DNA from: a virus
Virus record (IMG/VR): IMGVR_UViG_3300048918_000116
Location: 7,245-71,244 of that record
Length of the DNA stretch: 64,000 bases
Reading direction: 5' to 3' (one strand)
Below the pieces are notes generated by a model. That model was not told where the DNA came from, ran no database searches, and was given only the letters and a program-made list of their open reading frames with translations. Positions within the stretch are counted from its first letter, which is position 1, and each line of letters opens with the position of its first letter. The position numbers and the translations under genes are program-made. This document shows, piece by piece, positions 1 to 64,000 of this stretch.

Positions 1-557
1 ATGATCTCGGGGGTCTTGTCAATCTTTACCACTGTGCCGCTATTGCTGAATGACGCCCCCCTTGGGAACGCCGACCTAATCAACTCAGCCCGGGCATAGG
101 CATCACCTGTACCAAGCTGAAGAGGATAAACTAAAGTCACTTGAAAGATCCCAAACTCGCGGTAAAAGCCATCACCAAAAGTTGGATTGCTAGGTTGCGC
201 AGGAAGCAAATTCACTTTCAAGTATGGCGCAGAATTCGCTATTGCTGGAAAGAACATATTTTCCCAGGCAATCAATTGGGCCAATACTGTTCCGCCTGTT
301 CCGGTACTTACTATCTCTTCACGAGTAACAACATCAACAATTGTGAACGTTAAATCTGTCGGGACATCATCTACAGCATAAACCCCATTCACTCCAGTGT
401 GGTTAGCAATCAGTGCATGCACACCAACAGACAAAAGATGGGGAGCAGATGTTGTAAAGATGCCGGAGCTCGAAGCTGTAATGTTGGCCTCAGGGATAAT
501 ACCTGGCATGGCGCTAAGAGCGGTTTCTAACGCTGCTCTAATCTTAACTATAGACAT
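1..557 (-). CDS. tail terminator-like protein (DUF4128-like), 3' end outside window
   Basis: Manual translation from ATG at 557 (TAATG overlap with upstream gene): MSIVKIRAALETAL...IAWENMFFP...GIFQVTLVYP...ARAELIRSAFPRG; follows the neck gene. Confidence 0.7.
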   Translation of the reverse strand, partial: MSIVKIRAALETALSAMPGIIPEANITASSSGIFTTSAPHLLSVGVHALIANHTGVNGVYAVDDVPTDLTFTIVDVVTREEIVSTGTGGTVLAQLIAWENMFFPAIANSAPYLKVNLLPAQPSNPTFGDGFYREFGIFQVTLVYPLQLGTGDAYARAELIRSAFPRGASFSNSGTVVKIDKTPEI

Positions 558-1033
558 TACTTCACTCCGCCTTTAAAGTCTGCAACCTTCTCGGCTACAA
601 TTTGCGCAAACTCACGCTTTATCTTACCGATCATTCCCAAAGGAGGGCACTGTGTTGAATGTCCCATCTCCAGCGCGTAGGCGTAAGGAAGATTGTTCAC
701 AAAATAGTACGTGTGTCCAACTGTCCAACGTCCCAAGTGGCTTAACCTCTCTATTGAAGCAGCACCACTATAATCTACGCCCGGAATAATACCTATTGGT
801 TTCGCATCAATTCCAACTTGCCAATTATTCTTAAAGTGTCCTGGAATATATCCTTTAGGCCAATAAGGCGGATGCCACTTAGAGGGATCACCTACAGGCG
901 ACCGCATAACAAGGCGGCGACCAATCTCAAGCAGCACTTCTCTGTTCACCTTTTGGACACCAGATTTTGTCATATCTACAAACTTAAACATATCGCTTCT
1001 TGCTTTAGCGTTTATGGTTCGTACATTAGACAT
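557..1033 (-). CDS. HK97 gp10-like neck/tail completion protein
   Basis: SPVGD...GHFKNNWQ...NNLPYAYALEMGHS motifs; position in head-tail cluster. Confidence 0.75.
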   Translation of the reverse strand: MSNVRTINAKARSDMFKFVDMTKSGVQKVNREVLLEIGRRLVMRSPVGDPSKWHPPYWPKGYIPGHFKNNWQVGIDAKPIGIIPGVDYSGAASIERLSHLGRWTVGHTYYFVNNLPYAYALEMGHSTQCPPLGMIGKIKREFAQIVAEKVADFKGGVK

Positions 1034-1034
1034 A

Positions 1035-1433
1035 TCAAGCTTTCAATCCAATCAAATGAATTAAAGGTATTCCCGCAGGATTGACACTTTGGATATTAAA
1101 TATTTTATACTTTACGTTGTCAAAGATGATAAGATCTTGAATGCGAGGATCTGGACCATTCGCGTCCATATAGATCCATTTATCAGCATCCTGTATAAGT
1201 GTACCATCTTTCAGATTCGTACCATACTGCGGACCAATACGATTTTCCGGTGCATCGACAACAATAGCGTTTCTAGTTGAATCGGAATAAGCTGTACCAA
1301 TTGAAACAGCTTTTCCAGTGCCAGGATTGTAGGCGCCACCGCCTGTTGGAGTAACAGCTCTGTAAGTGATAGGCCGCCCGAACTCCGTTAGGAGCTCGAG
1401 AGCAGTTGCTGCCATTTCAGAGTAGAAGCTCAT
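1035..1433 (-). CDS. head closure / head-tail joining protein
   Basis: YSEMAATALELLTEFG...YNPGTG...VNPAG pattern; synteny. Confidence 0.65.
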   Translation of the reverse strand: MSFYSEMAATALELLTEFGRPITYRAVTPTGGGAYNPGTGKAVSIGTAYSDSTRNAIVVDAPENRIGPQYGTNLKDGTLIQDADKWIYMDANGPDPRIQDLIIFDNVKYKIFNIQSVNPAGIPLIHLIGLKA

Positions 1434-1963
1434 TAGACGCGCCTAAGTTTTACCATCGCAGAGCTGCCTTGCAAAAGGACACTTAACATCATGTCAATTT
1501 GCGTATAGACAGGAGCCGAGGGTAGTTCTTTATCGTAGGCAATAGAAATTGGACCCACGGTTTTAGAAAGTACACGCTGCTCTTGCGATTGATCCTTGAT
1601 TAGTGCATTAATACTAGCACGTATCGCTAGTTCAGCGCAAGCATTTTTTACTTCATTTGGGATGCTAGTTGTATCAAGTTGCGCAAAGCCATAACCAGGC
1701 GCCGTATTTAACTCGTCTATAACCACACCTGCTCGCGGCCAGTCCAGAGCTTGCGTAGGCTTAACACGCTGACCTTTCCAACGTTCGCGATAAGTAGCGG
1801 TCATAAAGTCTGTTGCTTTGCGTAGAGCAATTTCTTTTTCTAGCGTGTCGAGGTTGCTCCATTTATCATTGCCGCGTTTGGCATGATAAGCATCAGCAGC
1901 CGCTACGGAAATATAAGATTCAGCATCGCTCATTCCTGAGCCTGTTTCAGTTACGAGAGCCAT
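1433..1963 (-). CDS. head-tail adaptor (DnaT-like family annotation)
   Basis: AESYISVAAADAYH...WKGQR...QALDWPR...IPNEVKNACAELA. Confidence 0.75.
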   Translation of the reverse strand: MALVTETGSGMSDAESYISVAAADAYHAKRGNDKWSNLDTLEKEIALRKATDFMTATYRERWKGQRVKPTQALDWPRAGVVIDELNTAPGYGFAQLDTTSIPNEVKNACAELAIRASINALIKDQSQEQRVLSKTVGPISIAYDKELPSAPVYTQIDMMLSVLLQGSSAMVKLRRV

Positions 1964-1965
1964 GA

Positions 1966-2277
1966 TTAACGCTCCTTAATTTTCAAATAGACAGAACGGT
2001 CTTCAATTCGTACTGGCGAATTCGTTGTAGTAATGCGGCAAGTTAAAGTGGCCAGATTGCCTACTGTTCCGCCGCTGACCCAGATTGTAACAACAGTTCC
2101 AATAACTTCGAAATCTTCAACAGTGAGGTCTTCGCTAACTACAGGCAACGCTGTTGCAATTGTGTCGTCAACACCTGTCAACCAAGCACTCCAGTCAAAA
2201 GAATAATCCAGTGTAGCATTTGGATCTTTATCGATAATAGAACGACCTTTTGAATCTACAACAAACGTATTAGACAT
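1966..2277 (-). CDS. small virion structural protein (KDPxxxLDYxFDW family)
   Basis: DKDPNATLDYSFDWSAWL...VTIWVSGG; start taken at MSNTF (2277), overlapping upstream stop. Confidence 0.6.
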   Translation of the reverse strand: MSNTFVVDSKGRSIIDKDPNATLDYSFDWSAWLTGVDDTIATALPVVSEDLTVEDFEVIGTVVTIWVSGGTVGNLATLTCRITTTNSPVRIEDRSVYLKIKER

Positions 2278-4600
2278 AATGCGTCCTTTCTTCACTGCCA
2301 AATGCTGCTGTTCGATTTTCTGACGACAAAAGTACAGTTCTGCCTTCAGCTGAAATGCTTACCATTCTGTTCTCTGTTGCAATTACCAAAATATTCTGTA
2401 GCGGCAATTTAGGAGTACGATCAAAAGCCGCAAGGGTTGTATTGCCTAACGTCTTTGCAAGACTAGCAGTGACCCTTGCAAGGGCTGTAGAAACTACTGT
2501 GCTAGAAGCTAAAGACCTATTGAGGGTTGCTGTAGCGCGAGTTTGCGCTGTTGCGCTTACACTAGCTGACCGCAGGGTTTTACTCGTGTTTGCAACTAGC
2601 GGATCATTTACATAGGACGCTGTAGTGGCATTTTGAAGCGTCTTGTTGGCAATACCGTGAGTTTGTACCGTACCACTTGAGCTCCGCCCAATACCATTCA
2701 GTGTTTGATTAAGTGTTCCTGTTCTTACAATTGCTTGGACTCCACTTGAAGACAAAGTTGTACTTGCCAATGTCTTTGAAGTAGTGCCTATAACCGGATG
2801 CGTAGCTGCCGCAGTCCTGCCAATACCCGCAAGAGTCTTGCTCGTTGTGCCTGTAACTGGATGCGAACCTGCTGAGGCAGTTGTCGCGTTTGCCAGCGTT
2901 TTGGCAGTAATACCAGTGACAGGGTGTGAACCTGCTGAACTTGAAGTTGCACTAGCAAGTGTCTTTGATGACGTTGCAGTAATCGGATGCGTTACAGTAG
3001 AACTAGACGTCGCGTTAGCAAGAGTCTTTGAAGTAGTTCCAGTTACAGGATGCGATGCCGCTGAAGCAGAAGTCGCATTCGCAAGTGTCTTGGACAGCGT
3101 ACCAGTTCTAACAGTGACGGTGATACCTGTGGACATTAGCGTTGTATTCGCTAATGTCTTGCTAGTTGTTCCTGCAACAGGAACTGTAGCTGCGGCACTT
3201 CTTGTGATGCCTGCTAACGTCTTAGCTGTTGTAGCTGTGACAGGATGCGTTGCAGCAGAACTTGACGTTGTATTAGCTAACGTCTTAGTCAGCGTACCTA
3301 TCCGTGCAGTAGTCTGATTTTCAGCTGTGTTGTATCCGTCAAACCAAGCAGGATTACCATCAAACGTAAAAGCTGAACTTGCGCCCGATTCAAGATAAAT
3401 TGCAGGCGACTCAAGGTTCGGCAATAAGAATGTCGAAGTTGCTATCGAAGCTCTGTTGACCCAATCACCACTTGACGGTGGATTTGTTGACGAAGTTGGT
3501 GCCGTGTCCCAAAAAATTGTGCCAGCAGCCTCGCGAATACGTAGCCATCCATAAGTGGCCTCGCTGTAAAGGTCTGGAGCGGTATCGTAACTTGCCCATA
3601 CATCGGTATCTACACCTGCAACTCTTTTCTGTGCAACAATACCACCGTATGCAACCAACCACTTCACCCTATAGGCAAAGTCTGGACTATAAATCATCAG
3701 GGAGTTTTCAGATGATACCCCTGTTGAACTATGCTGCATTGGATGCAGTCGGACAAATACTGAGCAGTCTAAGAAAACACCATCGTTACGATGGATATTT
3801 GCAAAACCTGCTGTTCCGCTTGTAAGATCTATTTCATAACGTTGATTTGTCTCTGCGCCTGTAACGTTCCCATTTTCCAGTTCTGATGTCCAGGCACTAT
3901 CTAAAGAGTTATCGTTAAAGTTATCAGTGAAACTATCAGCCTTAACTTTATCAATAATAAGCGTGACAGCAGCTATTGTCCCGCGATTTGAAACGCTGGA
4001 AGTGGCTGTGGCAGCAGTATTGTTAGCGACAGATCCTGTTGCAGTACGTTCAGAAATAGAACTTGCAACAAATGGCGTTGTGTTAAAATTCGCATCAATG
4101 ACTTCAGTTGCAGAACCGCTATATGCTTCAGATGACGCGGCTGCGGAACCTGCAATTGAAGTAAAGATAAGAGTTACATCGCCAGTTTTGGCGCCAGTTG
4201 CGAGCGTAGTGCTCAGAGCAGTACCGGCAGAGGCCAGTGTGGTTATAGAACTTGACCGAACTGCAATCCGTTTTAAATAACCCCGATACGTGACCACATG
4301 CGCCTGGTTGACCGAACCTGTGCCAGCCTCTTTTGTAAAGACTAGCGTTGGTGCAGACGAACCACGTTCGCAATAAAACAGTTCGCCAGAAGTGATAGCT
4401 GTGCTGTTGGTGGCAGTGTTGCCGCTGCTGGCGTCAAGCAGTTTTGTCCATCCGGTAGGCGCAGCAAAGCCGATTGCGGAACGGTGCGCAATCCAACAGA
4501 ACATAATGTCGCCATTAGCGGTTCCAGTTGGTTCTGTGACTGTAAGGTTGGCGTTTGTAGATGTAAACGGACCGCTAGTCGCAACACGTGAGATAGCCAT
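2270..4600 (-). CDS. Thr/Ser/Ala-rich virion fibre or decoration protein with 21-aa repeats
   Basis: 776 aa; repeated HPVTGTTSKTLANATSSSAAS-like units; lies among head genes. Confidence 0.55.
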   Translation of the reverse strand: MAISRVATSGPFTSTNANLTVTEPTGTANGDIMFCWIAHRSAIGFAAPTGWTKLLDASSGNTATNSTAITSGELFYCERGSSAPTLVFTKEAGTGSVNQAHVVTYRGYLKRIAVRSSSITTLASAGTALSTTLATGAKTGDVTLIFTSIAGSAAASSEAYSGSATEVIDANFNTTPFVASSISERTATGSVANNTAATATSSVSNRGTIAAVTLIIDKVKADSFTDNFNDNSLDSAWTSELENGNVTGAETNQRYEIDLTSGTAGFANIHRNDGVFLDCSVFVRLHPMQHSSTGVSSENSLMIYSPDFAYRVKWLVAYGGIVAQKRVAGVDTDVWASYDTAPDLYSEATYGWLRIREAAGTIFWDTAPTSSTNPPSSGDWVNRASIATSTFLLPNLESPAIYLESGASSAFTFDGNPAWFDGYNTAENQTTARIGTLTKTLANTTSSSAATHPVTATTAKTLAGITRSAAATVPVAGTTSKTLANTTLMSTGITVTVRTGTLSKTLANATSASAASHPVTGTTSKTLANATSSSTVTHPITATSSKTLASATSSSAGSHPVTGITAKTLANATTASAGSHPVTGTTSKTLAGIGRTAAATHPVIGTTSKTLASTTLSSSGVQAIVRTGTLNQTLNGIGRSSSGTVQTHGIANKTLQNATTASYVNDPLVANTSKTLRSASVSATAQTRATATLNRSLASSTVVSTALARVTASLAKTLGNTTLAAFDRTPKLPLQNILVIATENRMVSISAEGRTVLLSSENRTAAFGSEERTHYV

Positions 4601-4619
4601 CTCAGCGCACCTTTATGGA

Positions 4620-5033
4620 TTAATTGCCGTCGGTCAGCGTAAATGTGCTGATGGTAACAGTTTGACCTGTTGCAATATTGATATTATCCAGTTCCATATC
4701 GCCGCCACCAGAGGTAGCAGTAATTGTACCTTGAATATGGCAAACTGTGCCAGCAGCATTATAGATACGGAAATGGCCGGCATTCGTACCTGCGCCAGCA
4801 TTGGCGTGACCAGTACCGGACCATGTACCAGCCTTAGCCTTTACGCCACCGGACGATGCACCCATAAAGTCAGAAGGAAGAGCAACTTCCAAGCACTTTG
4901 TACCAGAGTCAGCAGTCGCTGGAGTTGCAGGAGGAGAACCTGAAAAGATCCGCAGCATTGGCGTGGTGCTGATAGCCGTTTCAATCGCGTCGTTACGAGC
5001 ATCCTTTACGGTGTCGCTCATCTTAATAGTCAT
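4620..5033 (-). CDS. virion structural protein (head decoration or fibre subunit)
   Basis: ARNDAI...LRIFSGSPPA...DMELDNINIATGQTVTI; directly downstream of the capsid gene. Confidence 0.55.
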   Translation of the reverse strand: MTIKMSDTVKDARNDAIETAISTTPMLRIFSGSPPATPATADSGTKCLEVALPSDFMGASSGGVKAKAGTWSGTGHANAGAGTNAGHFRIYNAAGTVCHIQGTITATSGGGDMELDNINIATGQTVTISTFTLTDGN

Positions 5034-5071
5034 GATATTTCCTTATTGATTACCACACTATATTTAGAACA

Positions 5072-5094
5072 AAGCCCGGAACAAGTCCGGGCTT
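5072..5094 (-). terminator. hairpin terminator after major capsid gene
   Basis: AAGCCCGGA-ACAAG-TCCGGGCTT inverted repeat with T-rich tail on the minus strand. Confidence 0.6.
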
Positions 5095-5113
5095 GTCTTT
5101 ACAGCAGTTTGAA

Positions 5114-6259
5114 TTAACCGAGCAAGATTGCGGTATGAGCAGACTTAATGCCCTTCACGCCCCATGCTGCGGAGATTTCGTACTGCATTTGACGGTACTG
5201 CGGATACATTGCAATCTCAAACGAGATGCCCGAACGTGGGTCAGTGATCATAGTACGGTCAACTGCCAGGTCACCGCCGTCAGGCAGAGCTGGAGCGCGG
5301 GTTGCAAGGATTAGAGCCGAACGGTTGAACACCAGATTGCCAGTGTAGTCATTGCCGACAGCCACACCAGTTGCCGAAGCAGGAATCGCTTTGCGCAGAC
5401 CAGGCTTAGCGATAACAACAACGCCGCCAGTTAGAGCAGTTTCAACGACGTACTTATTGGCAGTGTCGCCAGTGATACTGAGCACATCACCAGCAAGGAT
5501 AGTACCAGAACCAGTAATCAGCGTAAGGCTAGTTGCGCCAACGGCATAACCGGCAGTGTTGGTCGTGTAGGCTGTACCGCCGCCTTTGGTTGTGATGCCA
5601 ATACCAGCAGACTCATGCACAGACATATTGAACAAATTCATCAGTTCACCATCACGCAGGGTCATGGTTGTACCGGCTTCATTTGCCTTGGTCAGTTGAG
5701 TCAGAACGCGCATTTTGGCGCCAGCAGTGGTATCAATCACCATGCAGCGATCGCTAGCCGGCGCACCGTTGTCATCCAGAATCTTGCGAATCTGGGCAGC
5801 TTCGGACAGGTCTGTACCGAACGGGGTTTGTGCGGCAGTACCATAGGCGCGGGAAGCGGCAACACGAGCAGCACCAACAAGGTCAACTTCCATTTCGTTC
5901 ACAAGAGTACGCATTGCTTGTGTGATTTGGTCGTTTTGAATTGCAGCAGCGCCTGGACCGTTGGAATTCAGGCCGAGTGTTTGCTCACCGTTCCAGCGGA
6001 ATGGAACCCGGCGGGACTTGGTGATTGTCATCGATACACTGCCGATTGTCTGGTCGCCGTCATCCGGAGGCGTAACGCCTGGGGTAATGTCAGTTGCGGT
6101 CGACGCAGGTGTCATGAATGAATAAACCGTTTGGTTGACAGCAGCGCGGGATGTGGTAGCGTCTACAGTTGCGCAGGGAATGCATCCCACAAGTTCACGC
6201 GATACAACATCTAAAGATGCGTACAGCGATGGAATCAAATTGGTAAGCGTATTAGCCAT
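5114..6259 (-). CDS. major capsid protein (P22 coat-like family)
   Basis: MANTLTNLIPSLYASLDVVSRELVG...TDPRSGISFEIAMYPQYRQ...AWGVK. Confidence 0.9.
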   Translation of the reverse strand: MANTLTNLIPSLYASLDVVSRELVGCIPCATVDATTSRAAVNQTVYSFMTPASTATDITPGVTPPDDGDQTIGSVSMTITKSRRVPFRWNGEQTLGLNSNGPGAAAIQNDQITQAMRTLVNEMEVDLVGAARVAASRAYGTAAQTPFGTDLSEAAQIRKILDDNGAPASDRCMVIDTTAGAKMRVLTQLTKANEAGTTMTLRDGELMNLFNMSVHESAGIGITTKGGGTAYTTNTAGYAVGATSLTLITGSGTILAGDVLSITGDTANKYVVETALTGGVVVIAKPGLRKAIPASATGVAVGNDYTGNLVFNRSALILATRAPALPDGGDLAVDRTMITDPRSGISFEIAMYPQYRQMQYEISAAWGVKGIKSAHTAILLG

Positions 6260-6271
6260 GATCTTTTCCTA

Positions 6272-7057
6272 TCAGTCAATGAGTTTAACACCGCTTCTGG
6301 CAACCTTTCCTTGTTCTACAGGAGACAGCTTGTCGAAGTCAGCGCGTTTAATTACTTTTCCTGTTCCGGAACCGCCTTCGCGGACATCAAGACTACCGCT
6401 GCCGGAAGTACCTGATGGGAACCAATGTGGTTTCAATTCTTTTTGCTGCTCGATCCATTCAGCCGGGCTGAAAGGTGTCGTTCCATCTTTACCGCGCACT
6501 GGAGTTACTCCATCAGAGTCCAGTTGTACTGCGTTGCCTTTGGCATCAAGAACAAATAACTGTCGTGCCGCCAGAAGCGCGTCCTCAACGGCTCCTTTGT
6601 GTAATCCGGTGCATACAGACCGAATCTGGTTATCGAGCACAGCGCCGCGATATGTATCAGCGCGTTGCGCTTCAGCTTTGACACGATCTTCAGCAGCTAC
6701 TAGATCGGCTGCGTGTTGAGCGCGCATCCGCTCGGTGTACTTTTCGATAACAACATTCTTCTTTCCCTGAGCAAGAAGCAGTGCATCTTCGTCTTGGTCA
6801 AGGCGTTCTTTCAGGGCCTTCATTTCGGCAGGATCAATGCCTTCAAACGACTTCAACTTTTCGCCAGATGTTTTCAGTTTGCCCAACAGTTCGTCGTTCT
6901 TGGCTTTCAGACCTTGGGTCGCTGCCGCAACTGCCGCTGCAATCTTTGCATCCAGATCGTCACCGCCACCTGCTCCTGCACCTGCCGGCGGATCTTCGCC
7001 TTCCATCACATACATCACAGTTGACAACGGTTTTGTTGAATAAAGATTCTTAAACAT
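6272..7057 (-). CDS. capsid scaffolding protein
   Basis: Coiled-coil GLKAKNDELLG; C-terminal KPHWFP..SGSG; between portal and capsid. Confidence 0.8.
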   Translation of the reverse strand: MFKNLYSTKPLSTVMYVMEGEDPPAGAGAGGGDDLDAKIAAAVAAATQGLKAKNDELLGKLKTSGEKLKSFEGIDPAEMKALKERLDQDEDALLLAQGKKNVVIEKYTERMRAQHAADLVAAEDRVKAEAQRADTYRGAVLDNQIRSVCTGLHKGAVEDALLAARQLFVLDAKGNAVQLDSDGVTPVRGKDGTTPFSPAEWIEQQKELKPHWFPSGTSGSGSLDVREGGSGTGKVIKRADFDKLSPVEQGKVARSGVKLID

Positions 7058-7150
7058 CAGGTTCCCCTCGGGAGGTTTAGAGATACGGCTTGGCCGCGGT
7101 TGAGATTGGATCTAGCTACTTGCTTGGCAAGATAGCTAGATTTGTAACTA

Positions 7151-7179
7151 ATTATATTCGATCTAAAACGGGATTGCAA
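7151..7179 (-). promoter_or_regulatory. sigma70-type promoter for scaffold and capsid genes
   Basis: Minus strand TTGCAA-17 bp-TATAAT. Confidence 0.7.
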
Positions 7180-7191
7180 GCACTTTCGCGG

Positions 7192-8727
7192 CTATTTCTG
7201 CATTTGAGTTATAGTCGGGTTAGCTCCAGTTCCAGATGCAGCAGCCTTCGGAGCGTTCGGGCTAGGGCTTCCAGGCGTTGTGCCTACTCCGGGAATTGGA
7301 GCTGGATTCTCTTTGATTGCTTTTTGTTCTTGTTCTGCAGTTTGTTCAGGTTTGACAATTTCACCCTTCTGCAGATTTTCAAACATTGTGTCATAGCTGT
7401 ATGCACCATTTTGCCATCCAGCAATCACAGCAGTAAGCGTCAGTGCATCCATTGGTACAGGGAAGAAGTCGCGGTTCAGATCAAACTTTACATTTGCATC
7501 GTCAGCGCCAGCAAAACGGCAGAAGGTTTTCAACACCTTAGTTACACCGATTGAAATTGCTTGAGCTACGCTGGACAGCATAGACTGTTCGCCTCCGCGG
7601 TGAATAGCTGCTGTGTTTGCAGACTCAACACCGTTGCCCCGCGATACCTCGAGCATACGTGCGCCCAAGATTGCCATCTGTGCTTCTTTACGAGCAAGAT
7701 TCTTTTCCAGTGCGTTAAGACCTTCGCCCTTGAACTCAAGGAATGTAGCTTTAGCGTCATGACGTGGAAATACCCAAGCAGTCATTGAACCAATATTAAA
7801 CTTCTCTCCTTCTGTGTTAGGCGTGTAACCTGAGATTACGGGGGTGGGCAAACCTGTAAAGTGGCAACCATGCTCGTAATCTGCAGAGACTCGGTAGTGC
7901 GCAAGATTCAAGTTCACAAGGTCGATAAGTGGTGGCTCGTCAACTTCCCAATTTACATCATCAACACCGATGAATTGAAATGGTATTTCGCTCAGTGCCT
8001 GTCCGTCAATTTTCGGGATACCTTCAAAGACCGTCTTTTCTTCTTCCTTGCCGTTGTTCTCTACAATTTGAATCAAACGGACACGATAGATAGTGTTTAT
8101 AACCACACTACCGTCAGGCTTGATGTCAGGCAGGTCAATAAGATCTAGAACTCGGTACTGCTCAATTTCAACGTCGCTAAATTCATCTTCAGCAACAAGG
8201 ACACATTCTTTCAGCACAACCATTGAGAGAACTGTCGCGTTATTGATTGTGCGTGTCTTCCAGTTAATAATGGATTTTGCACGATACATTTTCAACAACG
8301 GACGATGATTCTTAACAATGGCATCCGCTTTAGTCTCCTTTTCTGTATCCACTATAGGGTAATCAACGAACACACCTACGCGACCAACCTTCAGGCATTC
8401 TTCGGACAAACCCAAGGCAAAGATATGCAACGGAGTGCCGTCAAGCGTAATGTTCTCGCGCATCTTCTCAACTGCCGGCGGAACAACAACTTTGGGCGGT
8501 TTGCGAAACAGCATGCCTTGTAGACCAACAATGGTCCGCCATGTGGCATTGTAGAAAGGTGTACGAAGCTTGTACGCTTCATATTCTGCAGCCGTCTGCT
8601 CGGATAGACCAGGAAGGTACAATGACCCTTGCGCGTGTATAATGTCTTGACCATCAGAGACATCTTCACAACGCTGCCATTTGTTGAGGTTTTCTGTGTA
8701 CTCGGGATGCTGTGTCTTTACAGGCAT
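7192..8727 (-). CDS. portal protein (DUF4055 family)
   Basis: HPEY...YLP...FYNATWRT...PPLIDLVNLNLAHYRVSADYEH; start re-placed at MPVKTQ (8727) just after TerL stop. Confidence 0.85.
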   Translation of the reverse strand: MPVKTQHPEYTENLNKWQRCEDVSDGQDIIHAQGSLYLPGLSEQTAAEYEAYKLRTPFYNATWRTIVGLQGMLFRKPPKVVVPPAVEKMRENITLDGTPLHIFALGLSEECLKVGRVGVFVDYPIVDTEKETKADAIVKNHRPLLKMYRAKSIINWKTRTINNATVLSMVVLKECVLVAEDEFSDVEIEQYRVLDLIDLPDIKPDGSVVINTIYRVRLIQIVENNGKEEEKTVFEGIPKIDGQALSEIPFQFIGVDDVNWEVDEPPLIDLVNLNLAHYRVSADYEHGCHFTGLPTPVISGYTPNTEGEKFNIGSMTAWVFPRHDAKATFLEFKGEGLNALEKNLARKEAQMAILGARMLEVSRGNGVESANTAAIHRGGEQSMLSSVAQAISIGVTKVLKTFCRFAGADDANVKFDLNRDFFPVPMDALTLTAVIAGWQNGAYSYDTMFENLQKGEIVKPEQTAEQEQKAIKENPAPIPGVGTTPGSPSPNAPKAAASGTGANPTITQMQK

Positions 8728-8728
8728 T

Positions 8729-10174
8729 TTAAACTCCACCAATCTTAACTTTATGAACTTCATGGTCCGCTGCAAGCACACGATACCTTGTATCATCAGC
8801 TGAGTGGTCTTCTGCTTCAGTGTCTACATCATCTTGATCTTTTGGATCACGCGGGATAGGCGGTACAGTACGAATCCAGTCCCGGCAAGTATTGAATACA
8901 TATAAGCCAGGCTGCTCTGCTTTCTCGCGGTCGGTAACAGCACTTAGGCGGTCACGCATTAGTTCCCACCCGTTCTTACGGCTACCAGACTTCTTATCTG
9001 CTTCAGTCCAGAACACACCTTCAGACTCCATATTTTGGCCGATAGACGCATCGTCTGTAACGGCATAAATTGCAGAGTCAGCAGGGCCGCTATTTACACG
9101 GTTCTCGATACCAAGCATCTTTTCGCGGATCAAGATGCCTTGTGCAACTGACTTTGCAGTCATCCGCAAACCTTCATTTGGCTTGCCAGTGCTGCCGTAC
9201 CACTCGCCAATACGAATCAACGTCTTGCGCGGGAACTGGAGTCTTGTTCCGTTTGGTAGTTCAGCCTCTGTACCGTCCGTCTGCGCCCACCAACCAACAC
9301 TAAACGGTTTGCTTGAGCCCCAGTCAAACGAACGATCAATGCGCCAGCTCGGTGGAATTTTAAATGGCGCAAGGATATGTTTCTGTGCGTCCCACAAATC
9401 ATCGAACATACCGCCGGACGTAATATCCCAGGAACCTTCAAGCCAGGCTTTACGCTTGTTTGGATCGGTAATGGATTGGAGCGTTTTAATGTATTCGTCA
9501 CCGAGGTACGGATTTTCCTTGATCGATCCAAATAAGCAAACACGTTTGTTCCCATCTGCATCCTCAATGATTTTACCATACGGCGCGGGATCAATAAAGT
9601 AACCCTTGACCCAACTATGTCCGACTCCATACGGGTTTGTTGACGAACGTATGTAACGCGGGATTCGCGGCAATCGCGTTGTCCCTTGGAATGAGCTACG
9701 ATTACAAGACTTCATTGATTCGTAGCAATTGATGTTCGCCCAGCTTGTTAGCTCTTCCCATCCAATGTAAGGGTATTCGTGTCCGTGGTAGCTCCAGTAG
9801 TCTTCCTCGTCTTCAAAGGCACGAAGAAGTAATTCTTCCCCTGTAGGCCAGACCCATTTAAGGGCGGAAGTTCCAGCAAGAAAACGGGGTTTCTGAGCGG
9901 ACTGTTTAAACCATCGTTTGGACTTGGAGATAATATCGTCAAGGTGTTTGTAGTTACGTCGAAATATAACGCCGCGCCAGTAATCTCCATATCCCATCCC
10001 GCAATATTGAGCAAACCCCATTAGCATTGCATCTGTCTTGCCCGGACCACGAGTTCCAGCGAAACACACTTCCCGAATAGGGCTCTGCAGAAACAAACTT
10101 TGACTGCCAGGCAGAGCTTCCCATACGGGTTTGTATATGTGTGGTGATCGACGGGGAATAACAAGTTGATTCAT
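8729..10174 (-). CDS. terminase large subunit
   Basis: Walker A GTRGPGKT, Walker B IGWEEL, nuclease FDWG...EDHSADDTRY. Confidence 0.92.
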   Translation of the reverse strand: MNQLVIPRRSPHIYKPVWEALPGSQSLFLQSPIREVCFAGTRGPGKTDAMLMGFAQYCGMGYGDYWRGVIFRRNYKHLDDIISKSKRWFKQSAQKPRFLAGTSALKWVWPTGEELLLRAFEDEEDYWSYHGHEYPYIGWEELTSWANINCYESMKSCNRSSFQGTTRLPRIPRYIRSSTNPYGVGHSWVKGYFIDPAPYGKIIEDADGNKRVCLFGSIKENPYLGDEYIKTLQSITDPNKRKAWLEGSWDITSGGMFDDLWDAQKHILAPFKIPPSWRIDRSFDWGSSKPFSVGWWAQTDGTEAELPNGTRLQFPRKTLIRIGEWYGSTGKPNEGLRMTAKSVAQGILIREKMLGIENRVNSGPADSAIYAVTDDASIGQNMESEGVFWTEADKKSGSRKNGWELMRDRLSAVTDREKAEQPGLYVFNTCRDWIRTVPPIPRDPKDQDDVDTEAEDHSADDTRYRVLAADHEVHKVKIGGV

Positions 10175-10719
10175 TAGTGAATACTAGGCGGAGGCGTCTC
10201 TGGTGTAACCACACTCTCGCCGACCAATTTAGCTTGCTGATCCGCGGCTGCGGCAGTCCATTGCTCAGGCGTCATAATGCCAGGCAGAACAAATACACCT
10301 TCGCCGATATCAGGTTGGTTCTCAGGGGGTTTGTTGGTGGGATCCATACCGTACAGATTAGCCAAGCGCGACAATGCCGCAACTCGGGCACTTTGCGACG
10401 AGCCTGGACCACGATAGTTCGCTTCGCGATTCAGACCGGCAATGATACGTTTCTTAGCAACTTCTGGATCATCAGAACCTGCACCAATCTCACCTTCCTT
10501 TTGTTGGATTGTGCGCAACACATAAGGCTCGGCCATGAATCGTGCAGCAAATTCTTTGGCATAGCTCTTGCCGTAGCCCACGCGGACGCATGCGCCTACA
10601 GCATCGTAATCAACTAGGTATTCGTTAATGAAGAAATCTCGCAGAGCTTTCTCGCGATATGAATAAGTTCTTTCTTCTTCCGGCTCGCTGATGGGGAGTA
10701 CGTCCTCGACGTTTTCCAT
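10174..10719 (-). CDS. terminase small subunit
   Basis: FINEYLVDYDAVGACVRVGY HTH; directly upstream of TerL. Confidence 0.85.
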   Translation of the reverse strand: MENVEDVLPISEPEEERTYSYREKALRDFFINEYLVDYDAVGACVRVGYGKSYAKEFAARFMAEPYVLRTIQQKEGEIGAGSDDPEVAKKRIIAGLNREANYRGPGSSQSARVAALSRLANLYGMDPTNKPPENQPDIGEGVFVLPGIMTPEQWTAAAADQQAKLVGESVVTPETPPPSIH

Positions 10720-10749
10720 GTTACCCTCTAGAGTCTGACAACTTTAGTG

Positions 10750-10779
10750 AGTATAGGGTAATCGTTTTGGGAAATGCAA
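10750..10779 (-). promoter_or_regulatory. sigma70-type promoter upstream of TerS
   Basis: Minus strand TTGCAT-18 bp-TATACT. Confidence 0.55.
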
Positions 10780-10916
10780 GGACTATTTGCTATGGGAGCG
10801 TTAAATTATGCGCGGCAGGGTAGCGCAATGTGCGCAGGTTAAACGCTAGCAGGGAGGGAGGGTACAGGGTAGGGGCAAGGGTTAAAACCGCTTGCCCACC
10901 GTTTTAAACGGTTGTA

Positions 10917-11303
10917 TCAAATTAAGTTGCCTGTCATGTAGCGGACAATAAGGTCTCGTGCCTTTTCCCAATGGTCGCAGCATTCATACCAATAATACAG
11001 ATCAGAGACAAAAGCTCCAAACTCTTTTTGGTTTTGTGACTCTTTACCGCCTGGTTTCTTCATTTCAATAAAGAGCCCATGGAGGTATCCCCTAGGAACA
11101 GGAATAAAGATGTCGGATACACCTGACTTAACGCCTTCTGCTTTGAGCCTGGCTGCGACGGCAGGGTTACGCTCTCCGCCGTTAGGAATAGCAAAGGCCC
11201 ATTCTAGTTCTGGATAGATGTCGCGGTTTTGTTGCATCCACATAAATAAGGCAACTTGATGTGCATGCTCTGTGCCTACGGCTGCATATTGTTCTGGACT
11301 CAT
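10917..11303 (-). CDS. VRR-NUC domain endonuclease (Holliday junction resolvase-like)
   Basis: EHAHQ...FAIPNGG...GVKSGVSD...FIEMKKPGG...Q. Confidence 0.85.
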   Translation of the reverse strand: MSPEQYAAVGTEHAHQVALFMWMQQNRDIYPELEWAFAIPNGGERNPAVAARLKAEGVKSGVSDIFIPVPRGYLHGLFIEMKKPGGKESQNQKEFGAFVSDLYYWYECCDHWEKARDLIVRYMTGNLI

Positions 11304-11779
11304 TCTAATTCCTCAAGTACAATTTTACTACCGTTAGATAATTCGAAGGTATGGACAATACAACCCTGTGTATATCTTACATCTTTTTGGTGGGCGGTTA
11401 TACAAACCTTCTGCGTGTAAAAGTTAAACCACTTCTCCTCTTTATACCGATCTTCTAGAGCTCTTATTGTTTGATACCGTATTCCCTTTTCATAATCTTG
11501 TTCGGACATGGTTTCACCTGTAAAGGTCTTCAGCAGAAAATCCATCATAAAACTCAATGCCAATGTTACCGTAGACAATCTTTCTTTTAAGCATGTCCGG
11601 ATTGTGCGGATAATCTTGCATGAGATCGCCATTCTTGTCCCGAACATAAACTATAGCTTCGCCCTTGTCTGTATCGGCGGTAAGACAATCCTCTAAAACA
11701 ACGCCGTTCTTATAGACGTTCTTAATGAGAACCCAAGCGTTAATGTAATACCCGCGATCTTTGTCGTCAATAGAAACTC

Positions 11780-12217
11780 TCATGCATCCCACCATTTCGC
11801 TTTCTTAAGGCGCCTAGACATACCGTATTCAAAAATAAGACTTGTACCATAATCATGGCATACGATGTGTTTGTTGTGCATGCCATAATTAGTAGACTTG
11901 AAGTCTGTGAAGAACACAGGCATCTTTTCTGGCAAGTTGTCAGGAGGAACAGGGTACGTCTTTTTCATTACTAAGACGCTACCGTTTGGACTAATCCACT
12001 CGCAAGGTGCAAACCATTTAGCCAAGTCTGTCTCTTTAATGCGATTCCAAGTCTCCCATTCAATAACATTTTGGAAGTTGCAAACAGAGTCCTCTACCTT
12101 AACCACACTATCTTTAAGTATCTGGCTCGAGTAAACGATGCGGCTCATTCCACAACCAATTTGCTCGTCGCAGAGCATCCAGAAGGTATCCTTCCATATT
12201 GTTGAGTTGGTGCTCAT
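11780..12217 (-). CDS. minimal protein-kinase-like protein
   Basis: IGCGMSRIVY Gly loop, VVKV lysine, NVIEW helix-C glutamate, DFKSTN catalytic loop, DYG. Confidence 0.55.
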   Translation of the reverse strand: MSTNSTIWKDTFWMLCDEQIGCGMSRIVYSSQILKDSVVKVEDSVCNFQNVIEWETWNRIKETDLAKWFAPCEWISPNGSVLVMKKTYPVPPDNLPEKMPVFFTDFKSTNYGMHNKHIVCHDYGTSLIFEYGMSRRLKKAKWWDA

Positions 12218-15200
12218 GACGCTGGCCACTCTTTGGTACAGATTTCTAAGGCTTGTTCTTCGGTGAAACCCTGAGCAATAGCAGCGTCATACTTTGCCTT
12301 GCAAATCTTGGATTTGTATTCGTAAATCTCAAGCTGCACCATCCAGCTATCGTAGACGTTCTTGATACCTGCTAGAACTTTCTTGCCGGCAGCTTGAAGG
12401 TTAGTTATCGGATTGGATTTTGGAGCTTCGGGCATTATTGTTCACCTTGTTAAGAAAGCACGACCGTTATGGTATTCTACTTCATCTTCTAGGTATATCT
12501 TTGGACCGTAGTGTTCCATGCTTACGCATGTGGAGTATTCAATTGTCCGCTGCTGCGGATCGTCAATTTCAATCGCCTTCCAGCTGAGTGTGATGTCACC
12601 GCGCTCAATTGTAAGTACAGGGTCTTGCGTCACCTTGCATTTTAGCAGCATTCCGTAACCTGCCTCGTAGAATATTGTGCCTAGTTTCAGCTTAGTGCGG
12701 TCAAACCTAAATTTGATAGGCTTACCAGAATTCGCGTCCATGTAAATTACTCCTTTGAGGTTGTGTTTGGGAGACTAACTTTGCGTGTGACTTTGGACCC
12801 ATCATTATAGCGTTTGATTCTTGCAAGACAAGTATTTCGCTCTTTGTACCAAAGAACTCAAGCATCCATCGATTTGTTTCAGCAATAACATCCGGAGTCA
12901 GATATTCTTTAACCTTTTCGGAGAGCTGCATCCTTGGCACATTATCTAACCAAGGAGTTACGATGACCTTCATACCGTTAAAGACGTTCATTTTATCACC
13001 TCGGCTTTAATGCAGACTAGAGAGTAGTTGGAACGCACAATGATGCCGCCTTTCTTTGCGCATTGATTTACCTTGTCGGTATGGAAGATATAGACAACAG
13101 AGGCTACGACAATTGCTGCAATTGCAACGACGCAAGCTATACCGAAGCTTTCAAGTGCGTCGTTAATGCGAGAGTTAATGGACATGGCTAGCGACCCTTT
13201 GCAACGGCAAGTCGGAGCGAAATGTACACGACTGCCAGTTCTGCTGCCTGTGGAAACTTAACGTGCAAGAATTCCATACGATCCAGCACGTACTTGATGT
13301 CCTTTTGTTCTTTTTCAGGTAGGTTTCGCAAGTCGGTTTCAAAGTTACCGAGAGCAATTTGTGCCGGCGTCGGTTGGTTTGGTGGGATGAAGTTCATGTT
13401 GGTTATCCGATCAAAATAAGGTGGTTGATAATTTTTCCGTCGCTATTTACAAACGCCATGCGCTCACCATTTTTCCCGCGCTCATGGACTGCTTGATAGA
13501 GCCTTAAAGCCTGCCGAAGTACGTGCGTCTTGCTCAAGTCCATTTCCGTTGCCAATCCTTCGAGAACTTCGTTTTCCCGTTCGGACAGGTTGAGGGTCAT
13601 TGTGCTCATTCTGTCGTCCCTCCCTTGCCGTTATCTACTGCGCCGTTGGTGGCTTCCTTGACCTTGTTTTCGATCATTTCAGCTACGGACTTGTGCTGGC
13701 AGTTGCCACTGAAGCCGCAATACTTCATACCTACGATGACGTGGCCGCACATGGCGTTAGGTGCAAGCATTCCGTGTACTTTGCATGTCGGCTTATCCAC
13801 GATTGCCCCCTGTTGGTTCCTCTGGTGTTTCATCACAGCGTAGCTGCTCATTCGGCTGCATGGCGGCGTCGAGGGCCTCTCTGAGTGTCTTAAACGCGTC
13901 GTATTCGTAGCTTGTAAATTTCGCCTCAAAGAACAAGTTTTTGCGGAAGGAAAATTGCTTACCTTCTTTCATGGAACGCTCAAGGAAATCTAGCCGTTCC
14001 GCATCCTTCGCGTCGGCAGAGCAGGGCGCAGCATTGCATTCATCTTTTCTTGTGCAACTCTGAAGGCAGGAGATTCCTAGGGTATCCTTGCAGCACAGCG
14101 GTCGATAACTCCTCTCCTCTTGCTTGCTTAGTACTGGCTGTGATGGCAGAGCAGGGAGGGCGGCAATAATTGTCGCAAGGTCGATGTCGCCCATTTTTTC
14201 ATGCCAATCGTCAGCCGAATCGTCAGGGCTATAGCAGGAACCGCATGCCTGCCGGATGGCTTGAGCGATCTGCATTTCACGCTCACTTGGTAATGACGCT
14301 ACCAGCATTGGCGCAGGTTGTGCCTTTAATACCGGATCGCCCATGTGCGTAGGGCCATTCATTTCATTCAGATCTTGAGCCATCTTGCGGCAAGATTCCT
14401 CCGCTTTTAGCGCCCGTTTCTTCCACTCTTGCAAGTCGTCACGCGCTCCGCGATAGGCGTCGTGATAGTTGTTCGTCGGCGCAGGTTGTGCGGCAATAGT
14501 ACGGACGGCATCAGCGAAATCTGCCTTAGACTTCTTGCTATCGCAGAAATCAAGCCATACTTGATTGATCTGCGGATCGCTTATTGTTTTCGCAGGTTGT
14601 GCGGCTTTCGGCTGCGGTGCATTGCTGCGAGAGAGAAGGATGCGCAATACCATCGACTCAATAGATCTGCCAAAACGAAGCGCCTCATCATCGGTCATAT
14701 TGCTGCGTCGCTCTGCATCGATAATTTGATCGGGTGTTAAAACCAACTCGTCCGTTATTCCTGCTGGTGCATTCTCCGTAATTTCAATTGCAATTCTCAA
14801 GCCGCTTCGCAGACCGGATGCGAAATTATCCGCTTGTTCATCATTATGTTTTGAAACATAATCTTCCTCTGCCTTCAGGCGGGAACGCAGTGATGGCAGA
14901 GCAGAGAGCGCATGCACCGTCATTAAACCTTTCCACTGCGGACCGTCAAAGGCTGTAGGGCGCTTCTTGAAGAATGTAATATGACCGTCGCATGCTTCGG
15001 CAGCGTATCCGTAAGGCTCTTGTTGAACTGGTGCGGCTCGCAGACGTTCAATTTCCTCGCGCATCACGTCGGCGCAATGCTTGCCAAGCGACCCGACAGG
15101 GAATGTGCTGATTTGTTGCTGCACCCATTTTGTCTTTTCAATCCATTCGTCATAGGCAACTGCTTTCCGCTGCATTAAACGGTCTGTATTATTTGCTTGG

Positions 15201-17217
15201 AGGTCGGCAGCTAGACGCGCAAATTTAAAGAATGCGCGTGTTGGAATCGTCTTTGGAAAGCACTCTTTCATTATAGCAGCAATCTGCGCATCAGTCATTG
15301 TGCTCATTTCTGTGTCTCCATGTATTCAACGGCAACTTCAAAGGCCTTTTTGAATGCAAAGGCGTAGACGCGATGAGCACTGCCTGAATTAAGGTCCGGA
15401 CGTGCGTCGAAGAATTCATCTTCGTGGAAAATAAGCTGGCCTTCCATTACAGCGCGACGCTGCTCGGACGTGTGGACTGGTTTTGGTGGCTCAGGGACAA
15501 ACGTACATTCGTAGAGTTCTTTAAATGCTTGCGGACTTATTGGCTTGCGGGCTTCAATTTGAGTCAATTGCTCAATGATAGGCCACATTTTATTACGATA
15601 TTCTGTATGTAGCGCGGCAAGCTCTTGCCTTAACAGGTTTTCTGTGCTCATTTGGATAGACCTATCTTTTGCATGAAGGTTTTGGTGTGTTCCGTGGGCT
15701 TGTAGGCTTCAACAATGTCAACAACTTTGGATAGTGACTTTGCTGGACGACGGTGTGGAGCAAATACGTCGTCAATGTCAATAATGATACCGTCAAATAC
15801 TTTGCTGATCATTACGGGAATTTGCATAGCAAGTGCGGGTTCCATGTCGGTAAAGTGGACGCAGTGCAAAGCGTGAAGCTGTAGTAGAGTTTTAGGATCA
15901 CTGGGCGTAATGTTGGCCAGTTTGAGACATTCTTTAATGCTGCAAATGTCAACCCAACCTTTCTTGAACATATTGCTCAGAGCTGCTTTTATTACAAGTT
16001 GTGTAGTTTTGTCCATGATTATTCGTCCGGTACGGTTGGAGGGATGTTGGTGCCTTGGAATTGCTTTTCGTAATACGGCTTGACGTTGCCTGGGCTTGCG
16101 GCACCAATGGAGGATAACCACGCTCTCAGCTGCTGCCTAGCTACACGTCGCTCGGCGGTACGCTGCTCGCGTGTATGGGCTTTAATACCTAGGATTGTGC
16201 GTATAGCCTCAACGACGTGATGTGGCGCAGGTTTGTCGTTCTTTAACATGATGTTTTAGAAGTGTGGTTAGATAAAGGATTATAGGGACTGTACGGACCT
16301 GTCTTAGGCTTTGATTTAGCTGTTGGATAGCGTACAGAAAATGCAGGAGGACGGAGGTGGATGTTAAACAGGTATAGGATTTTGTGACGGTCGTCTTCAG
16401 AAATGGAGTGGGAGAAGAAACACTCTGCTGAGACTGTTAGCAAGAAGACGTTGATGTCGTCGTTTGCGAACGGACCGTCGTTTAACAGGTCGTGGACCAT
16501 ACGGTGAAAGCGAAAGACGTCCGGAGGTAAGTCTGGAGGTAAGTCTGGGAGAATAGTGTCCATGGCATGTGCCTTTAGGAGTTGTTGGGATTTGGGAGTT
16601 GTGTGGTTAGTCTTGGACGTGTGGCTTGGTCTTGTTAATGGCTGCTACGCCAGCGTCGGCAAGTTGTTCTTTGAACTTAGCGAGAGCTGTAACGGGATCG
16701 TAAGGGACGGTAGTGGTTATTGATGAGGGAAGGTTGTTGACCACACTTACGAGTGCAGGAAGGTTGAAGTCGTCTGGCGTGACTAACTGTGTAAAGACAG
16801 TACGGACGGGATATGTTGCGTAGCCGTATTGGCCTGGAGCTGGCGAAGGTGCGGTTTCAACGAGCTCGACTGTAACTTTGTAGAAACTAGATGCGCCTGG
16901 AATTGGAGACATGGCAGTTGCCTTTCTGGTTGTGGTTGGGGGGGGGGTTAGTTGGTGGCTTCTTTGATTGTGGAAAGACGGTAGGCTTCAATAGTTGCGG
17001 CGAAAGCATCGTGGTCGATCTTGAGTAGCGGAGCCCAGGCTACAAAGTATTCGCCTAGTTGACCATACCAGCTTCCAGTTACGCATATACCACCGATAGT
17101 GAGAAGCTGCATTTTACCGGAGCGGATGCTAGATGGTGGCAAGGTAAAGCTCCAAGAGAGGGTCACTTGTGTAGAGACAGCAACTAAGGGGCTATTCGGT
17201 TGGAGGTTATTGGTCAT
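12214..17217 (-). other. run of small hypothetical phage genes (12214-12435, 12442-12741, 12722-12991, 12988-13185, 13188-13397, 13793-15307, 15304-15651, 15648-about 16016, 16019-16249, 16243-16563, 16607-16912, 16948-17217)
   Basis: Tightly packed co-oriented ORFs, many with ATGA-type overlaps; 13793-15307 is a mosaic AQP-linker protein; no function recognised. Confidence 0.6.
13403..13609 (-). CDS. ribbon-helix-helix (CopG-like) DNA-binding protein
   Basis: MTLNLSERENEVLEGLA...SKTHVLRQALRLY. Confidence 0.7.
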   Translation of the reverse strand: MSTMTLNLSERENEVLEGLATEMDLSKTHVLRQALRLYQAVHERGKNGERMAFVNSDGKIINHLILIG

Positions 17218-17492
17218 TTGGAAGTGATCTGGTAATGTGGTGGTAGCGAATTGGTATAGGGTAATAGTACGTTAGAATGTTATGGATACGCAATAAGAAT
17301 ATTGTATCGGTAGTTGATAGGGAACATTGGGAATTTTCCTAGTTTTTTTTTTAGGATGGGAGATAGTGAAAGTATGGACGGGGTGTACTTTGATAGGTGA
17401 TATGGAAACGTTGGAGAGTATGGATAAAATAGGCCCACGTAGCCGCTTTTGTTGCCTTTTGGCATGATTTACTTACAGCATGATGCATACAG

Positions 17493-17534
17493 TTTGCGCT
17501 AGCGCAAAGCGTGTCAGCTAGGGTAGGCTATACT
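17493..17534 (+). promoter_or_regulatory. early promoter with upstream palindrome (copy 1)
   Basis: TTTGCGCTAGCGCAAA (17493-17508) and TATACT at 17529. Confidence 0.6.
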
Positions 17535-17602
17535 ACAGTTATGGGTAGTGCACCACTACCCACCTAACCCCAGGCAGGGGTACATTACTAAGGAGCAACA
17601 CC

Positions 17603-18097
17603 ATGTCCAAGCAACAACAAGCCACACAGCAACATGCTGTTGAGCAATCAGTTAACACATCCGTGCAGCAACTGTTTTCCGCTGGGCCAGATTCCCTGCG
17701 CGCACGTCGCCTTGCCGCAATACAAGTTACTTTGCAGCAGCGTCGTATCGCTGCAAAGCAAGCTAAGTTTGTTGCTGTATCGCAAGCACATGCCGCAGAG
17801 CAAGAGCGTCTTGCTAAGCAGCAAGCATACCAGTTAGCAGTAGAGCAGCTTGCCGCGCAGTATGGTATTCCCCTGCATCAACACGTAGCACCACGCGCTA
17901 ACAGTGCAACAACAGTTCCAAGCAACAACCAAATTCTTATCGATGGGCAATACTTTACACCATGCAAAGCAGTGCACGCTCTTGCTGCTATGCATGGGAA
18001 CCGTAAGGACACATTAGCAGCATGCAAGTTGCATGGTATCAACCCTGCTACTGCTGCCACACAATGGGGCGTGTACAAGAAGGAACATGGCCTGTAA
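17603..18097 (+). CDS. early protein with C-terminal HTH-like domain (paralogue family A)
   Basis: RBS AAGGAG; C-terminal ACKLHGINPATAATQWGVYKK resembles ORFs at 25793, 42036, 42877. Confidence 0.75.
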   Translation: MSKQQQATQQHAVEQSVNTSVQQLFSAGPDSLRARRLAAIQVTLQQRRIAAKQAKFVAVSQAHAAEQERLAKQQAYQLAVEQLAAQYGIPLHQHVAPRANSATTVPSNNQILIDGQYFTPCKAVHALAAMHGNRKDTLAACKLHGINPATAATQWGVYKKEHGL

Positions 18098-18342
18098 TCA
18101 ATAGGTAAGCAACCCCGCAAGGGTTGCTCTAAGGTCATTCACCTAGTGGCCTTAGAGCAGCACTTAGCACTGTGCCACACAACGCTGACACATTAGTTAA
18201 CTCTTTAACAACTAGAACCTAAAGACTGACGAACAGTCGCCGACCGTACAGGTCGCCACATAGCGTGTGACAGACGCCGTGTGATTGCCCTTTAGAAATA
18301 GAGTGCAATCACTGAAATTAATTCATGAAAGGAAGGTGCATC

Positions 18343-20285
18343 ATGACATCAGCAAGTGGAATCCATCATCTACCACAATTCTACGCACAAGACGACGGAT
18401 TCGGCAACCTAATTATGGGATCAAGTGCCAGCTGGATTTGGATCTTTGACTGGCAATTTGATGGTGACATCACATATGTCAATTCATTAACATATTTAAC
18501 AGGACACATTTAATCATGACCGCCGAACAAATCATGAGACTTCATATCAATACTCTCGAAATAAATGAAAGACGAATATTAGAACAAATTGCTTGGGCTA
18601 ATGAAAATATCTATTATGAATTAGCTGAAGCGTTAGATTTAGCTTTAGTTCATATATCACAGAAAAAGACCTTCGCTCGTCATTTGTTGGAAGAAATGAA
18701 AATTAACAAGGAGTTATCTAATCATGAATAGCAAAATTATTCAACCTTACGCCGGATATTACGAAGGAGGCTTAGAATATCCAAAAGCTATAAGATATCA
18801 TGACGGCGATAATTTTGTGATGCACACAGACGGACGCATCTTCAATTGTCATCCAAGAATTAACGGAATTTGGCCTATTCGTTTCCAAATTAAGGAATAC
18901 GACGGAAATTTCCAATTTGTTAAAGAACTTTTCTCTTCATGAGTAGATTATCAGCAGGGAGTTTGCGCAAACGCAAAGTGTATCCTTGCAGTAATGTTAT
19001 AATATAATTCTAGCATTGCGGAAAATTCTGCTAACTCATTCAAAGGAGTGGGTTAGCGGGGCAATTCCGCCCATTGGAGAAATAATCATGACATTTACTA
19101 CCCGCCACGAAGCTGTCGCCTACCTTGTGGAGACAGGCAAACCTCTAGCCATGGCAAAAGTTGCAATCAATGAGTGTTTCAATCAAATTCCGGTGCCCAA
19201 AGATGAAGATAATGATCTATTACGTATTGTTACAGGTCCTGAAACTACTCAGGTGGCTACTGCTTCGACTGAAATCGTTAATCAGGCTTATGATGAAGTG
19301 ATCGGTTGCGACTTTGATTGCGGCGATGAAGGAATTTCCATCATGGGTGAGCTCAAATACGACCTCAAAGGTGATTTAATACCTCCACCTGCTGAACAAA
19401 ATGCACCAAGCACAGAAGTAACTCAATAACCACACTCACGGGCGGTCGAGATGGCCGCTCTTTAGGAGAACAATTATGGAAGCATTTTGCATTGCTTATA
19501 CTTATCGTGTTGGAAGTAGAACTAAACGTACTCGCGTCATTGTAACAGCAGAAAATTACGAAGAAGCAAAAGAAATTCTTCGTAAGAGTGAACGCTTCAC
19601 GACTATCAACATTGAAGAACCTGCTACCATTATTCCAAGTGGCGAAATTTGGTTCTTAGACGAAACCATTTTATGAGGAGAACTAAAATGAAAACAGAAA
19701 TGAAACTGGCACTGATGTACATCTTAGGCTCAGCTTTAATCGTCGGAGCCTGCGTTGCATCAGTAGCTATTGAAATTTACAAGGAAGAACTTGTGCACAT
19801 CATTCTTCTTGTGCGTAAGTAATTTATTCATGAATGGAGTTTATCATGAATTTACCAACTGTAGACGAATTAATCAAAATGTTTCAAAAGATTAATTCCG
19901 ATTGTCGTGCAACTGATGGCGAAGAGTTCGTTACTCTAAGCGATTGGGAATTTTACAGCGACCAAATCTTTGCAATTTATGAGGATAGTAAAATTACTCA
20001 TGAAGAGGCAGAAAAATTAGCAAAAGAAATGGCCGAAAAAGTGACAAGAGAAAATATCTCAAGTTTTTATTCATGAATAGAAAGGTAAGGCATATGACCA
20101 CACTCATTGCGGTTCGCCTTGAGGAAATTAGAGGCGGGCTCCAGACGGACAATAGGATGCTTTTGTTCAGGAAAAGAGGTGCGATTGGACATGCTACTCA
20201 CTACATTCTGGTCATGAAATGGCAGAAATTAAAGTTTGATCAGAAGCGAGAGATTCGCAAGGAATTTGAGCAAGTAGTAGCGTAA
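18343..20285 (+). other. small early hypothetical genes (18343-18513, 18516-18731, 18724-18942, 19088-19429, 19476-19676, 19846-20076, 20073-20285)
   Basis: Co-oriented ORFs with Shine-Dalgarno sites; 19088 ORF is a paralogue of 23324 ORF (TTRxxxxxYLVxxGKP). Confidence 0.6.
18962..19003 (+). promoter_or_regulatory. early promoter with upstream palindrome (copy 2)
   Basis: TTTGCGCAAACGCAAA (18962-18977) and TATAAT at 18998. Confidence 0.6.
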
Positions 20286-20289
20286 AGAA

Positions 20290-20800
20290 GCCTGCCGGTG
20301 CTAGTTCAGGCCGGTAGGATGTTAATGTAAAACTTGTTAAATGATACAGATTTTACATTAGCAAATTAGTGTACTCCTATTTTTTAGGGTATTCTGCCAC
20401 ATATAATGCGTTAGCCTATCATATATGTAGAATCTTGGGTACTACTAATGGGGTATATACTAGGGAATATAAGGGTTTTATATATATTATTAGTATTATT
20501 AGTAGTTTAGGAGTAGCACGCCTCAAAACATATTAGTCTTACTATAAGTTCTAGTACGATGATAGATTTTAATAGTTCTTTTGCACATTATATAGGCAAC
20601 ACAGGCTTACTATATAAGGCTTACTACGCCGTCCCCGGGCTAGCACACTTTACTAATAATAATTTTGCGTGCACCGTGGCTTAACTATATAGGCAGCCTA
20701 TGTACTAATTCCGCAAAGCAACAGACACAATAAATGCACTTGCAATCTTATTAGTCTTACTGGTACACTTTAAAAGCTGTCCAGACCAACAAACCTTTTC
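20290..20800. other. AT-rich non-coding region, candidate replication origin
   Basis: About 500 bp without an ORF; repeats TATTAGTCTTACT (20531, 20749), TATATAGGC and GGCTTACTA. Confidence 0.4.
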
Positions 20801-20805
20801 ATATC

Positions 20806-21558
20806 ATGCTTAACATGTCTACTAAACTAAATGCAGAAACACCGCTGCTAGTTCCATTAGAGCAGCTAGTAAATCATTACGATGTTGACTCAGCATACGT
20901 CGTCAAGCAATACCCGCACCATCGCGGAATTAACACTCAAGTTCGTTATTGGGTAGAAACCCGCAAACCATATGGCCAACGCTTGGTATATCAAACGCTT
21001 GACCCTTACACATGCAAATGGCTCAAAGAAAAGCCTGGAGCGTATGTAGCATTAGCAATCATGCGAGTAAACTGCGATTACGATCATCCACAGTGTGGTC
21101 ATGTAATTCCGCTCGTTTACCCGACATTTCTTAATCTTAACAACCAACAGTTCTGTGAGCTTGCATTAGCGTACTCTTACACAGAATATCAGAAAAATGT
21201 TATTATGAAAGAACTTATTGAACGTTTCGGCCCTGTCCAACCGCCACCATGGCGCAACGACCCGCCCATTAACCTAGCAGATGCAAACCGAGCAGAAAAT
21301 CCGCTCCCTTATGAATTGCGTGTGGAACGTTTAACCACACCTGAAGGAATTATCTGTGAAACATTTGCAGCAGCGCATACTCGCGTTCGTAAGGAAAGAC
21401 GCGCTCTTAAACTTCAACAACACCCTGAACTAGCCGACGAGCCCAAGCGTACACGAGCACCAACAAAGTTCAAAAAAGTTGATCCACATAGCGTTGACAA
21501 CCTTAACGATCACGAACTTGCGCTGTTTAACGAACTCATGCAGCCTCCATCCGATTAA
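20806..21558 (+). CDS. hypothetical protein
   Basis: 250-aa ORF after TTGCAA-18-TACACT; AYVVKQYP...VRYWVET...GQRLVYQTLDP. Confidence 0.7.
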   Translation: MLNMSTKLNAETPLLVPLEQLVNHYDVDSAYVVKQYPHHRGINTQVRYWVETRKPYGQRLVYQTLDPYTCKWLKEKPGAYVALAIMRVNCDYDHPQCGHVIPLVYPTFLNLNNQQFCELALAYSYTEYQKNVIMKELIERFGPVQPPPWRNDPPINLADANRAENPLPYELRVERLTTPEGIICETFAAAHTRVRKERRALKLQQHPELADEPKRTRAPTKFKKVDPHSVDNLNDHELALFNELMQPPSD

Positions 21559-21777
21559 CCCGTAACACATATCAAGGACAACAATGTTCTCTAAGCTCTC
21601 CAACTGGTACGCCTCTTGGCCCAAATTATTACGCTTCACGATTCAAACAATTCTATTTCCCTTCTTTGCAATATGTGCCGTTCCATTCTTTATCGTAATA
21701 GGCATACTGCAAGGTATCCTTGAAATGTACGATGATTTTAAGTAGTCCAACCACTCCCAACCTCAAAGGAGCTCCAA

Positions 21778-22137
21778 ATGGCCACACCTACACCTCTACA
21801 ACAAACATTCATTAACGCTCTGCGTACATCTGTAATTGGAATAGGTACAATAGTTCCAAGACCAATCAAACAAATCAAAGGCCAACTAAGAGACAGTTGT
21901 GGCGGGTTCTGCTTCCTTGGTCTTGCTAAGCATCTTGCTAAGGACGACGATTATTGTTCCGACGCACTACGCCGTCTTAACATCTTTGAGCTTGACGAAT
22001 TTGGTAGTTATATGTTCAACCCAATGGACATCCCTGAATGCGCTCACACTTGGGTTAGCCTTAACGACGCAGATAACGGGCTTACCTTTCCACAGCTTGC
22101 TGACTGTGTAGAATGGCTCATCCGTTCTCAGCAGTAA
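21778..22137 (+). CDS. hypothetical protein, paralogue family B
   Basis: FINALRT...FCFLG...LND...LTFPQLAD. Confidence 0.7.
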   Translation: MATPTPLQQTFINALRTSVIGIGTIVPRPIKQIKGQLRDSCGGFCFLGLAKHLAKDDDYCSDALRRLNIFELDEFGSYMFNPMDIPECAHTWVSLNDADNGLTFPQLADCVEWLIRSQQ

Positions 22138-22235
22138 TTACCAGAGCAGTAATTGCCCGCTGTATGCCTACACAAACCAGCGTGTGGGCATACGGAGCGT
22201 AATTCACGCTCATAACCTTAACAGGAGAAATAACT

Positions 22236-22658
22236 ATGACTATCTCAACCAAACGCACTCTCAATCGTGGTAACTGCCTCGAGTTAGCCAAGTTCCTTGA
22301 AACCCCTGACCTCAAACAAACGACAGGGATGTTACATATTAATGATTGCTTCTGTCTCCTTGGAGCAGCATGTGAAGTCTATCGTCAAAATACAAAGCGT
22401 GGTCGTTGGGAAGTACAACAGTCTTCATCCGGCAACCAAATGTTCCAGTTCATTACAGCGAACGATCACAACATTAGTACATTGCCGCAAGAAGTTATCA
22501 ACTGGTATGGTTTCGATAGCGACTTGCCTTACAGTCCTGTATCTGATAGATCTTCGCCTTTCTTTGGTACAATATCTTATTCAGGTCTAAACGACGGCGG
22601 TTTTACCTTTCCACAAATTGCCAACATCTTACGCTATCACACAACTATCCCTGACTAA
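22236..22658 (+). CDS. hypothetical protein, paralogue family B
   Basis: KQTTGML...FCLLGAAC...LNDGGFTFPQIAN. Confidence 0.7.
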   Translation: MTISTKRTLNRGNCLELAKFLETPDLKQTTGMLHINDCFCLLGAACEVYRQNTKRGRWEVQQSSSGNQMFQFITANDHNISTLPQEVINWYGFDSDLPYSPVSDRSSPFFGTISYSGLNDGGFTFPQIANILRYHTTIPD

Positions 22659-22733
22659 CACCTAATATCCAACCGTACGTAATAACAACAATCACCAATC
22701 AGCATCCGTAATGCCTAGTTCTGCTAGTATCCT

Positions 22734-23210
22734 ATGCTGTCAACAAGTGTTGAAAACAACCTAACAGTAAAGGCAATTATGTCAAAAAATCCTGAGTTTG
22801 CTAAAGATTTAAGCTCCTTAATAAATCTTGTGTCTGTACATCCTCAAGAGTATCGTTACCCTGACCCGTCTAAGTACGCATATACGCGGCCAGCTCTTCA
22901 ACGCTTTATCAACAATCTGCGTACCAACAAATACATTCAGATTACTGGATGGTATTTCCACGATGACCCAATAACATATCCTAACCATTGCACTTTTGAT
23001 GGTGCCGTAGTTCTAGAAATATTGCACAAACCGGAAGAAGAATTTTACGCACAACAGCGAGCGTTCTTTGACCTTGGTTTTCTGCGACGCGGCGTTGATA
23101 CACCAGACGGTTATTATTCGTTCTGGGACCTGAACGATAAACACGGCATTACTTTCCCTCAATTTGCCGACCTTATTCAGTGGGCGGCCCGTAGCGGTCA
23201 AACTATTTAA
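22734..23210 (+). CDS. hypothetical protein, paralogue family B (start uncertain)
   Basis: FINNLRTNKYIQITG...LNDKHGITFPQFAD. Confidence 0.65.
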   Translation: MLSTSVENNLTVKAIMSKNPEFAKDLSSLINLVSVHPQEYRYPDPSKYAYTRPALQRFINNLRTNKYIQITGWYFHDDPITYPNHCTFDGAVVLEILHKPEEEFYAQQRAFFDLGFLRRGVDTPDGYYSFWDLNDKHGITFPQFADLIQWAARSGQTI

Positions 23211-23247
23211 TCATTCCATCAACGCGCTAACGTTTATCTTTGTCGAG

Positions 23248-23290
23248 TTTGCGTTAGCGCAAACCCTATTGCACCACAACACGGTACAAT
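23248..23290 (+). promoter_or_regulatory. early promoter with upstream palindrome (copy 3)
   Basis: TTTGCGTTAGCGCAAA (23248-23263) and TACAAT at 23285. Confidence 0.6.
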
Positions 23291-23323
23291 GTAAATGCAC
23301 ACCCCATAACAGAAGGAGCAATC

Positions 23324-23626
23324 ATGCTAACTACTCGCACTCAAGTTATTAACTACCTTGTAACCCAAGGTAAGCCCGAAAACTTCGCTCGCGCAATGAC
23401 TAATGAATTTCTGAACTGGGATAGCAACCCAAATGATCCAGACTTCGTTCCCGACCTAATTTGGTTTACTGAGCCATCGCATAAAGATTCCGATGTAGTA
23501 AGCATTACCGAAAAAGAAGCACTCAAGTTTTATGACGATTTTATGGGCTACGGAGTAGAACTCACTCCTGACGGTATCACATTCGATTATGACTTAACCT
23601 TCGACACTCAAGGCAATTACCTTTAA
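23324..23626 (+). CDS. hypothetical protein (paralogue of 19088 ORF)
   Basis: RBS AAGGAG; MLTTRTQVINYLVTQGKP. Confidence 0.7.
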   Translation: MLTTRTQVINYLVTQGKPENFARAMTNEFLNWDSNPNDPDFVPDLIWFTEPSHKDSDVVSITEKEALKFYDDFMGYGVELTPDGITFDYDLTFDTQGNYL

Positions 23627-23675
23627 CCACACTGACGAGTTCATAGGAACGAAACCTCTGCGAAGAGGCCTGTGG
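23627..23675 (+). ncRNA. type I hammerhead ribozyme, variant with GCC at the cleavage triplet
   Basis: CCACA-CTGACGA-GTTC(ATAG)GAAC-GAAA-CCTCT(GCGA)AGAGG-CC-TGTGG: all three stems and the core are present, but U16.1 is C. Confidence 0.75.
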
Positions 23676-23702
23676 TCAACAACAATTTGAAAGGAGCTAA
23701 CT

Positions 23703-25600
23703 ATGCACAATATTCCACTCAACACGCACATTGAATCGTTCGACCGTGAATCTGCGCTCGTGGATGAAGTGTGCCCTCTTACGGATACGCCACTCAACCT
23801 AGAAGAAGGCAATTATGTTTTCTTCTACGACTATCCGATGAACGAAGATGTTTGTTTCAATCATCGCCTAACGCCAGCAATGAGCGTTATTGATGTGCTT
23901 CTGTTAGCAACAGAAGATTACAAAGAAATCTACAAGGACTATGACAATACTTGGGGGGGGGGCCACAGTCTGAATAACCTTTTCTTTGAAACGGTTCGCA
24001 TTGCACCGCAGACCAAGGAAGTTTGCTTTAATATTGGTTCGTAACTATGAAAGTTCTAACCGCACCCACAGCACTCGCACTCATTGCAGCAATGCACGAG
24101 ATTGTCAAAGGTGAGTCCGAGTTCTGCACTTGGGAAATAGTTCATAACCCAACTGGTATGTCAATCCTCATCTTCAACAGTGCAAGTGAAGTAATTGGTG
24201 AAGTTAAACAGTCGTATTAACTGGAGTCAATAATGGCAATTCACTTATTGTACGTCTACATTGAAGAAGGTGACGGAATGTCTGAAAATGCGCTGGAAGA
24301 AGCAGTGCATGACGGTAACTACGTTGATCTTACTCTGTCAAACAATATGGCGCTAGTAGTTAGTGCCAAGGAAATGTTGGATGATTATATTGCATTGAAA
24401 GGAATTTAAATGGCCTTCTTTGAACCTACACAAGAACGTATTGATTATCTTATCGACATGTATAGTGAAGGTGGTTTTGAGTCTGCTATGATTACTGAGA
24501 AATCAGATCATCATTACTACGAAACCGAATTGCAAGATATCGGTCCATTGTATATTATGGATGATTTTGGCAATGCACAAATTGTGGCCTTTGAAATGTT
24601 CGGACAGGAAATGTTCATCTTTCCTCCACTCAAAGTTTTAACTTAACAGGACAACTAATGGACCAACATCTTATTCGTTACCTCGCGCTCATAGCGGCAG
24701 CGAACGCCCGTGTGGCAGGTATGCAAGCGGAGAACAAGCTCAACGAGTTCTACCAAGTGCGTCCAGCTTATGGTGAAGACCACTTTAATGCGATCGCCAA
24801 CGAGCTTGAAGCTTTATCTACTGAAATAGTCAACTACAGAGGTTAATATGACTTTTGATGAATTATACAATGAATCGCTAACGCGTCTTGATGCTTACAT
24901 AGCGACTCAGAAAACCCAAGACCAAATCCTTGACGCTAAGCATGTAAAGCGCCATGTTGAAATCAACAAAAGGTTTTACGAGCACCGTCACGCTAAAGGC
25001 GAGCTCCTGTATATTTGCAGCTCTTGCGGTCAGCTTGAAGCGGCTACTTACACGGAGCCAACCCGAACCCAAATGCTCGATCGCAATGTTTGCTTTCATT
25101 GCAATTACTGGGCAGAAATTGTTACCGAACATCCGGTAAATCGCGTCATTGTTGACGGTAAAGTGTACAGCGACGCGGGTAATGATGACGGGCATTCTAT
25201 CAGCAGGTTCCGCGGTCACGGTGGGCATGTATGGCACATTCAAGACGGTAACGGACATCGCTGGGAGACTAACAACCTCTGGTTCAATGGTGTCGTTCCA
25301 GAAGAGTATCGTGTCAAATTGCCTGACAACGCCAAGTTTCTTTATCCTAACAAATAGGAGGATATTATGACTGAACGGGCAACAGCATTCTCAACACCTG
25401 ACGAAATTTCTTACTTTCGTTTCGCATCAATTAAGCAGCGTTTGAAGCTTGAATCGGTCGGCCTTAAGTTTCGTGGCGGCAGTACACGAAGTCTGGTCGC
25501 CAAAGAGTTTGGTCTTAAGCCGCGAGCACCGTTCGCAGAATACATCGCCTACTGTGAATCGCAAATGGCTATTCTGATTGCCAAAAAGAAGCAATCTTGA
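23703..25600 (+). other. small early hypothetical genes (23703-24044, 24410-24646, 24658-24846, 24848-25357, 25367-25600 and two shorter ORFs)
   Basis: Co-oriented ORFs with RBS; 24848 ORF has CxxC...CxxC motifs. Confidence 0.6.
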
Positions 25601-25695
25601 ATAGTGAACCAATCCAAAAATGTTACAATTAATCTTTAGCGTTTAGCTGCATTTTAGCGCACAATGTAATTGTACCGCAGCAGCAAGCAATATCA

Positions 25696-25760
25696 GCCAC
25701 ACTGATGACGACCTTAATGGTTGAAACCCGCAATCTTCAATCTTCACGCGGGTCTGTGGC
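25696..25760 (+). ncRNA. type I hammerhead ribozyme
   Basis: GCCACA-CTGATGA-c-GACC(TTAAT)GGTT-GAAA-CCCGC(16 nt)GCGGG-TC-TGTGGC; predicted cleavage after GUC at 25754. Confidence 0.85.
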
Positions 25761-25792
25761 AGGTGCCACGTTTAACTCTACAGGAGTGTATC

Positions 25793-26950
25793 ATGACTGC
25801 ACAGAAATCCAGCAGCAAGTCTGCAACCAAAAGCCAGCCAAAGCCGGCCAATAAGTCTGCGGCGAAGCCCGTTCAGGTGGCACCGCAAACTACGGTCGCG
25901 TCGGTACAAGAGCCGTCAGCTGCTCAAACCGCTGAAAGCTCGGCCGCTCCGAACATTGTGCAAGCATTACTTGCCAATCCGGATATGTCTACCAAGCTGA
26001 CCAAGCTGGCCTACGAAACAGGTGTACTGCCTGACCGTCGTCAGGACGAACGCCGCCACGATGGTGACAATGCAATGCAGTTCGCGGTGACGCAACTCAC
26101 CACTCCGGCAGCAAGCGCAGCAGCTAGCACCGAAACCGCACTTGCACCGTTTACAGCACCCCCAAGCGAACCGCAAGCTAGCGCACCGCTTACAGCACCG
26201 ACAGCAGCACCCGCAAGCGTACCAACAGCAGCAACAGCGGAAATGAATCCGACGCAACTGGCACAGTTTCAGGCTGCAATGCTTGCACTTGGTCAGCAGT
26301 TCGGAATGCCGGCGGAAGTTATTCAGAACCTCAGCAATCCTTCAACACTGTTGGCTACTACGCCGCGTTCAGCGAAGGATACACGGAACAGTATTACTCG
26401 TCCCGGCGCTGATACGAAGACCGGCAAGGTGTGGGCAATAGGCGATGCAATTAGTATGCAGAAAGGCGGTACGCCAGAAACTACGCCAGCAAGCATTGCT
26501 GAACTGAAGGCGCACCCTGACCTTCGCCAGTTTAATGACCACACTATCCGGACGCAATATGCTCGCTGGAGGCAATATTACGGCGTAAGCGGTCGCGTTC
26601 AGTCGGAAATGGTTTCTGCGCCGGCTACCAAGCCAACGCAAAAGGCGTTCCCGAAAATGACTGATGACGACTTCGCACGTTACATGGATTTGCGTAGCCG
26701 TGGTCAGTTGGATGAGGGTTACAAAGAATGGCTTGACTTTGAAGAATATCGTCGGAATCCCGCAGCAGGGAATGCAGCAGCCGGCCAAGCTCAAGCACCA
26801 AAGCAGTTCGCACCAACCGAAGCACCGATTGGGCCAATGGCTGATGAAGTTTACAACAGGCTTCTTCTGTTGAAGAACAACAACACGCTGCCAATCAACT
26901 TCCAAGCAGCATTTGACGCTGAAACCGCTCGCCGGGCCTCAGCAGCGTAA
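25793..26950 (+). CDS. Ala/Pro-rich protein with HTH-like domain (paralogue family A)
   Basis: Start re-placed at ATG 25793 after AGGAG; ITRPGADTKTGKVWAIGD...TIRTQYARWR. Confidence 0.8.
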   Translation: MTAQKSSSKSATKSQPKPANKSAAKPVQVAPQTTVASVQEPSAAQTAESSAAPNIVQALLANPDMSTKLTKLAYETGVLPDRRQDERRHDGDNAMQFAVTQLTTPAASAAASTETALAPFTAPPSEPQASAPLTAPTAAPASVPTAATAEMNPTQLAQFQAAMLALGQQFGMPAEVIQNLSNPSTLLATTPRSAKDTRNSITRPGADTKTGKVWAIGDAISMQKGGTPETTPASIAELKAHPDLRQFNDHTIRTQYARWRQYYGVSGRVQSEMVSAPATKPTQKAFPKMTDDDFARYMDLRSRGQLDEGYKEWLDFEEYRRNPAAGNAAAGQAQAPKQFAPTEAPIGPMADEVYNRLLLLKNNNTLPINFQAAFDAETARRASAA

Positions 26951-26966
26951 TGCCTGGCGCATTGAA

Positions 26967-26995
26967 GCCGGAGAGGGCAACTTCTCCGGTTATTT
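26967..26995 (+). terminator. intrinsic terminator
   Basis: GCCGGAGAG-GGCAA-CTTCTCCGGT followed by TATTT. Confidence 0.55.
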
Positions 26996-27070
26996 GCGTT
27001 CGCTCTTGTAAAGCTTCAACGATAGGCCCTTTGCCTATCGTGGGCGCTTTGCCCAGAACTGGAGGTTATT

Positions 27071-28009
27071 ATGAAACCCAATCTTAAGCTCAAGATTTTG
27101 CCATTGCTAGTGTTATCAGCATGCGGCGGCGGAGCTCCCGACCATGTACTCACCAGCACAGTAGGCGACACACCTGTTCAGTGCGAAACATTCCTCACAC
27201 CGAACTCATCGCCCAACACAGCTACGACCAATTGCATTAGTCCGACGCTGCCGTTTCAGCCCACAGTGCAGCCAGCTTTGCCTCCCGGCGTAACCGCGCC
27301 AATTCCTCCGCAAGTGCCAACTACACCTGCGAAGGTCGTCAACGCACCGACGACAGCACCCACAGCGTCGCCAACCGCACCAACAATGGCCACTCCGGTT
27401 CTGGTAGTCAGCGCACCTAGCGTTAGCTATTCGCAACGGGCAACTTCCGACCGTACCGACGAGCAAAGCAAGCAGCAAATTCACGTCATATACCTGCTCG
27501 CTAAAGGCGCCGTTGATCGCAACCTTGACAGAGTTGGTAGCATTCAGAATTACACCGACGCTATGAATAGCTGGCTTACTGATCGTACTAGCCAGAAATT
27601 CAACTTTGACCGTTATCAAAGTTACGTTGATGTAACTACGATAGCTTTGTTGAATGAAGATAGCTGGTACGATAGCCAGCCTAACCAGTTCAAACGCGAT
27701 GCTATCGAGAACGAGCTACTGACTCGCGGCTTCGTAAATAGCGCCAACAAGCGTTATCTTGTCTTCTACGAAGGCTACAACCCTGACGGTAACTGCGGCG
27801 ATTCAAGAAACGTAACTAGCATCCTTTATCTGCTCGCTGCGGATGGCCGTTGCGCAACCGAGCTTGTCGCCATACATGAACTCCTTCATAACTTCGGTGC
27901 AGTTCATAGCAGCGTCCCGAACGATATCATGTATAGCGGCCCGCTTAACCGTTCCACCAGCTACACAATCACCGCGTCCGAACTCAAAGGCGCTTACTTG
28001 GAGCAATAA
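27071..28009 (+). CDS. lipoprotein with metzincin-type zinc metalloprotease domain
   Basis: Lipobox LSAC, Pro/Thr linker, HELLHNFGAVH and Met-turn DIMY. Confidence 0.7.
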   Translation: MKPNLKLKILPLLVLSACGGGAPDHVLTSTVGDTPVQCETFLTPNSSPNTATTNCISPTLPFQPTVQPALPPGVTAPIPPQVPTTPAKVVNAPTTAPTASPTAPTMATPVLVVSAPSVSYSQRATSDRTDEQSKQQIHVIYLLAKGAVDRNLDRVGSIQNYTDAMNSWLTDRTSQKFNFDRYQSYVDVTTIALLNEDSWYDSQPNQFKRDAIENELLTRGFVNSANKRYLVFYEGYNPDGNCGDSRNVTSILYLLAADGRCATELVAIHELLHNFGAVHSSVPNDIMYSGPLNRSTSYTITASELKGAYLEQ

Positions 28010-28011
28010 TT

Positions 28012-30024
28012 ATGAAAACCGAATTTAGCGATCACAAACTCTTCGTATTGGAAGCCCTTCATCGCGGGCTACAAATCTTTACATACCCTCCTTCACACGA
28101 AGGTATGCACGAAGACGATATGCTTGAGCCAACAGTTGTTGGCATTCGTCAGATTAACCCAAAACCAGACTATCCCGGCGACAAGTATATTGATATTGCG
28201 TTCGGGATGGGTTACTTGATATGCGTTCGCGAAAACGAATGGATATTTGAAGGTGTGCTATTTGATACCGATGCTGAGTTTGCAGATTGGTATGAAGAGC
28301 AAATGTTGAAAGATTTAGATGAGCAGATTCAATTAATAAATAAGTCAATTGGCCCCGACGACAGCAACAAGGGTTAAAATTAACGTGCAACAACTTTTCA
28401 ACCACAACCGAAAGGAATAATATGGCCAGGCAAAAAGAATATACACGGAAAGTTCGTGCCGTGTATTACGAAAATATGAAGGCTACAAAAGTAGTCAAAG
28501 AGACTCGAGGTACTCGTCCTGAAGGTATGGTTCAAGCTGCTTTTCGTCATCTGCGTTACAATCACTATGCCGCAATGGTTGTTGAGGTATTTGACGATGA
28601 TGGTAAGCTTTATGACATTCTCAAACGCCATATTAACGGCAAAGTTGAGAGCATGTTACAACAATCTAAAATAAAGGATTGATATCATGACAACCCAAAA
28701 CAAGCGTCATGCTAATTACGTTAAGATGGCCGAGTTTCGCGCGGCTGCTGTGGCGTACATTAACACCATTGATAAGTTCACGCCTGGCAGCGAAATCATT
28801 GGTTCGCTGTCACACGTACTTTCTAGCATGGGAGTAAACGAGAAACAGGCCAATGTTCAGCTAAGAGGCTTAGCAGAAGCAGGTCTTATTGAAATCAACA
28901 AATCAGGTAAGAACTTCTCCTACAAAGGCAATAATGGCGACATCGCACTGGCTGCAAAGTCCGGTACAATGTGGGCTCGGGAAGCAAAGGCTGCTTTTTA
29001 CCACACTCAGCCTGAAGCGACCGTAATGGCGGTTCAACAAAGCTCAGTTAAGCCAGGCAAAGCCAGTGCGCCAACGTTCACAGTTGATCTGGTAAAGAGC
29101 TCTGGGCGCGTGAGGGTTGCGCTTGGAGGTGTGGTCATTGAAATCGGTGTCGTTGATAACTAGGAGAAATTATGAAACACAAACCAGAAGAGTACCGCCA
29201 CATCCGTGCGTGGGGACGTCATCTTCATTCCTTCAACTATTACATTGAAGACCAACAATGGAGAGCATCCGAAGAACACGCTCCGTTGAACGCAATCTTC
29301 AAAGGCACTGACGGAACTTGGCATACTGTAGATGGTATTGCCAGCGAAGAGCTTAAGACTAAGATTGAGCACGATGCCACTCGGGATGTATTTTAGCGTT
29401 TGCACCGTACCGCTAGCGCAAAACACCGCGCTTGCGCATGCGGCAAGGGGGGTAGGCGCGGTTTTTAGCTTGCACCCCTATGCTGCATAAGCGCAGCATT
29501 AAAAATAGCGTGTAGCGCGTTTAAACAAGCTGTCCGTTTTAACTCAACAAGGAGTGATTATGGCAAGGCGCGGTGCTCTCAATGTAAAAGACTTTGAGTT
29601 TTTAAAAGCTGAGAAGGAAAAAGGACCGAAGACCGTATGGGTGGCCCGATTTCCTCTCTGGTTAAGGATGAAACCCATTGAATGTGAAGATCCTAAACTA
29701 TTTATCAAATTGGTAGCAAAGATTCAGAAGATGTACCCAGATATGAAAATTACTATCCACAAGATGAAACTTTCAGATTCAGACAACCTTACAATAAGGG
29801 AGGAATAAATGAGTGAACTCTGTACGAAAGAGAGACCAATGCCTGCGAACCAAGACCAAATAGGTCAGAATTGGGTTCACGATAATTGCAAGATGTTAAG
29901 CTTTATAAACTATGTTGCTCACTTCAAGTGTATGAACTGCGGTTATGAATTTCGGTCATCTTATAATACATCTAAAAAGAGAGGAATAAATGCTAACGGT
30001 GCAAGAGGTAAAACCAAAGCTTGA
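28012..30024 (+). other. small hypothetical genes (28012-28377, 28422-28682, 28687-29163 winged-helix-like, 29172-29396, 29554-29808, 29809-30024)
   Basis: Co-oriented ORFs with RBS. Confidence 0.6.
29386..29533. repeat. GA/TC-free island of a dispersed motif family
   Basis: 148 nt with no GA or TC; shares TTTAAACGCGCTACA, TAGCTTGCACC, GTTTGCACCG and AGCGCAAAAC with 57064-57207. Confidence 0.7.
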
Positions 30025-30487
30025 AAATCTCAAAAATTGGCTGATTGCCCGCGGTGCTGAGGTTTTTGATCCAATTGGCGATTTTGAGTTATTTCGGTTT
30101 AAGACGCAAAAAGGCTGGTCATCTTTTTATTTTAAGAAGACCGGCGTTATTACATTCTTCGGTGAGGCTGAAACTGTATGGAACGCTTTTACCAAGAATA
30201 CTAACTGGAGAGCATGCCCACGAGTAAAGCGCCCTAAAGCGCATAACCGGCATTTTGATGCAATTCGCAAGCGTGACGGCGATCTATGTTTTTATTGCCG
30301 ACTTGAAGTTGAAAATATAGACGCTTCTGAAGAACATTTGGTGGCATTAGCTCACGGAGGTCCTAATCATATAAGCAACAAGCTTCTGGCGCACAAGAAA
30401 TGCAATAACGCTGTTGGCCATCTTAGTGCCGCCGAGAAGATTAAAATTCATGTAGCCGCTATTACAGCCATCCGAAATAAAAAATAA
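29990..30487 (+). CDS. HNH endonuclease
   Basis: RDGDLCFYC...EHLVALAHGGPNHISN...AHKKCN. Confidence 0.85.
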   Translation: MLTVQEVKPKLENLKNWLIARGAEVFDPIGDFELFRFKTQKGWSSFYFKKTGVITFFGEAETVWNAFTKNTNWRACPRVKRPKAHNRHFDAIRKRDGDLCFYCRLEVENIDASEEHLVALAHGGPNHISNKLLAHKKCNNAVGHLSAAEKIKIHVAAITAIRNKK

Positions 30488-30497
30488 GGAAGACGCC

Positions 30498-30980
30498 ATG
30501 GAACAAATTTCAAGAGTACAACAAGAGGTTGCATATCCAGATTATGAAGATTACATTGTAGCATCAGCTCTAGCTATTCTAAGCAAGAGATTGAAAAAGA
30601 GTACACCGATAACGGATCCTGCCGTCATGCGACAGTATTTAGCCGTCCTGTTAGCGGAGCGAGAGCACGAAGTTTTTGGTCTAGTATTCCTAGACTATCA
30701 ATCTCGTGTCATAGCTGTAAAGGAAATGTTCAGAGGTTCGCTTAACCACAGTTCAGTGTATCCGCGAGAAGTCATTAAGGAAGCACTTTCCTTCAATGCA
30801 GGGTTCGTGATTTTGTTTCACAACCATCCGGGCGGGTTGCCTACGCCTAGCAAAGGAGACTTAGACCTTACCAAAGGTCTTGCAGACGCACTCAAGTTAG
30901 TGGATATTGTAGTATCCGACCACATTATAGTGTGTGGTCATAAAACCTATTCCTTTAAAGAACAGGGTAAGTTGGGCTGA
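30498..30980 (+). CDS. radC: RadC-family JAB domain protein
   Basis: EHEVF...VYPREV...HNHPGGLPTPSKGD...DHIIV. Confidence 0.9.
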   Translation: MEQISRVQQEVAYPDYEDYIVASALAILSKRLKKSTPITDPAVMRQYLAVLLAEREHEVFGLVFLDYQSRVIAVKEMFRGSLNHSSVYPREVIKEALSFNAGFVILFHNHPGGLPTPSKGDLDLTKGLADALKLVDIVVSDHIIVCGHKTYSFKEQGKLG

Positions 30981-31114
30981 TATAAGACACATTCGCTCAC
31001 CAAATACAATAATAAAGAGCGAATTGTGACGCAGTAAATATTTTTTGTTCCCCGTTGTGATATTTTTGCTTGCGTATTACAATATTGTTTTGTCCCTCCA
31101 ACACACTGTTTAAC

Positions 31115-31363
31115 ATGACAGATCAACCTATCTTGTCAGCAGAAGAGACAGCACAAAGTCGCTTCAATAAAACTTATATAAGTTCTGCTGAAATCATGCA
31201 AGAATTAAATGTTTCGCGCCAAGTTATCCAGTATGCAAGAAAGACTGGTAAGCTGCCTGGCGCTATTGTCATCCAAGAAAATTCAGTTTACATTTGGGAG
31301 AGATCGGAGATTGAAGATTACCTACACGCATGGAAAATAATTCTAAACGCGCGTAGGGGATAA
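31115..31363 (+). CDS. AlpA/excisionase-like HTH protein
   Basis: YISSAEIMQELNVSR...GKLPG...YIWER; upstream of primase. Confidence 0.65.
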   Translation: MTDQPILSAEETAQSRFNKTYISSAEIMQELNVSRQVIQYARKTGKLPGAIVIQENSVYIWERSEIEDYLHAWKIILNARRG

Positions 31364-31366
31364 AAC

Positions 31367-33769
31367 ATGATCTTTACATACGATCGCATTCCGGAAGAAA
31401 TGCGTTGGGATCGCGCCTGGTGTTTAGCCGGTCCTGACGATACAGGCAAGTATAAAGCTCCGCATAGTTTTGGCACAAGGGGGATCTTTAAAATCCCGCC
31501 TACCCAAACAGACCAATTGCGCGACCTAGAGGGTGTTATCGACGCTGCGGAGCTGTATAAGCCTTGCGGTATTGGTTTCATGCTGTCCAAAGACGACCCG
31601 TACACCTGCATTGATTTGGACATTAAAAATGAACGAAACGAACCAGACAAATCCAAATGGACTACTAACGAGCAGCTCGAGAGGTTTTGGAAAATCATAC
31701 GCGCTTTTGATAGCTATACTGAACGGTCCGTCTCAGGCTGTGGTTTCCATATTTGGATCAGAGGGAAAATTGGAAAGGGATGTAAGCGTGATGGAGTTGA
31801 GGTCTATAGTCAAGAACGCTTCATCGTATGCACAGGCGATGTCGTTGTTGACAAAGATATTGAAGACCGACAGGGGCTTTTGGATGTATTGGTCGCCGAA
31901 ATTGGAAACGCCAAACAAGGCAAAATTGAGCTTACAGATTTACTCGAATCCGATGACGATACGATCATCTTGGATCGAGCAAGAAATGCTGAAAACGCAG
32001 ATAAATTCAACAAGCTATACAGTGGGGATTGGGGAGGTTATCCTTCTCAGTCCGAAGCCGACTTGGCGCTTATGTCCATTTTCACGTTTTATACCAAGTC
32101 CAATGCACAGTGCCGACGTCTATTCCGAACTTCGAATCTGGGGAGGCGCTCGAAAGCTACCAAAAATGATCGTTACCTTAACGACACATTACGGCTTATC
32201 CGCGGGCGCGAAGCGCGGGAAGAAGAAGTAGAGTTCGCGGGCGCTGCTCAAGCTGCTGCCTTGCTAGCTAACCTCAACACACGCGAGGTTGTAGATCAGG
32301 AGACCGACGAAACAACGACCGAAGAAATACCTGCTCATCTTATTATGGATGACGCAGACTTACCTGAAGAAGAACTTGACGAAAATGCTAAGGGCCTTCC
32401 ATGGCCGCCCGGTTTAGTTGGCGAGATTTCGCGTTACATCTTTAATGGTGCGCCACGTCCAGTAAAAGAAGTTGCTATAGTGTCAGCACTTGGACTTATG
32501 GCTGGCGTATGCGGTAAAGCATTTAACATTCCGCAGTCTGGTTTGAATGTGTATATTGTTCTAGTAGCTAAGTCTGCTATTGGTAAAGAAGCGATGCACA
32601 GTGGTATCGCGAACCTTCTTGCGTACATTGCAGAATCTGTTCCTGCTGCTATGAGCTTTGTTGACTTTACCGACTATGCTTCAGGACCAGCGTTGACGAA
32701 AGCTGTAGCCGGCAATCCTAGCTTTGTAAACGTTTCCGGTGAATGGGGTCGTAAGCTACGTCGTCTAGGTATGGAAGACGGACGCGATGGGCCTATGCAA
32801 CAACTCCGCACAGTGATGACAAACCTGTACCAAAAGTCAGGGCCTAAGTCTATTGTCGGAGGTATTGGTTATTCAGATAAAGAAAAGAATGTAGCGTCAG
32901 TCTCTGGTGTAGCATACAGTATGATTGGCGAAACTACTCCGAGTACGTTTTACGACGCGCTTACAGAGTCAATGATGGAAGACGGCTTTCTAAGTCGGTT
33001 TACTGTTATTGAATACAACGGGGAGCGCCCGGCTAACAACAGCCGCGGAATTATTGCTCCTCACCAAGCGTTGAAGGATGCCTTGTGCAGTCTTTTCACA
33101 CAGGCCGCAGCACTCAACCAACGCTTTGAAACCCAAGAAGTCACGCGCAGTTACGAGGCAACACAAATACTTGACGCCTTTGACAAAGAATGCGATAGTA
33201 AGATCAATGGTAGCGAGGACGAAGGTTTCCGGCAAATGTGGAATCGCGCGCACCTTAAAGTGTACCGCATTGCTGCATTGCTCGCAGTAGCAGACGACCA
33301 TGTGAATCCGGTTATCAGCAAACTGCACACAGAGTGGGCGCTGGACGTCATACGGCGCGACATTGGTGTTATGAGTCGTCGTATTAGTTCTGGTGATGTT
33401 GGTGTAGGTGACTCTTCGCGCGAGAAAAAGATCCTTACCATTATTCATAAGTTCCTCAAAGAAGGTGCGCCACCTAGCTACGGCGTACCGGAAGAAATGC
33501 GCAAGAATGCAGTTGTTCCACGGAAGTACCTACAGATCTGCACACAGCGGGCGTCTAATTTTACGTCGCACCGCGGAGGTCAAAATATGGCACTTGACTT
33601 AACAATCAAGTCCCTTATTGATAGCGGATACTTGCAAGAGTATGCCAAAGACAAAGCTGCAAAAGACTTTGACTTCTTGGGTAAATGCTATCGTGTGATC
33701 ACTCTGCCTTTGAATACAGCCGAAGGTAGGGAGCTTCAAGCGACACGTAAAAGTTTAGGATCTAAGTAA
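31367..33769 (+). CDS. DNA primase-polymerase with C-terminal DUF3987-like/helicase-like region
   Basis: GIGF...CIDLD...YTERSVSGCGFHIW...EVYS prim-pol motifs; YPSQSEADLAL. Confidence 0.85.
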   Translation: MIFTYDRIPEEMRWDRAWCLAGPDDTGKYKAPHSFGTRGIFKIPPTQTDQLRDLEGVIDAAELYKPCGIGFMLSKDDPYTCIDLDIKNERNEPDKSKWTTNEQLERFWKIIRAFDSYTERSVSGCGFHIWIRGKIGKGCKRDGVEVYSQERFIVCTGDVVVDKDIEDRQGLLDVLVAEIGNAKQGKIELTDLLESDDDTIILDRARNAENADKFNKLYSGDWGGYPSQSEADLALMSIFTFYTKSNAQCRRLFRTSNLGRRSKATKNDRYLNDTLRLIRGREAREEEVEFAGAAQAAALLANLNTREVVDQETDETTTEEIPAHLIMDDADLPEEELDENAKGLPWPPGLVGEISRYIFNGAPRPVKEVAIVSALGLMAGVCGKAFNIPQSGLNVYIVLVAKSAIGKEAMHSGIANLLAYIAESVPAAMSFVDFTDYASGPALTKAVAGNPSFVNVSGEWGRKLRRLGMEDGRDGPMQQLRTVMTNLYQKSGPKSIVGGIGYSDKEKNVASVSGVAYSMIGETTPSTFYDALTESMMEDGFLSRFTVIEYNGERPANNSRGIIAPHQALKDALCSLFTQAAALNQRFETQEVTRSYEATQILDAFDKECDSKINGSEDEGFRQMWNRAHLKVYRIAALLAVADDHVNPVISKLHTEWALDVIRRDIGVMSRRISSGDVGVGDSSREKKILTIIHKFLKEGAPPSYGVPEEMRKNAVVPRKYLQICTQRASNFTSHRGGQNMALDLTIKSLIDSGYLQEYAKDKAAKDFDFLGKCYRVITLPLNTAEGRELQATRKSLGSK

Positions 33770-33822
33770 ATAGATTTAATGCTTTTGCGCTACAATATAA
33801 CTTAACTTAACAAGGAACAAAA

Positions 33823-34377
33823 ATGTCAAATTTCTGGTTAGTATCAAGAATGAACGAAGCGTTTGGAAACCCTGAAGGTGATCCAAGCAATATTGACATT
33901 GATCGCATCCGCAGTCAGTGCAAGAATATCTTGGACGAGTTTGTCGAGCTTATGGTTGCGCTCGGTGCAAACAAATCCCGCATTGAAGCAGCGCGTACAA
34001 GCTTCCTTGCCCAGTTGGTCTTTGACAGCAAGTTTGAAGACGACATTAGCCATGTACGCGATGCGCTTATTGACATCCACGTCTTTGCTTACGGCGCGCA
34101 TCACCTTATGGGTATCGATGCAGATCGCGACATGGGTTCTGTTATCAGCGGCGTAATGTCACGCTTTATCAAAGACGAAGCAGACAAAGAGGCAACTATC
34201 GCCAAACATGCAGCAAAAGGCGTCATCGAAGTCTACTTCGAAGGTGAATACCCTGCAATGATTATGAAGTCTGCTGTCGACCAACCTGACGCACCAAAAG
34301 GTAAGTTCCTGAAGTCCGCAAGCTACAAAGAGCCAGTGTTTTACCAACTGCATCCAACGCCGATCGTTAGCTGGTGA
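33823..34377 (+). CDS. MazG-like nucleotide pyrophosphohydrolase
   Basis: ILDEFVEL...VRDALIDIHVFAYG...GKFLK. Confidence 0.7.
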   Translation: MSNFWLVSRMNEAFGNPEGDPSNIDIDRIRSQCKNILDEFVELMVALGANKSRIEAARTSFLAQLVFDSKFEDDISHVRDALIDIHVFAYGAHHLMGIDADRDMGSVISGVMSRFIKDEADKEATIAKHAAKGVIEVYFEGEYPAMIMKSAVDQPDAPKGKFLKSASYKEPVFYQLHPTPIVSW

Positions 34378-34601
34378 TTCAGCGGCGCGTTTGATCCGCT
34401 AGTTTGATTTTGTAGTAAGCTGTGCCATGCCCGACATTCCAATTCGGTTAAGACATGGTGCAGGTCGTCCGGTGGTGTCTGGTAGCCCGTAAGGGTAGCG
34501 GCCCGTGGGCAACTTCTCTGAAGACCCAAAGGTGATCCGTGCATAAGTGAACTCTACTCAGTGAGCGATAACCCGGCAAGTCAGTGGAAAGCTGACTTTA
34601 A

Positions 34602-34690
34602 CTTCAAGTACGTCTTAAATGGAAAAGCGGTTCTGGTTGACGGGGCGGGATACCGGAGCGTCAGAGGTTCGAGTCCTCTCTTGAAGGCCA
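34602..34690 (+). ncRNA. tRNA-like RNA with aberrant anticodon arm (8-bp stem, 14-nt loop)
   Basis: Acceptor CTTCAAG/CTTGAAG-G-CCA; T arm AGAGG-TTCGAGT-CCTCT; GTTCTGGT/ACCGGAGC stem. Confidence 0.75.
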
Positions 34691-34774
34691 ACATTTGGGC
34701 ATCTGGATAAAGATGGCAGCTGAAACCAGCCCTGCCAGGCACCCTTAGCAGAGGGCCGGGTGTCCAAATGTTGG
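34688..34774 (+). ncRNA. long-stem structured RNA starting at the CCA of the tRNA-like element
   Basis: 19-bp closing helix CCAACATTTGGGCATCTGG/CCGGGTGTCCAAATGTTGG with G-U pairs; two inner hairpins. Confidence 0.6.
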
Positions 34775-34798
34775 TAAGACTAACTAACGGAGAAAGAA

Positions 34799-35221
34799 AT
34801 GACCACACTAGCTTCGCCAGCGGCTGCTCCCGCAGTCACGCAACAAGACCTCAACGATTGGTACGATCTGCAATCAAAGCTCGCTATCATTAAAGATCAA
34901 GAGATGGAATTGCGCAAGAAAATATTTAGCGCATACTTCCCATCGCCAACGGAAGGTGTCAATACTGCACCGCTGTCCGAAGGATGGGTGATCAAAGGTA
35001 CGCACAAGATTACACGTTCCATTGACGAAGCTATGCTCTTGGCAAAGCAGGACGAGCTTCTAAAAGAAGGTATTGCTATCAACGACCTTATCCGTCGCAA
35101 ACCGGAACTTAACCTTAAAGCCTACAAAGCTTTGCCCGACCGCGCGAGCCTCCTGTTTAGCCAAGTGCTTGACATCAAGCCTGGTTCACCTTCCCTTGAA
35201 ATTGTTAAACCAAAACGATAA
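34799..35221 (+). CDS. conserved phage protein of the replication module
   Basis: EMELRKKIF...FPSPTEGVNT...IKPGSPSLEI. Confidence 0.7.
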   Translation: MTTLASPAAAPAVTQQDLNDWYDLQSKLAIIKDQEMELRKKIFSAYFPSPTEGVNTAPLSEGWVIKGTHKITRSIDEAMLLAKQDELLKEGIAINDLIRRKPELNLKAYKALPDRASLLFSQVLDIKPGSPSLEIVKPKR

Positions 35222-35457
35222 TGCCTCGCAGCCGCTATACACAGGGACGAGCGGACGCCAACCGCTTGTTTGACTGGATTAGGGAAGAATACAACTTCCC
35301 TACTGACGCCAAAATGGCAAACGCATTGCATCTTGACTTTACTTTAATTAGTAAGTATAGAAGTGGAAAAGAGTTATTGAGTTCTTTAGGTCTTCTTGCA
35401 GTACACGAGTTCACTGGTTTACATCTCAAAACAATACTTGAAAAGGCACAAGGATAA
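35221..35457 (+). CDS. Cro/C1-type HTH protein (paralogue family C)
   Basis: NRLFDWI...TDAKMANAL...ISKYR...VHEFTG. Confidence 0.65.
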   Translation: MPRSRYTQGRADANRLFDWIREEYNFPTDAKMANALHLDFTLISKYRSGKELLSSLGLLAVHEFTGLHLKTILEKAQG

Positions 35458-35639
35458 ATTATGAGCATGCTACATACTGTTTCAACCATTGGTAGAGCCC
35501 TTGATCCAAATAGTAAAGAGCGGTATGGGCGTGTTGGCGAAGTACGTCTTACAGTAAGAGACGTACAAGCACTTCTTAACGACTGGAAGCGTTTGGATAA
35601 AGAAGTCCGTGAACTTAACGAATTAATGAAGGCTAAATA

Positions 35640-35963
35640 ATGTCGAATGAATTACTTGCAGTTAGCACTGCATTTGATGATATAGATGCGCAGATTAAGT
35701 TTGCTGCCGAGGTGACGGAAATTGTAGAACAGTTGAAGCAAATGCTCATCGCAAAGAACCGCAAGTATGGTGATGCGGCGCTTAATCCTTCACGCACGTT
35801 TGCAACGTCGTCTGCCGCTGAGCTTATTAATGTTCGCATTGACGATAAACTAAGCCGTATTAAAAACCGTCAAACCGACGACGATGAAGACCCAGAGTGG
35901 GACTTAATGGGCTATCTTGTTCTTAAGCGTATTGCTGTCAAGCGCGAAAAGGGTTCAAAATGA
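35640..35963 (+). CDS. nucleotide-modification-associated domain 1 (DUF1599-like) protein
   Basis: KNRKYGD...RIDDKLSRI...DLMGY. Confidence 0.7.
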   Translation: MSNELLAVSTAFDDIDAQIKFAAEVTEIVEQLKQMLIAKNRKYGDAALNPSRTFATSSAAELINVRIDDKLSRIKNRQTDDDEDPEWDLMGYLVLKRIAVKREKGSK

Positions 35964-36907
35964 CAATTAAAGCGATGCGGGCAGCAAACTACGATCCCGC
36001 TAAAATTAAGTTCCCCGTTTGGGCAGAGCCAAAGATTGACGGTGTACGAGGCTACAATCCGGACGGCATATTGCTAGCTCGCACAATGAAGAAGCTTAAG
36101 AACAAATATACAACGGAGTTCTTTAGCGGTCCGGACTATATAGGGTTTGACGGTGAGCTTGCAGCAAACCACGAATGTCATCCAGACTTGTGTCGTCTTA
36201 CGAGCAGTGCAGTAGGCACAATCGAAGGTAAGCCTTACGTCCTATGGCACATCTTTGACTACGTTACAGAAGCTACTCGTGGTCTGCCTTATTCGCGGCG
36301 CAAGGATATTTTGGAGCGCAAGATTCGCGATCTGCAAGCCAACGGAAAGTGTGGTTATCTACGGGTTGTTCCGCACATTGTTTGTAATAATATGGCAGAA
36401 TTAACGGCAGCCCATGAACACTTCATGGAGCTTGGTTACGAGGGGACTTGTTTCTATGGGCCTAATGTCACGCATAAAGAGGGCAAGAGTTCGCCTACGC
36501 ATAATGGGGTATTGCGTATTAAGGATTTTATCGATGCGGAAGCTGTTGTCCTTGAGATTGTCGAAGGTGAGACAAACAACAACGAAGCTCAAGTTAATGA
36601 ACTCGGGCGAACATTTCGTACCTCACATCAAGAGAACAAAGTCTCCAACGGAATGGTAGGTAGCATGACGTGCAAGATGTTAGACGACGTTTATGACCTA
36701 CATGACCATACAAAACTCTTGTTGGCTAAGCATCAAATTATTACCGTTTCGCCTGGCAAGATGACGGAAAAAGATCGCATTTACTATTTCCAGCATCAGA
36801 TTGGTTTAATTGGACAAGCGATCAAATTTAAGTTCTTTCCCAAAGGAATTAAAGACAAACCTCGCTTCCCTACATTTGAAAGCATACGCTTGCCTGAGGA
36901 CATGTAG
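35960..36907 (+). CDS. ATP-dependent DNA ligase
   Basis: EPKIDGVR, FDGEL, FD, GYEG, KPRFP motifs. Confidence 0.92.
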   Translation: MTIKAMRAANYDPAKIKFPVWAEPKIDGVRGYNPDGILLARTMKKLKNKYTTEFFSGPDYIGFDGELAANHECHPDLCRLTSSAVGTIEGKPYVLWHIFDYVTEATRGLPYSRRKDILERKIRDLQANGKCGYLRVVPHIVCNNMAELTAAHEHFMELGYEGTCFYGPNVTHKEGKSSPTHNGVLRIKDFIDAEAVVLEIVEGETNNNEAQVNELGRTFRTSHQENKVSNGMVGSMTCKMLDDVYDLHDHTKLLLAKHQIITVSPGKMTEKDRIYYFQHQIGLIGQAIKFKFFPKGIKDKPRFPTFESIRLPEDM

Positions 36908-36921
36908 ATACAAAATAGTTG

Positions 36922-36950
36922 TTGCACTGTTGCACTAAAAATCGCATAAT
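36922..36950 (+). promoter_or_regulatory. sigma70-type promoter
   Basis: TTGCAC-17 bp-CATAAT. Confidence 0.55.
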
Positions 36951-37022
36951 ATTACTTACCTGCTTCGGCAGAGATTAACCACACTAGCTTGTCGCTCGTG
37001 TGCTCTTACTATTGGAGCCGCA

Positions 37023-37862
37023 ATGAGTATTCTTGGAACTGTCAGTAACAGTCCTACGCAATCGGGTATCCGCATTGTTCTTAGCGGTGTTGAAAAGGTC
37101 GGCAAAACGACACTTTCTTGTAATGCCCCTCGGGTCTTGCTTGTACCGCTTGAAATGGGTACAGGAACGATGCAAGTCCACAAAACACCAATGCTGACCA
37201 GTTTCGCTCAAGTGATGGCTTTGCTTGACGAAATTATAGCAAGCGCCCAACAAGGTCAGTTTGCCTTTAAGACAATCGTCTTTGACAGCGCAACAGCACT
37301 GGAACGTTTGATTCACCTAAGTATTCTCGAGCTGGATCCAAGCTACGGCAAAGATAATAAGAAAGCTGTAACAATGGAATCCGCGCTCGGTGGCTACGGT
37401 AAAGCGTACACCTACGCAAACGAGCTCTTCGGTAACTTCCTCGCTAAATGCGACACCTTGGCCATCTACGGCCATATCAATATTGTGCTGACATGTCATG
37501 TCTTTGCAGCACAAGTCCTTGATCCTACTGCTGGTGAATACAACACTTGGGATCTTCTGCTACACTCCCCCAAAAATCAAAAGACTTACGGCAAGCGTGA
37601 AATGATTACGCAATGGGCCGACGTCATTGGCTTCTTGCATGAAACAGTTTTCATCAACGAAGGCAAGAATATGAATATGGGTGTAAGCTCTAACACAGGA
37701 CGTCAGCTTGCTGTAACCCGTACTCCCGGATACGTCGCTGGAAACCGTTACGGCGTTGTTGGACCTATCGCCATCCCGATGGTTAATGGATGGAACACGT
37801 TTGCGCACGAGCTTTATACTGCTTCGGGCGTTGATATTTTTAATAGGGATGTAGTAGCATGA
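37023..37862 (+). CDS. Sak4-like AAA ATPase (ssDNA annealing/recombination)
   Basis: GVEKVGKTT Walker A; TIVFDS; GGYGKAY; WADVIGF. Confidence 0.85.
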   Translation: MSILGTVSNSPTQSGIRIVLSGVEKVGKTTLSCNAPRVLLVPLEMGTGTMQVHKTPMLTSFAQVMALLDEIIASAQQGQFAFKTIVFDSATALERLIHLSILELDPSYGKDNKKAVTMESALGGYGKAYTYANELFGNFLAKCDTLAIYGHINIVLTCHVFAAQVLDPTAGEYNTWDLLLHSPKNQKTYGKREMITQWADVIGFLHETVFINEGKNMNMGVSSNTGRQLAVTRTPGYVAGNRYGVVGPIAIPMVNGWNTFAHELYTASGVDIFNRDVVA

Positions 37863-38164
37863 GTACGAACATTGTAAGACATCAACATGCGTTATTTGAT
37901 GCGATTCGGGAGAACTTTATCGTAAAGAATGAGTTCGAACTTGCTTGCGCACTTAACATATCAAGAACGCATGTAGCAAAACTTCGTATGCGGTTGATTC
38001 CAGTTACGGATGAAGTTATCCTTTCCGCACACGATGCAACAGGTTGGCCCATTTCTAAGATCAAGGAATTGGTTGCTGAATCTAAACTTCAATCTGTAAC
38101 TGTGAGGAAACGTCAAAATGGTAACAAAGAAAACAGTAGCAAAGACTCCGGCACCGCGTCTTAG
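37859..38164 (+). CDS. Cro/C1-type HTH protein (paralogue family C)
   Basis: LFDAI...KNEFELACAL...VAKLR...PV...AHDATG. Confidence 0.65.
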   Translation: MSTNIVRHQHALFDAIRENFIVKNEFELACALNISRTHVAKLRMRLIPVTDEVILSAHDATGWPISKIKELVAESKLQSVTVRKRQNGNKENSSKDSGTAS

Positions 38165-38312
38165 TGCGGAAGACAAAAAGTGGATGGCGCGTGACGACTT
38201 GCGTACCATCCAACAAGCGCAGAGTATCGCAGCTGATCCAAAGCGCATGAAAGCAGCGCAGCAAGAAGCACAAGCGCAGGTCAAGGCGCTTCAAAGTATT
38301 GCAAAGAAGTAG
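38118..38312 (+). CDS. small hypothetical protein
   Basis: KWMARDDLRTIQQAQSIAADPKRMKAA; basic, helical. Confidence 0.55.
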   Translation: MVTKKTVAKTPAPRLSAEDKKWMARDDLRTIQQAQSIAADPKRMKAAQQEAQAQVKALQSIAKK

Positions 38313-38369
38313 ATTTAAACCGCGTTGCTGTCTGGCGGATAACAGACAGCAAACAACTTAGGATTTAAA

Positions 38370-39185
38370 ATGACAGCATTTTCTTTTAATGCAAAAACAG
38401 TTGAACCGGATCAGGGCCGTATTGGTGCATTGCCCGCTGGATGGTATCCTGTGTCTGCAGACGAAACCGAACTGAAGCCTACAGGTAACGGCGGCGGCGA
38501 ATACATCAATGTTCGTTTCACCATTCTTGACGGCCCTTACAAGAACAGCAAGTTCTGGCATCGCTTCAATACAAAGAACCTCAGCGACAAAGCGGTCGAA
38601 ATTGGCTACAAACAACTCAGCGCGCTGATGCATGCAATTAACGTGCTTGAAATCAAAGTGCTAGCGCAACTGCAAAACGTCCCACTGTTCGTCAAGGTGA
38701 AGTTGGTTCCTGCTGAATACGAACCTGACGGCGTTACTGTCAAGTACGAAGCTAAAAACGAAATCACTGCATTCCGTTCAATCACCGACGAAGCAGCTCG
38801 TGCAGGTTTCCAAGGTGTCGGCGCCAAGCCAGCCGCAGCAAAAGCTCCACCTCCACCAACTGCGGCAGTAGCAGCGCCGGCAGCAGGTTGGAAACCTCCT
38901 GTAGCGGAACAACCATGGACTCCCCCAAACACGGCAGCGGCAGTCGCAGCAGTAGTTCAGGCTCCGGTTGCCGCTGCCGTGACGGCTCCGGTTACTTCTA
39001 CAGTGACCCAGACCTCGGCCCCTGCTGCTGCACCAGTAGTTCAACCAAGTTGGGCAACTGCGCCAGCTACGGTTGCCGTGGCCCCGACGACGACGGCTGT
39101 CCCATCACAGGAACAGCCTGCTGCCCAGGCTGAAGCTCCGGCTAGCACAGAAGTTCCACCTTGGATGGTTCCGCCAGCAGAGTAA
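38370..39185 (+). CDS. single-stranded DNA-binding protein (DUF669-like)
   Basis: ALPAGWY...FTILDGPY...AVEIG...NEI; Pro/Ala tail ending PPW. Confidence 0.8.
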   Translation: MTAFSFNAKTVEPDQGRIGALPAGWYPVSADETELKPTGNGGGEYINVRFTILDGPYKNSKFWHRFNTKNLSDKAVEIGYKQLSALMHAINVLEIKVLAQLQNVPLFVKVKLVPAEYEPDGVTVKYEAKNEITAFRSITDEAARAGFQGVGAKPAAAKAPPPPTAAVAAPAAGWKPPVAEQPWTPPNTAAAVAAVVQAPVAAAVTAPVTSTVTQTSAPAAAPVVQPSWATAPATVAVAPTTTAVPSQEQPAAQAEAPASTEVPPWMVPPAE

Positions 39186-39244
39186 TCCGACTACGGTGTG
39201 CGAGCGAATGTCAAGAGGCCAGTAGCTCGTAGTTAGTCCGTAGA

Positions 39245-39268
39245 GGCGCCCTTTTCGGAGGGCGTTTT
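39245..39268 (+). terminator. intrinsic terminator
   Basis: GGCGCCCTT-TTCG-GAGGGCGTT-TT. Confidence 0.7.
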
Positions 39269-39359
39269 AAAGTGACGAATGCAACAAAAGCTGAAAGCAA
39301 TTGCAAATACGCGGATACTCGGGATTAGCGCCGAGCGTCACTTTAAAACTGGAGGAATA

Positions 39360-40268
39360 ATGGCTATAATTGTCGCAAAAAAGACTAAAGCAGCAATTGA
39401 TGCAATGTTGGAAGCGGATCAAGGCGCTCGTTACCGCACGACGTTGAAAAATGTTATCCCACACATGGGCGACGCATATCGCGGAGCTGACGATGGGTTT
39501 CGGTCACACCTTGGAGCATCACAGATTGGTAAGGTGTGCGATCGTGCGCTATGGTACGGTTTTAGATGGGCAGTTAAGCCCAAGTTTATTGGTCGTATGT
39601 TACGACTGTTTAACCGTGGACACCTAGAGGAAGCACGTTTCATTGCGCTACTGTTATCCATTGATGTAAAGGTATGGCAGCAAGACGCTAACGGGAACCA
39701 ATTCCGTATTAGCGAATTTGGAGGCCACTTTGGAGGTTCGGGCGATGGTGTGGGCATGGGAATTCCGGACATTGAACTTAATAGTCCGTGCGTACTTGAA
39801 TTCAAAACCCACAACGATAAGTCTTTTAAAAAACTCATTACTGATGGTGTGAAAGCTGTAAAGCTAGAGCATTGGGTACAGATGCAGTCTTACATGCGAA
39901 AGATGGGCATTCCTGTCGCTTTGTATGGAGCGGCTAATAAGAACGATGACGAGTTGTATTTCGAGATTGTACATCTTGATACTGTTGCGGCAGACATTTA
40001 CATCCAACGTGCCCACACTATAATCTTCACGCGGACTCCACCAGATAAAATCCATGACTCAACAGGTTGGTATGAATGCAAATACTGCGACCAAAACACG
40101 GTCTGTCATCTTGGTGCGGAACCAGCGCGTAACTGTCGAACTTGTCACTTTGTCTCCTTTGAGGCTGACGGTACAGTTGCATGCCGCAATCCCTTTGGAC
40201 CAAAAGCCAAGCAAACCCTAACAAAAGAAGATCAACTTTCGGCCTGTACTGAATACGAGAAATTCTGA
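39360..40268 (+). CDS. Cas4-like/PD-(D/E)xK exonuclease
   Basis: RSHLGASQIG.VCDR...GSGDG...LEFKT...QMQSYM...CKYC; start after GGAGG. Confidence 0.85.
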   Translation: MAIIVAKKTKAAIDAMLEADQGARYRTTLKNVIPHMGDAYRGADDGFRSHLGASQIGKVCDRALWYGFRWAVKPKFIGRMLRLFNRGHLEEARFIALLLSIDVKVWQQDANGNQFRISEFGGHFGGSGDGVGMGIPDIELNSPCVLEFKTHNDKSFKKLITDGVKAVKLEHWVQMQSYMRKMGIPVALYGAANKNDDELYFEIVHLDTVAADIYIQRAHTIIFTRTPPDKIHDSTGWYECKYCDQNTVCHLGAEPARNCRTCHFVSFEADGTVACRNPFGPKAKQTLTKEDQLSACTEYEKF

Positions 40269-47719: not shown

Positions 47720-48653
47720 AATAGTCTTAACACACGCAATGGTGGATGGCATGGTACAAGGCATGCACTTCTTAATTGAGAAGTATTTCCCTGTAGGCGG
47801 GAGCGTTTTAAAGGTGTACGCAATACCGCGAGGGGGGATTCCTGCCGCTTACCTGCTTACAAAGTATCGCCCTGTTCGGCTTGTTGATAATCCAGCAGAT
47901 GCAGATATCTTTGTTGATGACATCATTGACAGCGGTGCAACGGCAACTCGCTACACAAATGGATATCCTGATACACCGTTCTTTGCCTTGGTGGATAAGA
48001 GCAACGAGGATTTCCATGCTGCAGCAGACATCGGACGAAAGACTTGGGTTGTGTTCCCTTGGGAAAAAACCGTAAGCGATAGCGACGAGTCTGCAACCGA
48101 CAATATCAAGCGTATCTTGCAGTACATCGGTGAAGATCCTGGACGTGAAGGTTTGCTCGAGACGCCGAAGCGTGTGGTTAAGGCATGGAATCACTGGGCT
48201 AGCGGTTACGAAGTTGACATTGGTGCATTGCTCAAGGTCTTTGAAGACGGCGGGGAGAATTACGATGAAATGGTTATTGTTAAAGATATCCCCATTTATA
48301 GCAAATGTGAGCACCATCTTGCTGATATTTTTGGGACTGCTACTATTGCTTATATTCCTAATGGCCGCATTGTTGGCCTTAGTAAGCTTTCTCGGGTTGC
48401 AGATGCTTATGCGCGCCGACTACAAGTTCAGGAAAGGCTTACAAGTCAAATCGCGGACGCGCTGGACCTCCACCTAGAACCGAAGGGTGTAGGTGTTATT
48501 ATCAGGGCAAGACACATGTGTATGGAGTCAAGGGGCGTGAACCAACAAGGGCATCATACAATAACGAGCGCCTTACGTGGTGTTATCAAAACCGACCCAA
48601 CTGTCCGAGCTGAATTTATGGCACTTGCAAATGGCCCGAGTTTACGAGCGTAA
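47709..48653 (+). CDS. folE: GTP cyclohydrolase I with N-terminal phosphoribosyltransferase-like domain
   Basis: N-terminal IPRGG, VDDIIDSGAT, VFPWE; C-terminal REGLLETP, CEHH, GLSKL, LQVQERLT, HMCMESRG. Confidence 0.92.
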   Translation: MLNKIVLTHAMVDGMVQGMHFLIEKYFPVGGSVLKVYAIPRGGIPAAYLLTKYRPVRLVDNPADADIFVDDIIDSGATATRYTNGYPDTPFFALVDKSNEDFHAAADIGRKTWVVFPWEKTVSDSDESATDNIKRILQYIGEDPGREGLLETPKRVVKAWNHWASGYEVDIGALLKVFEDGGENYDEMVIVKDIPIYSKCEHHLADIFGTATIAYIPNGRIVGLSKLSRVADAYARRLQVQERLTSQIADALDLHLEPKGVGVIIRARHMCMESRGVNQQGHHTITSALRGVIKTDPTVRAEFMALANGPSLRA

Positions 48654-48657
48654 ATCA

Positions 48658-49116
48658 ATGTCTGAACGTCTGGACAAGTATTATATTGACCCGACTTCAG
48701 ACTGCTGGATTTGGTATGGTTCCGTTGATAAAGACGGTTACGGACGGTTGCGCGGTTCTATAAATGGTGTCATTGTTGTTGACCGAGCACCAAGAGCAAG
48801 TTACGAGCTTCATGTTGGCCCAATACCAGAAGGATTAATGGTATTGCATCATTGCGATGTGCCTGCTTGCATTAACCCGAAACATCTTTATCTTGGAACA
48901 CAAAAGGAAAACGGACACGATAAAAAGGTAAGAGGTAGAGCAAGAACAACTCCGCAATTTGGAGCAGCAAACGGAATGTATGGACGATGTTTGGAGCTTA
49001 ACCCGTTTTGGGGAAAGCATCACACCCAAGAAACAAAAGATAAGATAGCCGCTGCAAATAGTAAGAAGGCTCCGGAAGGCGTCATAATAACTGATTGGAC
49101 AACTGAAAGGAAATAA
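48658..49116 (+). CDS. free-standing HNH homing endonuclease with NUMOD3-like tail
   Basis: CWIW...GYG...HHCDVPACINPKHL; NPFWGKHHTQETKDKI. Confidence 0.85.
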   Translation: MSERLDKYYIDPTSDCWIWYGSVDKDGYGRLRGSINGVIVVDRAPRASYELHVGPIPEGLMVLHHCDVPACINPKHLYLGTQKENGHDKKVRGRARTTPQFGAANGMYGRCLELNPFWGKHHTQETKDKIAAANSKKAPEGVIITDWTTERK

Positions 49117-49117
49117 A

Positions 49118-49846
49118 ATGATTCCGATGCGTGTAGTTTTGAATTGTGAAGGTGCATTCCCTAACATGGATTCACTCGGTGAAATAACCGCAGTTGGCCG
49201 ACTCCCTCAAGGGATGCAGTCTGGCAAGTCCAGTATTGTGATTGAAATTGAAGTCAACGGTGTTAAGTACCATGCTCAAACCTCGCTGGCAATAATGGTG
49301 ACAGCAATGGAAGCCTTTAAAGCTCGCGAACTAGCTGAAGCTACAAACTGAAATGATAGTCAAACGCATTGAAAATGCAAGTCGCATACTTGGGGCGCCC
49401 GAAGACTGGAAGGACGATGGTTCTTCTTGTGTTGGGCTCCCTGTACGCGACGTGAGCACCGACCAAGGCATGTTTATGGTCAGTGCATGGGAACCTACGC
49501 TCGAGGAAATTGAGTTAATAACAAAAGGTCACAGCATACAGCTTTGGATTCGTGGCACAAGTCATCCTGTTGTATCGTTGACCGTAGGTGTTGGCTTAGA
49601 GGAGTTTAAAAAGTGAAACTTTCTGATTTTGATAAAGCTAGAGAATTAAAACGTCAAGTTGACGAAGTTAGCTTGCAGATTGCGCTAGTAGAAAGTAGAA
49701 ATGGTCTTGGTGTCACAATTAAAGGTACATACCAAGACGAAGTAATGCTTGATGCTGTTCAAGCATCGGTTTTAAAAGAGCTAGAAAGAAGGCGGGAAGT
49801 TTATTTGTCAGAACTTGTCAAAATTGGCGTAATGGTGACACAGTGA
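49118..49846 (+). other. three small hypothetical genes (49118-49351, 49353-49616, 49613-49846)
   Basis: Abutting co-oriented ORFs. Confidence 0.6.
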
Positions 49847-50769
49847 ATCTGTTCCTTGCTGCCGTATATACCAACTCATATATGGAGACTCAAAATCGCT
49901 ATGTAAAGTTGACTGAAGTTGAACAAGCAATAGTTAAGCGTATTCCACACATCTTGGAGTCGTACCACTATGTCAATTCTCAAAAGTTTGTTGATGTCAT
50001 GCGGCAGCAAGGCGCGAAGGTTTTTCTTGACTCTGGAGCGTTCTCTGCGTTTCATCTCGGCGTCAATATTAATATTAATGACTATTGCGATTATATCAAA
50101 CGCAATGCTGATATACTTCGCGTTGAGGATGGGGCCGTAATGGCGTCCGTGCTTGACGGTATTGGCAACCCGCTCAAGACTTGGCAAAACCAACTTTATA
50201 TGGAGCAACAAGGTGCGAAACCCCTCCCATGCTTCCACTTCGGCGAAGATCCACGGTATCTTGACTGGTACATCCAACGGTACGACTATATCACTATCGG
50301 AGGGCTCGTTGGAAAATCTATTAAAGACGCACGTACTTGGCTCGACAGAATGTGGGATAACCACATGCTCGACGGATCCGGACGTGCTCGTCTTAAAGTT
50401 CACGCCTTTGGTATGACATCACCGGAGTTAATGGCGCGTTATCCTTGGTTTAGTGCCGACTCATCTTCATGGATTCAAGCAGCAGCGTTTGGTAGCATCT
50501 ACACTTCTGAGTACGGTCCTGTAGCTGTATCCAAAGATTCGCCCAGCAAACACGATGCAGGAAGACATTTGTCGACCCTTACACCTATCGAGCAGGAAAG
50601 CATGTATAATATGCTTGCGGTAAAGGGTTTTAATTACGAAAGGTTATCCACCATTTATGAAAGTAGAGCTGCCTATAACTGTTTAGGTTATATGGAGTTA
50701 AACGATCTAATTAACCAACGTGTTGAGCAAAATGGATACGAGGTAGCTCAAGCGCAACAACTTTTCTAG
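49843..50769 (+). CDS. dpdA: DNA 7-deazaguanine transglycosylase (TGT-like)
   Basis: LESYHY, FLDSGAFS, LDGIG, PCFH, IGGLV, VHAFG, SADSSSW; clustered with que genes. Confidence 0.88.
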   Translation: MNLFLAAVYTNSYMETQNRYVKLTEVEQAIVKRIPHILESYHYVNSQKFVDVMRQQGAKVFLDSGAFSAFHLGVNININDYCDYIKRNADILRVEDGAVMASVLDGIGNPLKTWQNQLYMEQQGAKPLPCFHFGEDPRYLDWYIQRYDYITIGGLVGKSIKDARTWLDRMWDNHMLDGSGRARLKVHAFGMTSPELMARYPWFSADSSSWIQAAAFGSIYTSEYGPVAVSKDSPSKHDAGRHLSTLTPIEQESMYNMLAVKGFNYERLSTIYESRAAYNCLGYMELNDLINQRVEQNGYEVAQAQQLF

Positions 50770-50778
50770 GAGCACAGA

Positions 50779-51966
50779 ATGAAAGTTATTAACGACGAAG
50801 GTTCCAAGCCGATCAAGATTTGGACCGACGATATTGAGGATGCGGCGCTGACGCAGTTGAAGAATCTGGCGCGCTTGCCGTTCATCGCTGGCAATGGTGT
50901 TGCGTGTATGCCGGACGTTCATGCTGGCATTGGCTCCACGGTTGGGACGGTGATAGCTACCGACAAAGCGATTATTCCGGCTGCGGTCGGCGTCGATATT
51001 GGTTGTGGAATGAATGCAGTGCGTCTGTCGTTAAAAGCTTCCGACCTGCCAGAAAGCTTGGTAAATATCCGCCACCAAATTGAGCGGGATATTCCGCTTG
51101 GCGCAGGTGGAGCGCATTCTAGAATTGCGCCACAAGGACAACACACATTATGGGCAGATGTTCCTGACTCTGTGTTTCAAGTAACTGGCGGAAGCGCAAA
51201 GTTCTATAAGAAGGCGGAACCGCAGCTAGGCACGTTGGGCTCAGGCAACCATTTTATTGAGCTGTGCTTAGATGAGAACCAAGACGTATGGATTATGCTG
51301 CACTCTGGTTCACGCGGCATTGGCAACATGATTGGCATGTATTTCATTGAAAAAGCCAAGCGCCGAATGGAGCAATATTTCATTAGCTTGCCAGACGGCG
51401 ATCTTGCTTACTTCCCTGAAGATACAGACGAATTTAATGAATACGTTGAGGCAGTAGGTTGGGCGCAAAACTATGCTTTGGAAAACCGTCGCATGATGAT
51501 GCAGCTAGTAATTGCAGCGTTGCGCCGCCATATTCCGATTGAATTCACAATCACCCAAGAAGCAATTAACTGCCACCATAACTACGTCGAGAAGGAAAAC
51601 CACTTTGGACGGAACCTTTGGGTCACGCGAAAAGGCGCTATTCGAGCACGTGAGGGCGACCTTGGGATTATCCCAGGCTCAATGGGACAGAGAAGTTACA
51701 TCGTCCGTGGCAAGGGAAATCCTGAATCATACTGCTCTTGTTCGCACGGAGCTGGGCGTAAAATGTCTCGCAGTAAGGCTCGTAAAGTCTTTACTATTGC
51801 TGACCTAAAAGAACAAACTGCTGGCGTTGAATGCCTTAAAACAGACGCCGTACTAGATGAAATTCCAGGCGCTTACAAGAACATTGACGATGTTATGAAC
51901 AACCAGAAAGACTTGGTTGAAATCGTTCATACTCTAAAACAGGTCTTGTGCGTTAAGGGGGCATAA
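50779..51966 (+). CDS. rtcB: RNA 2',3'-cyclic phosphate/5'-OH ligase
   Basis: MPDVHAG, GVDIGCG, GTLGSGNHFIE, HSGSRG, HHNY, PGSMG, SHGAGR, DEIPGAYK, CVKG. Confidence 0.95.
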   Translation: MKVINDEGSKPIKIWTDDIEDAALTQLKNLARLPFIAGNGVACMPDVHAGIGSTVGTVIATDKAIIPAAVGVDIGCGMNAVRLSLKASDLPESLVNIRHQIERDIPLGAGGAHSRIAPQGQHTLWADVPDSVFQVTGGSAKFYKKAEPQLGTLGSGNHFIELCLDENQDVWIMLHSGSRGIGNMIGMYFIEKAKRRMEQYFISLPDGDLAYFPEDTDEFNEYVEAVGWAQNYALENRRMMMQLVIAALRRHIPIEFTITQEAINCHHNYVEKENHFGRNLWVTRKGAIRAREGDLGIIPGSMGQRSYIVRGKGNPESYCSCSHGAGRKMSRSKARKVFTIADLKEQTAGVECLKTDAVLDEIPGAYKNIDDVMNNQKDLVEIVHTLKQVLCVKGA

Positions 51967-52723
51967 TGTTTTACGATGACAACACTATGGACGTTGAGTT
52001 CACCGACGGCAAAACTGAGCGTCGCAAAATTGATCGGGTTGAGAGAGGTGTAGCAAGGTCAAACTTTCCGGTTGCTATACCTGTCTTGAAAGAAGGTGAA
52101 GAAGCATTCTGGAGGATTAGTTCTAGCGTACCTATTATTATCAAGGTGTCGTAATGGGCAAAGAGATTGAACCTTGCAAGGTATGCCAGACCAAGACTAC
52201 GGATTCTTGTTCGCATGTTAAATGCCCGAACCGAAAGCTCATAACTGCGCAAGTAGGTGACGGTAGTCAGACAGTGCATTCCAAAGATGCACTTGGTCGT
52301 GGTTATGCAGACGGATATCGTAAGTTCCCAACTAAGAGCGAATCATAATGGAACACAAGAACAGACCAACAGATATGCTAATACGTCAGCAAGCTGCAAA
52401 TCGAAATGCGGCGCGTTATAGAAATCCTGAAACTAAACAAAGACATTTTTGTCACTTGCCTTTGTTTCGGTCTGCCTTTGTTTTAGATATGCTTGCTATT
52501 CGTAAAGAATTGAGGTTAAGGAAATGAATAAAGATACTGAAGCACTGCTGAAACGTTTGCAAAAAGAAGCTTTATCGTCAGCTAAAGAAGGTGTCCGCAT
52601 TTTGGAAAAAGATATTGATAAAGATATTTCATTGCGCACTGCGGCCAACCAGCTTCGTCAAGCTGCAAAAGACTTAGACACAATGGACGGAATCTTTCAG
52701 GCGCTTTATTGGGAGAAGCAGAA

Positions 52724-53122
52724 ATGAAAGTTATCGTCGCAGGCTCCAGAACAGTTACTAGCATGACCTTTGTAGAGCTAGCTATCAAAGAATCAAAGTT
52801 CGAAATAACCGAGCTTGTATCTGGTGGAGCTCGCGGCGTTGACGAACTTGGTGAAGTATGGGCTGCATTTAATCATATTCCCATTAAACAATTCCGTGCA
52901 GCGTGGGGCTTCTATGGTCAAAGCGCAGGTATGATCCGGAATGGCGAAATGGCTCAATATGCAGATGCACTTATTGCGGTCTGGGATGGTAGAAGCAAAG
53001 GCACTAAGCACATGATCTGGACTGCACAACACAGATTTAAATTGCCTACTTATGTTGCAAATGTCTCAGATGCAAGAAGAACGCCTATGCTACCAGACGC
53101 AACAACAGGAGACTATTCATAA
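52724..53122 (+). CDS. SLOG-family protein (YspA/DUF2493-like)
   Basis: MKVIVAGSR...SGGARGVD...AGMIRNGEMA...WDGRSKGT. Confidence 0.85.
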   Translation: MKVIVAGSRTVTSMTFVELAIKESKFEITELVSGGARGVDELGEVWAAFNHIPIKQFRAAWGFYGQSAGMIRNGEMAQYADALIAVWDGRSKGTKHMIWTAQHRFKLPTYVANVSDARRTPMLPDATTGDYS

Positions 53123-54081
53123 TGCTTAACGCTTTAAAGTTCTGTGCCGGCAGCGTCGCTAAGAAAGACTTTGTAGCCGCACTGACACACTTCGCAATTG
53201 AAAATGGACGTGTGAGAGGTTTCAATGGTACGCTTGCTCTATCTAGCCCTATACCTTTCGATGTTACCTGCAAACCTAAGGCCGATATTCTTATTAAAGC
53301 CATTGCCAACTGTGAAGATACAGTCCAGCTTGCACTCACAGGTGCAGGCCGACTCTCTGTTAAGTCCGGAGTCTTTAAAGCTTTCGTCAACTGTGTTGAA
53401 GGAGACACACCACATGTTGAGCCCGACGGAGCAGTTGTTAATTTTGACGGTGCAGCCTTACTAGAAGGTATCAAACAAGTCGCGAGCTTTGTTGGTGAAG
53501 ATGCTTCGCGTCTTTGGGCACAAGGTGTCCTTATAAAAGACAAAAGTTTGTTTGCGACAAACAATATTATCCTTGTACAATATTGGTTAGGTGTTGATTT
53601 CCCGCATATTGTAAATATACCTCGAGCCGCGATCAAAGAGATGTTACGCATTAACGAGCCGCCTCTCTTTGCGCAAGTTGCAGAGAATAGCATTACGTTC
53701 CACTACGAAGGTGAACGTTGGTTGCGTACACAACTATACTCGACTGAATGGCCTGACCTCAGCAAGATCCTTGATAAGCCATTTACGCCGTTCCCGATTG
53801 ACGATCGCATCTTTGCAGGATTAGAAGTTATTAAGCCGTTCTTGGACAAGCAAGAGACTGTACACTTCAAAGATGCGCATGTTGCAACCAGTCTTGAAGA
53901 AGGTGAAGGTGCAAGCTACTATGTACCGGATCTGCAATGGGACGGCAAGTATAACCACACTATGCTTACTCTACTTAAAGGCGTCGTGGAAAAGATTGAT
54001 TGGAGCACATGGCCGGCCCCTTGTCTTTTTACTGGAGGTAAGAATCGTCTGCGCGGTGCAATCGTAGGGATGCGAGCATGA
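53122..54081 (+). CDS. phage DNA polymerase sliding clamp (beta subunit-like)
   Basis: 319 aa; LFATNN motif, C-terminal RGAIVGMR; precedes the polymerase. Confidence 0.75.
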   Translation: MLNALKFCAGSVAKKDFVAALTHFAIENGRVRGFNGTLALSSPIPFDVTCKPKADILIKAIANCEDTVQLALTGAGRLSVKSGVFKAFVNCVEGDTPHVEPDGAVVNFDGAALLEGIKQVASFVGEDASRLWAQGVLIKDKSLFATNNIILVQYWLGVDFPHIVNIPRAAIKEMLRINEPPLFAQVAENSITFHYEGERWLRTQLYSTEWPDLSKILDKPFTPFPIDDRIFAGLEVIKPFLDKQETVHFKDAHVATSLEEGEGASYYVPDLQWDGKYNHTMLTLLKGVVEKIDWSTWPAPCLFTGGKNRLRGAIVGMRA

Positions 54082-54494
54082 AACCAACAAACCATCCTTT
54101 TTATCTCGATATAGATACACAAACACCGTTGACCATGTTGGTATGTGTTTACTCAATAACAAGAGGTATTCACTTATCTTCATATACAACTTTTCCTAAC
54201 AACTTTGAATTATCAAAAGAAACAAAAGCTAAGATTAAGAAATTAACTGCTGAATATAACAGAGCAAAAGTTCAACGTAATAAACGCTTAGAAAAAGAAC
54301 TACTGCTTAAACTTAGAGAGTTGGGAGTATGAGTCCACTTAGGATAACTAAACGTGCATACGTCTGTTGGGACGGACCTTGGTGCGGTCATACTCTTTAT
54401 ATGAGTTCGCCATTTACCTTGCCTGTTCTAATTAACGGCATCTTGAGTCGTTATAGAGTTGGTCCTGTTGGATATCTTTATTGGGAACGTTTAA

Positions 54495-56726
54495 ATGGCT
54501 AGAGCAGATGCACTAGGAATGTTCTGGCAGGATGAACCGAAAGTTAAGGCGGTCGCGAAAGAAAAGATTAAACGCGAGCCGCCTTTTCCGTTTTGGTTGC
54601 AATCCGACTACCTTCCAGGCCTTGCCGAAGCGCAAGCGTTTGACATCCCGCTATTCACTGACTACGAGTTAGGTCAAGCTGCGCTTAACAAAGAGCGATT
54701 AGTATGGGACATCGAGTCTTACCCTAACTATGCGCTTATCGGGTTTAAGTCTATTGACTCCGGCAAGGTTGTTTATGTTGAACAGTCCAACGACTACGGG
54801 ATGGGCGTATGGTTTGACCTTGGCAAGCTTGACTGGATTATACGCAACTTCTGCATCGTTAGTTTTAACGGTAGGCATTATGATATGCCTATACTTACGC
54901 TTGCACTGGCTGGCTTTGGTCCCGAAGCATTATGGGATGCAACAGTGCGAATCATTAAGTTCGGTGAGCGCCCTGATGAAGTGCTTAAAGCCTTCAAGGT
55001 TAAGAAGCTAAAAGATATAGACCATATTGACATTAAAGAAGTTGCACCTCTACATGACTCGTTGAAGATTTACTCCGGTCGTCTGCACACACGTCGGATG
55101 CAAGACTTACCATTTAAGCCTGGCACTGTTCTCAATGCAGACCAAATGGACATTGTGCGCTATTATTGGGTTAATGATCTACAGTCAACGGAAGAACTGT
55201 ATAACGAGCTACTACCTGCAATTCAGCTTCGTGAAGCAATGTCTAAAGAGTACAAGACAGACGTTCGCAGTAAGTCTGATGCGCAGGTTGCGGAAGCAGT
55301 AGTTTTGAGCGGGTTAAAAGCTATAACGGGACAGCAAAGGTTTGAGAAACCTACTGTCAATCCGGGACTTATGTTTAAGTACCAGATTCCGCATTATGTG
55401 AAGTATCAAACACCGTTGTTGAACTCGGTCTTGCAACACGTTCGGGATGCGGAGTTTGTTGTTGGTGATGGCGGAGAAGTCTTAAAACCAGGCTGTTTCC
55501 CAATTGAGTTCCAGATTGCAGATAGCAAGTACACCCTTGGCATCGGTGGATTGCATAGCTGCGAGAAAAGTGTCACACATTGCGCTGGCGCAGAATGGTT
55601 GCTAATTGATCGCGACGTTGCATCCTTCTACCCGCGCGTTATCCTGACGCAACGGTTGTATCCGGCACATCTTGGGCCGGCATTCCTGAAGGTTTATAAC
55701 ACGATTGTTACACGTCGTCTTGCGGCTAAGGATCAAGCAGCAAACCTAAAGAAGAAGTTTAAGGGTCAGGTAATGCCTGACGCTATTGCAAAGCAAGTTG
55801 CAGACCTCACTATTGTTGCCGACTCGCTTAAGATTACGATTAACGGTTCATTCGGTAAGTTTGGCAATGCTTACAGCATGTTGTATTCGCCTAACCTAAT
55901 GATCCAAGTTACGCTTACAGGTCAGCTTGTACTAATTATGCTCATTGAAAGACTCGAGCTAGCTGGCATTAAAGTTGTGAGCGCGAATACAGACGGTGTG
56001 GTTATCAAATGTCATGTAACCCAAAAGGAAAAGCTAGATGCGATCATTAAACAGTGGGAAACGGATATTGATTGCCAAACGGAAGAAACAAGATACAGCT
56101 CCACGCATAACCGTGATGTCAATAACTACTTTGCCATCAAAGACGATGGTGAAATCAAGGTTAAGGGAGTTTATTCCGAACGTGGGTCAGCAGGTAACTC
56201 TGTACTCTCAAAGAATCCCTATGCGCTTATTGCGAGCGACGCGGTTAAGAAGTTTCTGGTTGACGGGACGCCTGTTGACCACACTATTCGGGCGTGTACT
56301 GATATCAGACGGTTTGCCTGTCTGCGTTACGTTAAAGGCGGAGCGGTCAAAGTGTACAATAACAACTACGACGCTAAGCTGTCAAACGAAAAGAAGATTG
56401 AAATTGTTAAGAGTAAAGGCGGTTACGAGTTCATAGACGGTTATTGGTTATTCAAAGGCGAAAGCGACCGAGAGGTAAAAGATCTAGAAACTATCTATAA
56501 ATTGTGCTGCACCGCTGACCCTAACGAATATCTTGGTAAAGCGATTAGATGGTATTACTCGACCAACGTAGAGGGAGAGATTGTAAATTCGGTCAACGGT
56601 AACAAAGTGTCTATGACCGATAACGCTAGACCCATAATGACACTACCAAAAGAAATACCAGAAGATATGGACTATGACTGGTATATTCAAAAAGCACATG
56701 ACATCTTAGAAGAAGTGGCAGCATAA
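54495..56726 (+). CDS. DNA polymerase (family B-like) with 3'-5' exonuclease
   Basis: DIESYPNY, FNGRHYD exonuclease motifs; DVASFYP, KITINGSFGK, SANTDG polymerase motifs. Confidence 0.92.
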   Translation: MARADALGMFWQDEPKVKAVAKEKIKREPPFPFWLQSDYLPGLAEAQAFDIPLFTDYELGQAALNKERLVWDIESYPNYALIGFKSIDSGKVVYVEQSNDYGMGVWFDLGKLDWIIRNFCIVSFNGRHYDMPILTLALAGFGPEALWDATVRIIKFGERPDEVLKAFKVKKLKDIDHIDIKEVAPLHDSLKIYSGRLHTRRMQDLPFKPGTVLNADQMDIVRYYWVNDLQSTEELYNELLPAIQLREAMSKEYKTDVRSKSDAQVAEAVVLSGLKAITGQQRFEKPTVNPGLMFKYQIPHYVKYQTPLLNSVLQHVRDAEFVVGDGGEVLKPGCFPIEFQIADSKYTLGIGGLHSCEKSVTHCAGAEWLLIDRDVASFYPRVILTQRLYPAHLGPAFLKVYNTIVTRRLAAKDQAANLKKKFKGQVMPDAIAKQVADLTIVADSLKITINGSFGKFGNAYSMLYSPNLMIQVTLTGQLVLIMLIERLELAGIKVVSANTDGVVIKCHVTQKEKLDAIIKQWETDIDCQTEETRYSSTHNRDVNNYFAIKDDGEIKVKGVYSERGSAGNSVLSKNPYALIASDAVKKFLVDGTPVDHTIRACTDIRRFACLRYVKGGAVKVYNNNYDAKLSNEKKIEIVKSKGGYEFIDGYWLFKGESDREVKDLETIYKLCCTADPNEYLGKAIRWYYSTNVEGEIVNSVNGNKVSMTDNARPIMTLPKEIPEDMDYDWYIQKAHDILEEVAA

Positions 56727-57063
56727 CAATCAGTAAACAGGGATAACTATGCAAGGAGAGTATTGTGGTTACAAGCTTTGTTTGGATGTTATTTGTCATG
56801 AGCAGCGTCGGGGATAGCTTACCAGTCCTTTACGCTACGGAGTCTGAAGTGGCTTGTATGAAAGTTCAAGCCAGTGTTTTGAAAGCTGCAAAGGAAGATC
56901 CTGAACTTATTGATGCTGGTATTCAGGCTAAGTGTAAAGAAGTTCGTGTTGTTTTTAAACAGGATTGAGGCTACTATGGAAATCATTCTTACCGTTGTGA
57001 CTGCGAGTGCAATTGGTGCAGTCCTAGGCAATGTAGCTGCTCATCTTTTGTTTGGAAGTGACG

Positions 57064-57207
57064 ATTAACAACCGTTTTAAACGCGCTACAGCAAGCGCAA
57101 AACGTAAGTGTGTGGGGGTATAGCTTGCACCTTGTTTGCACCGCACCTAGTACCGTTGCCGCAAGCGGCAGCAATATAATTTAGGTGCAAGCTACCCTGT
57201 TTTACTT
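57064..57207. repeat. GA/TC-free island at the transcription convergence point
   Basis: 144 nt with no GA or TC; inverted repeat TAGCTTGCACCT/AGGTGCAAGCTA; motifs shared with 29386-29533. Confidence 0.7.
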
Positions 57208-57462
57208 CTTGAAAATGCCTGTTGTGTTAAAGGTTGCAACGATCACATCGATCATTTTTTGGATAGCTGGCCAGACATCTTCAAAGTTCACTTGAGCGTT
57301 TTGAACTGCGGCAAATGCAGACTCAACCGTACCGCGGATCATTGCCGCTTTTGCTTGACCTTGACCCTTTTCTGGCAACGCAGCTTCGACAGCTTTGATC
57401 GCTTCAATTAAGATAGGTAACAGTTGGACGAGCAGCTGAATCACAATCATAAACTTTGCCAT
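57202..57462 (-). CDS. lysis-cassette amphipathic membrane protein
   Basis: Hydrophobic N-terminus, GQGQAK motif; end of lysis cluster. Confidence 0.6.
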   Translation of the reverse strand: MAKFMIVIQLLVQLLPILIEAIKAVEAALPEKGQGQAKAAMIRGTVESAFAAVQNAQVNFEDVWPAIQKMIDVIVATFNTTGIFKK

Positions 57463-57520
57463 TTTAATCTCCTAGTAAGAACATTTAATACCAACGAAAG
57501 CTCCATCTATAGCGTCCAGA

Positions 57521-57850
57521 TTATCCTCTATAGACGTCGTCAGTTGGAGTTGTTGGTGGGGTTTCATCAGAGGCTTTAGGTTTGGGCTGCAAACCAATTT
57601 GCTTTGAAGTGGCCCGTGTGAGCACGATGTTCCAAATAGAAGCAACAACGCCGCCAATGAGCAACGCAAATTCTTGGTCAATGTAGTCATCAAAATTGTA
57701 CCCGTACATTTTCGCGATACCTACAATCGTCAAGATTAGCAAGCCAATCTTGTTACCAAAGTCTTTGCGCTTCGTCCACAAAGTAGGGTCTGCAACTTCT
57801 TGACCTTCCTTCATTAAGTTCCAAAAAGCTTTAATCTTCTCCATGACCAC
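57521..57850 (-). CDS. putative holin
   Basis: Two hydrophobic segments; directly after the endolysin. Confidence 0.65.
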   Translation of the reverse strand: MVMEKIKAFWNLMKEGQEVADPTLWTKRKDFGNKIGLLILTIVGIAKMYGYNFDDYIDQEFALLIGGVVASIWNIVLTRATSKQIGLQPKPKASDETPPTTPTDDVYRG

Positions 57851-57854
57851 ACTC

Positions 57855-58340
57855 CTAAGTATCAGCCGCAGCGTATCGCATGTTCAAAGCTATGCGCCTG
57901 GCCCACCCGCGACTCGCATTAGGCCAGTTTTTCAACTTAGTCATAAACTCTAACCGTTCAGCTAGGAACAAGAATACAACATCAGTTGCTTCCACTTGTG
58001 CTAGGATCTCTTTTGAGTGTGGGCCAAAATGCCCATCATCTGCCACTCCGATGGCCCGTTGCAGAAAGCGAATAGACTGAGAGATTCCCGAATTGACTGC
58101 TGAATCCAAAAGCTGATAATCCAAGGCGTCAGTGAATATAGCATTAGCGGCATGTATCGGCTCCCAAAAGTCCTTCTCGTAAATAGCTATAGCGTCTTCA
58201 CGAGTTAGATCTTTAATGTTCAAGTGTGGGTATGTCCGTTTAGAGATACCCCACTTCGTTTCGCCGCCTGGATCTTCAGGGTTATTTACATAACCGGCTT
58301 CATGCCCAAGGACGCGCTCAATTGCAAATTGAAATCGCAT
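57855..58340 (-). CDS. endolysin, glycoside hydrolase family 108 with peptidoglycan-binding domain
   Basis: HEAGYVNNPEDPGGETKWGIS...DSAVNSG...DDGHFGP...GWARR. Confidence 0.92.
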   Translation of the reverse strand: MRFQFAIERVLGHEAGYVNNPEDPGGETKWGISKRTYPHLNIKDLTREDAIAIYEKDFWEPIHAANAIFTDALDYQLLDSAVNSGISQSIRFLQRAIGVADDGHFGPHSKEILAQVEATDVVFLFLAERLEFMTKLKNWPNASRGWARRIALNMRYAAADT

Positions 58341-58342
58341 AA

Positions 58343-64000: not shown

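Follow-up and report, generated by a model that had tools for sequence, protein, structure and literature searches.

GA-free islands suggest that a phage encoding DpdA keeps some control regions free of its own DNA modification

Introduction

Does a phage that encodes a guanine-modifying enzyme keep parts of its own genome out of that enzyme's reach? Discussions of phage hypermodification usually treat it only as protection from restriction enzymes and CRISPR. The question is raised here by two islands that lack the dinucleotide GA on both strands (no GA and no TC) in IMG/VR virus record IMGVR_UViG_3300048918_000116, a contig of 71,244 bp. The window analyzed is a 64,000-nt stretch of that record (positions 7,245 to 71,244), and all coordinates given below are those of the window.

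Phage DpdA enzymes with a mapped motif are two in number, those of CAjan and Iggy, and both act at GA (PMC7544227, PMC10484667). According to these papers, the CAjan motifs are GA and GGC, the Iggy motif is strictly GA with 97% of GA sites modified, both enzymes swap the G of GA for dPreQ0 at nearly all sites, and deletion of dpdA abolishes modification in CAjan.

Results

GA and TC are completely absent from islands 1 and 2 (Table 1), which are the two longest GA/TC-free runs of both the window and the whole contig; the third longest run is 79 nt. The contig contains 8090 GA+TC in total, and a geometric model gives an expectation of 2.6e-4 gaps of at least 144 nt per genome. In Markov simulations of orders 1, 2, and 4 (300 of each), the largest runs were 99, 106, and 113 nt, respectively, and 144 nt was reached in 0 of 900 simulations. 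Mononucleotide shuffles contained on average 18.4 (island 1) and 18.0 (island 2) GA+TC, with zero GA+TC in 0 of 20,000 shuffles of either island. For pairs of similar abundance, the longest runs of the contig were 60 nt (AG/CT), 75 nt (AC/GT), and 68 nt (CA/TG). The islands have a balanced base composition and observed/expected ratios (O/E) of 0.5 to 2.4 for the nine remaining dinucleotide classes; hence, they are not low-complexity DNA. We conclude that the absence of GA/TC from the islands is far beyond chance. An earlier reading made from the sequence only had reported no GA/TC over 148 nt where about 18 would be expected and had proposed comparison with a Markov background; exact coordinates, shuffle means, and simulations all bear it out.

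Table 1. Positions of the islands and of the genes and sequence elements around them (window coordinates)
Feature	Coordinates	Strand	Description
Two adjoining GA/TC-free runs	10797-10917		58 + 59 nt; spacer 10720-10916, inside minus-strand structural block
79-nt GA/TC-free run	17515-17593		in divergent spacer 17466-17602, upstream of first plus-strand early gene
74-aa ORF	29172-29396	+	3' end 11 nt into island 1
Island 1	29386-29533		148 nt, no GA/TC on either strand; non-coding; between small early ORF cluster and replication gene cluster
Inverted repeat, island 1	29418-29469	+	14-nt arms, 86% complementary, 24 nt apart; 3' arm runs into T5 (29462-29466)
Small hairpin, island 1	29480-29499	+	perfect 7-bp stem, 6-nt loop, then TAAAAAT
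Shared 15-mer	29511-29525	-	inverted copy at 57076-57090 (+); only two copies in contig
82-aa ORF	29560-29808	+	immediately downstream of island 1
Primase-helicase	31367-33769	+	NrS-1 polymerase HBD domain + DUF3987; 1.8 kb downstream of island 1
QueE	44314-45048	+	tblastn: 51% identical to CAjan QueE, 47% to Iggy QueE
QueC	44999-45871	+	PF06508, E = 3e-51
QueD	47258-47719	+	PTPS, PF01242
FolE	47709-48653	+	GTP cyclohydrolase I, PF01227
DpdA (DNA guanine transglycosylase)	49843-50769	+	phrog_887, E = 8e-83
DNA polymerase	54495-56726	+	phrog_1252; last large gene ahead of island 2
Island 2	57064-57207		144 nt, no GA/TC; at convergence of plus-strand replication/Que operon and minus-strand lysis/tail operon
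Left hairpin, island 2	57073-57104		includes shared 15-mer
Perfect 12-nt inverted repeat, island 2	57121-57132 / 57183-57194		encloses terminator-like hairpin 57155-57172; then T-rich tail
86-aa ORF	57202-57462	-	stop abuts island 2
Endolysin	57855-58340	-	upstream of 86-aa ORF, same block

The missing word can be compared with the genes for DNA modification. The DpdA of the window is 65% identical to that of CAjan, 58% to that of Iggy, and 59% to that of 9g (tblastn). It was found using PHROGs and tblastn; the Pfam TGT model (PF01702) returned nothing from the phage's own genome. Together with FolE, QueD, QueE, and QueC, it accounts for the earlier description of a deazaguanine-modifying phage, which stands as a statement about gene content. 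One ORF (46015-46776) was considered as QueE and was ruled out, QueE being the ORF listed in Table 1. We infer that this DpdA also targets GA, which on sequence similarity is the most likely target of the phage's guanine-modifying enzyme. The islands retain GGC, as had been noticed before: GGC/GCC counts are 2+0 in island 1 and 1+1 in island 2, against about 3.8 expected per island. Since this DpdA is closer to that of CAjan, which also acts at GGC, these four sites mean that the islands would be modification-free only if the enzyme is GA-only.

Island 1 covers 137 of the 163 nt from the stop of the 74-aa ORF to the ATG at 29560, so the claim that it is mostly intergenic holds. The 74-aa ORF had no match in Pfam or PHROG. 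The inverted repeat at 29418-29469 is terminator-like by eye; its 24-nt loop falls outside the rules of the terminator scan, which found 0 sites in island 1. Island 2 fills the entire spacer between convergent ORFs (57069-57201), and there the same scan found 2 sites (57155-57172 and 57110-57130) against an average of 0.7 in shuffles. No sigma-70-type promoter (-35 and -10 hexamers spaced by 16 to 18 nt) was found inside either island, the single match near island 1 lying within the upstream ORF at 29338-29365. The consensus -35 hexamer contains GA, and a GA-free promoter consequently scores poorly, which makes the promoter scan a weak test.

Four motifs of 10 to 15 nt had been claimed as common to the two islands, and all were found: one 15-mer, one 11-mer, and two 10-mers. 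The heptamer TTGCACC occurs 2 and 3 times in islands 1 and 2, respectively, in mixed orientation, and 20 times in the contig. Such repeats, together with the position of island 1 upstream of the primase-helicase gene and that of island 2 after the polymerase gene, would be in keeping with replication origins or primase-helicase loading sites, that is, two separated iteron-like places left unmodified for initiator reading or melting. We consider this distinctly unlikely. Neither island has an AT-rich unwinding region (GC content, 52% and 47%), and the repeats are few and of mixed orientation: a repeat search detected no direct-repeat family in island 1 and, around island 2, two weak families of 2 copies each, and in neither island did we find the one-orientation array of direct repeats beside an AT-rich region that marks an iteron-type origin. 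Moreover, the window has four GA-poor spacers and Iggy has up to four, more than origins would account for.

The plus-strand folds of the islands are better than those of shuffled sequences (z = -2.8 and -2.6; 2 of 200 shuffles fold as well), as would be expected if the islands encoded small structured RNAs whose structure or function dictated their composition. However, at the gathering score, Rfam 15 gave no family match in either island (nothing up to E = 1 in island 1; in island 2, one sub-threshold snoRNA match with E = 0.059 and 22 bits, against a gathering score of 43), and the fold z-scores of islands in relatives are mixed (-2.3 to +1.8). A constraint on RNA would not remove both GA and its complement. 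Both are gone from island 1, where coding is confined to the plus strand. This suggests that the constraint acts on duplex DNA and not on RNA. The structured-RNA explanation is very unlikely. In the window as a whole, the only Rfam 15 matches are four to tRNA models (43754-44254), where ARAGORN finds three tRNA genes.

We then ranked the spacers of the window by their GA/TC content. Spacer 57069-57201 has 0 GA/TC; 29427-29553 has 3 (15.9 expected), 17466-17602 has 4 (17.1 expected), and 10720-10916 has 11 (24.8 expected). From gene order, these four most depleted spacers plausibly correspond to four operon boundaries. A sigma-70-type promoter scan of 17466-17602 and 10720-10916 found none. GA/TC is mildly under-represented overall (O/E of 0.92 in coding DNA and 0.83 in spacers), which is what neutral decay would give if the modified G of GA were mutagenic and unconstrained DNA lost GA, much as vertebrate DNA loses methylated CpG. 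In contrast to this expectation, most other spacers of at least 60 nt have normal GA/TC counts, and the depletion is concentrated at a few sites in an all-or-none manner. Island 1 also looks better conserved than the adjoining ORF, not worse: a 160-nt contig piece from another metagenome has 2 differences in 159 positions over the island, and a second piece has 13 in 189 over the ORF (p = 0.014, with one low-depth piece for each). Neutral decay is barely plausible on these data.

When 28600-30400 was searched as DNA against the phage collection, neither the near nor the distant mode gave a match; viral contigs searched with the 82-aa ORF yielded one partial relative; and a metagenome scan with the primase yielded 80 loci, none closer than 64%. 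We compared 49 whole or nearly whole genomes, with the significance threshold placed where 0.01 runs are expected per genome. Long GA/TC-free runs in relatives are often coding sequences for Ala/Pro/Gln-rich linkers (SSB tails and a primase linker). Since such coding runs also occur in 9 of 23 DpdA-negative genomes, they were set apart by counting a run only if no open frame spans it. By this rule, 7 of 26 DpdA-positive genomes have significant non-coding GA/TC-free runs (11 in all), compared with 0 of 23 DpdA-negative relatives whose primase is homologous (Fisher p = 0.011). This comparison, which the sequence-only reading had proposed, comes out weakly in favor of a link to DpdA: the two sets are two different clades, so that the association is confounded with phylogeny and the genomes are not independent. 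The only DpdA-negative record reached with the phage's own primase (G025) is also without a polymerase match. The same test with AG/CT, AC/GT, and CA/TG found no run in 44 genomes; in five genomes added to these, the sole control-pair run was one CA/TG-free run in vB_VhaS-tm. In DNA flanking the primase, the DpdA clade (906 kb, 103 de-duplicated loci) has 9 non-coding GA/TC-free runs of at least 100 nt and 0 for the three control pairs, and DpdA-negative loci (597 kb, 43 loci) have 0 such GA/TC-free runs.

At this threshold, 19 of 26 DpdA-positive genomes, including those of CAjan, 9g, Vid5, HD01, vB_VhaS-tm, and PaMx25, have no non-coding island. The feature is hence not a general need of GA-modifying phages. 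CAjan, the phage that had been cited in support of the unmodified-patch idea, has a longest GA/TC-free run of 81 nt, compared to a threshold of 117 nt.

We checked the synteny of islands by hand in three relatives (G001, G003, and Iggy). In G001, a 116-nt GA/TC-free island lies directly upstream of a homologue of the 82-aa ORF (34% identical over 61 aa); RadC and primase homologues come next, as they do in the window. Immediately downstream of the polymerase gene, G001 also has a stretch of 136 nt in which GA/TC occurs once. G003 has a 149-nt island between the DNA polymerase block and homologues of ORFs 57202-57462 and 57521-57850. The islands of G001 and G003 thus have the same gene-order positions as those of the window, and their sequences are unrelated. 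In Iggy (positions of the Iggy genome), an island of 152 nt at 60074-60225 falls in the annotated divergent spacer gp89/gp90, a run of 108 nt at 3179-3286 in the spacer gp07/gp08, and a run of 161 nt at 27694-27854 at the convergent junction. AACGCGC-type words that seemed to be shared with spacers of vB_VhaS-tm and Vid5 were dropped as candidates, as they are common in the coding DNA of both DpdA groups.

Other forms of depletion are seen in the group. A sister clade shows a genome-wide purge of GAG/CTC (O/E, 0.04). In some relatives, a purge spans whole early gene cassettes of about 2 kb, which have no Asp codons and no GAA, with Glu encoded only by GAG. A GRH motif was considered as an explanation for the sparing of GAG in two relatives (G020 and G021) and was rejected; the CAjan paper treats GRH as an artefact, with all GAN modified.

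We considered whether the absence of GA/TC is unrelated to DpdA, being a by-product of GC-rich hairpins (with GCAA-type loops) and of repeated words to which some regulator binds, or the result of avoiding a different agent that recognizes sites with GA, for instance a host or phage nuclease. Hairpins and repeated words abound in the islands, and the palindromic stems tie together the absences in their two arms, which roughly halves the number of independent sites. The lack of islands in most DpdA-positive phages also fits this explanation, and the GAG/CTC purge of the sister clade shows that oligonucleotide selection can be strong in this group. On the other hand, islands of relatives, with their unrelated sequences and mixed folds, have only the lack of GA/TC as a common trait; no other non-palindromic pair behaved in this way in the 44 genomes, the one CA/TG-free run having come with the added ones; and the missing word is the exact mapped target of both characterized homologues. 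Nor are terminators as such GA-free: in DpdA-negative PaMx42, eight annotated terminators, each taken with 10 flanking nt per side, have a total of 32 GA/TC, near the 41.9 expected. We regard an origin independent of DpdA as unlikely.

A replication, packaging, or ejection signal had also been suggested, and the positions of the islands fit operon boundaries better. For packaging or ejection in particular, the islands would be pac, cos, or terminal-repeat boundaries at which terminase reads unmodified DNA. Iggy is reported to have terminal repeats of 1091 bp, and two GA-poor stretches lie in the last 560 nt of the Iggy record. However, neither island is near the large ORFs of the structural block where terminase genes would be expected, and two or more such sites per genome are unexpected. 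We consider this explanation highly improbable.

Discussion

The islands suggest that this phage keeps some control regions free of its own DNA modification. Our preferred explanation, which we hold tentatively and place just short of probable, is that they are cis-acting control DNA of operon boundaries, and that the phage's own DpdA, with GA as its target, is the reason why both of their strands have been purged of this dinucleotide. The earlier idea of an unmodified patch that a protein must read is borne out in part: its link to the DpdA target is supported by the purge specific to GA/TC, the similarity of this DpdA to two enzymes that target GA, the finding of non-coding islands in DpdA-positive relatives only, the recurring gene-order positions, and the islands of Iggy.

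A stretch with neither GA nor TC would keep its major groove unmodified regardless of how far the remainder of the genome is modified. The islands would be the same in injected, fully modified DNA and in freshly replicated, unmodified DNA, and proteins that read them would meet identical DNA at every stage. Such readers may be host RNA polymerase with its factors, or regulators encoded by the phage; the product of 17603-18097 and the FtrA-like protein of 42036-42767 are candidates among the early phage proteins. Judging from its position and hairpins, island 1 may separate the small early genes (17603-29396) from the replication genes (29560 onward), probably acting as an early terminator with the start region of the middle genes after it. 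Island 2 would be a back-to-back pair of terminator hairpins where the replication/Que and lysis/tail operons converge. The repeated words of the TTGCACC and TAGCGC types are, speculatively, sites for phage regulators.

The dPreQ0 systems of CAjan and Iggy have the same set of FolE, QueD, QueE, QueC, and DpdA beside clamp and polymerase genes. Iggy, like the present phage, has GA/TC-free stretches at spacers and at a convergent junction. Unlike the present phage, whose modification is predicted from its genes, CAjan has no significant GA/TC-free run. The available text of the CAjan and Iggy papers makes no mention of motif-free regions, and a full-text literature search together with the accessible parts of the DpdA papers yielded no description of GA-free control DNA.

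Several known systems resemble the islands in part. Restriction sites and other motifs are avoided in phage genomes, and a local case is the first-step-transfer DNA of T5, which has no EcoRI sites. There, as in the islands, a short enzyme target has been removed by selection, in T5 from one functional segment only. In the islands, the avoided word would be one targeted by a protective enzyme of the phage itself rather than by a host nuclease. It is also a dinucleotide, and it has been purged from control regions about 150 nt long. Vertebrate CpG islands are likewise regulatory DNA that is unmodified within an otherwise modified genome; however, they keep the target word and escape the enzyme, whereas the phage islands lose the word, and the two are evolutionarily unrelated. 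Intrinsic and bidirectional terminators share with island 2 the GC-rich hairpins and T-rich tails between convergent genes. In contrast to ordinary terminators, which measure 20 to 40 nt and have normal GA/TC (as in PaMx42), the islands measure 144 to 148 nt and have motifs in common. In P4, pairs of iterons at two separated places, ori and crr, are bound by the primase-helicase. The present phage has a primase-helicase fusion and two separated non-coding sites with short repeats in common, a likeness drawn from sequence; unlike those of P4, the repeats are few, are of mixed orientation, and have no AT-rich region.

More generally, some hypermodifying phages may build "modification holes," in which the target word of their own DpdA is purged from cis-regulatory DNA and, in some cases, from early cassettes of about 2 kb, leaving set portions of the chromosome as chemically ordinary DNA. 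We think this quite possible and put it forward with reserve. If it is so, sequence would by itself reveal both the motif of the enzyme (GA here, GAH in the lineage of G020 and G021, and not GGC) and the control regions. DpdA target motifs could then be predicted for uncultured phages, and there would be a route to promoters, terminators, and operators in phages that lack transcript data. Natural unmodified windows would also be relevant to restriction, to CRISPR targeting, and to the engineering of such phages. If unmodified control regions are required, then modification carries a cost for the reading of DNA, and phage genomes evolve around that cost.

Islands without GA or TC are too long for chance

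The window covers bases 7245-71244 of a viral contig of 71,244 bp. Its longest stretches without GA or TC on either strand are island 1 (148 nt) and island 2 (144 nt); no other exceeds 79 nt. For island 1, the sequence-only reading had given the same coordinates and length. The contig contains 8090 GA+TC in total, for which a geometric model predicts 2.6e-4 gaps of at least 144 nt. That reading had also proposed a Markov background as a check, and the longest simulated gaps (300 genomes per order) were 99, 106 and 113 nt for orders 1, 2 and 4, below the length of either island. Shuffles of each island held ~18 GA+TC on average, matching the earlier estimate, and none of 20,000 trials gave a count of zero. 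For AG/CT, AC/GT and CA/TG, dinucleotide pairs of similar abundance, the longest gaps were only 60 to 75 nt. Base composition of the islands is balanced and the observed/expected (O/E) ratio is 0.5 to 2.4 for the nine remaining dinucleotide classes; hence, the islands are not low-complexity DNA. GGC persists in them, as had been remarked, with GGC/GCC at about half of the expected number. Chance is excluded as their origin. The four motifs said to be shared by the two islands are real (one 15-mer, one 11-mer and two 10-mers), and the 15-mer, inverted in island 2, has no other copy.

Features of the window discussed in the text
Feature	Position	Strand	Description
G-tract cluster	10845-10880		six consecutive G3-G4 tracts, G-quadruplex-like
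Structural-block spacer	10720-10916		GA/TC 11 vs 24.8 expected; holds the G-tract cluster
First early gene	17603-18097
Palindrome	20697-20709		similar to those of relative G001
74-aa ORF	29172-29396	+	5' flank of island 1
Island 1	29386-29533		takes up most of a 163-nt spacer
15-mer, first copy	29511-29525		in island 1
82-aa ORF	29560-29808	+	3' flank of island 1
243-aa protein	42036-42767		C-terminal motif
tRNA cluster	43754-44257		just upstream of QueE
tRNA-model match	43829-43953		125 nt, Rfam
Low-complexity ORF	46015-46776		253 aa, Gly/Ser/Asn/Thr-rich, phrog_20531, inside Que gene cluster
HNH endonuclease gene	46779-47249		follows the low-complexity ORF
Island 2	57064-57207		fills spacer between the ends of a + and a - strand block
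15-mer, second copy	57076-57090		in island 2, inverted

The islands lie at gene-block boundaries

The two ORFs flanking island 1 had no family matches. Upstream are about thirty small ORFs, beginning with the first early gene; downstream are genes for an HNH endonuclease, RadC, primase-helicase, MazG, ligase, Sak4 and SSB, and then for a Cas4-type exonuclease, helicase, tRNAs, Que proteins, DpdA, RtcB, clamp and DNA polymerase. Island 1 therefore marks the change from early-looking to replication genes. It contains an inverted repeat with 14-nt arms running into T5, and a separate perfect 7-bp hairpin; a terminator scan called no site in it. The - strand block beyond island 2 carries an endolysin and a tail-fibre-like protein. 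Island 2 has a perfect 12-nt inverted repeat around a smaller hairpin, and two terminator-like sites were called. A sigma-70-type promoter scan called nothing within either island, and an Rfam search found no family matching them. The + strands of islands 1 and 2 fold more stably than their shuffles (z = -2.8 and -2.6).

The four most depleted spacers of the window are the two islands, the structural-block spacer and the divergent spacer ahead of the first early gene (GA/TC 4 vs 17.1 expected). The pattern is not that of neutral decay at a mutagenic modified site, because most other spacers retain GA/TC at normal rates. Moreover, island 1 differed from a contig piece of another metagenome at 2 of 159 positions and the neighbouring ORF at 13 of 189 (p = 0.014, one piece each), which suggests that the island is the more conserved of the two and likewise argues against decay.

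Non-coding islands were found only among DpdA-positive genomes

By primase, the nearest cultured relatives are PaMx25-like (57% identity) and then Iggy-like (46%). We collected 69 IMG/VR loci around homologous primases and searched 50 of their records for DpdA, which was present in 32, including 22 of the 23 that were at least 90% complete. The DpdA-positive set comprised 26 genomes: 16 of these 32 records (complete or almost so, with three represented by 60,000 nt), our own contig, and Iggy, CAjan, VPv62, VPv64, HD01, 9g, vB_VhaS-tm, Vid5 and PaMx25. The 23 DpdA-negative controls were G025 (an IMG/VR record), PaMx42, VCLv11 and 20 of 21 complete Septimatrevirus-like IMG/VR records (G060 omitted; one represented by 40,000 nt). 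Septimatrevirus-like records have homologous primase, polymerase, clamp, helicase, exonuclease, SSB and Sak4, and a DpdA search of 24 of them gave no match.

With the run length set at a genome-wide expectation of 0.01 and coding runs counted, a significant GA/TC-free run was present in 15 of the 26 positive and 9 of the 23 negative genomes. Many of these encode Ala/Pro/Gln-rich linkers, such as SSB tails. In many relatives such a linker separates the primase and helicase parts of the primase, ~900 to 1070 nt from its start, with GA/TC-free runs of up to 154 nt (e.g., locus L005, 5881-6034); the window's own primase has none. A run spanned by no open reading frame must be non-coding, and by this frame rule islands were present in 7 of 26 positive genomes, with 11 runs in all, and in none of the 23 negatives (p = 0.011; the groups are different clades). 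The comparison with dpdA-negative relatives that had been suggested came out weakly in favor of a link, given that the groups are separate clades and that 19 positives, among them 9g, Vid5, HD01, vB_VhaS-tm and PaMx25, lack a non-coding island at this threshold. CAjan, the phage from which the earlier reading had argued, is another of these 19. Primase-flanking loci gave the same result (906 kb from the DpdA clade vs 597 kb DpdA-negative). Generic terminator composition does not explain the islands, given the terminators of PaMx42.

Frame-rule runs for AG/CT, AC/GT, CA/TG, AA/TT and TA were absent from 44 genomes; five more, scanned for the first three pairs, yielded one 96-nt CA/TG-free run, in vB_VhaS-tm. 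Both groups had runs free of CG, GC, CC/GG or AT where the DNA was AT- or GC-skewed. The DpdA-negative Septimatrevirus-like relatives purge GAG/CTC genome-wide (O/E 0.04 to 0.07 vs Markov-1 in PaMx42 [locus L134], VCLv11 [L136], G052, G057 and others; 38 copies in the 43 kb of PaMx42), more mildly in G064, G066 and G068 (0.23 to 0.32).

Stop codons are scarce in the GC-rich DNA of Iggy, which the frame rule therefore misses. Its published gene calls place a 152-nt island within the divergent spacer gp89/gp90 and a 108-nt run within spacer gp07/gp08. A 161-nt run at its convergent junction overlaps an annotated 72-aa hypothetical ORF. Relative G001 (primase 64% identical) has a 116-nt island directly upstream of the homologue of the 82-aa ORF, followed by RadC and primase homologues in the order of the window, and, immediately behind its polymerase gene, 136 nt in which GA/TC occurs once. 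In relative G003, a 149-nt island separates the polymerase block from homologues of the two - strand ORFs flanking island 2. None of these could be aligned with the window islands, and fold scores were mixed; position and the missing dinucleotide are what they have in common.

The purge reaches into genes of relatives

Coding regions of ~2 kb in G021 (2350-4350; L117 = G021 1-20000) and G020 (38900-40950; L087/L088) are nearly devoid of GAA, GAC, GAT and their complements TTC, GTC and ATC (G021: 2, where the rate of its genome predicts ~168). GAG/CTC is kept or enriched (46 vs 35) and GGC/GCC undepleted; the encoded proteins contain no Asp, and Glu is written as GAG only. Similarly, G001 has ~0.8 kb with very few GA/TC (65957-66747; 5957-6747 of L075 = G001 60001-69071), including 395 nt entirely free of GA/TC, in which the homologue of the first early gene of the window is encoded. 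That the purge extends into genes and reshapes proteins argues for strong DNA-level selection and for a phenomenon not confined to two odd spacers. In the islands, the loss of both GA and its complement where only one strand is transcribed is not accounted for by an RNA-level cause.

A spacer of the G001 zone holds four TAGGCA-N-TGCCTA-type palindromes resembling operator sites. The 243-aa protein of the window and an Iggy protein annotated as "transcriptional activator" have a short C-terminal motif in common (32% over 57 aa, E = 7e-5), and by eye the first early protein and one protein from the purged region of G021 seem to carry it too; the observation covers locus L092 38541-39137 as well. 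The motif could be the signature of a small early DNA-binding protein family.

Modification genes and interpretation

The genome encodes FolE, QueD, QueE, QueC and a DpdA with 65%, 59% and 58% identity to those of CAjan, 9g and Iggy. Passages of the published accounts place dPreQ0 at GA and GGC in CAjan, with every GAN trinucleotide modified (PMC7544227), and strictly at GA in Iggy, at 97% of sites (PMC10484667). From these homologies, we infer that GA would be the target of the window phage's DpdA. In the tRNA cluster, ARAGORN called three tRNAs (Leu-GAG, Pro-TGG and one without an anticodon call), and Rfam added a fourth.

To our knowledge, no agent of this phage family other than DpdA recognizes the dinucleotide GA in double-stranded DNA; the purge is therefore probably tied to DpdA. 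More tentatively, and as a combined statement a little short of an even chance, the islands could be operon-boundary control DNA, consisting of terminators and, probably, the region where the middle genes start. Less probable alternatives are that they serve as an origin or loading site or as a packaging signal, or that they encode small RNAs. The literature on deazaguanine phages, as far as covered here (CAjan, Iggy and the "four additional derivatives" papers), does not mention motif-free regions; the islands would be a form of motif avoidance restricted locally to control DNA, with the modifying enzyme of the phage itself as the agent avoided. If this reading holds, the GGC inside them and its over-representation in the relatives' purged regions predict a GA-only enzyme, like that of Iggy.

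Follow-up and report, generated by a model that had tools for sequence, protein, structure and literature searches.

To our knowledge, the known non-coding RNAs of phages are mostly tRNAs, short regulators and terminators. In phage T4, the stable small structured RNAs "species 1 and 2" (rnaC and rnaD) are encoded in the tRNA cluster, share a transcript with tRNA genes and are thought to be released by tRNA-processing enzymes. tRNA-like processing signals are also known from mitochondrial "tRNA punctuation" and the MALAT1 mascRNA, and RNase III stalks from rRNA operons and the early mRNA of phage T7. HK022 put and Bacillus EAR are cis-encoded processive antitermination RNAs that act in long operons and need no phage protein; put is ~70 nt long, has two stem-loops and lies just after the early promoters. 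A survey of IMG/VR describes, in the portion of its text available to us, 8,495 csRNAs of 29-151 nt with a median of 65 nt (PMC10690425).

Here we analyzed an intergenic gap at positions 34378-34798 of a 64,000-nt stretch of viral DNA (the window). The gap consists of three RNA modules, A, B and C, arranged in series on the + strand. An earlier note on this DNA had reported ~420 nt without a credible ORF, and our searches agree: none of five small ORFs matches PHROGs or Pfam. The sole + strand ORF of at least 30 aa within the gap is 34561-34710 (49 aa, GTG start), and four minus-strand ORFs of 43-75 aa overlap it. Directly 3' of the stop codon of the MazG-like gene lies a small + strand hairpin (34381-34400, AGCGG/CCGCT), which is present in the minimum free energy (MFE) fold and precedes a T-rich run. 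This hairpin, possibly a weak attenuator, lacks conservation among the other carriers of module A and was not flagged by the terminator scan. At the other end, 14 nt past module C, are the Shine-Dalgarno sequence GGAG and the ATG of a DUF7173 gene (34789-34801, + strand; Pfam E = 1.4e-29). L026, a relative that shares the primase-DUF7173 junction, has only ~90 nt in this gap and none of modules A, B and C. The site scan found no promoter-like or terminator-like site on the + strand within 34378-34798, which fits read-through transcription. Three DNA sequencing runs are listed as containing all or part of the stretch, and no RNA sequencing run is. The folding energy of the whole 421 nt gives z = -1.91 on the + strand (4 of 100 shuffles as good) and -0.83 on the minus strand; among the parts of the gap, only the long hairpin of module C has an exceptional folding energy.

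Module A (34417-34598, + strand) is ~180 nt long and multi-helical. It is the only stretch of window positions 25000-45000 that matches any of 50,697 GenBank phage records, and the match, at ~80% identity, falls in unannotated intergenic DNA of the Achromobacter phages AMA2 and SE2. Two other members used as query (L006 or L024) retrieve the same two records. Pattern scans followed by nhmmer and a covariance model, R1, yielded eight distinct members of 172-253 nt with six helices: this window, AMA2, SE2, three IMG/VR contigs and two further metagenome contigs. The window matches R1 over its full length, including helices H1-H6 and the invariant junction, with 201.2 bits, a score that is partly circular because the window was used in building the model; the other members score 181-213 bits, and the next best match in 270,744 bases searched scores 14.3 bits. 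Thirteen of the 16 hits to a 16-mer and locus L007, all from the first pattern scans, were discarded as chance matches; L129, the one new locus from an extra H1 pattern scan, has no R1 match.

Module A represents a new, small family of phage structured RNAs that is absent from Rfam. It has no match in Rfam 15, and the cmscan proposed in the earlier note returned no family for module B or C either. Two exact-pattern scans of 185,579 prokaryote species genomes, which detect near-identical copies only, gave no match; neither did blastn against E. coli genomes and plasmids, nor R1 against the E. coli K-12 chromosome, the sole bacterial genome searched with this model. In the portions available to us of the literature on Steinhofvirus, phage structured-RNA discovery and phage RtcB or tRNA-like RNAs, we found no description of this RNA, and the AMA2 genome paper, in its available part, reports one tRNA-Pro and no non-coding RNA.

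The fold of module A comprises a 5' hairpin, a multi-helix junction with an invariant closing helix and three hairpins (H3 with its GNRA cap, H4 of free length and H5), and a 3' hairpin with a fixed loop. Three of these elements had been read from the letters in the earlier note, and all three recur in the comparative fold: a + strand helix with G-U pairs (in H1), a CCGG-closed branched domain (in H2/H2b) and an AAGTCAG/CTGACTT helix (in H6). H1 (34420-34463, + strand) is a 10-bp helix in which CTGTGCCATG (34420-34429) pairs with CATGGTGCAG (34454-34463), including two G-U pairs possible on the + strand only. Its alignment cells are 100% paired, with one compensatory pair (C-G to U-A in L024) and one change from U-G to C-G, and its 24-nt loop holds the invariant segments GCCCG, AU.CC, GG and AAGAC. 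H2/H2b (34467-34577, + strand) is the closing helix of the multi-helix junction predicted by RNAalifold, in which G(U)CCGG(U)G..GUC pairs with GAU-AA-CCCGGC; within it, CCGG at 34469-34472 pairs with CCGG at 34573-34576 around the branched domain. All nine pairs are invariant in all eight members, and covariation thus speaks neither for nor against this helix.

Inside the junction, H3 (34482-34499, + strand) is capped by a GNRA tetraloop, GUAA in the window and GCAA in L006, L023 and L024; it is 95.8% paired and has one compensatory pair (C-G to A-U in L024). H4 (34502-34536, + strand) is a hairpin in all eight members despite differing sequences, with a length of 35 nt in the window and 26-107 nt elsewhere. 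In its four alignable 42-nt forms, 6 of 12 pairs have changed on both sides with 100% pairing. H5 (34539-34566, + strand) has nine pairs with internal bulges, an invariant AACUC loop, 98.6% pairing and two compensatory pairs (A-U to G-C in L006; G-C to C-G in L003). The 3' hairpin H6 (34578-34598, + strand), formed by 34578-34584 with 34592-34598, differs in stem sequence in nearly every member, with three pairs changed on both sides, and keeps its loop U-GGAAR-G invariant. A U-run follows H6 only in AMA2, SE2 and L024; in the window H6 does not form an intrinsic terminator, with no terminator-like site on the + strand of the gap.

Two further elements of this fold were considered and dropped. 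An SD-like AGGUGAUCC was considered as a decoy for the 16S 3' tail, its presumed partner; the 9-mer is intact in only five of the eight members and is replaced by the base of H4 in L006 and L024. A kissing contact between GGAA of the H6 loop and UUCC of the H1 loop was rejected, as the middle base of AU[U/G/C]CC varies with no matching change in H6.

The comparison of homologous intergenic regions, also proposed in the earlier note, demonstrates that module A is a conserved structured RNA with covariation. In the eight-member alignment, 98.1% of the cells of 40 pairs are paired and seven pairs have changed on both sides, which none of 500 shuffles reached, and alignments slid out of register are 29-45% paired. 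Together with the six in H4, there are 13 compensatory base pairs, although the eight members represent perhaps 5-6 phage lineages and the counts rest on few independent events. The folding energies (z from -1.0 to +0.45 across the eight members) are no better than those of shuffled sequences, and we take the helices as real because of the comparative evidence, not the folding energy. The sense fold is stabler than the antisense fold in all eight members, with the G-U pairs on the + strand, and module A is co-oriented with the flanking ORFs at every locus. The length differences of H4 are not multiples of three, arguing against a coding function. Module A presumably acts as a folded RNA in its own right.

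The neighbourhoods of module A differ among its carriers. MazG lies upstream of it in this phage and downstream in AMA2 and SE2; the flanks are QueC and QueD-QueE in L006 and L022, and a MoxR-type ATPase and DUF2201 in L003 and L004, and in L023 the module lies on the helicase/NinB side. All-against-all BLASTP of the ORFs from seven carrier sequences (SE2 and L024 left out) found no protein common to the carriers, and RtcB, a DpdA-like protein and the MazG of the window occur in none of the four other carrier genomes searched. With neither a common protein nor a fixed neighbour gene, module A travels as a self-contained RNA cassette. Its placement in a replication module, as the earlier note had it, holds for this phage, AMA2/SE2 and L023, but not for the carriers in which it sits in queuosine-type or ATPase/VWA neighbourhoods; module A is not tied to replication genes. 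The operons that contain it are long and of the early, replication or nucleotide-metabolism kind; in AMA2 it lies ~1 kb from the operon start, and here ~17 kb into the + strand block. It starts 10-45 nt past the upstream stop codon, and at five loci the next start codon follows H6 by 18-27 nt. What lies downstream ranges from the tRNA-like element here to MazG, QueD and small ORFs of 48-61 aa. Seven of the eight members have no tRNA or tRNA-like handle beside module A (tRNA neighbours checked at six loci).

Module B (34602-34690, + strand) folds at its MFE into a cloverleaf, which bears out the tRNA-like element of the earlier note. It has a 7-bp acceptor stem (CUUCAAG/CUUGAAG), a UA spacer, a D-like arm with GG and a 5-nt variable region, and its T-arm AGAGG-UUCGAGU-CCUCU, with a UUCRANY loop, is followed by a discriminator G and CCA, as in a tRNA. 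The anticodon arm is abnormal. Instead of a canonical 5-bp stem with a 7-nt loop and U33, it forms either 8 bp with a 14-nt loop, as in the MFE form, or a weak 5-bp stem with G33. The folding energy is that of shuffled sequence (z = +0.56). ARAGORN at its default setting calls no tRNA here, and module B stays below 9 bits against RF00005 (threshold 29 bits); the best match to the tRNA clan within 34200-34950 is a 17-nt T-arm with 9 bits. All four RF00005 matches of the 64-kb window lie at 43754-44254, and the T-loop motif of module B occurs five times in the genome, the other four in the 43.5-kb cluster. A sibling element at 43754-43825 has an odd UGACGG loop like that of module B. A tmRNA or two-piece tmRNA reading of the T-arm was rejected, as ARAGORN calls no tmRNA in either the window or the genome; against the Rfam family cyano_tmRNA only the T-arm matches, with 9 bits against a gathering score of 70.

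Could module B nevertheless decode as a functional tRNA, either a tRNA-Gln(UUG) of unusual, type-II-like form or a suppressor, instead of serving only as a processing handle or decoy? At an 80% threshold only, ARAGORN draws it as tRNA-Gln(ttg) of 89 nt, a cloverleaf with a 7-nt anticodon loop and the anticodon UUG, and the acceptor stem, T-arm, 5-nt variable region and encoded CCA are canonical. However, this cloverleaf has G at position 33 and three of its five anticodon-stem pairs are G-U, and the MFE fold has the competing 8-bp anticodon stem instead. tRNA-Gln does not normally have a long extra arm, and the default ARAGORN and Rfam results speak against a tRNA as well. The sibling with the same UGACGG loop suggests a non-decoding family. 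We therefore regard a decoding function as improbable.

Module C (34687-34775, + strand) is a hairpin with a 20-bp stem that includes three G-U pairs possible on the + strand only. It contains the CCA-anchored long stem that the earlier note had pointed out, an inverted repeat of 19 nt (34688-34706 with 34756-34774) that is 84% complementary, its three mismatches all being G-T and hence G-U on the + strand. Its folding energy of -49.9 kcal/mol corresponds to z = -5.54 (none of 200 shuffles as good). The stem starts at the discriminator and CCA of module B and encloses 49 nt with two small hairpins, and with these module C may be a small RNA in itself. It does not form an intrinsic terminator, as no terminator-like site is found on the + strand of 34378-34798.

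Judged by sequence, the B + C pair is paralogous to a unit of the 43.5-kb tRNA cluster (43829-44079). The two units are 78% identical over 64 columns at the junction of T-arm, acceptor stem and GCCAACATT, and the stems of both start with GCCAACATT and end with AATGTTGGT, a pair that the 71-kb genome has only at these two places on its + strand. The paralogue of module C (43954-44079) has the same terminal 9-mers and z = -6.23. Relatives of B or C were found nowhere beyond this genome, and the structures of both rest on one genome and one paralogue. A search for phage relatives of the form "tRNA end + GCCAACATT stalk" gave 90 pattern matches; the 88 outside the window have no return arm within 260 nt and are thus ordinary tRNA ends. 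The polycistron of small RNAs that the earlier note had likened to the 43.5-kb cluster is upheld in its discrete + strand structures, the conservation of module A and the paralogy of B + C, while its expression and processing belong to the model that follows.

We then propose, with a probability of about 0.45, that module A is a stable host- or ligand-binding RNA that is released with the help of B and C as processing handles. The gap would be transcribed on the + strand by read-through from the replication operon. Module A would most likely accumulate as a stable small RNA, in which the unvarying nucleotides of the junction and loops would bind either a conserved component of the host or a small ligand; its family moves among unrelated phages as a self-contained cassette without a partner protein. 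Modules B, a degenerate tRNA, and C, a long double-stranded stalk, would be a copy of a unit of the tRNA cluster that serves for processing. A cut by RNase P at the 5' end of B would place the 3' end of A three bases past its last hairpin, and a cut in C by a double-strand-specific RNase of the RNase III type would release B and give the DUF7173 mRNA a clean 5' end. Since module B scores below 9 bits against the tRNA model, its recognition by RNase P is an assumption of this model, and we infer the expression, both cleavages and any binding partner of module A. Counting against this model, the seven other members have no tRNA-like handle alongside, and the spacing of 18-27 nt to the next start codon at five loci suits a cis-acting mRNA element just as well as a released small RNA.

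Module A could thus act in cis on its own operon transcript, as a processive-antitermination RNA that, like HK022 put or Bacillus EAR, reprogrammes the host RNA polymerase, or as a metabolite-sensing leader or stabiliser for the downstream genes, a reading that we consider possible but doubtful. Its constant operon orientation, its spacing to the upstream stop and downstream start codons and its occurrence in long early, replication or nucleotide-metabolism operons all suit such a role, as do the lack of a promoter or terminator of its own and the U-run after the 3' hairpin in AMA2 and L024; binding of a conserved host enzyme would also explain the invariant single-stranded nucleotides across unrelated phages. 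However, the downstream genes are unrelated, which argues against a classic riboswitch tied to particular genes; the conserved structure does not include the ribosome-binding sites; the conserved loop of the 3' hairpin would be unusual for an expression platform; and the operon position varies from ~1 kb to ~17 kb. A bolder reading, in which module A founds a new RNA fold class (a ligand-sensing aptamer of the "sponge" or riboswitch kind, or a ribozyme) that is spread as a protein-free cassette among phages of Burkholderiales-type hosts and is wired here to tRNA-like and stalk modules for release, seems rather unlikely to us. We give still less credence to a catalytic role, in which module A, as a self-cleaving ribozyme of a new type or another catalytic RNA, would cut the polycistronic transcript at its own position. 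Its covarying helices, fixed nucleotides at the junction, GNRA loop and single stem of unconstrained length make a typical ribozyme pattern, module A is intergenic at every locus, and this phage encodes RtcB, a ligase that joins ends of the kind self-cleavers make. Against this, no self-cleaving class of Rfam 15 (hammerhead, twister, pistol, hatchet, HDV-like and others) fits: the models match neither A nor C, at the gathering score in the 64-kb window or at E <= 10 in 34200-34950. RtcB is found in none of the four other carrier genomes searched, ~180 nt is large for a self-cleaver, and nothing in module A identifies a cleavage site.

In this phage, AMA2/SE2 and L023, module A has primase or helicase genes next to it, so it might instead work as DNA, as a single-strand initiation site, primase-loading signal or origin element. 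We regard this as very improbable: in other carriers its neighbours are queuosine-type genes or ATPase/VWA genes, the replication proteins differ between carriers with none in common, and the one-strand G-U pairs, the GNRA switch confined to GUAA and GCAA and the constant transcription-sense orientation all point to RNA. We give an equally slight chance to bacterial RNase P RNA in a drastically reduced or mimicked form, with tRNA-like RNAs or the RNase P protein of the host as its binding partners. Module A adjoins a tRNA-like RNA in this window, and its hairpin followed by the G(U)CCGG/CCCGGC closing helix, preceded by AA, resembles, in comparison with rnpB, P3-P4 with the bulged U. A chained local alignment with E. 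coli M1 RNA, sharing 11-nt and 8-nt identities in the same order, gives z = 4.5, 4.9, 5.4 and 2.8 for four members (none of 500 shuffles as high for the window), while 15 control RNA segments reach |z| of at most 2.4. This comparison was made post hoc, after the motifs had been noticed, and its signal hangs on one exact 11-mer in P18 of E. coli that is not conserved in the Rfam consensus; without it z falls to between -0.4 and 2.4, and ordinary gap costs give z = 1.8 (23 of 300 shuffles as high). RF00010 gives matches in 11 of 14 control genomes but, across all 71 kb of the phage, none at E <= 10, and module A does not reach its membership threshold of 100 bits. No RNase P family appears at E <= 10 in cmscan of 751 nt (34200-34950) or 184 nt (34417-34600), and R1 is silent on the E. 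coli chromosome, the rnpB strand scoring no more than 2.7 bits when filters are switched off. In the P4 region (bulged U; CR-I GAGGAAAGUCCGG, CR-V ACAGAACCCGGCUUA), G(U)CCGG/CCCGGC after AA is present and invariant, but GGAAA of CR-I is replaced by a variable GUC/AUG/AUU and the UUA after GGC is absent. Module A also lacks P1/P2, P15 and CR-IV and does not show the canonical arrangement of P1-P3, P5-P12 and P15. H3-H5 differ from the pairing of the similar M1 segments, and the covariation-supported H5 could not form alongside the pairing that the matching segment has in RNase P RNA. With its signal reduced to one 11-mer and three failed covariance-model tests, membership of module A in type A RNase P RNA (RF00010) was rejected.

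A six-helix RNA of ~180 nt with invariant junctions is the signature of a specific task, such as binding of a host machine or metabolite, or catalysis. This is strengthened by the clear selection on the fold and by ~80% identity in phages that have nothing else in common. AMA2 and SE2 are cultured lytic Achromobacter phages, and module A is thus open to deletion, mutation and direct probing. The presence of B + C beside it suggests that this phage assembles repeated processing units into composite RNA operons. Elsewhere in the window are insert-bearing tRNA-like genes and the RtcB ligase; together with the composite modules, they are of interest to phage tRNA biology and anti-defence.

Among the described systems, T4 rnaC and rnaD resemble module A, compared by description and not by sequence, in that it is co-located with a tRNA-like gene here, whereas in seven of its eight members it is not beside any tRNA. 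Modules B and C recall tRNA punctuation and RNase III stalks: an intact acceptor/T-arm cloverleaf follows another RNA, and a duplex of ~20 bp precedes the next cistron, a layout in which RNase P and RNase III separate the products. Unlike a plain RNase III stalk, C also encloses 49 nt with two hairpins. HK022 put and Bacillus EAR, likened by description only, are likewise cis-encoded folded RNAs, and a module A of this kind would be constrained by the host RNA polymerase. The csRNAs of PMC10690425, as far as its available text describes them, are set apart by their stated lengths from module A with its 172-253 nt and six helices, although their alignments could contain it. They are otherwise much like it, being conserved intergenic phage sequences with covarying pairs and no assigned function, and were discovered by the same logic of homologous intergenic regions and covariation.

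The 421-nt gap (34378-34798) between the genes for a MazG-like pyrophosphohydrolase (33823-34377, + strand) and DUF7173 (34799-35221, +) contains three plus-strand structures: module A, which is conserved and covarying among phages, and modules B and C, which are duplicated within the window phage itself. The window covers most of the 71-kb phage record. The gap sits within a long plus-strand block of replication genes, where a primase-polymerase (31367-33769, +) lies upstream of MazG, and DUF7173 is followed by an HTH protein, a DNA ligase, a Sak4-like annealing protein and an SSB; a sliding clamp, a DNA polymerase and an RtcB ligase also lie beyond the gap.

An earlier note had proposed that the gap encodes a polycistron of small RNAs, and all the helices it named were found where it placed them. 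Its view that the gap lacks a credible ORF also held, as none of the five small ORFs, one on the plus strand (49 aa) and four overlapping on the minus strand (43-75 aa), matches PHROGs or Pfam. The folding energy of the whole gap (z = -1.91 on the plus strand, -0.83 on the minus strand) does not by itself establish RNAs here; the thermodynamically exceptional part is the long hairpin only (z = -5.54, 0 of 200 shuffles). Evidence beyond chance for the region comes from comparison with other phages, where structure conservation, whose absence the note named as refuting, was found for module A, with covarying pairs among eight sequences.

Among 50,697 GenBank phage records, blastn with the gap as query matched two, the Achromobacter phages AMA2 and SE2 (genus Steinhofvirus), with ~80% identity over ~180 nt inside an unannotated gap of ~230 nt in each. 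Megablast with the 20 kb surrounding the gap found the same module A stretch as its sole match. Apart from it, these phages and the window phage are not related in their DNA. Further copies were sought by exact-pattern scans, and candidates were checked by nhmmer and R1, the covariance model of the family. Three IMG/VR contigs (L003, L004, L006) and three metagenome contigs (L022, L023, L024) were confirmed as members; L021 and L006 are one contig, and the L022 element has the same sequence as that of L006. The family comprises eight distinct sequences scoring 181-213 bits, while the next-best R1 match in 270,744 bases reaches 14.3 bits. The other pattern-scan matches were rejected as chance after the model check. 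Module A was not found in 185,579 prokaryote genomes, scanned twice by pattern, or in E. coli genomes and plasmids, searched by blastn; these searches detect near-identical copies only.

Module A (34417-34598) folds into six helices, on which RNAalifold and the hand-checked structure concur. H1 is a 5' hairpin of 10 bp with a partly invariant 24-nt loop. The closing helix H2/H2b, G(U)CCGG(U)G..GUC with GAU-AA-CCCGGC, encloses H3, a hairpin with a GNRA cap (GUAA or GCAA), H4, a hairpin of variable length, and H5, whose loop AACUC is invariant. H6 is a 3' hairpin in which the loop U-GGAAR-G is fixed and the stem differs in nearly all members. In an alignment of the eight members that was itself fitted to R1, and that represents few independent lineages, 98.1% of 320 cells pair and 7 of 40 pairs change on both sides. 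None of 500 shuffles matched these statistics, and control structures shifted by 1-3 columns were 29-45% paired. H2 is invariant in all members and hence silent as to covariation. H4 forms a hairpin in all eight (35, 42, 42, 107, 42, 26, 42 and 27 nt), and its four 42-nt forms show compensatory changes in 6 of 12 pairs with 100% of cells pairing. Because these length differences are not multiples of three, a conserved reading frame is excluded. The longest form (L003:12731-12837) holds a branched insertion of ~65 nt at the H4 tip with the remaining RNA unchanged. The tip is a permissive site, and might serve for tagging. The minimum free energies of the members are unremarkable (z = -1.0 to +0.45). 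The functional strand is the plus strand, since it holds the G-U pairs, the sense RNA folds more stably than the antisense in 8/8 members, and module A is co-oriented with neighbouring genes at every locus.

Module A starts 10-45 nt past the upstream stop codon, and at five loci its 3' hairpin ends 18-27 nt before the next start codon. The neighbours vary. In the window, MazG lies upstream and the tRNA-like module downstream; in AMA2 and SE2 a MazG-like gene is downstream, with a primase ~1 kb off on the opposite strand. L003 and L004 have a MoxR-type ATPase upstream and small ORFs, DUF2201 and a dCTP deaminase downstream, and L023 has a DnaB-like helicase and NinB upstream. In L006 (4594-5129) and L022, module A lies inside a queuosine-type operon, between QueC and a QueD-like gene followed by QueE; the QueD-like product includes CANLHGHNG. 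All-against-all BLASTP of the ORFs of seven carrier sequences (without SE2 and L024) found no protein common to carriers, and RtcB, the DpdA-like protein and the window MazG were found in none of the four other carrier genomes searched (without L022). A relative of the window phage, L026, has the primase, ~90 nt and then DUF7173, with neither MazG nor the RNA modules. Given the varying neighbours and the lack of a common protein, module A behaves as a self-contained cassette passed among phages, and must act alone or with a host-supplied partner.

Module B (34602-34690, +) is a tRNA-like cloverleaf. Its acceptor stem is 7 bp long, its spacer is UA and its D-like arm carries GG; the variable region spans 5 nt, the T-arm is of textbook form, and the discriminator is G, with CCA after it. 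In the minimum free energy fold the anticodon arm has a stem of 8 bp and a loop of 14 nt; ARAGORN, at the 80% threshold only, gives a weak stem, G33 and anticodon UUG. B is accepted neither by ARAGORN at default settings nor by the Rfam tRNA model, and that it is a true decoder tRNA is a lesser alternative. Module C (34687-34775, +) is a 20-bp stem running from B's discriminator on and enclosing two small hairpins; its three DNA-level mismatches are each G-U on the plus strand.

The likeness to the 43.5-kb tRNA cluster (43.6-44.3 kb) claimed in the earlier note held for B and C, which recur there at 43829-44079 as a tRNA-like gene that carries a large insert and, after it, a stalk. This stalk starts with GCCAACATT and ends with AATGTTGGT, as C does; its interior differs from C yet is equally complementary (z = -6.23). 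The GCCAACATT/AATGTTGGT pair occurs at these two sites only on the plus strand of the whole genome, and of five copies of the T-loop motif one lies in B and four lie in the cluster. An IMG/VR pattern scan found no relatives of B and C outside the window phage genome: 88 other matches to T-arm, acceptor and GCCAACATT were rejected as ordinary tRNA ends, 0/88 with a return arm. Three sibling tRNA-like genes (43584-43740, 43754-43825, 43829-43957) have near-identical acceptor, D and T arms and abnormal anticodon regions; two hold inserts of ~50-90 nt, and one has a 13-nt arm with the 6-nt loop UGACGG, a motif also in B's loop. With introns allowed, ARAGORN gives odd calls for the siblings, Leu (147-nt intron) and Thr (30-nt intron). 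A tRNA-Pro(UGG) of 77-78 nt is present in the window phage (44180-44257) and in AMA2, as described (PMC7600146).

Directly 3' of the tRNA cluster begins a complete 7-deazaguanine set (44314-50769) of QueE, QueC, QueD, GTP cyclohydrolase I, here fused to a phosphoribosyltransferase-like N-terminus, and a DpdA/TGT-like transglycosylase, with an HNH endonuclease gene (46779-47249) within it. From this gene set, the window phage likely modifies its DNA. An RtcB-type RNA ligase (50779-51966; phrog_1075, E = 6.6e-153) co-occurs with the insert-bearing tRNA-like genes and stalks, a combination that suggests RNA cutting and rejoining, for tRNA repair or insert removal.

Rfam 15 at gathering score assigned no family to the gap modules, module A included; its only matches in the window were four tRNAs elsewhere. 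At E <= 10 (751-nt and 184-nt queries) nothing meaningful appeared, the sole rows being a 17-nt T-arm against cyano_tmRNA and a CRISPR-repeat at 13.8 bits. One possible identity, of low probability, is a mimic or remnant of RNase P RNA. Module A resembles E. coli RNase P RNA (rnpB, L025) in its closing helix and in two exact words: the 11-nt identity CAGUGAGCGAU (within 34538-34566) matches helix P18/L18, and the 8-mer AACCCGGC (34570-34577), in order after it, matches P4. Chained local alignment to rnpB gave z = 4.5, 4.9, 5.4 and 2.8 for four members versus <= 2.4 for 15 control RNA segments. However, the 11-mer falls in P18, a helix in which the Rfam consensus shows no conservation; without it z falls into the range -0.4 to 2.4, and under ordinary gap costs it is 1.8. 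RF00010 has no match in the window phage and R1 none in E. coli or rnpB, CR-I GGAAA is absent from module A, and the covariation-backed hairpin H5 is at odds with RNase P pairing. The word pair is statistically unusual, with homology to rnpB unsupported. RNase P RNA membership was rejected on the negative RF00010 and R1 searches, the signal lost without the 11-mer and the H5 conflict, and a mimic or remnant retains a small probability.

We propose a working model for the gap. A scan found no promoter- or terminator-like sites of the modules' own, so that read-through from the replication operon would be the simplest source of their transcript. A 5-bp hairpin AGCGG/CCGCT with a T-rich run (34381-34412), directly after the MazG stop codon and not kept among other carriers, may be a weak attenuator upstream of the modules. 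Module A would act as a folded RNA and, through its invariant junction and loops, would bind either a conserved host factor or a small molecule. RNase P would cleave at 34601/34602, setting the 3' end of A, and a double-strand RNase would cleave stalk C, thereby releasing B as well as the mRNA for DUF7173, which has its Shine-Dalgarno 14 nt past C. The main rival to this model is that A acts in cis on its own operon, by antitermination, stabilisation or ligand-dependent control, which agrees with its tight intergenic placement in the seven other members. Less probable are a new self-cleaving ribozyme and a replication signal acting at the DNA level.

No description of the module A RNA was found in the literature searched, which included the AMA2 paper and the main text of a phage csRNA survey (PMC10690425). 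Module A is of moderate interest, and of higher interest if it is an aptamer or ribozyme. We rate it as a new family within a general kind of RNA that is already known, the orphan structured phage RNAs.
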